The position numbers and the translations under genes were made by a program. The notes under the pieces are model-generated. The model did not search any database. It was given only the letters and a program-made list of their open reading frames with translations, and was not told where the DNA came from. Shown in pieces: positions 1 to 64,000 of a DNA stretch of 64,000 nt (position 1 is its first letter; every line of letters begins with the position of its first letter). This stretch comes from Rhizophagus irregularis (Eukaryota), in the NCBI RefSeq assembly GCF_026210795.1, contig NC_089429.1, positions 4,278,001 through 4,342,000 on the forward strand. The letters are read 5' to 3'.

Positions 1-792
1 TCTTCAACCAATCCTTGGTTATTTTCGCGGTATGTATGGGTGCATTATCCTGTTGAAAAATTGCAGCCCTTCCTGTTAACTCATGAACTGTATGCTGAAA
101 TGGATACAGATATGAATTTAGGATTCTAATGTAAGTATTTGAATTGATTTTTTCATTTCCTTCTTTATTTTCATCACAAAAAATTAATGGCCCTTTTATC
201 CCTCCTGCAAAACATCCCCAAACCATGACTGATTTTCGACCACTTTTAAAGATAGATGTCAAGCATTCAGGTGTTAAACCTTTTCCCCTGTGTGTCTCCA
301 AACTCTTATTTGTCGTGACTGCTTACCAATCTCAACACTTGATTCATCTGAGAAAATAACTTGTGCCCAATCATAAGCTGTTTTTTCTTTATATTTCTCA
401 CACCAACTAATACGAGCTAATGCATGCTTTTCTGAGATAAAGGGTTTTTTTGCAGCAACATGGGAATAAATTCCAACACTATGTAATGCTCTTTTAGCAG
501 TTGTAAGGCTGCAATTTAAATCTAATGTATTAATGACTTCATGTAAAGGTTCGCGTCGATCTTGTGTAACTTTGTTTATGAGTGCATTTTTCTCATTATT
601 ATTGAGAGCAGGTGGACGCCCCGATCTAGGTAAATTTTCAGTTTTTCCTGTCTTCTTGTATCTGTCAATAATTCTTCTTATTGTGGTGGGGTCACGACCC
701 ATTTTTCTTGCTATTTGTGCAGGGTTAAAATTCTCCATATATGCTAGTATTTTTCCTTTATCTTGAGAAGTTAACTCAGTTCTATGTGACAT
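1..792 (-). pseudogene. Tc1-family DDE transposase, frameshifted near 280
   Basis: HTH region with RSGRP, then KKPFIS and WAQVIFSDES. A second frame continues with SVMVWGCF and FQQDNAPIHT. Confidence 0.9.
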
Positions 793-935
793 TATTTTTT
801 TAACTTTGCAACGCGTTTATTAGGTTATGAAATTGTGAGAAAAACATTTAAAAATAAAAAAAGGGGGTATAAATAATGTAAATTTTGTGTATCGTAACAC
901 TGTACAAAATCGGGCGTCACTTTCGGACCCGACTG
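1..935 (-). mobile_element. Tc1/mariner DNA transposon, 5' part (runs off the window start)
   Basis: Minus strand begins TA|CAGTCGGGTCCGAAAGTG (element end 935, TA at 936-937), a typical Tc1 terminus, followed by the transposase. Confidence 0.85.
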
Positions 936-1858
936 TACATACGAGATACTATTGATTGATTAAAACTAATATCATCAAGTGAAATATCCCTTATTTCTTG
1001 AGCTATCCTATATTGACTTGGAACATCAAGGGTTTTCCTATAATCTAAAATTATTCTAAATTCTTTATCTTTGATTCTTTGCTTGTAAAAACTCGTGTTC
1101 TTTTAGGTTTCCATTGTTCATTTAATTTATTTAAGCTTTATTTGATTTATAAACAATGGATAAAATCGTTAAATTTGTTATTTTAACATGCTTCAAAATA
1201 TTAAAAAAGTTAATTTGTCATTTCATTTCGTCATACCTCCCTAAAATTCCCAAAATATCATTATCTTTTCTCACGATCTATCTTTTGAGCGATTAAATTA
1301 TCAAATTACTTGCATTAATAATAGTTTAACAAAAAAAATTCAATTGAAAAGAAAATTATTATTTTTTAATCGTTCTCTTATTACATATAATATCAGATTC
1401 TTATAAAATAACTGACAGTGATCTGCATCTTTCTCGTTATTATATAATATGCAGTATTTTTTATTGTCTAACACGTTATAGTTAAAAAGATAATTTTAGG
1501 GGTAAATTTTTTGAAGTGTAGAATTCTGAAGAATTCGGAATATTCTTTCGGAAAAACACATGATTATGGTTTAAGCACAAGCCACAGATCAGCCTAAAAG
1601 GGTAATTCTCGGTGGCGAATTTTTTTATCTTCGGAAGTGTAGAATTCCGAAAAATTCAGATTTTTTTTTCGGGAAAATACTTGATTATTTACATATTTCC
1701 GTAATTATTTACGCATTTCCGTAATTAATTACGTATTTCGTAAAATTGGACGAATATTCCGAAATATTTACAGCAATTAAGAAATACGTAATTCCTTATT
1801 ACGAAATTAATTTCGGCTACTATAATCGCCTATGCTAATTAAGTGATAATTTCAAATC

Positions 1859-2437
1859 TTATTCGTTACCATTGGTAACAGTTTTTTTGTCACGTGATAA
1901 TTTCGAATGGACTTGATTTTTAGCTGACTCACGTAGAAATTTCTTCTCCTTATTGTGTTGCTTTATTTCACTACTAACGATTTTCTTATGAGCCTCAAGT
2001 AAGAAACTATCCATGTCTTTCTCTTCCAACGATTTGCTATTAAGATGCTTCGCAGAGTTGGTAGGTACTGTTATCACCTCTGATACTGCAACTAAATTGA
2101 AGCTAGGTGAACTGTTGTTAGAAGAATTATCATTTGCCGTTAAGGTGCTTTGCAGAGTCTGCTTCTATTCCACTTTCATAATTCTATCTCCAAACTCAGA
2201 TTCCATCTCCTTGATTCTAGCCCTGAGTTTGGCATTTTCAGCATCACGCCTCTTGTTATATTCCTTATTCGCTCTTAGAAATTCAGCATTCCTGCGCTTA
2301 AGTTCAGCTATTTCAGCATCAGATACTGAGAGCTTGATTCTAAGACCGGAGATCTCAGTATTCTCCTTCCTAAGCTCTGCATTCTCAGCCTCAAGTTCAG
2401 TGATACGCTGTCTCAATAATCCAAGCTCAGATGACAT
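1859..2437 (-). pseudogene. Truncated coiled-coil protein of a multicopy family (N-terminal part)
   Basis: MSSELGLLRQRITELEAENAELRKEN heptads; a stop at 2165 splits it into two ORFs. Family assignment is from recall of Glomeromycota repeat proteins. Confidence 0.6.
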
Positions 2438-2639
2438 GATCTATAATATATAAAACTAATACACTGTATATAAGCATTCAAAATAAAAAAATATGTGTTT
2501 TTGGCTGGGGCCCTGGCTGAAATTTTTTATTAATACATGCAAAATTAAATACAAAGTTCGGGACATAGCCCGTGATATATGACGTCTATCTAATATACAT
2601 GATTATTTGCACGATAACCAATTTTCTATCTATACTTAA

Positions 2640-3551
2640 TTATCTACCTGATCGTTTCTTATATTTTTTTCTCCAGTCCTTCTCAAATTTCTTAAAAGCT
2701 TTAGTAAAACCTTTTTCCTTTTGAAACCCCTTCCGTATACCAAATATTTCTTGAACAAGAGGTGCTAAATCGTGAGATGAACATAAATCTGTCTTTTGAT
2801 ATAATGATAATTCAAAAAGTTTAGAAATGGAAAGACCAGACGCAGTGGGAAAATTAAGGATATTTTTGATTTCTTTTTCATCAAAATATACTTTTGAAAA
2901 GTAAAAAATCGCTGTTTGGTCCATATGAAGACGCATTTCAGCATCTTTATTATCACCCATAATTAGCAGATCATTAAGAAAAATCTTGATCTTGAGAAAT
3001 AAAGCATTAGAATGTAACTTCTTTAACTCATTTTCATAACACATAGAATTTTCACATATTGAAGAAAAGAATTCAAGCATTTCGTCCACACCTTTGTTAA
3101 TTAGCATGAATCAATTTTTAAAATCTAATTCAAATCAAATACTAGTTAAAGCACAGAGAAACACACCTTTATGGCCACGTAATATATATCAAGTCCAAGT
3201 CGGTCGAGTGAGTTGGATAGATAATAACTTCCCATCCTTTGTTTCCACCTTTAATGGGATGCTAAATAAATTTACTCCATCATGTAATTTTGATGAGACA
3301 TAGGTAGGGAACAATGTCCAGTTGACAGCTATATTTTCGATTATCATAATTTCTGACGGATCTGATTCTTTAATCGGAATTTGTGTAAATGGTTCTTTAA
3401 CATTTTCTAACGAAGTTGTTATCAAGTTATTGTAACTCACTCTATAAACAGGGGGGTTTCGAAAATATGTGTATTTTCCGTTTCTTTCAAGTATGGCAAT
3501 ATGTCCGTTTTATTTTGGAACATCTATAGAGGCGGGAAAATTGATTAACAT
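2640..3551 (-). pseudogene. Unknown protein interrupted by stops
   Basis: ORFs 3189-3440 and 2640-3107 lie in the same frame with in-frame stops between them; coding-like sequence extends upstream to an ATG near 3551. Confidence 0.5.
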
Positions 3552-4875
3552 CGTGATGACATGTTTCAAGAAGCTAGCCGAGCAATAAACTAACTTACTT
3601 TATTATTTACTTTGCGGAATATACGGGTTCGTTTAATTGTAAATATTGATGATGTTAATAATGGTAAGTTTGAATGATTTGAATTTTTTTGCTTGATTTT
3701 ATTTTACTTGCATGAGACAGATAAAAGGATTCACTAGCCGGGACATCGCCTTTTTATACAATTTGCAGGATCGATCTTAGAATACGCTTTTGGTTAATAC
3801 GAACACATCATGAAAATCTGATCAACGGCTTCTCCTTAATTTAACAATAAAAAACTTTGATGCTACCCATATGTAAAGATCATCAAGGCTCTTTTTTCAA
3901 TAATAATATATGTAAAATTTTTGAGAATATGCGAGAAAGTTTTGAGAATAAATTATTTTTGCGCAATTACTTATTCCCGTGATGTGTTATATCTATATTT
4001 AATGTTACTGCGTGTTTATCGAGTTCTGGATTAATGATTTCGTTGCAAAAAGAATACACGCTCACTTCACTTCCCACAATCCCATGGCCCATCCATTATA
4101 TATCTGAATTTGGTAAATTAATTACGTCTTGTTTTATTGGTCGTACGAAAAAAAATACATAATACAGGTCGAAGACTGATGACATTAGATGAAAGTAGAC
4201 AGAGTCAAAAACTTATACATTTGCTTTTGACGATTAAAAAAGCACCACATTAGAAATATGGTTCAGATACAAATGATGAAATAATTTTAGTGTTGAATAC
4301 GGTCTTAAATTACTTATTTTTTGCGACCTTTTTTTTACCTCCCTCTTTTGATCCCAGAATCCTACGTATATCCTGATAAGATCTATTGCCGATGGCAAAA
4401 AGGTCACGTTGTTCAGGCACCGGAGGGTATGTTATCTACAATTGCGAGATAATATGAGATTATGAATTGTTGACAATACATTACTAGCGACAACTCACAT
4501 TCTCTTTTTCCTTGATAAACTTCGTTATACTTGTAAAATACTCATTTTCATACTCAATATATGCCCATTCTTCTGCCACTTTCAAAGTGGTAATCTTAAT
4601 ATTATTATATAAAATGTCATCGCCTTTACTAACGATTTTTTCACTATATGCGAGTTGTAATATGGAGTTCTCTGTTAAGGACGAATTAAGAAGTTAAGAA
4701 AAAAAAGGTGTAGTCTTTATTGTAATTAGATAGAGGTCTTACCGGCACGACTTTTGTTTTTTTTTAATGTGGTTAGCATTTCGGAGAGTCGACCAAAATT
4801 ATCCATTCCCTCTAAAAAATAAAGCTTTGTGTTAACATGTCTTGGTCAAAAACGTAACGATGATAAAACTACTCA

Positions 4876-5294
4876 CCTTCGAAACTGAAATGAATATTCT
4901 CAAGGTTTTCAGTTAATTCTTTAATTTTTTCTTTCAAATTTTGATTAATTAAATAATTTGAGGTAAAAATAACATGAGTAAATCCTTCTTCTAAATTACC
5001 CCAATATTTACTAATAAGGTTTGTTCCTCTATACCCTTACTTTCATCGTTTTGTAGACGAAGGCTCGAAAACTTGTCTACATCGCTATTAGAGATATTAA
5101 CCTTCCAGAACTGTAAATCTAGATCACCGTCATCAATATCGTAACAGATGTCGTTTTTTAACTCTCTAACTTTTTCTTTGATTTTCTTTCCCAAGTTCCG
5201 AGACAGACTCTGATTCGTCAATATCAATGGGAAATGCTTCAGAATTTTCTTCTACTTCGTGAAAGAAGCGCCAGGTTAAATTTCTTTTTGTCAT
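4876..5294 (-). pseudogene. Crinkler (CRN) N-terminal domain remnant
   Basis: MTKRNLTW..EAFPIDIDESESVSEL, frameshift, then KIKEK..DLDLQFWKVNIS (LWKV-type motif); GTGAG donor near 4876. Confidence 0.65.
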
Positions 5295-5919
5295 ATTTCT
5301 GTAAGGATTACCCATTATTTCAAGTACCGTATTTATAATTCAATTTCAATTACTAACCTCTTCACACTTACCCACGCACATTCTACATTCGGGGAAAGAT
5401 TTCCCCATCCACACTTGTTTCCTTTGTAATCACTAAAACACTAACTAATAATATGCTTAATTCCTGCGGACAATAGGAAATAGGGGATTATCCATTTTGG
5501 TATGATAAGCACTTTGCAAAGATATATAGTAAACTAACTCATGTAGATCTCGGAGAGTGTAAAGTTTTCAACTCTTCACAACATATGATTTTTATTGTTA
5601 ACACCACTAAGAATCGGCAGACCCTAGTTATGTTACCTTCGTTATGTAGATTTATATAGCCCAATTTATGAATTTAATGCGCTAATCCCAATAAGCTAAA
5701 TAAAAATCTTCCGATCTAGATTCTATTTCGATTAGTGAAAAACTGCTTCGTATGACGAAATTCTCCCATTTTTTACCTCTTTCGGATTTGTATAAGCCAC
5801 ACATTACCCCTGCAAGAATATCTTCTGCGCATTTCAGGTGATCGATTCCACATGACGAAGTTTCTAGGCCACCCACGTGATTCAAAAAAAGAAACCGCTA
5901 TAGTGATCCACCTTAAAAT

Positions 5920-6300
5920 TCACCTAGGCGAGATAATAGGACTCATCATTGGTGAAACCTTCCTTTCATATCTTCCATCACGATAGTAATAACCTCAATC
6001 ACATTCACCCTATTCATTATATCCACCATATCCATCATATCCATCATCACCCGAATCATCTGGCATCTCTTCTTCAGAATCATCGGAATCTGAGTCATCA
6101 TTGATTGAATTGGGGTTGCCATCATCCGCCCTTCTTGATCATCAGGTAATTCAGTGTTGGGATTCTTGGAGAAATAATCAACAATAGTTTGAATTTGACT
6201 ATCAGATAATTCCGATATAGAATTCGCACAATACGTTTTGATATACTTGATTTTATCAATTCCTATTTTTTATTTCTTACCGAACAGCATTAGCAAGTTT
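5920..6300 (-). pseudogene. C-terminal fragment of a multicopy unknown protein with an acidic tail
   Basis: Manual translation gives KIGIDKIKYIKTYCANSISELSDSQIQTIVDYFSKNPNTELPDDQE followed by a D/E-rich tail; broken by stops. Confidence 0.5.
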
Positions 6301-7205
6301 TTTTCTTGACTCCATGTGAATTAACGCAAGTTGGAAAGAGAATAATAAAAAAAAATACGAAGACAAAAATCAAAGCTTGGGTATTTATAATTCTATATGA
6401 ATTTTTTTATGCATAACGACAATCTATATAGTATATAACTAGTATATACCATTTAAATTACTAACAACGAGAGCGTGACCCAGGGGTCACAGTTTCCTTA
6501 TTTCATGTGTTTCACAAATATTTGTATCATAATTATAACATGTAGATTCCGATCAAAAAATAGTCTGTATAGGAATACCACTGAGTAGTTGATAACGATT
6601 ACTACGAGTTATATATATCAAGCAATACAGCTTTTATGAATAGTATAATAAAGATGTACCAATCTCCACCAATGAACAGTACTACCTATAATTGTTATTT
6701 AACTAAAGATCAATAGTTCCGGAATGAAATATTGTAGAGTTTTTAATGTAAACATTTCTCTTGAAATGGTGATCAACGAGGAAGAAGGGCAAATATATTC
6801 AGAGCGGTAATTACAAAGTAGTATCAGTATAGCCTTTTTTTATTCCTTTATAATTTTCTTCATTTCATTCAGAAAATCATAAAGATTTCTTTGTATACGC
6901 TTTGTTTTTTGTTCATCTACGTAATGGAGAGTTAAAAAAATGTATAAAAAGCGGCAAGACGCTCATAGAACAGATCCATGATGAAGAAAATGGAAATCGA
7001 ACAATTAATGTATATATCCTGATCTTAGCAATTAGTATGAAGTTAGGAACATGTTTTGTGAGACAGATTATTGAGTATCTATATTTTTGACTCCGAAAAT
7101 GTATTTATATTTTTGTTACACTAATGTATAATATAAATAAATGCAATAGACTTTTTTATTAATGCTGCTTCTTCAGCCAATCAAGTACACCCCTACAATA
7201 TAAAA

Positions 7206-8486
7206 TTACATGCAAAGATTACGTCGTATTGTTCTTTGAACTTCCCAGAGATCCAGATTAAATCCAGCAGCAAACCCTGCAGGAGGTGTGTTTGGTGCAA
7301 TAGGAAACCCTGCGGGAAGTAAGTGTGCTGGAACTCCGTTAAATAATTCTGGTCCAGGAATATTCATTTGATAAACGGGAAGATTGGCTGCATTGCAAGG
7401 AGGAAAGTTATTATTATTGTTATTAGGATCAGGACGCCCAACACCAATAAAGCTACCAGGAGGAACACCCATTTGATTAATAATATAGTTTACAGTATTT
7501 GTGTCAGGGTTTGCTGTCCCAAAAGAAATGACACTAGTTGGAATCAGCGGAGTTGCGCTTGTACGAAGGTACAATGCAGCAATTAGTGCAACAGTACTAG
7601 TATTCGTATTAGGGTCTACACGTTCTCCAAATATCTTGATGGCTAATACAATCTGGATTGTGGTTCGTGGGTTAAAGTAGAGAGCGGCTGTTCGATGAAG
7701 GTCAGGAAGACTCTGAGAAAAACCAACCTCAATCATCATTGTTGGATATGCTATATCCTTGTCATTTGCACCCTGACCCGATCCAGCTGGTGGGTCGGGA
7801 CGATGTGCTGGTCGGACCCAACTATCAGGTTCCTTTGCAGCGTTTTGACCCAGAATCATGGTTGCGTCAGTACCATACTCCAAATCCTGGTCATTCCATC
7901 TATTCATCAATCCTGTAATACGTCCTATTGCTGCTGAATGAGCAAAGGAAGGTACTTCATATATTTTGATATACCCGTTATATAGATACATGCGAACTGA
8001 AGAAATCGCATTATTTTCACGATATTGGAGATATTTTTCAAGAGACACATTTTCTTTTATAACTATTTCCCTCGATCCTGTATATCCTTCTTCTTCCTCT
8101 TCCTCCACTTCTTCCCCTTCTTCTCGGGCTTTTTGGAATGTGAGCAATTTTTCTCTTGCTGAATTAATAGCCGCGGATGATAAGTGAAGCCTTTTCTCTC
8201 GTGTAGGCTGGAGAGTAAGTTGACTAGACAGGGAAGAAAGTTGACTAGAGTCACTAGGCTGAGAGATAAGTTGACTAGACTGTCGACTAGACTGTTGACT
8301 AGATTGTCGACTAGACTGTTGACTAGATTGTCGAGACTGGGAACGCGTGACGCGATAAGGAAAATAACGAACTCCTGAGTCTGAAATTACAGCACTAATT
8401 AATAGCTTTGTTAGATGAGAAAACTGTTAAATTCCTATAATCTTACCATCTGTATTATCTGTATTGCTGTGAGAACCCGAGGCCAT
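7206..8486 (-). CDS. Uma2/DUF820-like PD-(D/E)XK restriction-endonuclease-fold protein, 2 exons (~404 aa)
   Basis: Exon 1 8486-8447 (MASGSHSNTDNTD); intron 8446-8381 (GTAAG..CTAAC..CAG); exon 2 open in frame to 7206. Motifs EVPSFAH, KEPDSW, PTMMIEVGFSQS; SQQSSRQ repeats near the N-terminus. Confidence 0.8.
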
Positions 8487-10664
8487 AATTTATATATTTT
8501 AAGAGGATTGTTAAGAGATTTCTTCGAAACAGAGATATTTAAAGAACGATTGTCTCACGGATTTGGTAATGATCACATGATACCAAACATAATAAGTTGT
8601 ATTGTTTTATTCATCTGATTATTATTATTACTGATCAATTAATTGTCTGCATGTCCGAATAGCTTCATTTACTATTCCGACTTTAAATATATAACATAAG
8701 TATTAATTGTCTGTTTATTATATAGTAATTACAGTAAATACGCTAATTAGAAACGCGTAACGCGTCCTAATATTATTATTTGATATTTATTGTTAGGAGA
8801 ACGAGAAAGTTGTAAAGTACGAAATTTCTTTTGATATTTATTACTAGAAAGTTATAAGGTATTTGATTAGGAAGGATTACTAAGAAATCAATCTCTCTCC
8901 GAAATTTTCTTTTGTTTCCGTGTTTGAATTTAAGATTTTTTGAACACATGATTCTTATATTCTTAGTATGACAGATGAGAATCGTTACTAAAAAAAAAAC
9001 TAATGTCATTTGTTAATTCAGACTGCCATATTTCATTTTACGTAGGACAAAAATTTATTATTGATAATTCTCTGTGATCTCAATGTTGTCAACGTAAACG
9101 AGAAGCTTTCTCTGGAATTTTGTAATACGCAGAAATAACTTTAAAATAAGTACATTGTAAGACAGCTGAGTCAGAGATTATGGACCATACATAGCAATTT
9201 TTGGTTAACTTTGACTACGAGTTATGCAATTAAAAAAATATGTATAGATGTATTAGTTATAATATCTGTCTTGCTTACACTTATGAAATAATACCCTTCA
9301 TGCATTCCTGTTATTTATCTGGTTACTCAAAGATGGACACTAATATTATTACTTGTGTACAACGGACTTTTCGAAGAAAAGGCAGTGTCAATGGGGGGAC
9401 GCTGTAAGGACCGGTTAGTTTCGGGACATGTCATAGCAAGAAAGTTATTGTAACTCACTCTATAAACGGGGGGTTCGAAAATATGTGTATTTCCGTTTCT
9501 ATTAAGTGTGGCAATAGGACTTACAGTACAATAAAAGGGGGGAGATTTAATGATTGATAATTACTGGGGAAATTGGTCATTAAAACATTTGGGAGAGCAA
9601 AGAGGTCATTCTATTTTTTTACCCGAAGCCTTAGACTTATAGAAAAAAAAAGCGAGACCGAAACTACTACCCTCAATCAGACCTACAATAGTTACATGCT
9701 CTAGTATACTAGTAGAGTTAGGATTGGATGCATCAATTACTGATGCTGTTATCAACTTCGGTAGAAACGATCAAATAATAAAGTGTACTGTATTATCTTG
9801 GATTTATTATTTGTTGTCTTATAATTTTCAAAAACTTTGATTAATACCATTGTTAGAATTCTTGTCATTGATGCGTATAATCTTTTCTGGGACCTAACAT
9901 AACGCTAGTTGTGATACAACATGTGCGTTAACACAGCAGAACATGAAGAAGACTTGTACCATAGAATGTTTTGAGTTACGAAGTAAATCCCTTCTTCGAA
10001 ATAGGTAAATCCGTTAATCCGCATTAGAATAACAAAATTGCTAGCTACACCTGGATATTGTCTTATAACTAAGTGTAGCTCTCGTGTATCATCATTACTC
10101 TGCAATCACAAAAAATGACATATTTAGGGATCTTGTAGAGTAATAGAATAGAATTAGAGATTGTTTCGTCCGGCTAGGAGGGATATACTGTATAAGCGAA
10201 TTATTCATGTACTGTTCTATTATGATCATGATATAGTCAAAAAATAGATTGCCTATGGACAACAGGAGAGAGCGATTTTTCTTGTGTGTTGTTCCCTATT
10301 ATAGTAAAAAATAGATTGACAATGGTCAACGATATAACTCTATGCCGTGTGATATCTACTTCGTACCCGTAGGGTAGGTGTATGGGAATTTTTCACTATA
10401 CAAAGGATAAGGTCCCAAATATGCAATCGGCATTTGTACTTTGATCCGCTATTTGATGCGGGCAATGATTTATATTTATTTTGTTAGAATAATTTTATAA
10501 GTGGTCGATTATAGTTTATTTATACCAGAATACTGATGAACGAAATTAGTGTTGGCATATATAGCATTCAAAAACTTGGAATACTTGACGCAAGCAACCA
10601 AGGTTAATGCATTATATACAACTTTGTTGACAGATGGAATCTTCTCTCCGCTTGCGGAACAGTG

Positions 10665-10974
10665 CATCACGGCGGATTTATGAAATACCCTAAATTTGTC
10701 CGTCATGTCAAATTAAATAAATATTTGACAGTCTTTTAGTCACCAAATTTCCCAAATTTATTAGTGAACAGTCAAAAATGAGCCCTAAAAAATTTTTTTG
10801 TACCCCAAATCTTGCGTCTAACCAATTTTTCCGTTACCTAACCAATTTTTCCAGTGTTAAAGGTGCGTCACATTTGACATTTTTTAGGAAAAAAGCTTAA
10901 TGTTTCTGTAAGTCAATTTTAATTCCCGAGGGCGCAGCAGGGTTTTTGCCAAATTTCATAAATCTGCCGCCATG
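10665..10974. mobile_element. Possible ~310 bp MITE
   Basis: CGGCGGATTTATGAAAT (10670) is inverted at ATTTCATAAATCTGCCG (10953-10969) with 1 mismatch; no clear TSD. Confidence 0.35.
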
Positions 10975-12377
10975 GTATGAGTAGAAAATACGATAAATTT
11001 ATTGCGCATGGCGTAGTGGATTGTCAACAGTGACATATGACTCGTATACCATTTCCCATCTTGTTTTAACGTGCTGCTTGCGATATTTAGATCAATTTTC
11101 TATATACCTTGTTGTACACAAATATCTATAATTGTTTCTTCGGACACAAAAAAATATTGTACCTGTTGTGTTAAATTGTTTTATTCGAATGGTATAGTAT
11201 TTCAGACATGAGATTAACTAATTTATCTGAAGGACGCTAAAACATAGTATTACAATATGTTTGGGTGTCATAGTTAGATGACAATATTCCGATTAAAAGT
11301 TGACAAGAGAAAAATCCTGTTCACAGATGGGAAAGAAATGAGAATAAAATTCTTACATGTAAATTCTTAGTCATGATGTATATTATATAGGCTTACTGTA
11401 ATATTTTTGTTTTTTATATTTTTACATATTCAGACAAGTTTGATCTAAATAAAATATTGTGTTCTTCGAGCTGATGAACTATATACTTTTTCTGTTTCAG
11501 AAACGAATTTGAACAAAAATTAAAAATATCATATAACTTTATTAAGTAATATAGAAACAAAAGACAAGCTGAGATACAACTAATCCTATGCTAATTAAAT
11601 ACACCAGTTATTTTTAACACGAAATTACTGAATACTATATTTAACAGTTCTTTGATGAATAAACTATCCATGGCTCTCTCATTTTCTTTTTCATCCACAT
11701 TGTCTACGGATTTTTCCTTTAGAGCCTTACTCAATTCAATAACATTTAAGACAGTTTGATTTATGTTGTCTAACCGAGAATAACAACCTTTGGTATCAAC
11801 TAGCCGCAATTTGTAATAAATATTAATATATACAATTTAAGCTGATATAACGTCTGAGATATATAATAAATCTCACTCTACCTTTAAACTGATCACTTTC
11901 CGCAAATAATTTTTTTTCCTACCGCCTTTTATGATACTGATTGTTAAACGAAACCTCGTTCAGTCTTTTGGTGAAAAATCGACTTATACCGATTGTTATA
12001 CGAAAAATGGTTACTTGAGATCGTTCAGTAAAATTTTGCTGATTGGTCATATAAATCGACACATTTTTGCCAAATGGAAAAAATCAAAAAAATATGTTCT
12101 TTTTTAATTCGAATTTATACTTGTTTACATTGTTTATATTCAGTGCATAATCATTAACGAAAAATTTTAATTGTAAAAATGAATTTCAACTCGTCTTTCG
12201 TCAAGAAATTATAATAAAAATACTACAAAAGAATCTTTATTTGAAAATTTCGTAAAAATTTCGTAAAAATGAAATTTCGTCTAATAAACGTGTCTCTCGA
12301 CAAGTAATTATGAAATTTTTTTTTTTTTAAAAAAAATAATAATAATTCGGCCGATTTTTACTAAAAACACTTAATTA

Positions 12378-15300
12378 TTAACGAATTTGGAGTTTGCGAT
12401 TAATTGGATTAATCGCCAAATATTCAATAGCATTACTCTGAGTAGAAATTCGATATTTTGATAGTATAAATCGACAAAGGATATTATGTACAGGAATAAT
12501 ACAATCGTGGCTTTCATCATAAAATTTAGATTTCTACAACTCGATGTTACAGCTCTCGTCTTCATCATCAATATGAAAATAATATCGACTTTCACTCGTA
12601 CTAGCTGGTCGATACCAACGAATATATGCTAAATTATGTTCCATTTGTCCATTTGGCACGTCAACTGTATGTTTGAAGAAGTATTGAATTTGTCCAGGAT
12701 AACTGTCGACTTCCCCATCACTAGTTATAAATTTGGCTAGGACATACGAGCTTTTTGTATGTCGAACTGACATTGCGGAGCCAAATACTTTGGAACCAAT
12801 TCGGCATCTTCCAAATTGATTTATCTTTACTCGAATTGTTATAGAATCTTGGATAATTTCATCTGCTGATTTGCAAACTTGTACATTTCGATATAAGAAG
12901 CATTATAAAAAGCAACCATCAGTTCGAGCATTGATTCGGTCATTATTGCTTCGGAACTAGGCTTCAGCATTTCTCCAGGAAATGGCTCGCATCTAGTAAT
13001 AGTCGATTCCTATATGTTTTTAGCATTTAGCCAAAACCACTCTAGTTCATCTGAAGAAAATTGGTCCGCAGCCGATATTGAACCAGTTGTGGGTCGATCT
13101 TCAAGCAATTCTAAACCTTTCGTTTGAATGTCAGAACTAATGATATCTCCAATTCAATTATCATTCATTATTCGACGCATTATTTCCAGTTCAATTTGTC
13201 TATTACTTGTTGGCAATGAGCCTTAAAAATTATTAAAAATAAGACTAACAATGTAAACATCTGAATAAAGTAAAAAAAGTAAAAAAAAAGAATATCTTAC
13301 CGAGTATTCCATTCATACGCTCAAATGAAAAACACCAAAATGCATATAATGGACCAAAATCATTCGAACATACAATCGCACAAATGGAGCGAAAGGTAAA
13401 GATTAGGCATAATTTTTACTCTTCCATAGTGTACTTCAATAAGCTTAATTATTTTAATTAGCCTCTCATGAGCTTCTTCCATTAATTCAATTTCTAAAAT
13501 TCGGCTTACTAAAATAAAACAAACTCTAACGAAATGTGTCAAGATTTTTCGATCTTTTGACGGTAAATGTTCCCACAATGAGGTAGTTGCATAGATCATA
13601 AAGAAAATTCACCACTGATCGGCTGTATAGTTTGAAAACCCTTCTCCGCGCTCAATATTTCCGGAAATTCGTCCTAAATCAGCCGGTATTTTGAATTGAT
13701 TCATTTTTTCTTGAATCTTCTTTAGATCGTTCGGGGTTAAAACACCCTCGTTGATCCAAATCCTCTTCATTATCCACCTCGCAATTCCTAAAAATAAGCA
13801 GTGCATTGGATCTACAATAATAAAATGAATTGGGTCAAAGTACGGCAATCGAAGTAACTCCGACCACCTAACCCCTTTTTCACTAACGAAATTCTTTCTT
13901 GAATTGGTGGAATTGCAACTTCGCCATGCAAGAGCATTTCGACGATGTTCGGTCGAATCGCAAGTAATGAACCAATTTTCCATATCCTCCATACCTGCAA
14001 AATTATGTTGGTGGTCTTCATAATTTGCTCGTTTCATACACCGATGGCAAGAAACCAAAGCTGAAATATGCCCGCATATTTTCTGAGCAGTAGGGATATC
14101 GCACGAAATTAGTACTAAAGCTGCACGAATATTTTTCCCGTTTTGGCACTCAAATGTTCGATTTAAAGTTATTTCACTCCATAGTAACTCTAATTCATTG
14201 ACAATAGGCGCAATATAATGATTAATCTTGTGCAAGCTTACTTCGTTCGGTTCTGGTAGTAGACCGAGAACCAGCAAATTTTCGCACTTGAACCGAATAT
14301 CACGGGGTAAATTACAGATAGCCGCGTAAATTACCCCGATACTATAAAATGTACTATCGTAGGACTGGAACCAATCAAGGTTTATCATTGGTCCTAGATG
14401 TGAATCGGCTACTTCTGGTCAGAAAAATTTGGCTGAATTTTCATCGTCAGTTTCTCTGAATGTTTTCCAGATTTGACCGTCATATATATCGGTCAGTATG
14501 TTATCGAATTGTCGATGATTTAACCAATGTCGAAGTAACCGTTCAAAGTGAGGCCGACGATATAGAGCTTCCAATTGTTGATGAATCAGTACAAATGGAT
14601 ATATTAATTCTGGCTTTTTAACCTCTCTCTCAGCCAAGACCGTTTGACATGATTTCGTCCTTCAAGACGCAGAATTTGGAAATTCAATGTGACTGCATCT
14701 TATGATACCGATACTGTCATTTTTTTGAATTTCGTCCATGTCTGTCTTATTATATAATTTATGACATTTCAAACATGGCACGAAACTATGGAAACGATCT
14801 TTCAGGCCAAGTTGAATTCTTGCCAGATATAGAGAGTCAGGAAAGCTATCGTAAATGTCTCCACCGATTTCTTTTAACACTATTTTCATGAATTTTAGTT
14901 GAGATTCGGTCACTGTTTCAGGGAGATTGAACTTTTTTCGAAAGGTCATTATCCACAATAAAATCCATGAAAATTTATCATCTATTGTCATTTTTTCTTC
15001 CTCTTGATATGACTTAAAATCTGGCGGTGAATAATTTTCAAAAGTATCGGCAAAAGTTCCATCATCTGACTCATTGCCATCAGAAGAAGAAGTATCAGTA
15101 TGTTGTTCATAATCAGAATTGCTCAAATCTTCTGTTCCTGAATATTTGAGCATAATTTGTGGGTGATTTGCGTAGCTTCTTGTATGGCTTCGAGGTAAAA
15201 AAATATATTCATTTTCGTTGTATTCTGGAATTGTCGAATTATCTTTTTCATTTAATGGAATTGTTATCAAATCTTCTTTAAAAGGAGTTATTACCGAAAT

Positions 15301-15610
15301 TTCTTCATTTAATGGAGATATCAAAATATCTTCAATCTTCATTTATCAGATTTTCTTCTAACAAAGTTATTGTCGAATCCTCTTCTTGATTAATTAGTAA
15401 CAATGAAGCTAAACCACTATTAAGATTCGAGTCAGTTGTGTTTTCCGCCGCTTCGTGAAGCATTTTGGTTCATGTTACAACCAGTTTTCCATTACATTTG
15501 TCACAATAACAAGGGACTTTGGTTCTTTTTTTGCTAAACCTTCTAGAAGATAGTCGGTTTGCTATCCTTTCCGAACTCATAATTTGATTAATCGATCTTC
15601 TTCTCATCAT
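12378..15610 (-). pseudogene. CACTA/EnSpm Tnp2 (Transposase_21 + DUF4218-like) transposase, multiple stops and frameshifts
   Basis: CYCDKC N-terminus, DIYDGQIW, INLDWFQ, SCDIP..CGH, VDPMHCLFLG, TADQW and WCFSFERMNG; intron 13222-13300; ends NPINRKLQIR*. Confidence 0.9.
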
Positions 15611-15717
15611 GTTTTATAAAATTTGATAAAGAATCGGTTATAATTAATATGTATTTTAAAATTTAACGAAATTTTGACAAATAAAGTCAATTTTTCTCTT
15701 GAAAATTAAAATTTTAT

Positions 15718-16366
15718 GAAATTTTTTTTTAATTTGAAAATTTCGGTTAAAATTGATCTGTTAGCAATTGATTTAATAAAAGTTTAATTTCGAGATTTTG
15801 ATTTAGTTGATTTAATTAAATTTTCAATCATGAGAAATTTTTTTAATTTGAAAATTTCGGTTAAAATTGATCCGTTAGTAATTGATTTAATAAAAGTTTA
15901 ATTTCGAGATTTTGATTTAGTCGATTTAATTAAATTTTCAATCATGAGAAATTTTTTTAATTTGAAAATTTCGGTTAAAATTGATCCGTTAGCAATTGAT
16001 TTAATAAAAATTTAATTTCGAGATTTTGATTTAGTCGATTTAATTAAATTTTCAATCATGAGAAATTTTTTTAATTTGAAAATTTCGGTTAAAATTGATC
16101 CGTTAGTAATTGATTTAATAAAAGTTTAATTTCGAGATTTTGATTTAGTCGATTTAATTAAATTTTCAATCATGAGAAATTTTTTTAATTTGAAAATTTC
16201 GGTTAAAATTGATCTATTAGCAATTGATTTAATAAAAGTCTAATTTTGAGATTTTGATTTAGTCAATTTAATTAAATTTTCAATCATGAGAAATTTTTTT
16301 AATTAATTTGAATATTTCGGTTAAATTGATCCTTTAGTAATTGATTTAATAAAAGTCTAATTTCAA
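15718..16366. repeat. Tandem repeat, 114 bp x ~5.7
   Basis: CATGAGAAA recurs at 15829, 15943, 16057, 16171 and 16285. Confidence 0.95.
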
Positions 16367-16668
16367 TTAGACTTTTTTTAACAATTAATTAACTTATAAA
16401 TCAAATTTTGGTTTTATTTTTATCAAATAAACTTTTTACCAGGAAAGCTTATTTTGAATTTATAAAGCTCCATCAATCGAATTTTTTTCGCAAAAATAAT
16501 TTTATTTTTTCGATAAACAATTCTCGTAATTTTTATAAAATCTGCAATACATTTTTATATTGATCAACTTTTATATAAATCGAACAATATTTTTCGTCAT
16601 TTTGAAAGAAAGTTCTACTTTATTTACTAATTTTACTATTCTTCTATTTATTAAAATCTCTATAAAGA

Positions 16669-18824
16669 ATGAAACGATCTGAAAAAAAAAGTGTTGAAAA
16701 AAGTCGTCAAGAGTCTCACAAACAAACTTCTTCACAGGAATTTGTAAGTTCTGATTCTCCCAAACAAACGTCGATATCGAAACAACAATCCGCAGCTTCC
16801 AGTTCCAGTTCTGCCAAAACTCAAAAATAAGCGTCGAAACAAGAATCTGCAGCTTCCGGTTCCGGTTCTGCCAAAACTCAAAAATAAGCGTCAAAACAGG
16901 ATTCTGCAGCTTCCGGTTCCAGTTCTAACAAAACTCAAAAACAAGCGTCGAAACAGGATTCCGCAGCTTCCAGTTCCAGTTCTACCAAAACTCAAAAACA
17001 AGCATCGAAACAGGATTCCGCAGCTTCCGATTCTGGTTCTATCAAAACTCAAAAACAAACGTTGATACCAGAAGCTTCGGAAGATAATGGGCCATTTCGC
17101 TTAGTGGAACCATCCAGCTTGTATTCGCAACAAAGCAGGATGGTACCACCAACTCGTAATATAACCATACATGGGGAATTAACGCCCATTACACGCACAG
17201 CCGAACCATATAGGAGCAATGTACATAGGGAATTAACGCCCATTACACACACTACTGAACCGTATAGGAGCAATGTACGCACCGCCGAACCATATAGGAG
17301 AGAATCAACGCCAATTATATGTGAACCTTATAGTAGTAATTGGACTAGAGATGTAAATGGTGAGCTACAATTGACTTTGTATTCATTTTAGAGTTCTGGT
17401 CGACTTTAACGTTTTTTAGAAACGTATGATCTTTGAGAAGAAAATGCCTACTTACGGGGAAGAATCGATGAATTAAATCGGCAACTCGATAATGCAAATG
17501 GCGAGTTGTGTGACCTACGGCTAGACGTTGGCCAATTACAATCGTATAACAATATACTTAGTCAGGAAAATGACAGCTTGCGTTACCGACATTCATCTGA
17601 CCTTCAAGATATCGAATTTGAAGAGGATTAGCGACCAACAAAGCGTAGGAAAGGAAAAAATACAGTGCGCGATTCTTGGAGATGAAATGGAAGTAGATGA
17701 AGAAGAAGCTAGGGTTCGTTCAAAAATCCTCTTTCGATGTATGCTTTTAACGCTCGCTAAACCGATATTTTGTTCAATTTAGGCTGAGATGAAGACGATT
17801 CTAAAAACTTTTCTAATTGAACTAGAATTAATATACGATGAAAAGTTTAGCAGTGAGTCGAATGATGAAATTCTTCGACAGATTATACCTTGATTAATTG
17901 AAGCGATGAAGCCTAGGTATACTCCACGATACAGGCAAGTTAAGTCTTGGCTTGCCGTTTTACATAAACATCGCAGAGTGCGTTTGTTATATAAACAACG
18001 TGGCACTTTAGACAAAGATAATTGTCGTCTACATCGAAACAATCGGTTAAATGAGGTAAATAATTTCTTTATTATTTCAAAAAAAAAAAATCTCATCATT
18101 CGTCAAAACTTTAAATATAGAAAAAAGCATGGCGAGTTAAAGGCGCAAAATCGCTTTTCGACAAAAATGACGAAAAACTGGAGAATTATGATCAAAAAGA
18201 ACTTTTGAATGTTTTAAGCGACAACCGATATTACTCTCCAGAGTATTTTGAATCGGATGAGGAGCAACTAGACAGTAAAAAACATATCAATGTTTATAAT
18301 CCGTCTTGGAAATCTGAAGAGGTTCAATAACTTATTTGTCGTATTTTTATTTTTTATTTTTTATTTGTTTTATTTTTTTCGTAATAGGATTGATTTTTTT
18401 TCTAATAATAGTTAATAGATTTATTACGAAATATCTTGGACCAACATGCTTTCTCTCTTCAATCTGCACAACTGATACGAACGCGAAATTATGATGATGA
18501 GATATATAATATCATTTCTCGTCATTCACGAGGTGCTCCAAATTGGACCTACGTGAAGCAAAATATGCCAGCCGATACTGACTTTTTGAGCCGGAAATGC
18601 TGATTCAAACGATAGATAATCTTATAATGGTGGAAGATGCGGAAGTGTTAGCGGAAATAGACGAAATAGAGGTAATAGAAGATTCGGAACTAACGGGAAT
18701 GAAAGAATTGGAACCAATGAAAGAATCGGAACCAATGGAAGTAAATGAATCGGAACCAATTGGAGTGGAAGAATTGCTGGAAACGGAAGATGAAACAGAC
18801 AAATGGTATAAATTTGTACTTTAA
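16669..18824 (+). pseudogene. Accessory (TnpA-position) multi-exon gene of element A
   Basis: ATG at 16669; Ser-rich repeats; exons including VKSWLAVLHKHRR, YYSPEYFESD and APNW; acidic tail; in-frame stops. Confidence 0.65.
16777..17062 (+). repeat. Coding tandem repeat, 57 bp x 5
   Basis: CGAAACAGGATTCCGCAGCTTCCAGTTCCAGTTCT..AAAACTCAAAAA unit. Confidence 0.9.
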
Positions 18825-18944
18825 TTTTTGTTTTGAGTTTTTGTTATACTAACTTTTTTTCGAATTTTAGATTGATTCGTCAGTTTTTTTTTGGATTTTT
18901 TTTTTTGAAAATTATGGGTTTTTTTGTGGAATTGTGGATTGGAT

Positions 18945-19180
18945 TTTTTTATTATTTTCGTATTATTTTCGTAGGAAATTTTTATTATTTTAGTATTATT
19001 TTCGTATTATTTTCGTAGGAAATTTTTATTATTTTTGTATTATTTTTGTATTATTGTTGTAGGAAATTTTTATTATTTTAGTATTATTTTTGTATTATTG
19101 TTGTAGGAAATTTTTATCATTTTAGTATTATTTTCGTATTATTTTCGTAAGAAATTTTTACTATTTTTGTAGGAAATTTT
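18945..19180. repeat. Degenerate ~42 bp tandem repeat
   Basis: TATTATTTTCGTAGGAAATTTT recurs about 6 times. Confidence 0.75.
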
Positions 19181-19695
19181 TGCGATTTAATTAAAATAAT
19201 TGGTAAATCAATCGAAATAAAATCGCTATTTTAAAACTTAAATTTGCTAAATTTTGTCAAAATTATTATGGTCGATTTTATTTATTTTTGCAAATCGGCA
19301 ATTTAAATCAATATCGATTTTTAGACGAATAGTCAATTGTTTATGACGAATTTCATTTGCATAGCAGGTTCGAATTTTATTGATATGTACAGCTGATTTT
19401 TTTAACTAATTCCGAAACTTTGCCAATTTCTAATTGCGAGTGGCAGGCGTTACAGTGCAAATCGCCTATAAAATTAGTTGCCGATTTTTTTGGTACTGAT
19501 CGGCTAAGGTCAGACCAAATTTCGTCCAACATTTGGCAACTTAAAATTTTGCCGAAATGGACTATTCTGACCAGTGATGATAAAGTGATTATCTTGTAAA
19601 TAAAAGTTATTTTAAAATAAAATAAGCTTTTTATTTTAAAAATAAGCTTTTTATTGTAAAATAAGCTTAAATCATATTGCAATTTTTAAAAGTAT

Positions 19696-20095
19696 ATTAT
19701 TGCTGTTTTCTAATTACTGTGATCTAGCATTTTTTAATAAAAAAAAAATTTTTTGAGAAAACATGTGAAAATAAAAATTTTATTGCATTTTTAAATAAAG
19801 GAGATATGATTATAAGTTAAAAATTATAATTTTAAGAAAAAATTTTCAATCTTTAAATAAGTTTGCTTATAAATAACTTTTTTAAAAACGATTTATTACA
19901 CAAAATTTAAAAAGTTACTTATAAGTAAACTTATTTAAAAATTGAAAATTTTTTCTTAAAATTATAATTTTTAGCTTATAATCATACCTTCTTTATTTGA
20001 AAATGCAATAAAATTTTTATTTTCACATGTTTTCTCAAAATTTTTTTTTTTTATTAAATAATGCTAGATCACAGTAATTAGAAAACAGCAATAAT
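19696..20095. repeat. ~400 bp near-perfect palindrome (foldback)
   Basis: ATTATTGCTGTTTTCTAATTACTGTGATCTAGCAT.. pairs with ..ATGCTAGATCACAGTAATTAGAAAACAGCAATAAT; arms ~185 bp. Confidence 0.95.
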
Positions 20096-20310
20096 TAGAA
20101 AATTCGCAAATTTATTATATAAAATTGCCAAATTTGCAAAAAAAAATATTAAATCATAAAAAATTATTGAAATAATCATAGAAGCCAGGATTACATTAAT
20201 TATACATACAAATTATACAAATTTTGTGTTATTCCAAATTTTATAAAAATCGGCCTTTTTACAAATTTGGATTTTGCCAAACTTATTAAACTTATTCAAA
20301 CACTAAACAA

Positions 20311-23300
20311 ATGAGCAGAAAAAAGTTAGTCTCTAGTATACTTGACGATCTTGATGACGAAGAATCACCTTCAAATCAGCCATCTTCTACTCGTAGAAAT
20401 AGATCAATTTCTAGTATAATAAACGAAGAAATAATATCTTCTGCTAGATTAACAAGTAATAAAAGAAAACTAGTAGTTTGTAATTGTCCTGATTGTGATG
20501 GCGACTTGGTGGATTCTCGCACAAAAGAAATTCACGATTTCAGACTTCAAGAATACCAAGATTCACAAGGTACAATTTCGTCTCAAGTTCGTCAACTTGA
20601 AATAGGTGAAACATCAACACCCGCTTCAGCTGGACGAATGATTGATGAATCTATTAGACTAGAATCTGAAGAATCAGATAACAGTAATCAAGATGATGTT
20701 GATGATGAATATCAAAATATTGAATTTAACTTCTTACCTCGACAACATGCAAGAAAGTATACAAATCGTCCAGAAATTTCAGAAGATCCAGAAGATTTAT
20801 CATCATCCGAATATACTACAGAGGAAGATATCTACAGTGATACATTGTCTATAGGTGGTGAATCAGATAATGATCCAATTTCTGGAATTTCTGAAATTTT
20901 TGAAGATTATTCACCGCCTAGTTATGAACCATTTCAAAACCCACCATATTCAGAATCGAATTATGATCGATTTTTATGGATGTTACTTTGGATAATGAAC
21001 TTTCGAACAAGATTTAATATTGCAGAGACAGCTACTGAGACTCTAATAAAATTTATGAAATTGGCCCTGTGCGAGTTCAGTAGTGATGATTTTAATGATT
21101 TCCCAGATTCGCTTTACTTAACAAGAAAGAAGCTTGGATTAAACGACCAATTTCATAGTTTTGTATCTTGTCCGAAATGTTACAAATTGTATAAAAAAGA
21201 GGAAGTGGTAGATTTCAAATAAGAGGACAATCCTGCTATAATGAAATGTTAACACATAGAATTTCCCAATTCTTCAGTTCATAGATCACGTCTTTGCAAT
21301 ATGGCATTGTCTAAAAAAATTAGCGTATCGACAAATCGAACAATAATACAACCTAATTTAATGTATCCGTTTGCTAGAATCAATCAACAACTTGCCACTA
21401 TGTTTTGTTGGCCTGGGTTTGAAAATTCTTTCCGACATTGAGCTAATCGGTCGAATTTTGATAATATTTTGACCGATATATATGATGGGCAAGTGTGAAA
21501 GAATTTTAAAGAATCGGACAATGAAGATTCGCCAAATTTTTTTAGAAGCGAAGTGGCCGATTCTTATCTTGACTTGATGCTGAATCTTAATTGGTTTCAG
21601 CCATATGATAGTACCATTTATAGTATCGGTGTCATATACGCCGCTATATGCAATTTGCCACGCGATATCTGATTTAGACGTGAAAATTTATTGACTCTCG
21701 GCATTTTACCTGGGCCAAAGGAGGTCAGCCTATATAAAGTGAACCACTATTTAGCACCAATAGTTAACAAATTGGAAATACTCTGGGCTGAGTTAACACT
21801 AAATCGTACTTATGAATGCGAAAATGGAAAGAGAGTTCGTGGTGCTTTAATCTTAGTATCATGTGACATTCCCGCCACAAGAAAAATTTGCGGTCATGTT
21901 TCTGCCTTAGTTTCATGTCACAGGTGTAAGAAAAAAGCTAATTATGAAAATGGGCAGCATAATTTTGCCAGAAAGGATGATGTAAACTATTCTGCTCGAG
22001 ATTCGAATGAGCACCGGCAAAACGCATTAGGTTGGCGAAGATGCAACTCAGATGCTACTAGAAAGCACTTCGTCAAAGAAACTGGCGTTAGATGGTCCAA
22101 ATTGTTGTGTCTATCATATTTTGACCCTATTAGATTTATTACAGTCGATCCAATGCATTGCTTATTTCTGGGTATTACGAAGTGGATAGTAAAACGAATT
22201 TGAATCGATGGGGGTATTTTGACACCAAATTCTTTGAACAAAATTCAGAAAAAGATGGATGAGTTTCAGATACTATCCGATTTGGGTCGAATTCCAGGAA
22301 AAATTCATAGTGGAGAGGGATTCACCAATTTTACGGCCGATCAGTGGCGAATATTCTTTACAATTTATTCAACTGTATCACTTTGGGAACACCTTTCAGA
22401 CGTAGATAGAAGAATCCTGAATCATTTTGTCAGGGTTTGTTCGATTTTGGTAAATCGGATTCTAGAATCTAATTTGGTGGATGAAGCCCATAGAAGTCTT
22501 ATCGAAATAGTCAAGCTCATTGAGAATCACCACGGCAGAGATAAGATCACACCGAATCTTCATCTTTCTCTGCATTTGCGTGATTGCTCATCTGATTATG
22601 GACCATTATATGCGTTCTGGTGTTTCTCTTTCGAACGTATGAACGGTATTTTAGGTAAATATCCGTTAACGATTTTTTAACGATTTTAACGATTTCAATA
22701 TTAGCTTATAATTTATTGATTTCGCACTTTTAGGTTCGTTACCAAACAGCAACAGGAAAATTGAGTCTGAACTTATGCGTCGATTAATGTTTGATAAACA
22801 AATCGAAAATATCATAAGTTCAGGTATCGAAGTAAAAGGTCTTGAATTGCTAAACAGTCAGCGTACTATCAGGTCCCATTCAGTTACTGATGAATTTTCG
22901 TCAGATGAGATGCATCGATTTTGGCTGAATTCACAAAATATTAAAGATTCACAGATTTCTGGCAAAGAAGGCTTCCCAGGTGAATTTCTTAAGCCGGTAT
23001 CTCATAATATACTACTTTCAAGTGAAATGTTAAATTTAATGGTCGAATATTACAATGTGACTTACGAATCATTTGGATTTCGGAGGCCTCTTGTAGAAGG
23101 TTTAGATAACGATATAATAATTAGGGTCAAAATTAACCAATTCGGAAGGTGTCGGATTGGTTCAGAAGTCTTTGGATCGTCATTATCGTTAAGACATGTA
23201 AAAAGTTCGTACGTCTTAGCGAAATTTATTACGGATGATGAAGATGTCGACACCTACCCAGGTCAAATTCAGTATTATTTTACTCACGTAGTAGACTTTC

Positions 23301-23566
23301 CGGATAATTCCGTCGAACATTTTCTAGCATACGTTCGTTGGTATAAACACGCAAATTCAACCAATATTCGATACTATTTCAGCAGTGATGAAATTTGTAA
23401 TGTTGAGTTGTGGAATACCGAATTTTATCCAATAAGTCGTGATTGTATAATACCTGTGCATCATATTTTAGGTAGATTTGTACCAGTAAGTTACCAAATC
23501 TCAAACCGGCAAAATGCAAGAGAGTATTTAGCCGTAAATCCAATTAGTAGAAAATACCAATTATAA
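20311..23566 (+). pseudogene. CACTA/EnSpm Tnp2-type transposase with in-frame stops
   Basis: CNCPDC, SCPKC, SCDIPA..CGH, VDPMHCLFLG, TADQW and HLSLHL..YGPLYAFWCFSFERMNG; intron 22655-22733. Confidence 0.92.
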
Positions 23567-23696
23567 ACTTATAAGTTTTAGACATAAATTTATAATAAAT
23601 TGAGTAATTGACTATAAATTTGGTGTTGATTTTTCCGAATTTCTGAATTTTAATGACAAATCATGTTTTTCAAAAGTTAATTTTGATGACTTTTTT

Positions 23697-24265
23697 TGTA
23701 TCAATCAGCCGTCAATCAAATATAATGATTTTTTGCCAAATTTTTATCGAATTTTTATTGAATTTTTATTGAATTATCAATTTTCCATAAATCGGAAGTA
23801 CATATTTGAATATTGGGTAAATTTTAGGTTGATTTGTCATTTTGTCTGATTTTTTTTTTGATTTCAACCAGCATCAATCAGCCGTCAATCAAATATAATG
23901 ATTTTTTGCCGAATTTTTATCGAATTTTTATTGAATTTTTATTGAATTGTCAATTTTCCATAAATTGGAAGTACATATTTGAATATTGGGCAAATTTTAG
24001 GTTGATTTGTCATTTTGTCTGATTTTTTTTTTGATTTCAACCAGCATCAATCAGCCGTCAATCAAATATAATGATTTTTTTCTGGATTTTTATTGAATTT
24101 TTATTGAATTTTTATTGAATTGTCAATTTTCCATAAATTGGAAGTACATATTTGAATATTTGGCAAATTTTAGGTTGATTTGCCATTTGTCTGATTTTTT
24201 TTTGATTTCAACCAGCATCAATCAGCCGTCAATCAAATATAATGATTTTTTTCTGGATTTTCATT
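23697..24265. repeat. Subterminal tandem repeat, ~173 bp x 3.3
   Basis: ATCAATCAGCCGTCAATCAAATATAATG near 23700, 23873, 24046 and 24217. Confidence 0.9.
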
Positions 24266-24375
24266 AAATTGTCCGATTGGCATCAATCAGATGTGCTGAT
24301 TTGTAATGTCAGTCGATTTTGGTCTGATTTTTAGCTGATTTTCCATATGTCCGATTTTTTTGATTTCGACCAGTG

Positions 24376-25710
24376 GTTACTAATAACCATTTTTTTCTTT
24401 ATTTTTTTTAGATTCGGGTGGACTTCCAAAGAACGAAAACCCAAAGGTAAAGATCTTTACTTTATAATTTTTTTTTTAAATTTTATTAATGAACGGTTAC
24501 TAATAACTGTTCTTTTCTTTTTTTATAGGTTCGGGTGGACTTCCGAAGAACGGAAAAAGGAGAACCTTTAAGATTCGTAAGTAATATATTTACGAATCTT
24601 TTGTTTTAATGTTATGAAACAGTTACTAACCGTTCCTTTGATTTTTTTTTTATAGATTCGGGTGGATTTCTGTCTTTCCAAGGAACGGAAAAAACTAAAG
24701 ATTCAGTATGAATCTTTATTTTTTTATTTTTGTTTATTATTACGAACGGTTTCTAACCGTTCTTTTTCTTTTTTTTTAGGTCAGTGTCTTCCAAAGAATG
24801 GAAAAAACCAAGATTCGTAAGTACAAATCTTAGTTTTATTTTTATTTTTTTTTTATAATATTAACAAATGGTTACTAATAACCGTTCTTATTTTATTTTT
24901 TTAGTTCAGTGGGCTTCCGAAGAACAACGGAAAACCAAGATTCGTAAGTAAGTACGAATCTTGGTTTTTTTTTTATTTTTTATTTTTATTTTTTATTACT
25001 ACGAACGGTTTACTAATAACCGTTCTTTTCTTTTTGTAGGTTTCAGGATCTTTAGAAAAAGTGGAACCAAGATTCGTAAGTACGAGTACGAATCTTGGTT
25101 TATTTTTTATTTTTTTAATATTATTATGAACGGTTATTAATAACCGCTCTTTTTTTTCTTTTTATAGGTTTGGTGTCTTGAGTGGATTCTGATATACAGA
25201 AAAAACCAAAGATTCGTAAGTAGAATCTTGGGTTTTTTGCTTTTTTTTGATATTATGGAACGGTTTAGTTACTAACCGTTCTTTTCTTTTTTTTATAGTT
25301 TTGGTGGGTTTCCAAAAGATCAAGATTCGTAAGTATATACGAATACATGAATAATGTGATTGTGGAATTGTAGATTAGCAATACTTATTTGTAATATGCA
25401 TTTATAAATAAAGTTGTGATTTTATTGCGAATATTAAATAAAATGAGTTGTGGCTGAATATTAGTAAATAAATTTAGTACAAATTTGCAATATAAATTAA
25501 GTAACATTCGGAAAACTATTCACCAAAATTTGCTATCTAAAATTGTTCCGAATGTTAACTGAATTTTAGCCGAAATTTCAAGCCGAACTTTAGGCGAGTG
25601 GCAGCGAATTGCAGCCAAAAAATCTGCTAAAGTTCGACCAGCATTAGACCATAAATCAGCCTAAAATCGGCTGGCTGAATTTTGGCCGATTTGGACTATT
25701 TTGACCAGTA
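24376..25710 (+). mobile_element. Truncated non-autonomous CACTG element with a micro-exon array
   Basis: Inverted near-copy of 30923-~32150; ends ..GGACTATTTTGACCAGTA (terminal G>A). Confidence 0.85.
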
Positions 25711-25729
25711 CATCATCTTCACTAAAGTT

Positions 25730-26888
25730 ACCATCTCCGAATAATCCTTCAAGGTAAGAATCTAAACGTCTTATTGTGGCAAATATTCCAATTCTTACCT
25801 TTATTGATTCCAATCGATTTCATTCATCCCGAAGAATATTTTGGATTGTTTGACTGTGTGCTGTGAGAAATGAAGCATAGTCATGCTCTTCAGGTGCAAT
25901 ATCGGCCATAAAGTTTGAGTCTGTTAACTTCTTTCCTATGCGTACCTGATCACAACGTTTAAAGACTACCTCATAATGTGGGTCTGGGTCAATTTGCATC
26001 ATACAGGTTATCTCTTCATTAGTTACTACCGCTTGTGCTTCACGGATTTGGCGAATCTCATCCTTATATTCCTGCAATTTTGCATTTGAGCGGGGATATG
26101 GGATGGACTTGACAGGTACCTGCTTGAGTTCAGCTAGAACTGATCAGATGACTTGTCTGTGTTGGGCACTTCTTGCTTGATGTGTTGACATCTTGTAAAC
26201 TTTTTAGGTTCCTCTTTTATTCAATTACATTTTTTCTGAAAATAAAATTAATTCTCCGCCTATTCTATGAGGGTAAAAAAGATGAAGACGGGTTAATATC
26301 GCCTTCTAAAATTTATTTAGATATAATCTATTCATCGTCATTTGAGTCATCGTCATTTGAGTCACCGAACACATCCTTATCAGGAGTATCCCCATCCTTA
26401 AATAACTCGAAATTGCGCATCATTCAGATGTATTTTCCCTTATTAGTTTCTTCTGATATAAAATTACAATGGAGAATAGCTTGTTCTATAACTACCATTT
26501 CTACGAACCTGGTATACTTTTCTTGACTAATTTTAGTTAATTTATCAGTAAGTTTATCGAGATTTATACCACCATCTGCACAATCTCACCAGTAAGCCTT
26601 TTCAGCTTTCTTACATATATTTGCCACCTGTTCGTATGCCTTCTCGGCTTGTGTGCGCTACTTCCAGAGTACTCGTTCAGCTTCAGCTCTCCAGATTGGG
26701 TTGACTTTTAGAAGATGCGGTCTGAAATTGCTACTTGGAATGCATTCCAGGATATGGCCTACAAGTTCGGGGATTACTGATACTGCGTGTGGGTTTTGGT
26801 GGCTTTTTAGGATCTCCCTATTGATAGCTATAAGATCAGAGACTGTGCAGCCGAAGATTGTTGCCAGCTTTTCAGCGATATATACCAT
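25730..26888 (-). pseudogene. Degenerate coding remnants, including an F-box-like motif
   Basis: VSVIPELVGHILECI..LLKVNPIWRAEAERVLWK resembles fungal F-box N-termini; downstream fragments are broken. Confidence 0.4.
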
Positions 26889-27084
26889 GTTATGTACTGT
26901 TTATCTGTATAGTTACTTGGTACCTACCTTTTAATCAATTACATTTTTTCTCGGTATAAGGGTAATTGCTTGCCTTGCTATTCTGCTCTATTGACTCCAT
27001 GGCTGGTTTCCTGGATGGGTTAATATTTCCTTACCTTTTTTGGCTCTGTTGGCTTTGAAATCCTATTTCTTGTTCGGTTGGGGG

Positions 27085-27275
27085 TAAGTAGGTGAAAATA
27101 TAAATAGGTGATTTAGATTATGAAATAAGTAGGATATAAATGAATTAGATTATGAGATAAGTATGATATAAATAGGTAAAAATATAAAAAAGGTGATTTA
27201 GGTTATAAAATATGTAGCATATAAGTAGGTAAAAATATTAATAAGCGATTTAGATTATGAGATAAGTAGGTGAGC
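27085..27275. repeat. Degenerate tandem repeat
   Basis: TAAGTAGG and GATTTAGATTATGA motifs repeated 4-5 times. Confidence 0.6.
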
Positions 27276-27802
27276 CAGAATTGGGATTTTCATACTACTT
27301 TAAGAAGCTAATACATATTATTATAGAGTAGTATTCTGCACGAATCAAATTTCTCCTCTGAAATTCAATTCGATTCAGATTCGATTCAAACTCGATTTGA
27401 CCTCCAAAAATTATTATCTCAGGATCTAGTGATCCAATTTCAATGATCTTTTTTTAATTGATAGGTCTCATTTCTCTGATCAAAATAGAAAAAAATTATC
27501 AAAATTGGACTGCTAGATCAAAAGTTATTCGTAAAATACGTTTTATTATTTGGAAGCAATCAGGGTCACACTGTATCACAAATCGATTCCTAGTATAGTT
27601 ACACTGATCATAAGACATTTTGAGCAAATGTTCTAGATATTAATCAGGTAATTTGTATTACCATTTGTTAATCACAGTAACAAAAAATTTCTGTACTTGT
27701 CAAAAACCTAAAATTGCTTTCAATTACTGCGACTAATGAGATAAGTCATCTGTTTGATATAATAATGAAATCGTTGTTAAAAAAAGCCACTATAATTCTA
27801 TT

Positions 27803-28234
27803 TCAGAGTTTAGAGAACGTACTAGGGGCTTTGACTATTATGTGAATATTTTCTTCAGTCGTTAAAGCTTTAAGTTTTCTTAAAGTAATCAAATATGGCG
27901 AATCAATGATAATATGAGTATATTCATTAGAAGGCTGTTCTTCCCAATAATCACTAATTATCCCCCTAATAAGCTTAATGTCTTCTTTTTCATCATTTTT
28001 TAGAACGAGTTTTGAGAATTTCTCTTCGTTATCATTGGAAATATGAACTTTCTAAAGTTTCAAGTCATCATCATTAATATCAGTAAAAGAGTTGCCTTTT
28101 TTTTCTTTGAGATGTCGCATAATTTCATCTTGAAGTTTGATACTGATATCACTGGTAAGAACTTTTATCTCAATTTTTTCCGAGTTTGCCTCAATGTCTC
28201 TAAAAAGGTGACAAGTAAGGGTAATTTCCTTCAT
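27803..28234 (-). pseudogene. Crinkler (CRN) N-terminal domain remnant
   Basis: MKEITLTCHL..DDDLKL*KV (LWKV with TGG>TAG)..ISDYWEEQP..HIIIDSP..ENIHIIVKAP. Confidence 0.7.
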
Positions 28235-29247
28235 TATCCTATAAATGTTACCCATGGTCAATAAAACAACGTATTTATATTTAGTTTCTATTATCGGAGT
28301 AACTTCTAATTTTTATTTTCCCCACTACCAACCTATTATGTTAATATTCTGTCAATAATTGTGCCTCATGAGATGGAAAAACTGACATCCTTTTAGGATT
28401 ATCAATTATCCGGTTAACAAAGATCTAAGTAATCTACTAACGTAATTGAGAAACTATATAAAATTTACTTACTTTGCTTTCCAATACTTCATTTCCAAAA
28501 AATTCTATCAGAGATATTAAACGTTATAACTGTAATACTGTTCGTCATTAGGCATTATACAGAAGTAGTGTTAATGTGTTTAGAAATATCTTGACACAAT
28601 ATTTTCTCCATAATATAAATAGACGAGTATGAATAGTAAATGACTCCTTTGCCAAGTTAAGTAGAGCAGAAACAAAATTACCTGTTCATTGCTTTGCCTA
28701 CAAACTTTGGGCCAATATTTATCCGATTAACTATTTCAACATAATTCTGGTTTGTTCTTCTACCAATTATATTGCAATACACTAGGAGTCTTTTTCATTG
28801 CAGCTTTAAATTCAGGAATTACATTACCATCGAAAACATATAGAGCGATTCTATTTTCCAAAGTCTTTTATTGTCGTTGGTACAGACGTCAGAAATTTGT
28901 ACTCTCTTCTTTAACAAGATGGGTACATTATTTCAGTCAGAGACTGCTCGAAGAGCACATCTTTGAAATTTACCTGAAGGGTGCTAAAAGCGTAGGTAAG
29001 AGAAATAGTAAATGAAACGAAATATCTTCAGAAAGACAACTGTCACACGCAACAAACCTAATAAGTAATAACTTCAAATTCTAAAAAGATATTCATTAAT
29101 CATATGATAACCATTTAGTCAAATGCTGAAATAAATATGCCAACAAAAATACTGTGCATTTTTTGTGTAATCATCATCGCATCTAAAATTATAAAATGAA
29201 GACTGTATTCAATTTTTCTGAAAACTGGAATTAGACATATTAAGAAA

Positions 29248-30280
29248 CACAGGTCGAAAGGGCACCATTGTCCAAAATTCAAAAAATGCAAATTCCATAT
29301 TTTCCTGGAAAATGGTGGGAAATTGTGGAAAATGCTGCATTACGCTGAGCAATTTTTGAAATAGTATTGTTACAACATTGTCCGATTTAGCAAATTTTAT
29401 GAAAATTTGGGAAAATGCTACATTATATCTCAAATGTAACATTGCGTAACATTTTGTAACATTGTTATAACATTGTCATTGAAATCAAATTTTGCTTTTT
29501 TTTTGTCAAATGTTCCAATTTTCTTGCAAATGGTGCATTTTTATGAAAATTCCACATTTTACTTCAAATGTAATAACATTTCATAAAATTGTTATAACAT
29601 TGTCAATTAAAATCAAATTTTGCTTTTTTTTTTGTCAAATGTTCTAATTTTCTTGCAAATGGTACATTTTTATGAAAAATGCTGCATTTTATCTCCAATG
29701 TGATGTCATTGTAACAACATTTCATAAAATTGTTATAACATTGTCAATTAAAATCAAATTTTGTCAAATATTCCAATTTTCTGGCAAATGGTGCATTTTT
29801 TATGAAAATTCTATATTTTTTTGTCAAATGTTGCATATTTTCAGTAAATTTTACGTTTTTTTGGTCAAATATTTCATTTTCGTCAGAATGTTAAAATATT
29901 ACAATTTTTTTTTTGGAAAATGCTCAATAATATAGCATTACACTGGAAAATGTAGCATTTCACCAAATTACACTAAAAAGCATCACAATTATCACATTTT
30001 TTGGAAAATTCCACATTACATTAAATTATACTAAAAAATGTAGCATTATACTAAATTATGCGGCATTGCACTAAAAAATACCACAATTACACTAGACAAT
30101 GTAGCATTACACTAAAAGTACCACAATTATTATATTTTTTAGAAAATTTTGTGTTATACTGGAAAATGTAACATTATGCTAGAAAATGCGGAATTGCACT
30201 AAAAAATGCGGAATTGCGCTAAAAAACACAAAAAAATACTACAATTACACTGGATAATGTAGCATTACACGTAATTACAT
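29248..30280 (+). mobile_element. Left end and subterminal repeats of a CACAG-terminal non-autonomous element
   Basis: Starts CACAGGTCGAAAGGGCACCATTG, followed by ~1 kb of degenerate repeats; no right TIR nearby. Confidence 0.55.
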
Positions 30281-30922
30281 TAAAATTGTTAATTTTTATT
30301 TTTATTTATTTGTAAATTACGGACATTATTAAATTTATAATATTCTAAATGCATTATTTAACATTAAATACATTGTTAATACAAACAATGTATCAACACG
30401 ATGTGTTGTGATGTTTAATTTAGTACTAAACCTTACTACTGAAGACCCTCTTTTTGTCACTATAAACAGGTGGAGGGAGCAGCAATGGCTCTCCCCCTAT
30501 AGGTACTTTATGGCCTCTACCTGTTTACAGAGGAGGGGCTTTTCGTAAAGTTGTTAGATAGATATATATATGTGTATATATATAAGTATATATATACATC
30601 TATCGTAATTAAATTAAAAAAAATTATAAAAAAAAAAATTTTTTTCGGGGAAAATGCCCCTATTTATATAAAATACATGTCACGTGTATCACATGACATG
30701 AACTTTGATTAAACTGCACAGCTGCAGTTCATTTTTTAACTAACCTAAAAATGCTAAAAATAAACTATTGCAGCCGCAGCCGCAGCCGCAGTTTTTTTTT
30801 AGAGTTTAAAAAAAAACTAATTTAGTTTATTTCGCTCTTCCCTTCTTCTCACCATTTTCCCGTCACGTTTCTCCTTCCCCCTCTCTCCCCACTTCCCTCT
30901 CTCTCGACCTTCCCCCTCACCA

Positions 30923-33847
30923 CACTGGTCAAAATAGTCCAAATCAGCCAAAATTCAACCAGCCGATTTTAGGCTAATTTATGGTCTAATGCTGGTCGAA
31001 CTTTAGCTGATTTTTTGGCTGCAGTTCGCTGCCACTCGCCTAAAGTTCGGCTTGAAATTTCGGCCAAAATTCAGTTAACATTTGGAACAATTTTAGATAG
31101 CAAATTTTGATAAATAGTTTTCCGAATATTACTTAATTTATGTTGCAAATTTGTACTAAATTTATTTACTAATATTCAGCCACAACTCATTTTATTTAAT
31201 ATTTGCAATAAATCACAACTTTATTTATAAATGCATATTACAAATAAGTATTACTAATCTACAATTCCACAATCACATAATTCATGTATTCGTATATACT
31301 TACGAATCTTGATCTTTTGGAAACCCACCGAAACTATAAAAAAAAAGAAAAGAACGGTTAGTAACCGTTCCATAATATTAAAAAAAAGCAAAAAAACCCA
31401 AGATTCTACTTATGAATCTTTGGTTTTTTTCTGTTTATCAGAACCCATCCGAGACACCAAACCTATAAAAAAGAAAAAAAAAGAGCGGTTATTAATAACC
31501 GTTCATAATAATATTAAAAAAAAATAAAAAATAAACCAAGATTCGTAAGTACGAATCTTGGTTCCACTTTTCTAAAGATCCCGAAACCTACAAAAAGAAA
31601 AGAACGGTTATTAGTAAACTGTTCGTAGTAATAAAAAATAAAAATAAAAAATAAAAAAAGAACCAAGATTCGTACTTACGAATCTTGGTTTTCCGTTGTT
31701 CTTTGAAAGCCCACTGAATCTAAAAAATAAAATAAGAACAGTTTATCAGTAACCGTTCGTTAATATTATAAAAAAAAAATAAAAATAAAACCAAGATTCG
31801 TACTACGAATCTTGGTTTTTTCCATTCTTCAGAAGACACCGACCTAAAAAAAAAGAAAAAGAACGGTTAGAAACTGTTCGTAATAATAAACAAAAATAAA
31901 AAAATAAAGATTCATACCAAATCTTTAGTTTTTTCCGTTCCTTGGAAAGTTGGAATCCACCCGAACCTATAAAAAAAAATCAAAAGAACAGTTAGTAACC
32001 GTTCCATAACATTAAAAAAAAGATTCGTAAGTATATTACTTACGAATCTTTATCTTTGGGTTTTCGTTCGTCGGAAGCCCACCGCACCTAAAAAAATAAA
32101 GAAAAGAACGGTATTAGTAACCGTTCATTAATAAAATTAAAAAAAAAGAAAAAATTATAAAGTAAAGATTCGTACTTACGAATCTTTATTTTTGGGTTTT
32201 CGTTCATCGGAAGCCCACCCGATCCTATAAAAAAAAAGAAAGAATAGTTAGTAAACCATTCGTAATAATAATAAATAAATAAATAAATTAAAGATTCTTA
32301 CGAATCTTTGGGTTTTCGTTCTTCGGAAGTCCACCCGATCCTAAAAAAAAGAAAAGAACGGTTATTAGTAAACCGTTCATATATTAAAAAAAAAACAAAA
32401 AAAATTAAACCAAGATTCGTACTTACTTACGAATCTTGGTTTCTTGGTTTTCCGTTCTTCGGAAGCCCACCAGATCCTAAAAATAGAAAAGAACGGTTAT
32501 TAGTAACCGTTCGTAATATTTTTTTAAAAAAAAAAATCCAAGATTCTTACGAATCTTTGGAATTTTCCCATTCTTCAGAACACGGAAGCCTACCCGAACC
32601 TATAAAAAATAAAAGAACGGTTATTAGTAACCGTTCGTAACATTTTTTTTTAAAAAAAATAAAAAAAAAATCCAAGATTCTTACGAATCTTGGAATTTTC
32701 TAGTTCTTCGGAACACGGAAGCATACCCGAACCTATAAAAAATAAAAGAATGGTTATTAGTAACCGTTCATAATATTTTTTTTAAAAAAAATAAAAAAAA
32801 ATCCAAGATTCTTACGAATCTTGGAATTTTCCCGTTCTTCGGAACATCCGATCCTAAAAAAAGTAAAGAACGGTTATTAATAACCGTTCATAATATTAAA
32901 AATAAACAAAAAAAAAATAACCAAGTTTCAAACTTACAAAACTTGGTTTTTCCATACTTCGAAAGCCCACCCGAATGGCCGAACCTAAAAAAAATAAAAA
33001 AGAACGGTTAGTATTAACCGTTCATATTAAAAATATAAAAAAAAACTCCAAAGAATTCGTACTTACGAATCTTTGGGGTTTCTATACTTCGGAAGCCCAC
33101 CCGAACGGCCGAACCTAAAAAAAAGTAAAAAAAGAACGGTTAGTAACCGTTCATATTAAATTAAATTAAAAAAATAAAAAATAAATAAACCAAGTTTCGT
33201 ACTTACGAAACTTGGTTTTCCATACTTCGGAAGCCCACCCGAACGGCCGAACCTAAAAAAAAAGTAAAAAAAGAACGGTTAGTAATCGTTCATATTAAAT
33301 TAAATTAAAAAAATAAAAAAAAAATAAACCAAGTTTCATACTTACGAAACTTGGTTTTTATATACTTCGGAAGCCCACCCGAACGGCCGAACCTAAAAAA
33401 AAAAGTAAAAAAAGAACGGTTAGTAACCGTTCATATTAAAAAAAAATAAAATAAACTCCAAAGAATTCGTACTTACGAATCTTTGGAGTTTCTGTACTTT
33501 GGAAGCCCACCCAAAAGCCGAACCTATAAAAAAAAAGTAAAAAAAGTGAAAGGGAGAAGGGAAGGAAAGAAAAGGGAAGGAAGGAAAAGGGGAAGAAGGG
33601 GAAACAAGGAAGGGGAACGAAGGAAAGGAAAGGGGAGGGGAAGAAAAAAATTATTAAAAGTTTAAAAAAGGATGTATAAGATGATCCTTTTTTAAACTTT
33701 TAATACGCATAATGCGTAACGCATAACGTTTGATAAATCATATATGTCGAAACTTGGCCGATTTTTAATAATTTACGAAATTTGGCCGAAATGTGTGACA
33801 GATCAGCCGATTTGTCACATGACCGAAAGTTTTGATTTCGACCAGTG
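30923..33847 (-). mobile_element. Complete 2925 bp non-autonomous CACTA-type element
   Basis: TIRs CACTGGTCAAAAT / ATTTCGACCAGTG; 3 bp TSD CCA at 30920-30922 and 33848-33850. Confidence 0.92.
31295..33530 (-). repeat. Micro-exon/hairpin-intron array (~20 units)
   Basis: On the minus strand each unit reads polyT-TAG|exon..CCAAGATTC|GTAAGTACGAATCTTGG..GAACGGTTACTAATAACCGTTC. Confidence 0.85.
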
Positions 33848-33849
33848 CC

Positions 33850-35315
33850 ACCATTCCCATTCCCTGTTGGTATGGCAATTATCGTTACATTTGGAAAGTC
33901 AGGTAAGTTTCGTACCTTACGAAACTTAAATTATTATTTTTTTACTTTTTTTTCTTTATTAAGAAACGTTTTAACGTTTCTTTTACCTTTTTTTGTAGGT
34001 TCCGTTACTCCAAGATTCCAAAATGGCAAAATGTAAGTTTCGTTTTAATGAAACTTATTATATTATATTTTTTTTTTAATTAAGAAACGTTCTCTAACGT
34101 TTCTTATACTTTTTTTTGTAGGTTTTAGTGCTCCAGGATTCTGAAACAGAAAATGTAAGTTTCGTTTTAACGAAACTTATTATATTATATATTTTTTTTA
34201 ATTAAGAAACGTTCTTTAACGTTTCTTTTACTTTTTTTTGTAGGTTCCGGTGTTCCAGGAGCGTAAATTCATTAGACTATAGCTGGAATAAACCAACACT
34301 AGATTATTAGGTCTTTTTAGAAACGTTAAAAGACCTGTGAGAATGCCAAGTTTCAGCATGAATATTCATTAATGACTCTCCTTGATTCCGAAATGGAAAA
34401 ATGTAAGTTTCGTTTTAACGAAACTTATTATATTTTTATTTTTTTTTTAATAAAGAAATGCTCTAACGTTTCTTTTACTTTTTTTTTGTAGGTTCAAGTG
34501 CTCCAGGATTCCGAAACGGAAAAATGTAAGTTTCGTTTAACAAAACTTATCTTTTTTGTTTTTTTAATTAAGAAACGTCCTAACGTTTCTTTTACTTTTC
34601 TTTTCTTGTAGGTCTCCAAGTCGGGTGTCATTGGAAAGTGAAAATGGTAAGTTTCACAATGAAACTTATCATGTTTTATTTTATTTTTTATTATTAGAAA
34701 TGTTTTTTAACGTTTCTCTTTTATTTTTTTTGTAGATTCGAGCGGGATACTTGACTTTGGTAAGTTTTGCAACATAAACGTTGCGAAACTTAATTTTTTT
34801 TTAATTTTTTTTAAGAAACGTTCTAATGTTTCTCTCTTTTTTGTAGATCGATTTTGGGAGTCTGATTGATCTGGAGCTCCCTCCCTCCAGTTTCAGAAGT
34901 CTTGGGTTTGGATAACGTTCAGGTTTCGAAGTATAACTTCGAAACTTCAATTTAAATGGTGAGTTTCATGACAAATATCACGAAACAAGTTTTTTTTGAT
35001 TTTTTTTATTAGGAACTGTTTACTAACGTTCCTTTTCTTTTTTGTAGGTTCAGGATATCTGGGAAGCTAACTTAGGAAACATGAATCGCGTAAAACCATT
35101 GTTAAATAGAAGCCATTACTTTCCATTCAGGTATTGGATATGGCTTGGTAAGTTTCGTACATTTCGTTACGAAACTCCTGTTTTTTTTTTAAGAAACGTT
35201 CTAACTGAACGGTTTTCTTTTTTTGTAGATTATTGTAATGAAATAACAAAAGTAAACAGTTCTTTGGTTCCTTGCTTGGTGAGTTTCGAAGATTAACCTT
35301 CGAAACTTTTTGTTT
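33850..35315 (+). repeat. Second micro-exon/hairpin-intron array (~11 units)
   Basis: GTAAGTTTCG..CGAAACTT, AAGAAACGTT..AACGTTTCTT and TTTTGTAG repeated. Confidence 0.8.
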
Positions 35316-35899
35316 TTTTTATATTTGTTTTTCTTTAACATTATTGTACTTAATTACATATTATAATGATAAATTGTTAATAAAATTAAAATCATAATAA
35401 ATTGTTATAAAATTTGCATAAAATTACGCCAAATTGTTGCTTAATTACATCAGGAACTTTTAATACGCGAAGTACTTCGTAAACTTTATACGATGTAAAA
35501 TTACGTAATATTTTGTAGTAATATTACAGAGTACTTCGTCATATTATGTAGAATTAAATTTTATAATATTTAGATATATTACATAGTGTAGTCTTACATA
35601 ACGTACTAAAGTATTCCATAATTTTATTGCTACGTATATTTTTGAAAATATAATAGATTGTAATTTTATGTAATATATCGAAGCACTCCGTATTTTAATG
35701 TAATGTAAAATTTTGAAATTATTAAGGTATAATCTTACGTAATATTCCAAGTAATTGTCCACTTGTATATCATACCAGATACTAAAATGAGTAATAACCG
35801 TTGGTCAGATGATGATGATGTGCTAGAAAGTCTCAAACTGGAAATAATCTTCATATATACTGCGACAAATCATATTTATATATTTTTTTAATTTCTTCT

Positions 35900-36600
35900 T
35901 TTTTTAATTTCTTCTTTTTCGTAGGTTTCCTTCTAGAACGGCAATTTCGGCTTAATTGATTAGTATGTTTATTTTTTTTAAATTTATTTTTATTTTTAAA
36001 ATTAATAACTTGCTTTTTCTTCTTGTAAGCTTCTGCCTAGAAATGGTCAGTTGGTTAGTATTTATTTATTAAATTAATAACTTCTTGTAGGCTTCTTCCA
36101 AGATGGCAATTTCGGCTGAGTATAGGAACGCTTTTTTGATTTTTTCTTCTCGTAAGGGTACGTTGGCAATTAGTTTAATATAGAACACTTAGTTAATTAG
36201 ATTTTTATTTTTTTTTTAATTTATTTTTATTTTTAAATTAATAACGCCTTTTCTTCTTGTAGGCTTCTTCCAAAATGGCAATTTCAGCTGAATATAGGAA
36301 CGCTTTTTTGATTTATTTTTTTTTCTTCTCGTAAGGTACGTTGGCAATTAGTTTAATATAGAACGCTTAGTATTTTTATTTTTATTTTTTTTTAAAATTT
36401 ATTTTTATTTTTAATTAATAACTTGCTTTTTCTTCTTGTAGGCTCTTCCAAGATGATAAGTTCGACATGTGCCTGCCTCTTAATATAGGAATGGTTGGTT
36501 GGTTAGTATTTATTTATTAAATTAATAACTTCTGAATATAGGAACACTTTTTGATTTTATTTTTTTTTTCTTCTTGTAAGGGTACGTTTTGCAATTAGTA
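35900..36600 (+). repeat. Micro-exon-like repeat array
   Basis: Repeated TTCTTGTAG|GCTTCTTCCAAGATGGCAATTTC units. Confidence 0.6.
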
Positions 36601-38228
36601 GGTCTATGACTTGGCTCTCGTATTGAAAAGACCCCCCAAGGTACCATGGTAAAGGTGTTGTATTCATTGTAGGGTATTCGTACCTGATAGGTAACCTCCT
36701 TGAACCATCTAAGAAATACCATTAGTACCGGGAGAAGAGGGGGTGTATCAGTAAATACGATAATAGGCTGAAAGTTGTATGTACGCGTACAAAAGCAACG
36801 AAAAATAACATTACAAAAGCCATCAAATTTCTTATAAAAATCATTTTAAATTAAATAATTTTAAATTAATCATCTGTTTATATATATATTATGTTTAAAA
36901 TTTTATTTTGGTTACAGAAAATTATTACTAAGGCCTTTAGTGAGCCACTGTATATACATATATATTTTTATATAAAACTTTATTATAATCGTAAAACGAA
37001 AATTGCATCATGTCAATAAAGTATCTACACTAAATACAAAACTAAAAACTTTGCTAATACTAAAACCCATTCCAAATATGACATACTATCCATAAATTTA
37101 TAACCATAAAACAAAAATTAATTCGCAGCGGATCCAATATTTTCTTACGTATAAATTAGTAAAGACCATAGAATCCATGTGATATAATAAAATCATTTTA
37201 CCAATTTTTTAAATTCCTATATACATATAACGATAGTACAGTAAATTTTGTTGTAATTAACTTTATTAAATATATTATCAATGTAGCTTTATCTGCTTAC
37301 TTTATTATGGAATTGTAACTGTGCTTGCTGTGTTTGCTATATAAGAAAAACAAAAATACAAAAAAAAAAGAAAATAAATCAACGTAAAGAAGTTTCACGA
37401 TCAATATATAAGGTATCTAAAATAAACTACTACTAGTACCCTATATATTCCCTGTAGTATAAAGGCTGCCACCTGAATTTAAAAATCTGGTAAGTAGAAC
37501 ACCAATTGTGGTATGAATGTTCATCATATTAAACTCAGCAGGTATACCAAGATTAATAAACATAAGGATGAAAAGTAAGAGCGAAGGAGAACCGATCCCA
37601 GAAGAGAGAGGAAAAGGTGGAAAATTCTTAATCTCATATCATATCTTGCATCTCCCGTCAACTTTTAACTAATGTAGTAAGTTGGTGACACTATTAGGCA
37701 GGAGGCAGAGTTGGAGTAACAGAAGATATTTAAAGGAGGGAATCGAAATGTCCATAAAGTGAATAATAATAAATAGTAGAAAAGTCGTAAAAAAGGGGGT
37801 AGTCAGATGAGGTTCAGGAGGTGAACGGAATGATCCCATTAGGAAATAGGACCAGGATTATGTTGTATAACAATCTTTGTTGTCTAAAAAGGAATGTGGA
37901 CTTGATGAGAAAATATTTCTCAGCAAAAGGAGAGAGACCTACTAATATTGAGGCTGTGCAATATACTAAAAGTCGAATAAATATTTTTTTTAGATAGCGA
38001 TTTATCTCCAATCTTTGTGTCATCAATGTGTCAAATAAAGAAAATTTATAAATAAAATAAATAAAACTATAAAATAAAAATAAAATTAGAGTGAACGAGA
38101 GAACAAGAACAAAAATTGAATTAAATAAATTTAATGACGTGATTTGTGGTATGGCAGTATTATTGGAATATACTTTTATTTAAAAAAAAATATACAATTA
38201 TTTTTTTCTTAATCGAGTAGATAAATGC

Positions 38229-38250
38229 CACTGGTCGAATAATGGTATAC
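38229..38250 (+). mobile_element. Orphan CACTG left terminus
   Basis: CACTGGTCGAATA matches the TIR family at 19576, 24375 and 33847; partner not found. Confidence 0.45.
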
Positions 38251-38265
38251 AGTGAAGAATTATAA

Positions 38266-38561
38266 AGGACCCCGGATATCTTCAAAACAGGTCATAAGTC
38301 ACACTTTTGGCAGATTGGCCCATTTTTCAGGGCTCAAAAAATCGTTTTTTGTAAATATCTCGGCATCCAGTGGTCCAATTTTGAAGAACTTTTTTTTAAA
38401 TTGTAGAGCTAAATGAGGGCTACAAAATAAAAAAAAGTTCATTAAAATTGAATTACTGGATGCTGAGATATTTACAAAAAACGATTTTTTGAGTTTCAGC
38501 AAAAAGGGGTGTTTTTGGCCAAAAGTCCATTATGACCTTTATATTAGATATCCGGGGTCCT
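38266..38561. mobile_element. 296 bp MITE with an 8 bp TSD
   Basis: TIR AGGACCCCGGATATCT / AGATATCCGGGGTCCT; TSD AATTATAA on both sides; long internal inverted repeat. Confidence 0.9.
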
Positions 38562-38974
38562 AATTATAAACCCGATTCTTCATTGATTCTTCATAGATTG
38601 TACTACTATATTATTTCGATGATTATTTCCGATTTTCCACCAATACCTCGTTTAGATTCTGGACAACATCGGTAAACCTATATAATTCATAAATATTGTA
38701 ATTAAATCAGTAAAGAATAGGGTTTTCTGATATTTATCCTATTTCCAAAAGGTCATTCATAATGTGTACTTCTGGCTCTTTTAATTTATTCTGTTCTTCA
38801 GAATTATAATTTCTTAATTTTTAAAAAAAATGCGATGAGAAATTCTGTATCACATAACCACTGTTCAATATTCATTTCGGTATTAATTTTTCCGAATAGA
38901 ATTGTGATACAAATCAATCCGCATCATATCATACAATAGATTTTCTTTGACACATTATCAAATGACATGCAGTC

Positions 38975-39608
38975 GATATTACTAAGAAAAAAATAAAAAA
39001 TTAAAAGTAAAAAATAAAATTTTAGCACACGAATTTTTCATTAAGAAGCTTTGCAATTGTGCAAATTGTTTATATAAAATATAAATTAATTACTCTATGC
39101 AAGGCTGTGCAATACATCGAAAATATGTAAATTACACGAATATTATTTTATATAAATTAAATATCATGCAAGATTTCATAAAATATACAAATTACACAAA
39201 TTTATATCAAGTGAACATCGTGCAAGTTTTCCACAATCCGTTCTTTGCAATGATATTTATTAATCTTGTATTACTAAGAAAAAATCGATCATATGAAAAT
39301 ACTGAATATTAAATCAATTATACAATTGAAAAAAAAATAAAAGTAAAAAATAAAATTTTCGAATTTCTCATTAAGAAGCTTCGCAATTGTGCAAATTGTT
39401 TATATAAATTAATTACTAAGCAACTATACTGCAACTATGCAAGGCTGTGCAATAATTCTTCGAAAATATGTAAATTACATAAATATTATTTTATATAAAT
39501 TAAATATCAGTCATGCAAGATTTCATAAAATGTACAAATTACACAAATTTATATCAAGCGAACAACTGAACATCGTGCAAGTTTTCCATAATCCGATCTT
39601 TGCAATGT
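38975..39608. repeat. Tandem duplication (~330 bp x 2), with an inverted copy at 52420-52680
   Basis: GAAGCTT.GCAATTGTGCAAATTG..ATGCAAGGCTGTGCAATA..CATGCAAGATTTCATAAAAT repeated. Confidence 0.85.
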
Positions 39609-40908
39609 TATTCTTTAATAACTATGTCTTCATATTAAGTTTATCCCATATAATAAATAAATTTATTTTTATACTCTTGATCTTGGCTTTATTTTCAAAT
39701 AAAAACGTCGTTAAAACTTAAAATGAGTTCTAAGGCTACATCAAGTTCAAAACGTAAGAAAAGCCGAAATGCGCATGATAGCTCTAGTAAAAGTGTACGC
39801 CAACAGATAGAAGATACCTCTATTATTTCTACACCACCTATCGAAGGTTAGCATTAATTTTCTATGATTACAGATTAAATAAAACAATCTTTCTCATGTA
39901 TAATTTTATATAATAAAATATATAGTATCACGTATTACCGTTGAGCGCATTTTATCAAAATTGTCATCCTTAGAGTTAAAAATGGACCAAGTAAACACTA
40001 CTTTATCAGATCTTGCAGATAAAGTTTCAAAATTAGATGATCAAATGAAGAATGAATCTGGCGATTAGGATTTAGTATTGGTAATCAATTAATAAATTAA
40101 TTGTTTATCTATATTTAATTTATTATTAATATTAATATATTATATCGTTTAGTCTGCTGTAAAACGTATAGTAAAGGAACTAATTAAAATTGCTATATAT
40201 CCGACTCAAAGTCAATTTCTGTCAAAAACTGAAGAATTTCTATCAGAAAATTATTCTGAATTTTATAAACGTGTATCTAGAAGAAATTGGATTTCCTATT
40301 ATGAAAATAATATATTTCCTCAGGTAATACAAACCTTCTTTATATTTGATAATACTCGTAGTTAATATTTATTTTTTAGTTGTTGGATAAACACCGTTCC
40401 CATCGAGGTACCTTATCCTCGCGGATCAAAGATACTATGTTTGCCATTTTTGGTGACGATCAGTTACCACCTATCAATTCAAGTGCTACCCTGGAAAAAA
40501 TAAGTATATGGAAGAAATCGCAAGAGGTGCGCAATTGTTATAAGAAATTAAACACGCATATAGAAAAAATTTTGGTAAAGTTATATGGTCCGGATAACAC
40601 AGGTAGAAAGCTGACCAATCGGGTACCATCCCGATTGGTCACTTTTTTTTAAATAGTCACCTGATTTGTTCAATAGTTAGAAATTGGTGTAAACTTTCGA
40701 TCGGGTACCAATCAGGTTATTACCCGATTGATAACTATTGTTTAGTTTAAATTTACCGATTGATTTCTATTGTACTGTTTAAATTTAAAATTACCAATTT
40801 TATAATTTATAAATTTATAAACAATGTTTTAATTATATTGAAACTAAATTTATTAATCAGTATTACTATAAATATGAATTTACCGATTTAAAACTAATCA
40901 TAACATTA

Positions 40909-43900
40909 TTACAAATGAAATTGTCTATTGATAGGTATGACTGCCATGTAAGTAATCAGTTTTCGGTTGCCTATTGTAAATTTACAAGGTAAAAATCGGC
41001 TATATATATTATGAATCGGTATAATACAATCTCTTGATAATTCGTGAAAATAATCTTTCCACAATTCAATATTACAGCTTTTATCATCCTGATTGTCGAT
41101 TCTGCAATGAAATCTTGTTTTTTCCCTCGGTACCCACATATACCATTTTATAAAAGCAAGTCGATGTGTCTTTGCACCGGTTGGAAGCGGAACTGTGTGC
41201 TCAAAATAAAACTGCACTTGTCCGAGAAAAATATCGACAGATTCATCATCTTGTATAAACTTGCTTGTGACATATGAACTTCTTTGATATCGAGGTGCAA
41301 GTGCAGATCCAAAGATTTCAGTAGCAATCCGAATACGACCAAATTGAGACACATTGGGTGATACAACGATTGGTTGATTTTCAGAATTGCTTGATGTCAA
41401 ATTATTTGAAACAAATTCGGCAATTGATACAAAATCCCTATTGTATGTATCATTGTAATATTTTATCAGAAGTTTATATATAGTATCTGGTAACGATACT
41501 TGCTTTTTTGGGGTAATCATTTCTCCGGGAAATTCTTCACAACCGGTAATTGTAACATCAATATTTTGATGAAAGGTTCGCATAAATCGGTAAAGTTCAG
41601 CAAAATCAAACCCATCATAAGCCGCTAAACTTCCAGTAGTTAGCCTATTTTGTACCAGAGATAATGCTTCCATCAATTTTTGATTATCCGATTGGGCGGA
41701 TATTAGGCAATTTAGCCGTGAATTTTGCGTGATGATTCGCATCAATTCTAGTTCAATAGCTCGCTTACTATTTGGAAAAGAACCTACAGCAAGATGATAA
41801 ATAAATTAATTCATTTATACTATTTATTAAATTTAACTTATACCGATAACTTATACCGATTTATATATATATTTACCTAATAATCCGTTCATTCTTTCAA
41901 ACGAGTAACACCAGAAAGAATATAATGGGCCATAATCATGGCAACAATCGACAATATGGAGTGATAAATGGATGTTTGGAGTTATCATCTCTTTTCCGTA
42001 ATACGTTTCAATTAAACGAGCTACTTGAAGCAATCAGCTATGAGCTTCGCGCAATGCATTGGTGGCGATAATTTGACAGACAAGCAAAGAGCAAGCTCTT
42101 ACAAAATTTGCTAATATTTCACGATCGGAAGTATCTAGGAGATCCCACATCAATGGAGTCGCGTAAATTAAAATAAACGATTTCCATTGATCAGCCATAA
42201 ATCCAGAAAACCCTTCCCCAGTTGCTATTTTATACGGAATCCTTCCGATATCCGCTGGTACTTTAAGAGCTTTTGCTCTTCTTTCCATTAATTCAAGGTC
42301 CTTTTTAGTGATTTTTCCGCTATCTATCCATAATTTCTTTACGATCCAATGAGCAATCTCCAGGAATAAACAGTGCATTGGATCGACAATAAGATGTCTT
42401 ATCAGGTTGAAATAAGGCAATCTTAGCATTTCCGACCACTGCACGTGAGTGTCGGAAACATGTTTTTTTCTTTCTTCCTGAGTTCTGCACTGTCTCCAAA
42501 GTTCGGCATTTCGTCGATGCTCATTTGGATCTCTGGAAATGTACCAATCATCCATATCGTCAAACTCACCAAAATTAAACCTTCTTCCGCTGCTATTGGC
42601 TGTTTTGTAGCATCGATGACAACCGACCAGTGCCGAAATATGTCCACATAATTTTCTAGCAGCCGGTATGTCATTGCTGCAGCAAATTACGGCCATCTGA
42701 ATTCTTTTACCAGATGGTAGATCGATGCCATCCCAGAATTCTAACAATTTGTCGACAATTGGACTAAGAAAATGATTAATCTTGTGTAATTTTACTTCTT
42801 CCAGTCCTGGGAAAAGTCCAAGATATAGCATGTTTTCTCGTTTAAATCTAATATCACGGGGAAGATTACATATGACCCCATAGATAACACCAGAACTGTA
42901 AGCTGATGAATTAAATGGCTGGAACCAGTCTAAATTAATCATGATCCCAAGATTAAAATCGGCCATCTCATTTGTAAAAAATTGAGTATCCGGGTTGTTT
43001 AAGGAAGATGGAAAGCTTTTCCATACATCTCCATCGTAAATATCGGTGTATAAGCCTGGTTCATTTCTCCGATTTGTCCATTTCTGAAGTGATTCTTCAA
43101 AGCCTGGACGTTGATACATCACAGTCAATTGCTTTTTCAAAGTTGGTATCGGATATAACATTCTGGGTCTTTGGACAAATCTATTAACTACCGGGACTTT
43201 ATTAGTTAATTCTGTTCCACATATCCGCCTTTTATTACGCATAGGATGGTTAGGAAATTCCACATGAGTGCATTGGAATCCGGTATTTGTCTCATTTTGT
43301 GGATTTCCTGGCAAAATTTCTGATATTTTATACAGAGTGTTGCATTCAGGACATACCGCACATGTCCTATCTCGTTTATTAATTCCTAAAAGTTTTTTTG
43401 CCATATAAAAACTTGTAGGAAAATTTTCAAAACGTGTTCGATCAGTATCCAATAATACCATCCTGAAAAACTTAATAAGTGACTCAATAGCAACATCCGG
43501 AACACGAAATCTCGCTTGGTATTTGAATATCCACAGAAGTATCCACGAATCATTAAAATTAATGTTCGTGTCAAAATATTCATGGTCTGACTCAAGATCA
43601 TTAAAATTGGGAGCGGTAAATTCTTCAATTGGAACATCGTCTTCATCTGTAGTAGAAGCTCCATCATCATCGCTCGGTACTTTATCTTTAAGTTGAACTG
43701 GTTCCAGTTTATTAGGTTGTTCAAGATTTACATCACGAAACTTATTGTGGCATTTTCGTCTTTTCGGTCCATCAATCGGCTCATTATCAGTTTCATTATC
43801 GTTTTCATCATCATCATTTCGTTCCGATTCTTCATCATCATTTCATTTCGATTCATCATCATCGTTTCGTTCCGATTCTTCATCATCGGTTCGTTCTGAT

Positions 43901-44282
43901 TCATCATCATCGTTTTGTTCTGATTCATCATTATCATTTCGTTCCGATTCTTCATCATCATCGGTATCTGATAAATTCTCAACGACTCTAGTTCTTCTTT
44001 TTTTCTTTCTTTAGAACTGTTGCTAGAATTGATTTTTTTTCTTTCTTTAGAAATGTTATGTTTTTTGCCGGTTCCTCTTGATCGAGAAGCTTGAGATCCG
44101 GTAGCGATAGCTTGGAGTTGTTCTATTTCTTTGCGTTATCTCTCAAATGTTCTGGGATCCACCAATTTACTACCTCCGCAATGCAATAAACATTTACATT
44201 CAACCAAATTTCTAGTTTTAGGACCACTTTTAGTAACTTTCGAACGATTTCTATTAACACGATATTTTCTTGGTCTTGGCAT
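40909..44282 (-). pseudogene. CACTA/EnSpm Tnp2-type transposase with a few lesions
   Basis: ATG at 44282; CPEC, DIYDG, INLDWFQP, NDIPAARKLCGH, VDPMHCLF, MADQW and YGPLYSFWCYSFERMNG; intron 41784-41876; frameshifts and stops. Confidence 0.92.
43805..43965 (-). repeat. Coding acidic repeat (DDEESERN-like)
   Basis: ~24-27 bp units TTCGTTCCGATTCTTCATCATCA. Confidence 0.75.
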
Positions 44283-44387
44283 ATTTGGTTTGATATAAAT
44301 ATTTACCAACCCAATTTTATTTTAAATTTAAATAACCTGATTTAATAACTTTGAAGTTTGTTTATAAAATTCATCGTAATTAGTTCT

Positions 44388-44630
44388 CAATCAGTTAACT
44401 TATTTCATTTAGTTGATTAAATAAATTCTTAAAATTTCCATATCAATCAATTAATTTATTTCATTTAGTTGATTAAATAAATTCTTAAAATTTCCATATC
44501 AATCAATTAATTTATTTCATTTAGTTGATTAAATAAATACTTAAAATTTCCATATCAATCAGTTAGCTTATTTCATTTAGTTGATTAAATAAATTCTTAA
44601 AAATAATATATCAATCAGTTATCTTATTGC
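44388..44630. repeat. Tandem repeat, 56 bp x ~4.3
   Basis: TATTTCATTTAG at 44401, 44457, 44513 and 44569. Confidence 0.9.
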
Positions 44631-44989
44631 AATTAATTAAAAAATAATAATATCAATCATGATTGAATAAATGGATTTTATGTATCAATTAATCGTATGA
44701 ACGTATAAATCGTAGAAATTGCGAGAAAATTACTATCACTATTATCTTTAATATTAATTGCAACGGTTAATTAAATCAGTTTATTTTTATTTTTAAATAT
44801 ATCAATAGTAACTAACAGTTAATTAAATCAGTCTATTTAAGCTAAAATAAACTATCGGGAATATATATATGAGCTAATTTAGACTCGACTTTTTCTTCTC
44901 GCTTGTTACCGATTTTTGTAACATAACCCTATATTTTTCTATCCGTGAATTTATTAAAACATATTCTTACTGAAATATTATAATTAAAT

Positions 44990-47203
44990 ATGACTAAAAA
45001 ACATGAAAAACATGAAAAACATGAAAAGAAGAAAAAATCTGGAAAACGGTACCACTCGGATATAGAATCCTCCAATAGCGAAAAACCTGAAGCTAAAGTG
45101 CGAAAGACCAATAAAACGGTTCCAAAGAAACAAATGGACAAACAACGGTAATTTAATTTATTTGATTTTCGTCAGATTCTTTAATTTCTCGATTTATTAG
45201 CGATCGATACCTAATATTAAACCAACGAAAAGACAAAAGCCCACTTTAATCGACTTTGTTGAAGACGAAGAAAGAAATATTGGTATATTTCGATATATTT
45301 ATGTAATCATGCCTGAATTTATTATATCACCTAATGATTATGAATTTAAAGTACTCGATAAAGAAAAACGAACAAAAAGACGTCAATCGGAATCAATGAA
45401 AGGCCAAAAAGGCCAAAAGTCCGGTGTAATTGACTTAGTTGACGATGATGACAATGATCTGATTCAACAGGATGAGAGAGATAATGATCAAACCGGTATG
45501 TTATTAATGTATATATTAATAAGTATATTATAATAAGATTATCAAATTTTATCAATTTTATCACAATTTTTCTTTTTTAGCGTTCCAGGAGCAGGTCGAA
45601 GAATTGAGTCAGTTGATCCAGAAAATAACGAAAGGTAAACAAAAAGCAGCAAATCCGAAAGATATGATTATTGACTGGTCGGGAGTAGAAACCTCAGATT
45701 CTCCAGAAAAGAGCCAATACGTATCCCGATCACTGAAAAAGAACTGATATATCCAAGCTTATGGAATTGCAAAAGAATATGGAGTTGCCGGATCATCAAA
45801 AAATGCCCGCCTCCATCCTCATCCTCATCGTCATCGTCATCCTCATTCTCATCCCCATCCCCATCCCCATCCTCCTCATTTTCATCCTCAAATTCGTCGT
45901 TTTTTCATTACGAGGAAATGGATCGGGATCTAAGGACTGCTTTAAGGGTAACTATTTTTTTTTTTTAGTTCAGTTTAATTCCCCAGATTGTTTGCTAATC
46001 AGTTGATATTCTTACGATTAGAACAAAATTGCCAGAATTATGGACCGACTTCCGGAAGATAAAGCATTAAATACTAGGAAAACTTTTGATAGTCAGCGAA
46101 AGTTGGTCCAAAATAACATAATTCCGGTAGTACAAAAAATGATCAATAAGAATATATTCTCTGTATCCGATGGTGTGATTAAGCATATCGTGCATGAGAG
46201 ACATCATCACCAGAGAGCTACTACTCAATAGCGAGAGGGATGCCAATTGGAAAGATCTCGAAAAAAGAAGAAAGCATACAAATTCAAGATGAAGTGATGT
46301 AAATATTAAATCGTTGTTTTTATATTACCTTATCTTATAATTTTCTATTAATTATTTAGAAGCGGGAAAGACGAAATAAAACTATCGACAAGTTAAAAAA
46401 ATTAAAAGATCGATTGATAAATAAGTTCCACACCAACGAGCTCCGGCCTCTTCAGACTGATAATCGATACCACAGTCCGGAGGTATCGGAGACCGATAGC
46501 GATAACCCTAATAAGCGAAAGATCATCATACGGGATCTCAAATGGAGATCAGCTACCGTAAGTATTCGAATAATTTTTACCAATCAGTGCATAATAATTC
46601 GTATTTTTATTCTTCTTTTTTTTTATAGCTACGCTCTTTTTTACAAAATTACGTCGATAATGCGGCGTCAAATGCTCGACGCGTAAGAAAACGGGTGTAT
46701 GATACCGAATACGCTCCTAATGAGAACAGTGCACCTGTTAATGCCCCAAATGGGCAAAAGTCGGTTACAAAGGATCGTTGAAACATTTAGTGGAAAAATA
46801 TAGTGCTAATCGCGAAGAGGTAGAGGACGATAAAAGCCAGGAAGACGACGATAAAATCCAAGAAGACGATGATAAAATCCAAGAAGATGACGATAAAAGC
46901 CAGGAAGACGACGATAAAAGCCAGGAAGATGACGATAAAAGCCAGGAAGATGACGATAAAATCCAAGAAGACGACGATAAAAGCCAGGAAGATGACGATA
47001 AAATCCAAGAAGATGACGATAAAAGCCAGGAAGACGACGATAAAAGCCAGGAAGATGACGATGCAACCGGCAGAGAAAAGAACGAAGATCAGGAAAAAGA
47101 GCAGGATGAAGAAGTGGACTATAGGAAAAAAAGGAAAAAGAGAAGTGTAAGTCTTGTTTCAGAAGAATACGATAGTAGTGATAGTAGTAAATCGGTGGGA
47201 TGA
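44990..47203 (+). pseudogene. Accessory multi-exon gene of element D
   Basis: ATG at 44990; several GT-AG introns; NRYHSPEVSETD motif; DDDKSQE repeat tail; premature stops. Confidence 0.7.
46825..47063 (+). repeat. Coding tandem repeat, 21 bp x ~11 (DDDKSQE/DDDKIQE)
   Basis: GACGATAAAAGCCAGGAAGAC units. Confidence 0.95.
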
Positions 47204-48854
47204 TTCAATTATATAATAATAATTTAGCAATAAATTTATTTCTGTAAAACCAATTTTTATAATTTTAATAATTAATATATAATCGTATTTAGTAAACTAA
47301 CCAAAATATAATTAATAAAACCGTAAATTTAAAATAAAAATGTATGGCAATCAGAAGATTTTTTATTGGTTGAAAAGTTAACAATCGGTATACTGATATG
47401 TCAAATAGTAAATGGCCTATTGTAACCCGATTGTACTCTATTTAAATATCCAATTGTACTCTATTTGAATATCCCGATTGGAATCCTAATGTACTCTTAT
47501 TGCGCCATTTTTTGGTAGCAATCGGGATTCTCCCGATTGATAATAAACAAAAAAAATAGGGGACCAATAAGATGGAAATCAGGTGACCCGATTTCCATCT
47601 TATTGGTTCCCTATTTGTCATCATTTGACCGGTGTAAAGAAAAAAGAAGTGAAGTTCAAGTTGCGTTTGCAATGGCCTTGGTAGAAGAAATTTTGAACCC
47701 GTAAAAAAACCATTTGAAGATTAGTGAGGTTTTGATGCAATTAAAAATCGAAAAGTACCTTGTATGTTTGTTTATATATATATTTTAAATGTGAAATTAT
47801 ATATTTTTATAAAGATAATAACAATTTTTTTTTTATTTTAGAATAAATTGAGAAATAATTCTTATAGTTTTTCAGAAGAAGAACATAGTGATGAAGAATA
47901 TTTATCAGGTGAAAGAGGTGAAGGCGAAGGAAGCAAAGATTATGAAAGTGATAAGTAATAAGAATAATGATATTCTTTTATTTCCGATGTTTATAGTTTA
48001 AACTCGTTTATTGTAAATTCTTGTTCTCCTTGTAAGAATTGTAGCTTTAAGTAAAATAAAGTAGTTCATTTATTTGTAAGATTAGAGCACCAAGTCGGTA
48101 AATAAATAACAACTGATTTTATTATAATTATATAAAAATTTTTATTATTATTAAAATTTACATAGAAGAAAAATATTAAAGAAAAATCAAAACAAATAAA
48201 AAACGAAAGCCTAAAGATCAAAATCACAAAAAATAATGGTTAGTACTAAGTTTCGGACAAATATCAGAATAATTTAGGCCTGAAACTTAACATCATATAA
48301 TTGATATTTAACTTATAGAATCCTGATATCTGTAAAGAAAATAGTTGTGAAAAAATACTTGTCGAAACTATGAATCACGTGGTTTAAGAAAAATTCTCAA
48401 GAATTTTTCTTAATACTGCTTAATTTAAAGTTTAAAACATTGGTAACGATAATTAAAATTGCTGCAGTATATTTTTGGAGATCGCTGATTCCTAAGTCTA
48501 TTTTCCACTAGCCGAATTTAGACTTCATTAAAAAATATTTTTTTTTCTCTTTCTTATGGTAAAGTTTCGAAGTTGAATTTGAAACGAAATTTTTCAACTT
48601 TGGAAATATTAATGTTTGGGACATTATAAATTATCTCTAATACATGTCTCGCAGTTTCAGCTCCAACGATAATAAAATTATGGATACGAATGCCTTCTAA
48701 CCAAATAAAAGTTATGACCTTTTATTTTCGTTTTTAAAACGGGCAATTAAGACTCCTTTAAAACGTTTCTTTAACGTTTTTCAAACTGGCTCCGAAGACT
48801 TAGATTTTAGAGTCCTAAGTATGTTTTGACAAAAAAGTCTTTAATTTCGGATTC

Positions 48855-50060
48855 CTGGGTAAGTTCCAAACGGTTTGAAACAACTTTTTTTAAAAAAAGT
48901 TAATTTTTCATTTTTTTTAGAGTCGGAATTCAACCTATTTCCTTTATTACTTTTTTATGTAGATTTTGACGGCGATTTCAAGAATAGGTAAGCTGAGGAA
49001 TTTTTCCTTTTTTTCTTTTTTGTTTTAATTCTAAAAACTTATGTTTCTTTTTATCTTAGGTTTCGGGTTAAATTTTAAAGAATCGGTAAGTTTATTCTTC
49101 GTATATTATTTATTTTTCTTTTGTTTCGTATTTATACTAATCTATGACTTTTTTCCTCCTTTAGATCCTGGTGGCAAATGGTTCTTTCATATTTTTCAAT
49201 TTCAGTAATGATTTTTTTTCCTTAATTTACTTTTAAACGAACTGTTACTAATAATTATTTTTTATTTTTTTTAGGCGGTTCTTTCGGTCTCTTTGGAGTT
49301 TAGACTTGGGATCTCGGTAAGTAAAAATTTTTTTTAATGGGTTTTAACTTAACGAACTTTACTAACAGTTCGTTTCCTTTTCTTTTTTTTCTAGCTTTCT
49401 AGCAATAAAGAGAAGAACGGCTCTTTTTAGATACGTATTTCGATATGGTAAACGTAATATATCTTTTTATTTAATTTCTTTTAACGAAATGTTTACTAAC
49501 ATTCCGTTTTTTCTTTTGTAGATGGTCGGGAAAGGAGATTCAAATAAAAAAGTTACTTTAAAATGTTTATATAATTCACAAGAATCTATTAATTTTTTAA
49601 TAAGTGAGGTATAAAATTTATTTAAATATTTAAATACTTTTTTTAATTAGTAAATTCCCAATTTTTTTTTATATTTAGGCTAACAAATATCCAACAGAAT
49701 TACGCATACGTGTATAAGAAAAGAAATACCGATATTTTTAAAATATATTTTTATAGATTTCGGACGCCATTTTGAACCGGCAAGTTATAAAAAAATTTTA
49801 ATTTAAATAGAAGGTGTGTAGATATGTACTAACCTTCCATTTTCTTTTATTTGTAGATTCTGGACTTGTTAGATGCCATCTTGGTCCGGTAAAGAATTCT
49901 TTTTTTGAATAAAAGGCGTATAGGCGTCTCTAAATCTCGTTAGATAATTAGATCGTACTTGGATGGTGAGTTTCAAAATTATACTTTAAGACTTTGTTTT
50001 TTTTTCTTTAAACAAAAATACAATTACTAATATTTATTTATTATATTTTATTTAGCTCTT
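48855..50060 (+). other. Micro-exon/intron series
   Basis: About 10 GTAAG..CTAAC..TAG introns with short non-identical exons. Confidence 0.55.
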
Positions 50061-50707
50061 CAAATCCTTGCAGAATAGTTGTTTGTTGGAATCGAACCAA
50101 CTGGAATAATGTTACAAACCATTAACAACATAATGTATATAAATAGATAGAATAAGAGTAAATTAACGTTAACGAATATAATTTAAATATAATAATGAAA
50201 TAAAAAATATGTAATAAATAATAATAATAAGAAGAAATCAGGTTTCAATGTAGTGAATATACACCTGATATCGGTAGAAATATCAGATTGCCCGTCTGAC
50301 AAGTTTGCATCGATAAGGCCTATTCCTAAAAAGTTAATTAATCCCATTTAATTTTTTTTTAACAAAGTTGAACAGTCTGACAAGATTACATCAATAAGGT
50401 CTATTCCTAAAAAGTTAATTAATCACATTTAATTAAATGATATTTAATTGTATTTTTTTTTTTAAAAAAAAAAAACTTTCTTTCTGAAAGTGAAGTCTGC
50501 CTCCTATACCATTTGCCATCATGCATAGTATATTATAGGAAAGGTGGGCTAGGTGGCCACCTGAAGTTTGTAAATAACTAAATGATAATCTAATTTAGCT
50601 TCGAATTTTGGTTGTCGCATTATTCGTCGAATTTTTTTTTTTCTTTTTTTAAACCGCAGAAAGTCTAAATGGACATCATTATGAATATTTCAAACAATAA
50701 TAATGTA

Positions 50708-50940
50708 AAATCCTTAATCATAGTTAAAATAGGCATGATGGGATAACTCATATATCATGAGCTCTGTCTGAGCGAAGTGCCATTTTATTTATAATCAAAG
50801 TAGGTTTGATTATCATTGATGGGAGAGTAACATGCAACGAAAATCCTTTAATCAAGAGGGTAAAATAGGCATGATGGGATAACTTATATATCATGAGCTC
50901 TGTCTGAGCGAAGTGCCGTTTTATTTGTAATCAAAGTAGG
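50708..50940. repeat. Direct repeat (~100 bp x 2) containing a stem-loop
   Basis: AAAATAGGCATGATGGGATAACT.ATATATCATGAGCTCTGTCTGAGCGAAGTGCC.TTTTATTT occurs twice. Confidence 0.85.
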
Positions 50941-51324
50941 CTTAAGTTGTAAGTAACTTGATTATAACAATGATGATTATTGGAGAAATTAAGTTGCGAC
51001 ATTTTAAGCATTTTTTGATTTATAATATTATTGATGTAATTATTTATTGATATTGATGAGAACGATGTAAAGGATTTATTGGACGAATTTACATTTATCC
51101 ATAGTTATTTTATATAATTTTCGGCATAGTTTTGGCATTCCTTATTTTTTCATTTACACATAATTAAAAACATTGATATATTCTGTTTTATTGTATATTT
51201 GTAATATTTTTATTTTATTGTAATAACAATAAAAATTTCTAATCAATGATATGCCTTTAAGTACATGTCCTAAAAGTAAAAAAATATAAATATTTCTTTG
51301 ACGCAATTAAGTATAACTCTCCAT

Positions 51325-51510
51325 CCCTGTAAAAAAAGTCGATCCGTTTTTAATATTCCATCCTTTTTTCGCAAAAGGCCCATATTTCCGGAATTAGTAA
51401 TCTTATATCACGGAATTTATCGAATTATTTACATTTTCCGTGAATGGATCCGTGAAAAGCTCATTTTTGCGGAGTTTTTACAGAAATGACGGACAAAATT
51501 TTTTATAGGG
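51325..51510. mobile_element. 186 bp MITE with CCC termini and a 3 bp TSD
   Basis: CCCTGTAAAAAA..TCCGT / ACGGA..TTTTTTATAGGG; TSD CAT on both sides. Confidence 0.8.
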
Positions 51511-51529
51511 CATCATCCAAAAGTTCGAC

Positions 51530-52180
51530 AACCTAAAAAAATAAAACAAAGAAAGAAACATTAATATGTTTCTTTAAAATTTTAAGAAATACTTCCCCTC
51601 TCCCTCTAACTTACATTCAAAGCCAAGTTCATCTTACGTTTCTTTAATATTGAAACAACACATCTTTACCTAAAAATAAAAGAAAAATGGCGTTAATATT
51701 TCCCATTATACAACCGCACATCACCCAAATAACACCTACCCGCATACTCAAGAGAAAGTGGAAATCTAAAAATAAAAGCAGAATGGAGTTAGTGTTGTTT
51801 CATAACTACGCAACCATACACCCACCCAAACACCTACCCGCATATTCCACTTCAAGAGAAAGCCGGAAATCTAAAAAATAAAAAAGAAATGTCGTTAATA
51901 TTGTTTTATAACGCCATTTCATATTATACACTCACCCAAACTTCACTTACCGCATATTCCACTTCAAGAGAAAGCCGGAATCTAAAAAAATAAAAAAAGA
52001 GTTCGTTAGTATTATTTTATAATGCCATTTTATCATCCAAACTTAACTTACCGCATGCTTCACTCTAAGGAAGAACCAAAAGAACAAACTCGGCTTACTT
52101 AAATTTGCCGAAACTCATCCAGAAGGCCATCCTTAATTCGTTCCAACGGAATCCACATTCAGAAGAACGCCCCTAAAGAA
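51530..52180 (-). other. Micro-exon/intron array on the minus strand
   Basis: Repeated CTAAAAATAAAA..GTTAG/GTTAA..CTTACC/CCTACC, with exons resembling (rc) CGCATATTCCACTTCAAGAGAAAGCCGGAA. Confidence 0.6.
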
Positions 52181-54459
52181 AAAAATAAATAATAAAAGCC
52201 TTATTTTTTTTTTAAGACTTTTTTTAAAATTATGATCAACCGATCAGATTGTCAGATTGATAAATCGGATCAGTAAGTCACTTGACTGATACCGATGCCG
52301 AAACTATATTTACTTTAGTAGTAAAGCAGCAACTAAGCTTTAGAAGCTTTAGAGAAAATCAAATTGCAAATTATGAAGCATTATATCAATTCATTTTCCA
52401 CCTATTGAACGTGATCCAAATACATTTATATAAATTTGTATAATTTGTACATTTTATGAAATCTTGCATGATATATGCTTAATAATTAATTTATATAAAA
52501 TAATATTCATGTAATTTCCATATTTGCAAAGTCTTACACAGCCTTGCATAGTTGCTTAGTAAATGTAAATAAACAATTTACATAATTACGAAGCTTCTTC
52601 GGTATTTTTATTATTTTTTATATGTAATATATTTCGTAAGATCTATTTTTTTCTTAGTGATACAAGATTAATAAATTTGGAAATAAATAAATAGTGATTG
52701 GCACGATCAAAACCCATTATCTTCTTAAATTATCGTAGGATAGAAAACAAGTCCCCCATTTTCACTATTTTATTTATTTGTACCTTGTAACGCAAAAATA
52801 ATTTAAAGTAATAGTTATTTATTTTTATATATGTACTCTGTGAAGTTCCCATACAAAAATCTTCAAAACACTTGCAACAAATACTCTTTTTCGGTCATGA
52901 TCTACCCATACGTTTAAGGAAATACTTTGGGTGAAATTTTAATAATCATTAATCATTACTCATTAATCATTAATGATTAATCATTAGCCATTAGTTATTA
53001 TTGAGCAGAGTAGCGGCCCACCCTCCCACCTGGCGAACTTGGTTTTTATTTATAGTTAAAAAAAAATTAAAAAAAATTTGTAATCTAAAATGAAAAATTT
53101 TTTTTAACGAATGAATTTAAGACATGTAATAAAAAAAAATTTTCATTTTATCCGAAAAAAAGGTAATCAAAAAGCCCCCAACGACTAATTTAAAAAAATC
53201 TCAGCCACATTAAAAATTGTTTATTATTTAGGAAATATTGAGGCTTAATAATATACATTTAAGGAAAAATTTGGCGAAAATCCTAATTGACAATAATAAG
53301 TAATTTAAAAAAATTAAATTAAATAAATAAAAAATAATAATAATAAATAAAATAATTAATTGTCAATAATAATAAATAAATTTTCGTGAAGAAAAAAATA
53401 ATTTTTTTTTTTAGGAAAATGAATTTATTACGTGTCTACATGCCAAACAATTACGTGTTCAAAAAAAAAAGAAAGTTAATTGATTTAACATAATTAATAA
53501 TCGATAAGCCTCCAATGACTAATTTTAATTGTTTATTACCTTCTTAGGAAATATTAAGGCGTAATGAACTGCAATTATTATTTTATGATCAAATAGTTTT
53601 TAAAATTATTCAAAAAAAAAATTTATTTGCGATCTACTTATACGTTTAAGGAATAATTTGGTGAAAATCTTAATTAATTGTGAAAAAAAAAAAAATTTTT
53701 TTTTTACACGTGAATTTATTTAATCGATAAGCCTCCATTAATTACGAAATTTTGATTTTTTTTACTTTCTTAGAAAATATCGAGGCTTAACCCAGTTATT
53801 ACAATATCTGTTCATTGAAATGACGTAATGTATATAAATATGAATAGGGTAATTTTTTTTTTATTTATTTACCTTTATTTCAAAATGATATACATGTTAC
53901 AAATATGGAAATAAAAAAAAATTTTTATCTTCCCACATGAAGTGAAACGAAATAAAATTTTTTCAAAATGTGCTGATTTTTACATATATGCATGTGTTTC
54001 ATATACTTTTGATTTTCAATTATCGCATTATTTTATTTTTTTTTAATCGTATTTGTTTTCTTTCATTGATTTTGATTATTAAATGTATTAAAAATATGCA
54101 ATCATTTGTTTGCCACGTACACTCATCAGATTTATTAGTTTCCTTAGCTTTTGGTAAGTTGAACATATTTCTTAACGTTGTGTATGTCTTTTTTTCCTTC
54201 ATTAATATTAACTATTCTCCCTTCTTTTCATTTTATTCGTCATTCCACTTCGTCACTTTTTGTAAGTAGTTTTTTCCACCTTTTAACGGCTTTAAAACTT
54301 TGGCATCAGTATCCTAGTAAATGGTAAATTATTTTGGGTCTTTTGGAATTGGGAATTTATTTTCTTTAACTAACTATCTTTTTCTTTTTTTTGGTTGGGC
54401 TGTTCACTTCTTTTTTGGGCTTTATGGTCTTTTTGTTTCTTTCTTATAATGCCATGCTG

Positions 54460-55190
54460 TTTCATCATTTTTTCCATCACTGTTTCATCTCCTATCATTC
54501 TTTTTCTATCTCCATTTTATTCCATATATTCTTTCATCTCCATTTCATCCTATATCATTTTTTCTATCACCATTTCATTCTACACCGCTTTTTCATCATC
54601 ATTTCGTCCTTTCATCACCATTTCATCTCCTATCATTTTTCCCACCACTATTTCGTTGCCTATCATTCTTTTCCCATCTCCACTTTGTTCCACATTATTC
54701 TTTCATCTTTCATCTCTATTTCATCCTATCTTTTTTTTTCATCGCAATTTTGTTCTATATCACTTTATCATTATCATTCGTTCATCCACCATTTCGTCTT
54801 ATATCATTATTTCTATCACCATTTTGCTCTATATCACTTTTTTGTCATCATTTCAACCTATACCATTCCTTTAACTACCATTTCGTCTCCTATCATTTTT
54901 TTCTACCACCTTTCGTTCTATATTGCTTTCCATCATCATTTCATCCCATATATACTGTTCTTTTCATTACTATTTCGTCTGAATCATCTCCTATTGTTCT
55001 TTTCCATTACCATTTTGTTTTATATCACTTCATCATTATCATTTCGTCTCCCTTAATCACCATTTCATCCTATATATCACAATTTCATTCTATATTGCTT
55101 TTTCATCATCATTTCATCCCATACTGTTCTTTTCATTGCTATCTCGTCTCCTATTGTTCTTTTTCCATTACCATTTCATACTATTGTTTC
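54460..55190. repeat. Degenerate ~29 bp CAT/T-rich minisatellite
   Basis: CACCATTTCATCTCCTATCATTTTTT-like units; generates spurious His/Phe ORFs. Confidence 0.75.
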
Positions 55191-55822
55191 TTATTACTCT
55201 TTTTGTTCTTTATTGTTCTTTCTTATTCTTTATCACTCATTTTGTCCATTATTATTTATTTGACTGGAATGTTCTCAAAAATTAAAGATGTACGCAATTT
55301 TTTAGTCGTGTAAAATTACATAAAGTTAAATAAAATATTTAAATTAGTTATTGGTTAATTATAATCATGTGACACCAGTGCTGACCACCACTCCACCAGT
55401 GGTGATAAATAACAAACTTCTTTTTTAAAATAATAAATAAAATTTAAACAATACATCGGGTGAACTGATTTTTTTTCATTCATTATTCTAACAATAATTT
55501 ACACCATTTACGATAATCTCATGTAAAAAAAATATCATCCTTGAGATTTCTAAAATTTAATTTAAATTAAAATATAATATGCTCCGATCCTTGATCATTG
55601 ATCCCATGATACTATTAATTAATACACTCAAAATTTGCTCCCTTCAGTCCCGAGTTCTGTGGTGGGTACTGGAACAAAAAAAATACTGGCTAGTTGTTCT
55701 ATAAAATTACGTTAACTACCAGTCTTTTTACGCAGTTATTTATCTTAACAAATTAATATCGTATTTGTATAGCATTATGTAAGGAGTATTTTTATTTAAG
55801 ATCAAAATAGAAAAAAAAATTT

Positions 55823-58800
55823 ATGGTGATTTTTTTGAACATGAATTTTAAATGCCCTTTTTGTTCTCGTACATTTAGTAAACGCTCAGCATATGCTCAA
55901 CATATTTTAGTATGCCCAAAAAATAATGTAAATCCTATTGATAATAAAAGTGATAGCGAAACTTCTATTAATGCAATACAAGACGTTAATCAAAATAATG
56001 AAGGAGATATTTCTCACGATGAGGTATAAAATTACAAATATTTATATAAATATTAAATATCTTTAATTCTATTATTTACTAATAAAATTTATGATTTAGA
56101 TGGAATATGAGAGTTATCAAGATGCATCATTTAATAGTGTTCAAAGTACATTTTCAGTAATGAGCTATGAAGATATATTAGAATGTGAAGAATCTGAAAA
56201 ACCTGAACAGTCTGTCAAGGAACCTGAAAAGTCTGGAGAATCTGCTGAAGAATCTGAGGAATCTGGAAAATCTGCTAAAGGATCTGAAGAATCTGCTGAA
56301 GAATCTGCTGAAGAATCTGAGGAATCTGAAGAATCTGCCAAAGTATTTGAAAATTCTGAAGAATCTGAAGAATCTGCCAGAGAAAAGGAATTGGAATCTT
56401 CCAAAAAATCTGAAGAAACTTATACAGAATTTCCAAATGAAGTTTATAAAGATCTAATGATATTAGTTACAAAACACAAATTGAATAATAAAGCTAGTAA
56501 TGCAATTATAAATTTTTTTAATAAATATTCAACTCTTTCAAAATCTCCTTTACCTAAAAATATTGAAAAGGGACGAGTATTTATGAATAAAATGAAATTT
56601 TCTAATTTAACATTTAAAAGAATTCTTATAACAACTTATAATAATAAAGAATATTTTCTTCATTATCAAGATTTATTGAATTGCATTAAAAATATTTTGG
56701 AAATTCCTGATATAATGCAAGATTTTGCACTATCATTTGAAGATTGCAAGGTAATAATATTTTTTTAGTATGTAAAATAATTGAGTGTAGTATTATAAAT
56801 TTATTAATATATTACTTATTTTTACTATTAGTATAAAGGAGAAAGAGTTTATAAAGAACAAAATACTGGAACATGATGGAAAAATACTGAATCTACTTTA
56901 CCTATTGGTGCAAAATTATTATCACTTATTTTATATTCTGATGCTACTACTACAGATGTATTAGGAAAAAATCAATTACATCCAATATATGTATCAATAG
57001 GTAATATTCCAACATGGCGTCGTAATAAACCAGATGCCAAACAACTTTTGGGTTATTTGCCAATATTAGAAGCAGCTAATAATTCTGAAAAAAAATCACC
57101 TACTTTTAAAATCTTAGTTCGGGAAACTTTTTACAAATCTTTACAACATTTATTAGAATTAATGAATATAAAAGATGGTATAGAATTATTAGTAAAAAAT
57201 GAAAAAATATGGTTTTATCCTCGTATTTCTATTATAATAGCAGATTGGCCAGAAGTAGCTACATTTTGTTTAACTTATAAGTCTTCTAATTCAAAATTTC
57301 CTTGTCATTTTTGCATGGTTGCAAGAGATAATCTTGCTAATATAAATTTATTGCCTAGTGATGTAAAATTAAGAACTCATGAAGAAATGTTTAAACATTT
57401 TAGTGAAAATACTGAAAAAACTATTTGTATAGAATCTGTACCTAATTTCTTTTGGAAAATACCGTATGTATATATATAATTTTATTAGTTAATATTATTG
57501 TATTACTAGTAATAATAATAATAATTATATTATATTTTAATTTTAGAAATATAAATATTTATTTAGCAACAGTACCTGATAGAATGCATCATTTAGATCT
57601 GGGTTTATTTCGTTATCAAATTGAATTTACATATGATCTTTTGAAATTGCAGCACAATAATAAATTAATTGATGAATTAGATTGTCGTATTGCTGCAATT
57701 CCTCGTTATCCTGGTCTAAAGATTTTTTCTAATGGATTACAATCAATTTCAAGATTTACTGCTGATGAATATAGAAATCTGATGAAAATTATGGTATTTG
57801 TGGTAGATAATTTATATAGTAGTAATACAAATAATAATATAACAAACAATTTTTTAAATAATAATGATGTTGTAAAATTATATCAAAATTGGAATGAAAT
57901 GTATATTTTAAGTAGATCTGAAAAATTTAGTGAAAATGATTTAATAAAATTTAAGGTAAATAAAATTTTATTATTAATTATTAAATTAATTAAATTCAGT
58001 TCACAGGTCGAAATGCTAAAAATCGGCAAAAAAAATGGCGCGAAAAGCAGTGGCTATTTTTGGCTATTTTTGGCTATTCTTGGCTGTTTTTGGCTATTTA
58101 CGAATTAACCTATACTATTTGTAAATAGTTTATACAAATTTGCGAATAGTTTATGCGATTTGCGCCATTTTTTTTGCCTATTTTTGGTCATTTGACGTGT
58201 GGTTAAATATTAATTAATTTTATTATTATTAGAATGCAATGTATGAATAGGCACAAAGATTTATTCAAGCTTTTAAATTTATTTCTTCTTCACAATTAAA
58301 ATTACCTAAATTACATTTGTGGTTATATCATATTATTGATTCAATACAATTATATGGAGTAATAAATGGATATACAACAGAAACTTATGAAAGTTTGCAC
58401 AAAAATTTTGTTAAAATACCATATCGTATTAGTAATAAAAAAAATATTGAATCACAACTTTTACAAACAGTAAGTATTTTATTATTTTATAATTTGTAAT
58501 ATATATATTTTTCAAGTTACTAAAATTATAAAAAATTAATAGATAAGACGTCAAGCAATATCATCTATATTTTCCCAACAATCAGTAATAACAAAAACAC
58601 CATATATGTATAGATTTTCTACAAAGCTTTTTGAATTTTCTTTAAAAAATGCAAATTTATTTTTTAATGAAAAAAAAGGCAGTGTAGATAGTAAAATGCA
58701 AATTGGTTTTAGTAAATTTCTAGAATGTTTAGATTTGTATTTGGATTTACTTAATGATCCTAAAATAGACAATAGTCAAGTAAAAATATTTGGATCAGTT

Positions 58801-59242
58801 ACAATAGAAAATGGCACTATAGTACGTGCTACTAATAGTTATCATAATAAATCATGGTTTAGTAATGTGGCAATTTCAATGAATTCTGAAGAATTGGAAG
58901 ATTATATATCAGATTAAGGGATTTGTTATGGACAGGTAATTTTTTTATTTATTATTTTAATTAAATAATTATGAAATAACTAATAACAAATAATATTTAA
59001 TATTTTAGACTTTATTATTAGCAGAAATATTAATAGAAAAAGAAAGTTTACCATTAAGTTTGGCATCAATTCAATGGTATGATTTTAAATCTCAAACACA
59101 TCCATATTTATATGGATGTCCCCATTTGAAATTAAAAGAATTATTTAATTTTGTAATTATAGAAGCTATACAAGGTATTGTACATATAATACCCCGATTT
59201 GCTAAATCAAATGAATACTTTGTAAATAAATATATGTTTTAA
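55823..59242 (+). pseudogene. Plavaka-type transposase with an N-terminal C2H2/C2HC zinc finger, multi-exon
   Basis: CPFCSRTFSKRSAYAQH; LYSDATT..HPIYVSIGNI; ADWPE; PCHFC; VPDRMHHLDLGLF; TETYESLHK; stops at about 56874, 58248 and 58915. Confidence 0.85.
58002..58201. mobile_element. 200 bp CAC-terminal MITE inside a Plavaka intron
   Basis: CACAGGTCGAAATGCTAAAAATCGGCAAAAAAAATGGCGC vs rc CACACGTCAAATGACCAAAAATAGGCAAAAAAAATGGCGC; TSD GTT. Confidence 0.9.
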
Positions 59243-60099
59243 TTTTCAATTTATATTAAGAATTTGTAAGAGTTAAAATTTTATAATTATTTACAAAATA
59301 TTTTATTAAATTTATTCAAAATATTGATAAAAAAAACATAATAAATCATTCTTGATTGTTATTATTATTTCCTTTTCGCTTCCTCTTATATTTAAAACAT
59401 TCATCTAAACTTTTAAAAAATGGTTATGATTTGTAATGATTGTGTTAGTTGTGATACTTGTATCAGTTGTAAATACTTGTAATGATTTGTAAATCACTCT
59501 TTTTTTTCTATTTGTGAAAAAAATTTTTTTTTTGTTGTCATCTTTTTCGTTGATGAACTACATCATTTTTTCTTGATGGCCATCATCATCTAACTCACCC
59601 ATCTGAAAAAAAGATTGTTAGATATCACTTACTGTATAAATGCTAAGTGATAATTGATCATGCGATAAGTAAAAATCAAGTCGCATTTCACAATTTTTAC
59701 GCTCCTTCTTACAAAGAAGAATTTATAGGTAGAATTTTTCCTATCCTATTAACAGGGCGAGGTGAATTCACCATGTAGACACTCTTTCACAAGTTATACA
59801 TGTTTTTATATAATAGCGGGTGGTGTATGAAAACGTGTTAGTAAAGCTAAAAAATATTTTTCATAGCTGATAAATGCTACGTCGCAAAACTATATGGACA
59901 TTCACCTATCCAATGTGACAACTGCAACCAGGGATATATCATCGTTATTTAGCTTTCAAACCTTTCTTAGCTGAACTAAATTTTTACCAAAAACTTTAAA
60001 ATATAACGCATCCAAGGTAAAAAGCAGCGAGACGCGATAGAATTACAAAATTAGGAAAAATCGACTTACTTTTTTAGTCGATTTTATAAACAGTTTTCA

Positions 60100-61125
60100 A
60101 TTTTTATTTTTTTTTCAGTTCTCTTTTTTTTAGGTGTTCAGTGATCTCTTTCTTCAAGACGACGGGTAAGTTTATTTATTTGTTTTGTATTATTTTGATT
60201 TGTTTTATATTAATCTATTTCTTTCTTTTTCTTATGATTAGGTTGGTTTGTTCAAGACGGTCTATAAAGAGGACCATTCAAGAAAAATTAGTAGATATAG
60301 AAGTTACTTTGAAATAGTTGCATAAATCACAAAATATGTAAGTTATCGTTTCAAAAATTAAAAAAAAGATTTTAACTAATGTTTTTTTCTCTTCTACTAG
60401 TCACCCACGTTATCGATAGCATTCAATTATACGTTGATAAGGATTCCTTCTCCCACTGGTATTTTTAACACAGGAAGTCGACTGCAGAGAAGAATATAAG
60501 TGGACGACATTATGGTGGCGTGAAATGATATGAAGATAACGTAGCTGGTGAAACAAATAAACTGATCTGCGTAAGATTGGATTTTATTTTTAGTTTTAAA
60601 AAAAACGTTTGTAGGAAAAAGTTTCTGTATTTGGGATGATTGGTTGAAATGAGAGGATCGATTGGGAAATGAGTGAGTTTCGAAAGTTTCTTCTTTTCTA
60701 ACTTATATATTAAAAACTTTACTTTTTTTTATTCATTTGTAGAACTGAGTTTTATTCCGGATAATAAGAATGGGTAAATTTCGTTACGAACCTTTTTTTT
60801 TCTTTCTTATATAATAGAATATTTTACTAATGTCTCTTTTTTTATTCTTTTGTAGGATCGGATACTTTTTATTCTAAACGATTGTGAATGGGTATTGGGT
60901 AAGTTTCGTAATGTTCATTACGAAACCTTTTATATATATATATATATATAATAGAACATTTACTAATGTCTCTTTTTTTATTTTTTTGTAGAATCGGATA
61001 TTTTTTATTTTGAGTGATTGAGAATGGGTAAGTTTCATTACGGAACGTGTTTTTTTTCTTTTTATAGTATAACTGATAGAAGCATTTTACTAATGTTATT
61101 CTTTATTCTTTGGTAGGATCAGGTT
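60100..61125 (+). other. Micro-exon/intron array
   Basis: GAATGG|GTAAGTTTC..ACGAAAC..TACTAATGTC..TTTGTAG repeated in the 3' half. Confidence 0.6.
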
Positions 61126-61759
61126 TCATTGTAAAGCAATATATACGTACTTCTTGTTAACATGATGGTTTCTTATTTTTATTTATTTATTTGTTTTTTG
61201 TATGAATGACCTTGAAATGGACTTTGGAGGTAAATAAATCTGAGTGGTTCTTATTTGCATGAAGGCGGTTTTTTAAATTCTTGGACAACTTAAGGTCTTT
61301 CTTTAATGATAGAATTGTGGGTTTATGTTGGGTTAAGAAATACTTTATCAAGAATCGAATAATGATTAATGAAAACAATGTTTTGGGAAGCGTGTTATTT
61401 AATTAATGTCGCATAACTTGCTTAATCTGGTTATTGATATAATTTAATTTTTATTCTCGCCTAATAATTGCTTATTCTAACATAAATTTTCAACGTCAAG
61501 AAAATAAAAGTAAATTCAAATTTTATTTAACATTATGTTGTTTATTTTATTTTACTTTTATTAAAGAAAGGTGGTTTAGAATATGAATACATATTAATGT
61601 GCAATGGAATACTAACACAAACACACTCATATTAAACAATACCATCTTTTACCTTTAGAGAAAAAATGAAATACTTTTATTAATATCATATTTGCTCAGC
61701 GAAGATTTATAAATAGTAACGTGACTAGTAATCACATGTTACGAAAATTAACACACATG

Positions 61760-62110
61760 ATTGGTTGTTTATTATTTTTTTTCCGTTTTAAGGTTTTTGT
61801 TGACGTTTTATATCTTTTTCTTTGTAGGACATTTTTTTCAATACTTTGGCCTGGAAAGTAAAAATCCAGACTCAAGTAAGTTTTATTTTATTTATTGGTT
61901 TTTACTAACTTCGTCCTTATTAGGTTCTTCATTCTTTGGCTTGAAGTAGAAATCCAGACTCAAGTAAGTTTTAATTTTTATGAATTTTTATTTATTTTAT
62001 TTTTTTTATTTTTATTTTCGTTTCTTTAATAATTTTATTCTTTTTTTTTCAGTTCTTTAATTTGAAGAAGTAAAAACCAGATTTGAGTAAGTTTTTGCTT
62101 TTACTTTTAT
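61760..62110 (+). other. Short micro-exon/intron array
   Basis: Three exons ending GAAGTA.AAATCCAGACTCAA|GTAAGTTTT. Confidence 0.6.
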
Positions 62111-62859
62111 TTTTATTTTTATCTTTCATAAATTTTTTTATTCACGTTATTTTTAATTTTTTTGGTCTCAGATAACAAAATTGATCATTTCATATTGGTA
62201 ATTCTTAACCTTCCTTAGTGATTAAGGTCTGCTTTTGCTATAGGGGGCGAAGGCTATATATCTTTTCTGAATTTACAAGCTATTGCATATTTACTAGTAA
62301 TATGATAAAAAAAAGTACAATTTCTTTATTATAGTTTTGTGTTTTAACATTAATTATTATATAATTTAGGTATGTACAATAATCTATTAGTATTATTAAA
62401 AATTACAAAAAAATTATATATTATGAAATGTAAGTTTTTTAAATTGCGCCTAATAAAATTACAAAAAACCAAAATAAAATTACAATAAGTTATGTATTAT
62501 AAGGTTACGAAATGTAAAATTTGTAGAGAATTATGCCTAATAAAATTACAAAAAATTATGCATTATAAGATTACGAAATGTAAAATAATTAAAGACTTAC
62601 GCCCTTATAATTTTACGAAAATACTAAAGAATGTAAATATTCAAAATACTACACCTAATAAGATTACAAAATATTACATTTTGCAAGATTACACAATATT
62701 ACAATTTGCAAGATTACATTTTGCAAATCTATATAAAATTACATTTTATAAGATTACAAAAATATTATAATATGTAAACCTTCGTGGGCCTTGTAAGTTT
62801 ATATAAATCTACGATATAAAGGAATTTTAGAAGTTTACGCCATATTTAATTTACTGATG

Positions 62860-63886
62860 TATCACTCAATCGTCAGAAATTGTCTTAAAAATATTGCATT
62901 TGCACTCAATTGTCCAAAAATTGTCAAACCATTGTCGCTCAATTGTCTAAAATTGTTAAAATTTTTCTAGCATTTGAAAGTTGAATTTTGGTAAAATGGT
63001 CCATTTTTCCAAAATTTGACAAAAAAAATGCACAATTTACCAGAATTTTCCTGGTAAATTGTGCAACAATGGAAAATTTTTATTTCAAATTTGCAATTTA
63101 CGTATCATTACAAAAAATTCATCACAATTTACATAACATTGGCCTAATATTGCTAAAAATTCACCACAATTTGCACTTCGTTTACATAGCATTAACTAAA
63201 TTCACCACAATTTGCATTACGTTTGCATAAAATTACTAAAAATTTGACTAAATTCACCACAATTTGCACTTCGTTTACATAACATTACTAAAAATTTAAC
63301 TAAATTCACCACAATTTGCATTACGTTTGCATAAAATTACTAAAAATTTAACTAAATTCACCACAATTTTCATTATGTTTACATAACATTACTAAAAATT
63401 TAACTAAATTCACCACAATTTGCATTACGTTTGCATAAAATTACTAAAAATTTGACTAAATTCACCACAATTTGCATTACGTTTGCATAAAATTACTAAA
63501 AATTTGACTAAAATTTACACAATTTACATTATGTTTACATAAAATTACTAAAAATTTGCCTAAAATTCACCACAATTTACATTACATTTGCATAAAATTA
63601 CTAAAAATTTAACTAAATTCACCACAATTTGCACTTCGTTTGCATATCATTACTAAAGATTTGCCTAAAATTTCCCACAATTTAATGATAATTCACTGAA
63701 AAATTTCTCAACATTTGAATTAGGAATTCTGTAGGAATTCCGCCATTTTGACAAAATTTGCCAAATTGTAAGACCTCCATTATCCCAAAATTGTAACACA
63801 ATTTACCCCAATTTACCGGGATAATTCTCAATTTGCCAGAAAAATTCCAGGCAAATTTTGCAACAATGACATCTGTTCGACCTGTG
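62860..63886. mobile_element. Right end and ~52 bp tandem repeats of a CACAG-terminal element
   Basis: Ends TCGACCTGTG at 63886; AAATTCACCACAATTTGCATTACGTTTGCATAAAATTACTAAAAATTTGACT x ~10 at 63115-63680. Confidence 0.7.
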
Positions 63887-64000
63887 TCAGTCGATTTGTG
63901 ATTGATTTTACCAATTTTTACCGTTGGTCAAAAAATATGACGAATCACATGACCAATCGGCAAAAATTATGCTGAAAGCTCTTAACGGTCGAAAGTTTTG

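Follow-up and report, generated by a model that had tools for sequence, protein, structure and literature searches.

A tandem array of micro-exons on the minus strand of the window (the whole 64-kb stretch of Rhizophagus irregularis DNA analysed here) is very probably a spliced, ORF-less array carried inside a non-autonomous CACTA-type transposon. In the repeat family to which this array (array B) belongs, splicing removes some of the hairpin-bearing introns. The first-pass annotation of the window had recognised the array itself and had overlooked both the enclosing transposon (element B) and a second copy (copy A). The coordinates of these features, and of the other arrays in the window, are collected in Table 1.

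Table 1. Element B with its parts and read-supported introns, copy A, and the other arrays, in window positions.
Feature	Position	Strand	Description and basis
Element B, non-autonomous CACTA/CMC-type, 2,925 bp	30923..33847	-	inverted CACTGGTC ends; encloses the entire array
TSD CCA, left copy, 3 bp	30920..30922	+	flank sequence
TSD CCA, right copy, 3 bp	33848..33850	+	flank sequence
5' terminal region of element B	33650..33847	-	20-bp perfect hairpin at 33652-33705
CT-rich leader fused to intron-type T-tract plus TAG	33524..33650	-	sequence; RNA depth
Micro-exon array B, 18 exons and 17 introns	31304..33523	-	donor stem and branch-point stem in each unit; unit alignment, folds
Intron 6	32733..32815	-	missing from reads of a paralogous copy, which differ by six letters at the joint; 12 reads, X24
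Intron 8, 74 nt	32477..32550	-	CT..AC joint exactly as predicted; 32/22/27/20 reads (X21-X24)
Intron 9 as read, 86 nt	32341..32426	-	CT..AC joint; 10/13/18/12 reads (four runs)
3' tail and terminal region of element B	30923..31303	-	alignment; RNA depth
Copy A, 3' 1.3 kb of the same element	24376..25709	+	8 exons plus end; alignment to element B
Array C, about ten intron-like units	33848..35310, leader 30830-30922	+	leader interrupted by element B
Array D, tandem 178-bp exon-intron-like units	35800-36600	+	both stems absent; RNA depth low
Array E, about a dozen diverged short introns and micro-exons	48780-50145	+	some with branch stem
Array F, tandem 112-bp exon-intron-like units	51530-52200	-	without strong stems
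Array G, short introns and micro-exons	60050-61130, 61790-62150	+	three C-type donor stems

The termini of element B at 33847(-) and 30923(+) each carry CACTGGTC and are identical at 12 of their first 13 bases, giving the CACT-type terminal inverted repeats of CACTA/CMC transposons. The element is bounded by a target site duplication (TSD) of 3 bp, the length that Pack-CACTA elements typically generate according to the accessible part of PMC6379663; the CCA match lies in a C/A-rich flank and is modest evidence alone. The first 18 bases of the 5' end are identical to an end at 24375, downstream of a tnp2 (PF02992) gene, and the 3' end is similar to the CACTGGTC end at 19576, beside a tnp2 frame. 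PF02992 is given as a marker of the CMC superfamily in the available text of PMC5751038. The list of open reading frames holds no transposase frame inside element B, and no ORF of at least 100 aa except one antisense frame (32287-32640). Judged by the sequence features tested (the ends, the TSD, the lack of a transposase, and ends in common with tnp2 elements), element B is a non-autonomous CACTA/CMC transposon. Its leader is likely a promoter or start region from which the first donor has been deleted, and a poly(A) region likely lies near 31250. The element is inserted in the CT-rich leader of array C.

Element B resembles the Pack-CACTA and non-autonomous CMC-EnSpm elements covered in the accessible parts of two sources (PMC6379663, PMC5751038) in its CACT-type inverted ends, 3-bp TSD, lack of a transposase and unrelated cargo, and in having truncated and nested copies nearby. 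It differs from Pack-CACTA in that the cargo is a self-amplified tandem exon-intron array without a long frame, and not a recognisable piece of a host gene; the Pack-CACTA side of this comparison consists of plant elements (PMC6379663).

Across the window, GC content is 23-37%. The 17 window frames scanned include three with tnp2 (PF02992) domains, as well as Plavaka and Tc1-type transposases, and parts of one tnp2 frame are 80-91% identical to Rhizophagus irregularis proteins. Three degenerate tnp2 (CMC) elements lie at 12387-19576, 20290-24375 and 40909-47634; in two of the three, a second multi-exon gene, opposite to tnp2, heads to the end type that array B also faces. Perfect hairpins occur close to CACTA-type ends, one of 20 bp in the 5' terminal region of element B and one of 16 bp at 47563-47607. 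A broken Plavaka transposase gene (PF18759) at 56100-58917 (+) has a CACAGGTC end inside it at 58002. A 406-aa stop-to-stop frame at 7206-8426 (-), which follows a 12-bp repeat, carries a Uma2 restriction-endonuclease-like domain (PF05685, E 4.7e-08).

The organisation described at first pass, with tandem minus-strand units each containing a T-tract plus TAG, a short GC-richer exon, a stem spanning the exon/intron junction and a GAACGGTT/AACCGTTC branch-point stem, was confirmed. The tandem arrangement held, whereas the estimate of about 20 units of 110-130 bp gave way to 18 exons (30-49 nt) and 17 complete introns (74-93 nt), in units of 116-140 nt. Each of the 17 introns has a T-tract followed by a terminal TAG, and GT opens 16 of them; the only GT that has been lost is intact in copy A. 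GAACGGTT occurs 13 times in array B versus once in 106,300 bases (both strands, outside masked arrays), far more than chance would give. T-runs are followed by AG in 18/56 cases in array B and in 36/354 and 50/287 cases outside, a control that is mildly informative because each intron holds several T-runs and real introns exist outside the array.

Fold z-scores of the 17 exon-plus-intron units of array B range from -1.7 to -5.8, and one excised intron scores -3.0. The donor stem across the exon/intron junction has a longest unbroken run of 7-15 bp and the branch-point stem one of 8-9 bp; the stem extension reported earlier near 33456 is present. Both splice signals had been placed in hairpin loops. 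The predicted folds bear this out for the branch-point A in 12/17 units (it is buried in 5/17) and less often for the donor, whose positions -3 to +2 are almost wholly paired in 10/17; GT and branch A are both exposed in 5/17. The sense strand folds lower than the antisense strand in 13/17 units because of its U-rich composition, and we draw no support from this. In unit 3 the two strands are similarly unusual (antisense z -6.2, sense z -4.9).

The predicted junctions of array B were fixed before RNA reads were mapped to the region 30400-36800. The reads came from about a quarter of each of four runs matching the species label (X21-X24; at most three samples, two studies), with X24 labelled as possibly DNA; the libraries appear unstranded, and these runs supply all of the joint evidence. 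Among the 15 joints listed of 340, two are predicted GT..AG introns (introns 8 and 9), found in 4/4 runs. Intron 9 uses the second of two tandem GTAAGT donors, which the fold places in a hairpin loop; the first donor is at 32430. The paralog joint at intron 6 is one of the 12 listed out of 613. Two more of the 15 listed joints connect an exon end to the exon start of a non-adjacent unit, as expected of spliced paralogs, and the other 11/15 match no predicted intron and appear to be low-complexity or stem cross-matches. The comparison with RNA reads that the first-pass annotation had called for thus found 2/17 introns joined exactly and a third by a paralog, at the level of the family. The introns are U2-type in their signals (16-17 of 17), the remaining 14 being predicted.

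About one in ten mapped reads is at least 99% alike (448/4444, 412/4877, 376/3642 and 237/2721), and 76-91% of mapped reads continue into unlike sequence. Since the majority of reads derive from other copies or strains, they establish splicing for the family and not for the locus at 30923-33847. In X21-X23, depth per direction is 13-124 over array bins versus 0-3.4 over the terminal regions of element B, a difference of one to two orders of magnitude in most bins. Around the leader, depth is 5-55 per direction in 33396-33609 and about 1-3 in 33610-33823, and below 31256 it drops to 0-3.4 per direction. This confinement to the array argues for RNA and against DNA carry-over. We rejected a pure satellite without splicing.

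When fully spliced, array B gives a product whose three frames all contain stops and whose longest ATG frame is 64 aa. A coding micro-exon gene, producing variable short repeat peptides through alternative splicing, would suit the G/K/R-rich peptide motif that recurs in the spliced product, but the motif does so in shifting frames, exon lengths are multiples of three in 5/18 exons (the first-pass annotation had likewise seen no frame-keeping), and differences in A-run length shift the frame between copies A and B; we rejected this reading as highly improbable. The joints at introns 8 and 9, the array-confined depth and the 64-aa limit instead lend family-level support to the heavily spliced non-coding transcript with structured introns that had been proposed. 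Schistosome micro-exon genes join many tiny frame-keeping exons in one ORF; array B shares the many tiny exons and has neither the frame-keeping nor a protein.

The introns of array B are better conserved than its exons, as they are in snoRNA host genes, and a host gene whose introns are the product, as small RNAs of mirtron or snoRNA-like type, and whose exons are disposable would leave this pattern. Against it, array B has no snoRNA or miRNA match: a search of 23500-37000 with Rfam, which speaks to known RNAs, gave 10 matches at E up to 1, none near the gathering score. The suggestion of a mirtron or small-RNA source did not survive examination of the introns either. The ends of the excised introns are unpaired in 15/17 cases and form 2-3 pairs in 2/17, the stems are short and splicing cuts the donor stem; we rejected a mirtron on these grounds, and a small-RNA host in general has very little probability. 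Copy A and element B face each other, 5.2 kb apart, and transcription running through either would yield a long inverted-repeat RNA from which small RNAs might derive.

Copy A is 89.8% identical to element B over 1,368 columns and colinear with it unit by unit, and its 5' side is cut by another CACTGGTC end. Within array B, the exon bodies of the 17 units share a mean pairwise identity of 0.62, compared with 0.91 in the donor arm plus GT and 0.92 in the branch-stem arms. Identity is higher between neighbouring units (0.765) than between distant units (0.704), as expected from tandem duplication, and array B likely grew by duplication of exon and intron together. Substitutions between copies A and B number 27/252 in exons, 9/112 in branch-stem arms, 7/328 in other intron bases and 14/373 in the 3' flank, with changes at 0/14 AG and 1/14 GT splice dinucleotides. 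Set against the 3' flank, the divergence of exons and branch arms indicates no present purifying selection on them. CpGs are altered in one copy or the other at 19/49 sites, so the two copies were likely methylated despite their introns; both appear to be decaying.

Pattern scans covered metagenome contigs, viral contigs and prokaryote genomes. The single metagenome match, contig L001, has the same stems as array B, with 68/68 core pairs Watson-Crick, and different exons. Five B-type branch stems lie in L001:1-1029 (-), where one intron is without a T-tract and a different terminal region follows an E-type last exon. This last exon (67 bp) is 90% identical to the last exon of array E, which points to module sharing and not to a host source. 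Viral contigs gave 0 matches in the pattern scans. The single prokaryote-genome match (L002), with neither a second unit nor a branch stem, was rejected as chance.

Covariation is weak. Among 20 aligned units, double changes occur in 3/15 consensus pairs; the consensus term is -0.09 and reflects few independent events. The paired-arm change cited there (AAGTTTCG/CGAAACTT, A-U to U-A) is present in 4/20 units, three of the four belonging to one 5' block of related duplicates. In the branch-point stem there is 1 double change in 140 cells; G-U versus A-C pairs number 3 versus 5 in B and 2 versus 4 in A (5 versus 9 together, from few independent events). G-U is thus not above A-C, and these counts give no evidence of RNA-strand selection on pairing.

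The donor stem has an inverted loop in unit 16, is lengthened to 15 bp in unit 12, has lost its tip in copy A and is remodelled in L001. Inverted loops, lengthened stems and double changes of several bases within short perfect stems are footprints of template switching in the accessible part of a study of rRNA stems (PMC8794818); the stems of array B differ in lying on a repeat's splice signals. The changes in these stems resemble DNA template switching, and the match in the types of change suggests that splicing and DNA-level palindrome repair likely both act. Template switching had been posed as an alternative to splicing; its footprints are there, but with signs of both processes the two are not exclusive.

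These observations bear on the main rival of the explanation that we prefer, in which the array is a neutral by-product. On this view the transposon spread a captured piece of exon and intron that slippage or unequal exchange had multiplied; it is spliced since its signals persist, the stems repair themselves at the DNA level, and neither element nor host benefits. The divergence of copies A and B without protection of exons or branch stems, the G-U count, the covariation term, the antisense fold of unit 3 and the existence of intron-dense arrays without such stems (D and F) are all in keeping with it. Neutrality accounts less well for the retention of TAG at 17/17 and GT at 16/17 introns while exon bodies stand at 62% identity; palindrome repair cannot preserve TAG, which is not part of any stem. 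Moreover, arm sequence is kept and not pairing alone, in L001 as well. We consider the neutral reading unlikely, though it is the strongest competitor.

At least five other intron-dense arrays (C-G) lie in the 64-kb window, making at least seven with A and B. In array C a stem of 9-13 bp, which varies in sequence between introns, has the donor at its base, and the branch stem differs in sequence from that of array B; arrays B and C have the core donor palindrome in common, with the donor at its tip in B and at its base in C. Array C offers more independent stem changes than array B. Its RNA depth is mostly 2-28 per direction, and none of its joints is among the 15 listed of 340. Array G lies between the Plavaka gene and a CACAGGTC end at 63886. 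Arrays B, C and G, as well as one intron of E, have stems at the donor or branch point.

In plant En/Spm transposons, subterminal repeats are binding sites for a transposon-encoded protein. Were the palindromes here also DNA sites for such a protein, splicing would be incidental, and the location of the array inside a CACTA-type element, the conserved arm sequences, and a core palindrome that is common to B and C though the donor shifts from tip to base would follow. The stems are, however, tied to the donor and branch point in each of the arrays that have them, the motifs hardly occur outside arrays, even close to the tnp2 elements, and TAG and T-tracts are kept in a single orientation, so that we judge this reading quite improbable.

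In the available text of PMC3609843, introner-like elements are high-copy introns gained at new gene positions. Array B is like these fungal elements, and like same-gene intron duplications, in its many similar U2-type introns, canonical signals and stable predicted structure (see the unit and excised-intron z-scores above). It is unlike introner-like elements in that its exons are homologous too (62%), which indicates that exon and intron were duplicated together, and in its stem over the exon/intron border and its non-coding RNA. We rejected an introner-like element because the flanking exons are homologous and the units tandem, as checked within the array; array B is closer to the same-gene duplication class of that source, at a larger scale. 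The spliced TE-derived lncRNAs of Blumeria hordei are likewise fungal, transposon-associated, non-coding and lowly expressed; in the part of the source available (PMC10648671) they have a mean of 2.3 exons, with >5 exons in <1.9%, and many are antisense to TE genes, whereas array B has 18 micro-exons in a tandem repeat.

The explanation that we tentatively prefer, at slightly less than an even chance, is that the array is a transposon's spliced cargo without a long ORF, grown in tandem, whose splice signals are kept as gene-like transcription helps the element stay active. The account starts from direct observations (the ends and TSD, the 18-exon layout, family splicing at introns 8 and 9, array-confined RNA and faster drift of exons). 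Tandem duplication of one exon-plus-intron unit would build the array, and an autonomous tnp2 element would supply transposase in trans and spread the element. Transcription would start in the CT-rich leader and stop near 31250. The two short stems would arise, and regain perfect pairing, through DNA template switching; in RNA they could hide or expose the donor and branch A and thereby lower or tune splicing. In what is the weakest step, transcribed, spliceosome-loaded copies would escape methylation more often and hence be copied more. Expressed TEs of R. irregularis have lower mCG in the accessible part of PMC8647823, which gives indirect support to a benefit of transcription for the element.

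The same stems could instead act as a silencing trigger: by slowing splicing they would stall spliceosomes, which would send the RNA into RNAi, and the resulting small RNAs would silence the element family. Work in Cryptococcus by Dumesic et al. in 2013 reportedly described such a route, in which stalled spliceosomes pass RNA to RNAi (SCANR). SCANR substrates are poorly spliced transposon RNAs that yield small RNAs, and array B may be likened to them, its poor splicing being putative. A donor predicted to be buried in 10/17 units would fit, as would the supported joints (introns 6, 8 and 9), which all fall in the 5/17 units with GT and branch A exposed, a post hoc pattern from paralog reads whose own introns are unseen. 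Intron T-tracts are deeply covered (depth 74-180 at 32478 and 33395 in X21-X22), but these reads over introns derive from many loci, in libraries that are unstranded, and are no gauge of retention. TE-derived small RNAs occur in R. irregularis, according to the available text of PMC8647823. The array RNA shares no sequence with the transposase, however, so only array-bearing copies could be silenced, and a silencing trigger seems to us improbable.

Extending the preferred explanation, AM fungi might harbour an undescribed, genome-wide class of transposon-borne 'splicing arrays', RNAs with numerous micro-exons and no ORF in which structured splice signals alone are conserved. The job of these arrays would be splicing itself, either as a gene disguise against silencing or through a share of RNA passed to RNAi that the stems set. 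We regard this as possible but on balance doubtful; the transposon placement is drawn from element B and copy A. If true, at least seven arrays per 64-kb window suggests very many per genome.

No description of such arrays was found in the literature searched, which was mostly outside subscription papers and excluded supplements. Term look-up in the accessible text of four Rhizophagus papers (PMC8647823, bioRxiv 10.1101/2022.10.19.511543, PMC11075540 and PMC10639083) likewise returned no such array. The element may sit unnamed in the TE library of PMC11075540 or in the annotations of bioRxiv 10.1101/2022.10.19.511543. About two-thirds of R. irregularis TEs are unclassified according to the available part of PMC11075540, and the array puts a name to one recurring component of this fraction.

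Array B likely marks an overlooked class of transposon RNAs, with a putative purpose. The arrays illustrate a route to mass intron gain, through tandem duplication combined with transposition, that differs from that of introners, and orphan-gene counts in the annotations of AM fungal genomes may be inflated by them. If selection keeps the splice sites in these non-encoding RNAs, they would provide a natural setting in which to ask whether fungal introns protect mobile DNA against silencing, and many natural stem variants, lying side by side, with which to probe how short stems at the donor and branch point affect splicing efficiency.

What the first reader, a model, noticed from the sequence alone, without database searches (positions are those of the whole stretch)
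33850..35315. A different sequence family with the same two-hairpin intron design and variable but paired stems
Seen: donors are followed by hairpins whose inner sequence differs in each unit yet stays paired: AAGTTTCGTA-cct-TACGAAACTT, AAGTTTCGTT-tt-AACGAAACTT, AAGTTTTGCAAC-ataaac-GTTGCGAAACTT, AGTTTCGAAG-attaac-CTTCGAAACT. The branch point lies in AAGAAACGTT-(ct)-AACGTTTCTT. The exons are unrelated to those of the 31.3-33.5 kb array. Inference: structure rather than sequence is being maintained, suggesting a general class of structured-intron arrays.
Basis: partly seen in the sequence, partly recalled or inferred. Interest (0 to 1): 0.78.

Follow-up and report, generated by a model that had tools for sequence, protein, structure and literature searches.

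The report
Transposon-borne arrays of hairpin introns
Nine short introns, each folding one hairpin over its start and one over its branch point, are spliced out of a non-coding RNA that likely rides on cut-and-paste transposons of a mycorrhizal fungus; the dense splicing may shield these elements from silencing, while the hairpins are probably inherited and kept perfect by DNA copying rather than by RNA-level selection.

Summary
33903-35228 holds nine GT-AG introns (81-96 nt) between tiny non-coding exons, plus a last donor hairpin. The hairpins beat shuffles (8 of 9 introns) and ten introns of transposon protein genes. Close relatives are spliced in public RNA data. The class is broad: 19 sequence clusters in soil metagenomes, often next to inward-facing CACTA-like ends; two relatives sit in complete elements with 3-bp target duplications. 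For this array only one possible end was found. The inference needs correcting. The core stems are conserved in sequence; only the loop-side extensions vary. Arrays 1 and 2 align unit for unit with the donor shifted about 11 nt, so common descent is likelier than a shared design. G-U pairs are not favoured over A-C mismatches (32 vs 24), and the variable stems are almost purely Watson-Crick, which fits template switching on DNA. Best reading: a tandemly grown, spliced non-coding cargo of non-autonomous CMC transposons in a Rhizophagus-like fungus, possibly shielding them from RNA silencing (untested). Ten paper searches found no description.

The parts
29248..29259 (+). CACTA-like left terminus (CACAGGTCGAAA) facing the array; candidate left end of the host element, matching right end not shown
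   Evidence: only candidate right end (63886) has a different 3-bp flank
30830..30922 (+). CT-rich tract, likely promoter or 5' part of exon 1 of array 2, cut off from it by element A
   Evidence: one contig of run X4 joins 30813-30923 to 33866-33976 (empty site)
30923..33847 (-). Element A: 2.9 kb non-autonomous CACTA-like element (ends CACTGGTC, target duplication CCA) carrying array 1, the related hairpin-intron array
   Evidence: second partial copy at 24374-25709, 90% identical
33848..33902 (+). 3' part of exon 1 of array 2
33903..33998 (+). intron 1, donor hairpin 11 bp, branch hairpin 9 bp
34033..34121 (+). intron 2 (exon 2 = 33999-34032, exon 3 = 34122-34154)
   Evidence: 2 polyA reads join exon 2 to exon 3
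34155..34243 (+). intron 3
34244..34402 (+). exon 4: one exon unit split by about 125 nt of other repeat DNA
   Evidence: loose read ends at 34283 and 34382 in all four runs
34403..34491 (+). intron 4 (exon 5 = 34492-34525)
34526..34611 (+). intron 5 (exon 6 = 34612-34646)
34647..34735 (+). intron 6 (exon 7 = 34736-34759)
   Evidence: 8 reads in four runs go exon 6 - exon 7 - exon 8
34760..34846 (+). intron 7, longest donor hairpin (exon 8 = 34847-34958)
34959..35047 (+). intron 8, weakest fold (exon 9 = 35048-35147)
   Evidence: skipped in X9 contig 28
35148..35228 (+). intron 9 (exon 10 = 35229-35278)
35279..35308 (+). terminal donor hairpin with no acceptor after it
   Evidence: X9 contig 30 reads through it to 35447

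Best explanation
The region is a spliced, non-coding micro-exon array that likely travels as internal cargo of non-autonomous CMC (CACTA/EnSpm-type) DNA transposons, and its dense, efficient splicing would shield the element's transcript from RNA silencing while the two hairpins are probably inherited and kept perfect by template switching on DNA. Shown: intron anatomy, hairpins, no reading frame, spliced close relatives, the same unit in 19 sequence clusters, complete elements with 3-bp duplications around two relatives (element A, L013). Inferred: one ancestral exon-intron unit of about 120 nt grew by tandem duplication; arrays 1 and 2 descend from it, array 2 having moved its donor about 11 nt upstream so that the whole stem became intronic; transcription starts in the CT-rich tract. 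Hypothesis only: the benefit to the element (introns as a barrier to nuclear RNAi) and the template-switch origin of the perfect stems.
For: Transposon context: element A has CACTGGTC ends and a CCA duplication and an empty site exists; L013 holds a 2.16 kb element with AAT duplication around six such introns; a CACTA-like end is present in 15 of 48 loci and faces the array in 13 of 15, 7 of 8 clusters; Tnp2 and Plavaka transposases surround the array, with named hits from Rhizophagus irregularis up to 91% identical over 56% of the query. Tandem growth: period 122, 5.4 copies. Non-coding: stops in all frames, longest ATG ORF 51 aa; 70 exons split 25/21/24 over length mod 3; 9 of 11 length differences between homologous exons are not multiples of 3. 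Splicing: 8 reads exon 6-7-8 and 2 reads exon 2-3; X9 contig 28 (390 nt, depth 123) skips intron 8 and spans about 900 genomic bases, close to the 375 nt predicted if introns 4-9 are removed, against depth 10 for a contig holding intron 9. Common descent: alignment A1, shared stem. DNA-level stems: no G-U excess; inner stems 88 Watson-Crick vs 5 G-U; arms of array 1 co-vary by whole indels. [quoted passage not shown]
Against: Both ends of the element around array 2 itself were not found. In L033/L043 the nearest end faces away, and 33 of 48 loci show no such end (short contigs); such ends are common in this genome, so nearness alone is weak. Most copies are probably dead, so neutral decay alone gives G-U = A-C and could hide selection on active masters. 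Stop-free runs across spliced junctions were longer than block shuffles in 10 of 45 loci, though the translations are incoherent. The RNA reads are 90-99% alike, so they come from alleles or paralogues, the libraries look unstranded, X9 is RNA only by guess, and many polyA reads lie on intron sequence. Nothing here tests the anti-silencing benefit, and it does not explain why both hairpins sit exactly on the splice signals.
Confidence: 0.5

Rival explanations
1. RNA-level gate: the hairpins are selected to mask the donor and the branch A, slowing spliceosome assembly so that the RNA is held back, feeds a SCANR-like small-RNA pathway, or leaves stable two-hairpin intron RNAs.
For: Both hairpins cover the signals in nearly every unit; in 103 introns not matched by the scan pattern the branch region folds to -6 kcal/mol or lower in 59% vs 2.3% of shuffles; stems differ in concert between arrays 1 and 2; donor stems differ at 5 of 165 sites between the two element-A copies vs 62 of 666 elsewhere in the array (biased by defining stems on one copy, and the 3' tail is as low, 14 of 367). 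Concealed branch sites regulate splicing in animals (PMC11162794, abstract); SCANR targets slowly spliced transposon RNAs (PMC7175516, passages).
Against: No G-U excess over A-C (32 vs 24; shared variants 9 vs 24, itself skewed by the fixed branch motif); compensatory cells are rare; the fully spliced form outweighs an intron-holding contig about 12-fold in X9; branch stems differ at 11 of 110 sites between the element-A copies, like background; no Rfam match.
Confidence: 0.22
2. Neutral passenger: an ordinary intron in a transposon happened to carry palindromes, was amplified by slippage and unequal crossing-over, and hitchhikes; neither splicing nor hairpins help the element.
For: Symmetric decay of stems; the window is full of perfect palindromes and foldbacks; arrays with weak or no hairpins exist in the same window (35.85-36.6, 48.5-50.1, 51.5-52.1 kb); acceptor-only runs occur in relatives (30 acceptors vs 4 donors in L003).
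Against: Splice signals and core arms persist across 19 clusters while exons diverge almost beyond alignment; signals are strictly one-stranded (30 vs 0 acceptors in L003); spliced products are present.
Confidence: 0.14
3. DNA docking sites: the CpG-bearing palindromes are binding sites for an element-encoded protein (TnpA-like or anti-silencing factor), and splicing is a side effect.
For: Strand-symmetric, Watson-Crick-only stems and sequence-conserved arms; a Tet/JBP oxygenase gene lies beside the L037 array; an earlier unchecked note reached this reading for another fungal element. TnpA and VANC binding to repeats is recalled, not from a call.
Against: The spacer between arms varies from about 3 to over 20 nt, unlike a dimer site; the arms keep a fixed register to donor and branch point on one strand.
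Confidence: 0.11
4. Introner: the introns are themselves mobile and insert into genes.
For: Short, similar, structured introns in many copies, as for fungal proliferating introns (PMC8469720, abstract).
Against: Copies are tandem with repeated exons; intron ends do not pair with each other; no scan hit lay inside a recognisable protein gene.
Confidence: 0.03

Closest known systems
Non-autonomous CMC (CACTA/EnSpm, Plavaka) DNA transposons; CMC is among the recently active and expressed superfamilies in Rhizophagus irregularis (bioRxiv 10.1101/2021.03.30.436303, passages)
   Same: CAC(T/A)GGTC-type ends, 3-bp target duplication, repeat-rich subterminal DNA, Tnp2 partners nearby
   Different: The interior is a non-coding array of up to about 17 micro-exons and hairpin introns, not a deleted transposase gene; no such cargo appeared in the passages read
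Introner-like elements and sister stwintrons of fungi (PMC8469720, abstract)
   Same: Many similar, structured spliceosomal introns
   Different: Two local hairpins instead of end-to-end symmetry; tandem with repeated exons inside a transposon instead of dispersed in genes
Stem-loops with concealed branch sites (PMC11162794, abstract)
   Same: Branch A paired inside a stem
   Different: Here in every intron of a non-coding array, together with a donor hairpin, with no sign of wobble-tolerant selection
Non-coding snoRNA host genes such as GAS5 (recalled; title seen in listing)
   Same: Short, poorly conserved non-coding exons between introns with conserved cores
   Different: No snoRNA or other Rfam family; the conserved cores are the splice-signal hairpins themselves
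Transposon-derived lncRNAs of Blumeria hordei (PMC10648671, abstract)
   Same: Fungal lncRNAs from transposon DNA
   Different: Those are largely antisense to coding elements; this is a dedicated tandem exon-intron array

Membership tests
U2-type spliceosomal intron | GT..AG ends, YTAAY branch motif, pyrimidine tract on one strand | tested here: met
   9 of 9 introns
U2-type spliceosomal intron | removed in RNA at the predicted borders | tested here: met
U2-type spliceosomal intron | lariat at the predicted branch A | not testable with these tools
   no lariat reads available
Non-autonomous CMC/CACTA element | terminal inverted repeats starting CACT(A/G) (definition recalled) | tested here: inconclusive
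   met for element A and L013; for array 2 only a left end at 29248, no matching right end
Non-autonomous CMC/CACTA element | 2-3 bp target-site duplication and an empty site (definition recalled) | tested here: inconclusive
   CCA and empty site for element A, AAT for L013; not found for array 2
Non-autonomous CMC/CACTA element | transposase partner with the same ends | tested here: met
   the Tnp2 (PF02992, weak hit) gene at 20.3-23.6 kb is followed by an end sharing 18 bases with element A's; PF02992 marks CMC (PMC5751038, passage)
Introner / introner-like element | dispersed insertions at new positions in host genes | tested here: not met
   tandem with repeated exons; no hit inside a protein gene among 50 loci; host genes genome-wide not examined
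Introner / introner-like element | intron ends pair with each other | tested here: not met
   two local hairpins
snoRNA or mirtron host gene | intron holds a known small RNA or folds as one long hairpin | tested here: not met
   no Rfam match at gathering score in the window or in arrays of 20 of 50 loci; only chance E-value hits; stems 5-13 bp
Micro-exon protein gene | open frame through the spliced exons | tested here: not met
   weak contrary signal

The most novel reading that the evidence does not exclude
CMC transposons of arbuscular mycorrhizal fungi carry a dedicated anti-silencing cassette: a heavily spliced non-coding RNA built from tandem introns whose donor and branch point are each gated by a hairpin, in some subfamilies joined by acceptor-only runs and a conserved tRNA-like module. 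It would be a transposon counter-defence made of splice signals rather than protein, and a natural library of hairpin-gated introns.
Probability: 0.25. Interest if true: 0.78.

Novelty: new variant of a known kind. Interest (0 to 1): 0.52.

Why it matters
A quarter of the R. irregularis genome is unclassified repeat (bioRxiv 10.1101/2021.03.30.436303, passage); this gives one widespread part of it an anatomy, and warns that such arrays will be annotated as spurious multi-exon genes. If the splicing shields the element, it makes the idea that introns mark transcripts as self testable with existing methylome and small-RNA data, by comparing elements with and without arrays. The hundreds of natural variants with masked donors and branch points that are still spliced also bear on how U1 and U2 enter structured sites.

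Tried and rejected
No whole genome was held, so genome-wide counts and host housekeeping introns are missing; the control set is 10 transposon-gene introns only. No RNA holder was listed on record. Rfam: nothing at gathering score in the window, one tRNA outside the array in 20 of 50 loci, chance hits at E<1. ARAGORN: none in the window, 2 of 48 loci. Hammerhead core: 0 in 29-37.5 kb and 0 in 50 loci. Spliced array 2 is not more structured than shuffles (-158.6 vs -152.6 +/- 7.5). Protein coding rejected. The joints table was cut (218 rows hidden), so absence of the joined form from the DNA-type run X15 is not shown. Rows dropped before counts: L044 (bacterial chance hit) always, L020 (chimeric-looking), L038 (overlaps L037), further loci without a called acceptor; near-identical introns collapsed 256 to 125; the intron caller has false positives. 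Two control introns were mis-set and redone. Contig depths were not used as copy numbers. Earlier findings by place and by sequence: nothing. Paper searches gave no description of such arrays; PMC13465315, PMC11952901 and PMC7082362 (passages) had nothing on them. No supplement was read; curated repeat libraries there may already hold these elements as consensus sequences.

Full report
Setting. The window is AT-rich eukaryotic DNA full of transposons: Pfam finds Tnp2 (PF02992) three times, Plavaka and a Tc3 transposase among 16 ORFs tested. The named hits of one Tnp2 ORF are from Rhizophagus irregularis, up to 91% identical over 56% of the query, so the source is likely an arbuscular mycorrhizal fungus. 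No whole genome was held.

Observation. 33903-35228 holds nine GT..TAG introns of 81-96 nt between exons of 34, 33, 159, 34, 35, 24, 112 and 100 nt, then a 50-nt exon and a last donor hairpin at 35279 with no acceptor. Each intron reads donor hairpin, U-rich linker, branch hairpin, pyrimidine tract. The branch A lies in the 3' arm of the second stem, 21-29 nt from the acceptor. Eight of nine introns fold better than all but at most 2 of 300 shuffles. Ten introns from transposon protein genes of the window lack the hairpins (medians -3.1 and -2.5 vs -11.0 and -8.2 kcal/mol). All four quoted donor stems are verbatim; the branch stem has loops tt, ctct, cttt rather than ct.

Non-coding but spliced. 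The joined exons have stops in all frames; the longest ATG frame is 51 codons. In three polyA runs and one run that is RNA by guess (at most 3 samples, 2 studies), 166-271 reads per run were laid, mostly 90-99% alike; 8 reads pass from exon 6 through an exon-7 variant into exon 8 and 2 join exons 2 and 3; many others lie on intron sequence, and the libraries look unstranded. In run X9 (RNA by guess; its cover is low over element A's termini where run X15 is high), contig 28 of 390 nt and depth 123 joins exon 8 to exon 9 and reaches back to 34383; removing introns 4-9 predicts 375 nt. A contig holding intron 9 has depth 10. So the hairpins do not block splicing, at least in close relatives.

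Context. Array 1 lies in element A (30923-33847): ends CACTGGTC, duplication CCA. One X4 contig joins 30813-30923 to 33866-33976, an empty site, so element A split array 2 from a CT-rich tract that is likely its promoter. A scan for both hairpins gave 52 stretches in 50 loci of soil metagenomes; without one bacterial chance hit and one chimeric-looking contig, 48 loci form 19 clusters. Of 256 called introns 125 are non-redundant; among the 103 not matched by the pattern the branch region folds to -6 or lower in 59% (shuffles 2.3%) and the donor region in 60% (shuffles 23%); 70 exons have median 33 nt and no frame preference. A CACTA-like end occurs in 15 of 48 loci and faces the array in 13 of 15, 7 of 8 clusters. 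L013 has a complete 2.16 kb element with an AAT duplication: end, CT-rich tract, acceptor-only repeats, six hairpin introns, AT-rich tail, end. For array 2 a left end at 29248 faces it, but no matching right end was found, so its own membership is inferred.

What keeps the stems. The core arms are conserved in sequence: within two mismatches in 99 and 88 of 133 introns, 705 of 792 branch-stem pairs unchanged, 3 and 4 compensatory cells (the scan pattern builds part of this in). What varies is the loop-side extension, and it is paired: 88 Watson-Crick of 134 positions vs 45 expected, with only 5 G-U and 8 A-C. I aligned each arm to its consensus independently and compared G-U pairs (tolerated in the sense RNA) with A-C mismatches (their mirror image). 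Where neither base is a splice signal the counts are 32 and 24 (p=0.35); over all pairs 54 and 63; among variants shared by several loci 9 and 24 (skewed by the fixed branch motif). There is no sign of RNA-level tolerance. Dead copies decaying neutrally would give the same result, so selection on active masters is not excluded. Perfect stems that change by whole indels on both arms (array 1) fit template switching, which can create and keep hairpins in one step (PMC8794818, passages).

Arrays 1 and 2. They align over the whole unit with the donor stems in register. Some array-1 units have the same AAGTTTC..GAAACTT stem, with the donor GT in the loop; array 2 has it just before the stem. Two of six array-2 exons match array-1 exons at uncorrected P 0.012 and 0.027, one shares a 10-mer (P 0.11), three do not match. 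Common descent with a donor shift is likelier than two families meeting on one design, though low complexity inflates the likeness.

Mechanism. Shown: anatomy, hairpins, non-coding state, splicing of relatives, breadth, complete elements around two relatives. Inferred: tandem growth of one unit (period 122) inside CMC elements. Hypothesis: the element gains from the act of splicing, since introns can be a barrier to nuclear RNAi (PMC5554785, passages). The opposite effect, slow splicing feeding small RNAs as in Cryptococcus SCANR (seen only as described in PMC7175516, passages), is the main rival; the abundant fully spliced contig and the symmetric decay speak against it. Neutral hitchhiking and DNA docking sites remain. 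Against my reading: stop-free runs exceeded shuffles in 10 of 45 loci, but the translations are incoherent and 9 of 11 exon length differences break frame.

Comparison and novelty. Closest are non-autonomous CMC elements, active and expressed in R. irregularis (bioRxiv 10.1101/2021.03.30.436303, passages; PMC5751038, passages), fungal proliferating introns (PMC8469720, abstract), concealed branch sites (PMC11162794, abstract) and transposon lncRNAs (PMC10648671, abstract). Introner, snoRNA-host and micro-exon protein readings fail their tests. Ten searches found no description; subscription papers and supplements were not seen. CACTA end and duplication rules, TnpA and VANC are recalled. Verdict: real, broad, apparently undescribed cargo of a known transposon kind; function open; interest 0.52.

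Noticed in passing
L013 about 1535-1592 (- strand); 20 places in 14 loci (L002, L003, L005, L007, L010, L012, L013, L015, L017, L022, L023, L024, L040, L045, L047 minus overlaps): A conserved module of about 57 nt inside the arrays folds like a shortened tRNA (acceptor-like stem stacked on a T-stem with a TTCRATT loop). Not called by ARAGORN or Rfam, absent from the window. Could be an RNase P site or a B-box barrier; both are guesses from recall.
   Followed up: partly
L003, L012, L013, L015, L002, L010: Long runs of acceptor-only units (poly-T, TAG, then 25-35 nt) on the same strand as the hairpin introns: 30 acceptors, 0 on the other strand and 4 donors in L003.
   Followed up: partly
window 24375-25345 (+), 35850-36600 (+), 48500-50100 (+), 51500-52100 (-), 60100-62200 (+): Five more micro-exon arrays: a copy of array 1, one with partial hairpins at 60.7-61.1 kb, and three with weak or no hairpins.
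   Followed up: partly
window 34283-34382: A piece inside exon 4 is shared with another expressed repeat: 30-55 reads per run have loose ends at both borders; it holds a CACTA-like end at 34339.
   Followed up: no
window 31280-33545: Contigs of run X9 with depth 1400-2400 show joints that read like spliced array-1 exons, hinting that this family is highly expressed.
   Followed up: no
L037 711-2189 (-): A Tet/JBP oxygenase gene (PF12851) lies directly downstream of two tandem arrays.
   Followed up: no
L015 3120-3190 and L039 1711-1781: A tRNA with anticodon AAA is inserted antisense into the array.
   Followed up: no
window 33652-33705, 30557-30604, 19696-20095, 38260-38569, 47554-47616: Perfect or near-perfect palindromes: one just upstream of each CT-rich tract, and larger foldbacks elsewhere.
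   Followed up: no
L043 2000-3060 (+) and 4090-6050 (-): Two diverged copies of an array face each other across a foldback element.
   Followed up: no
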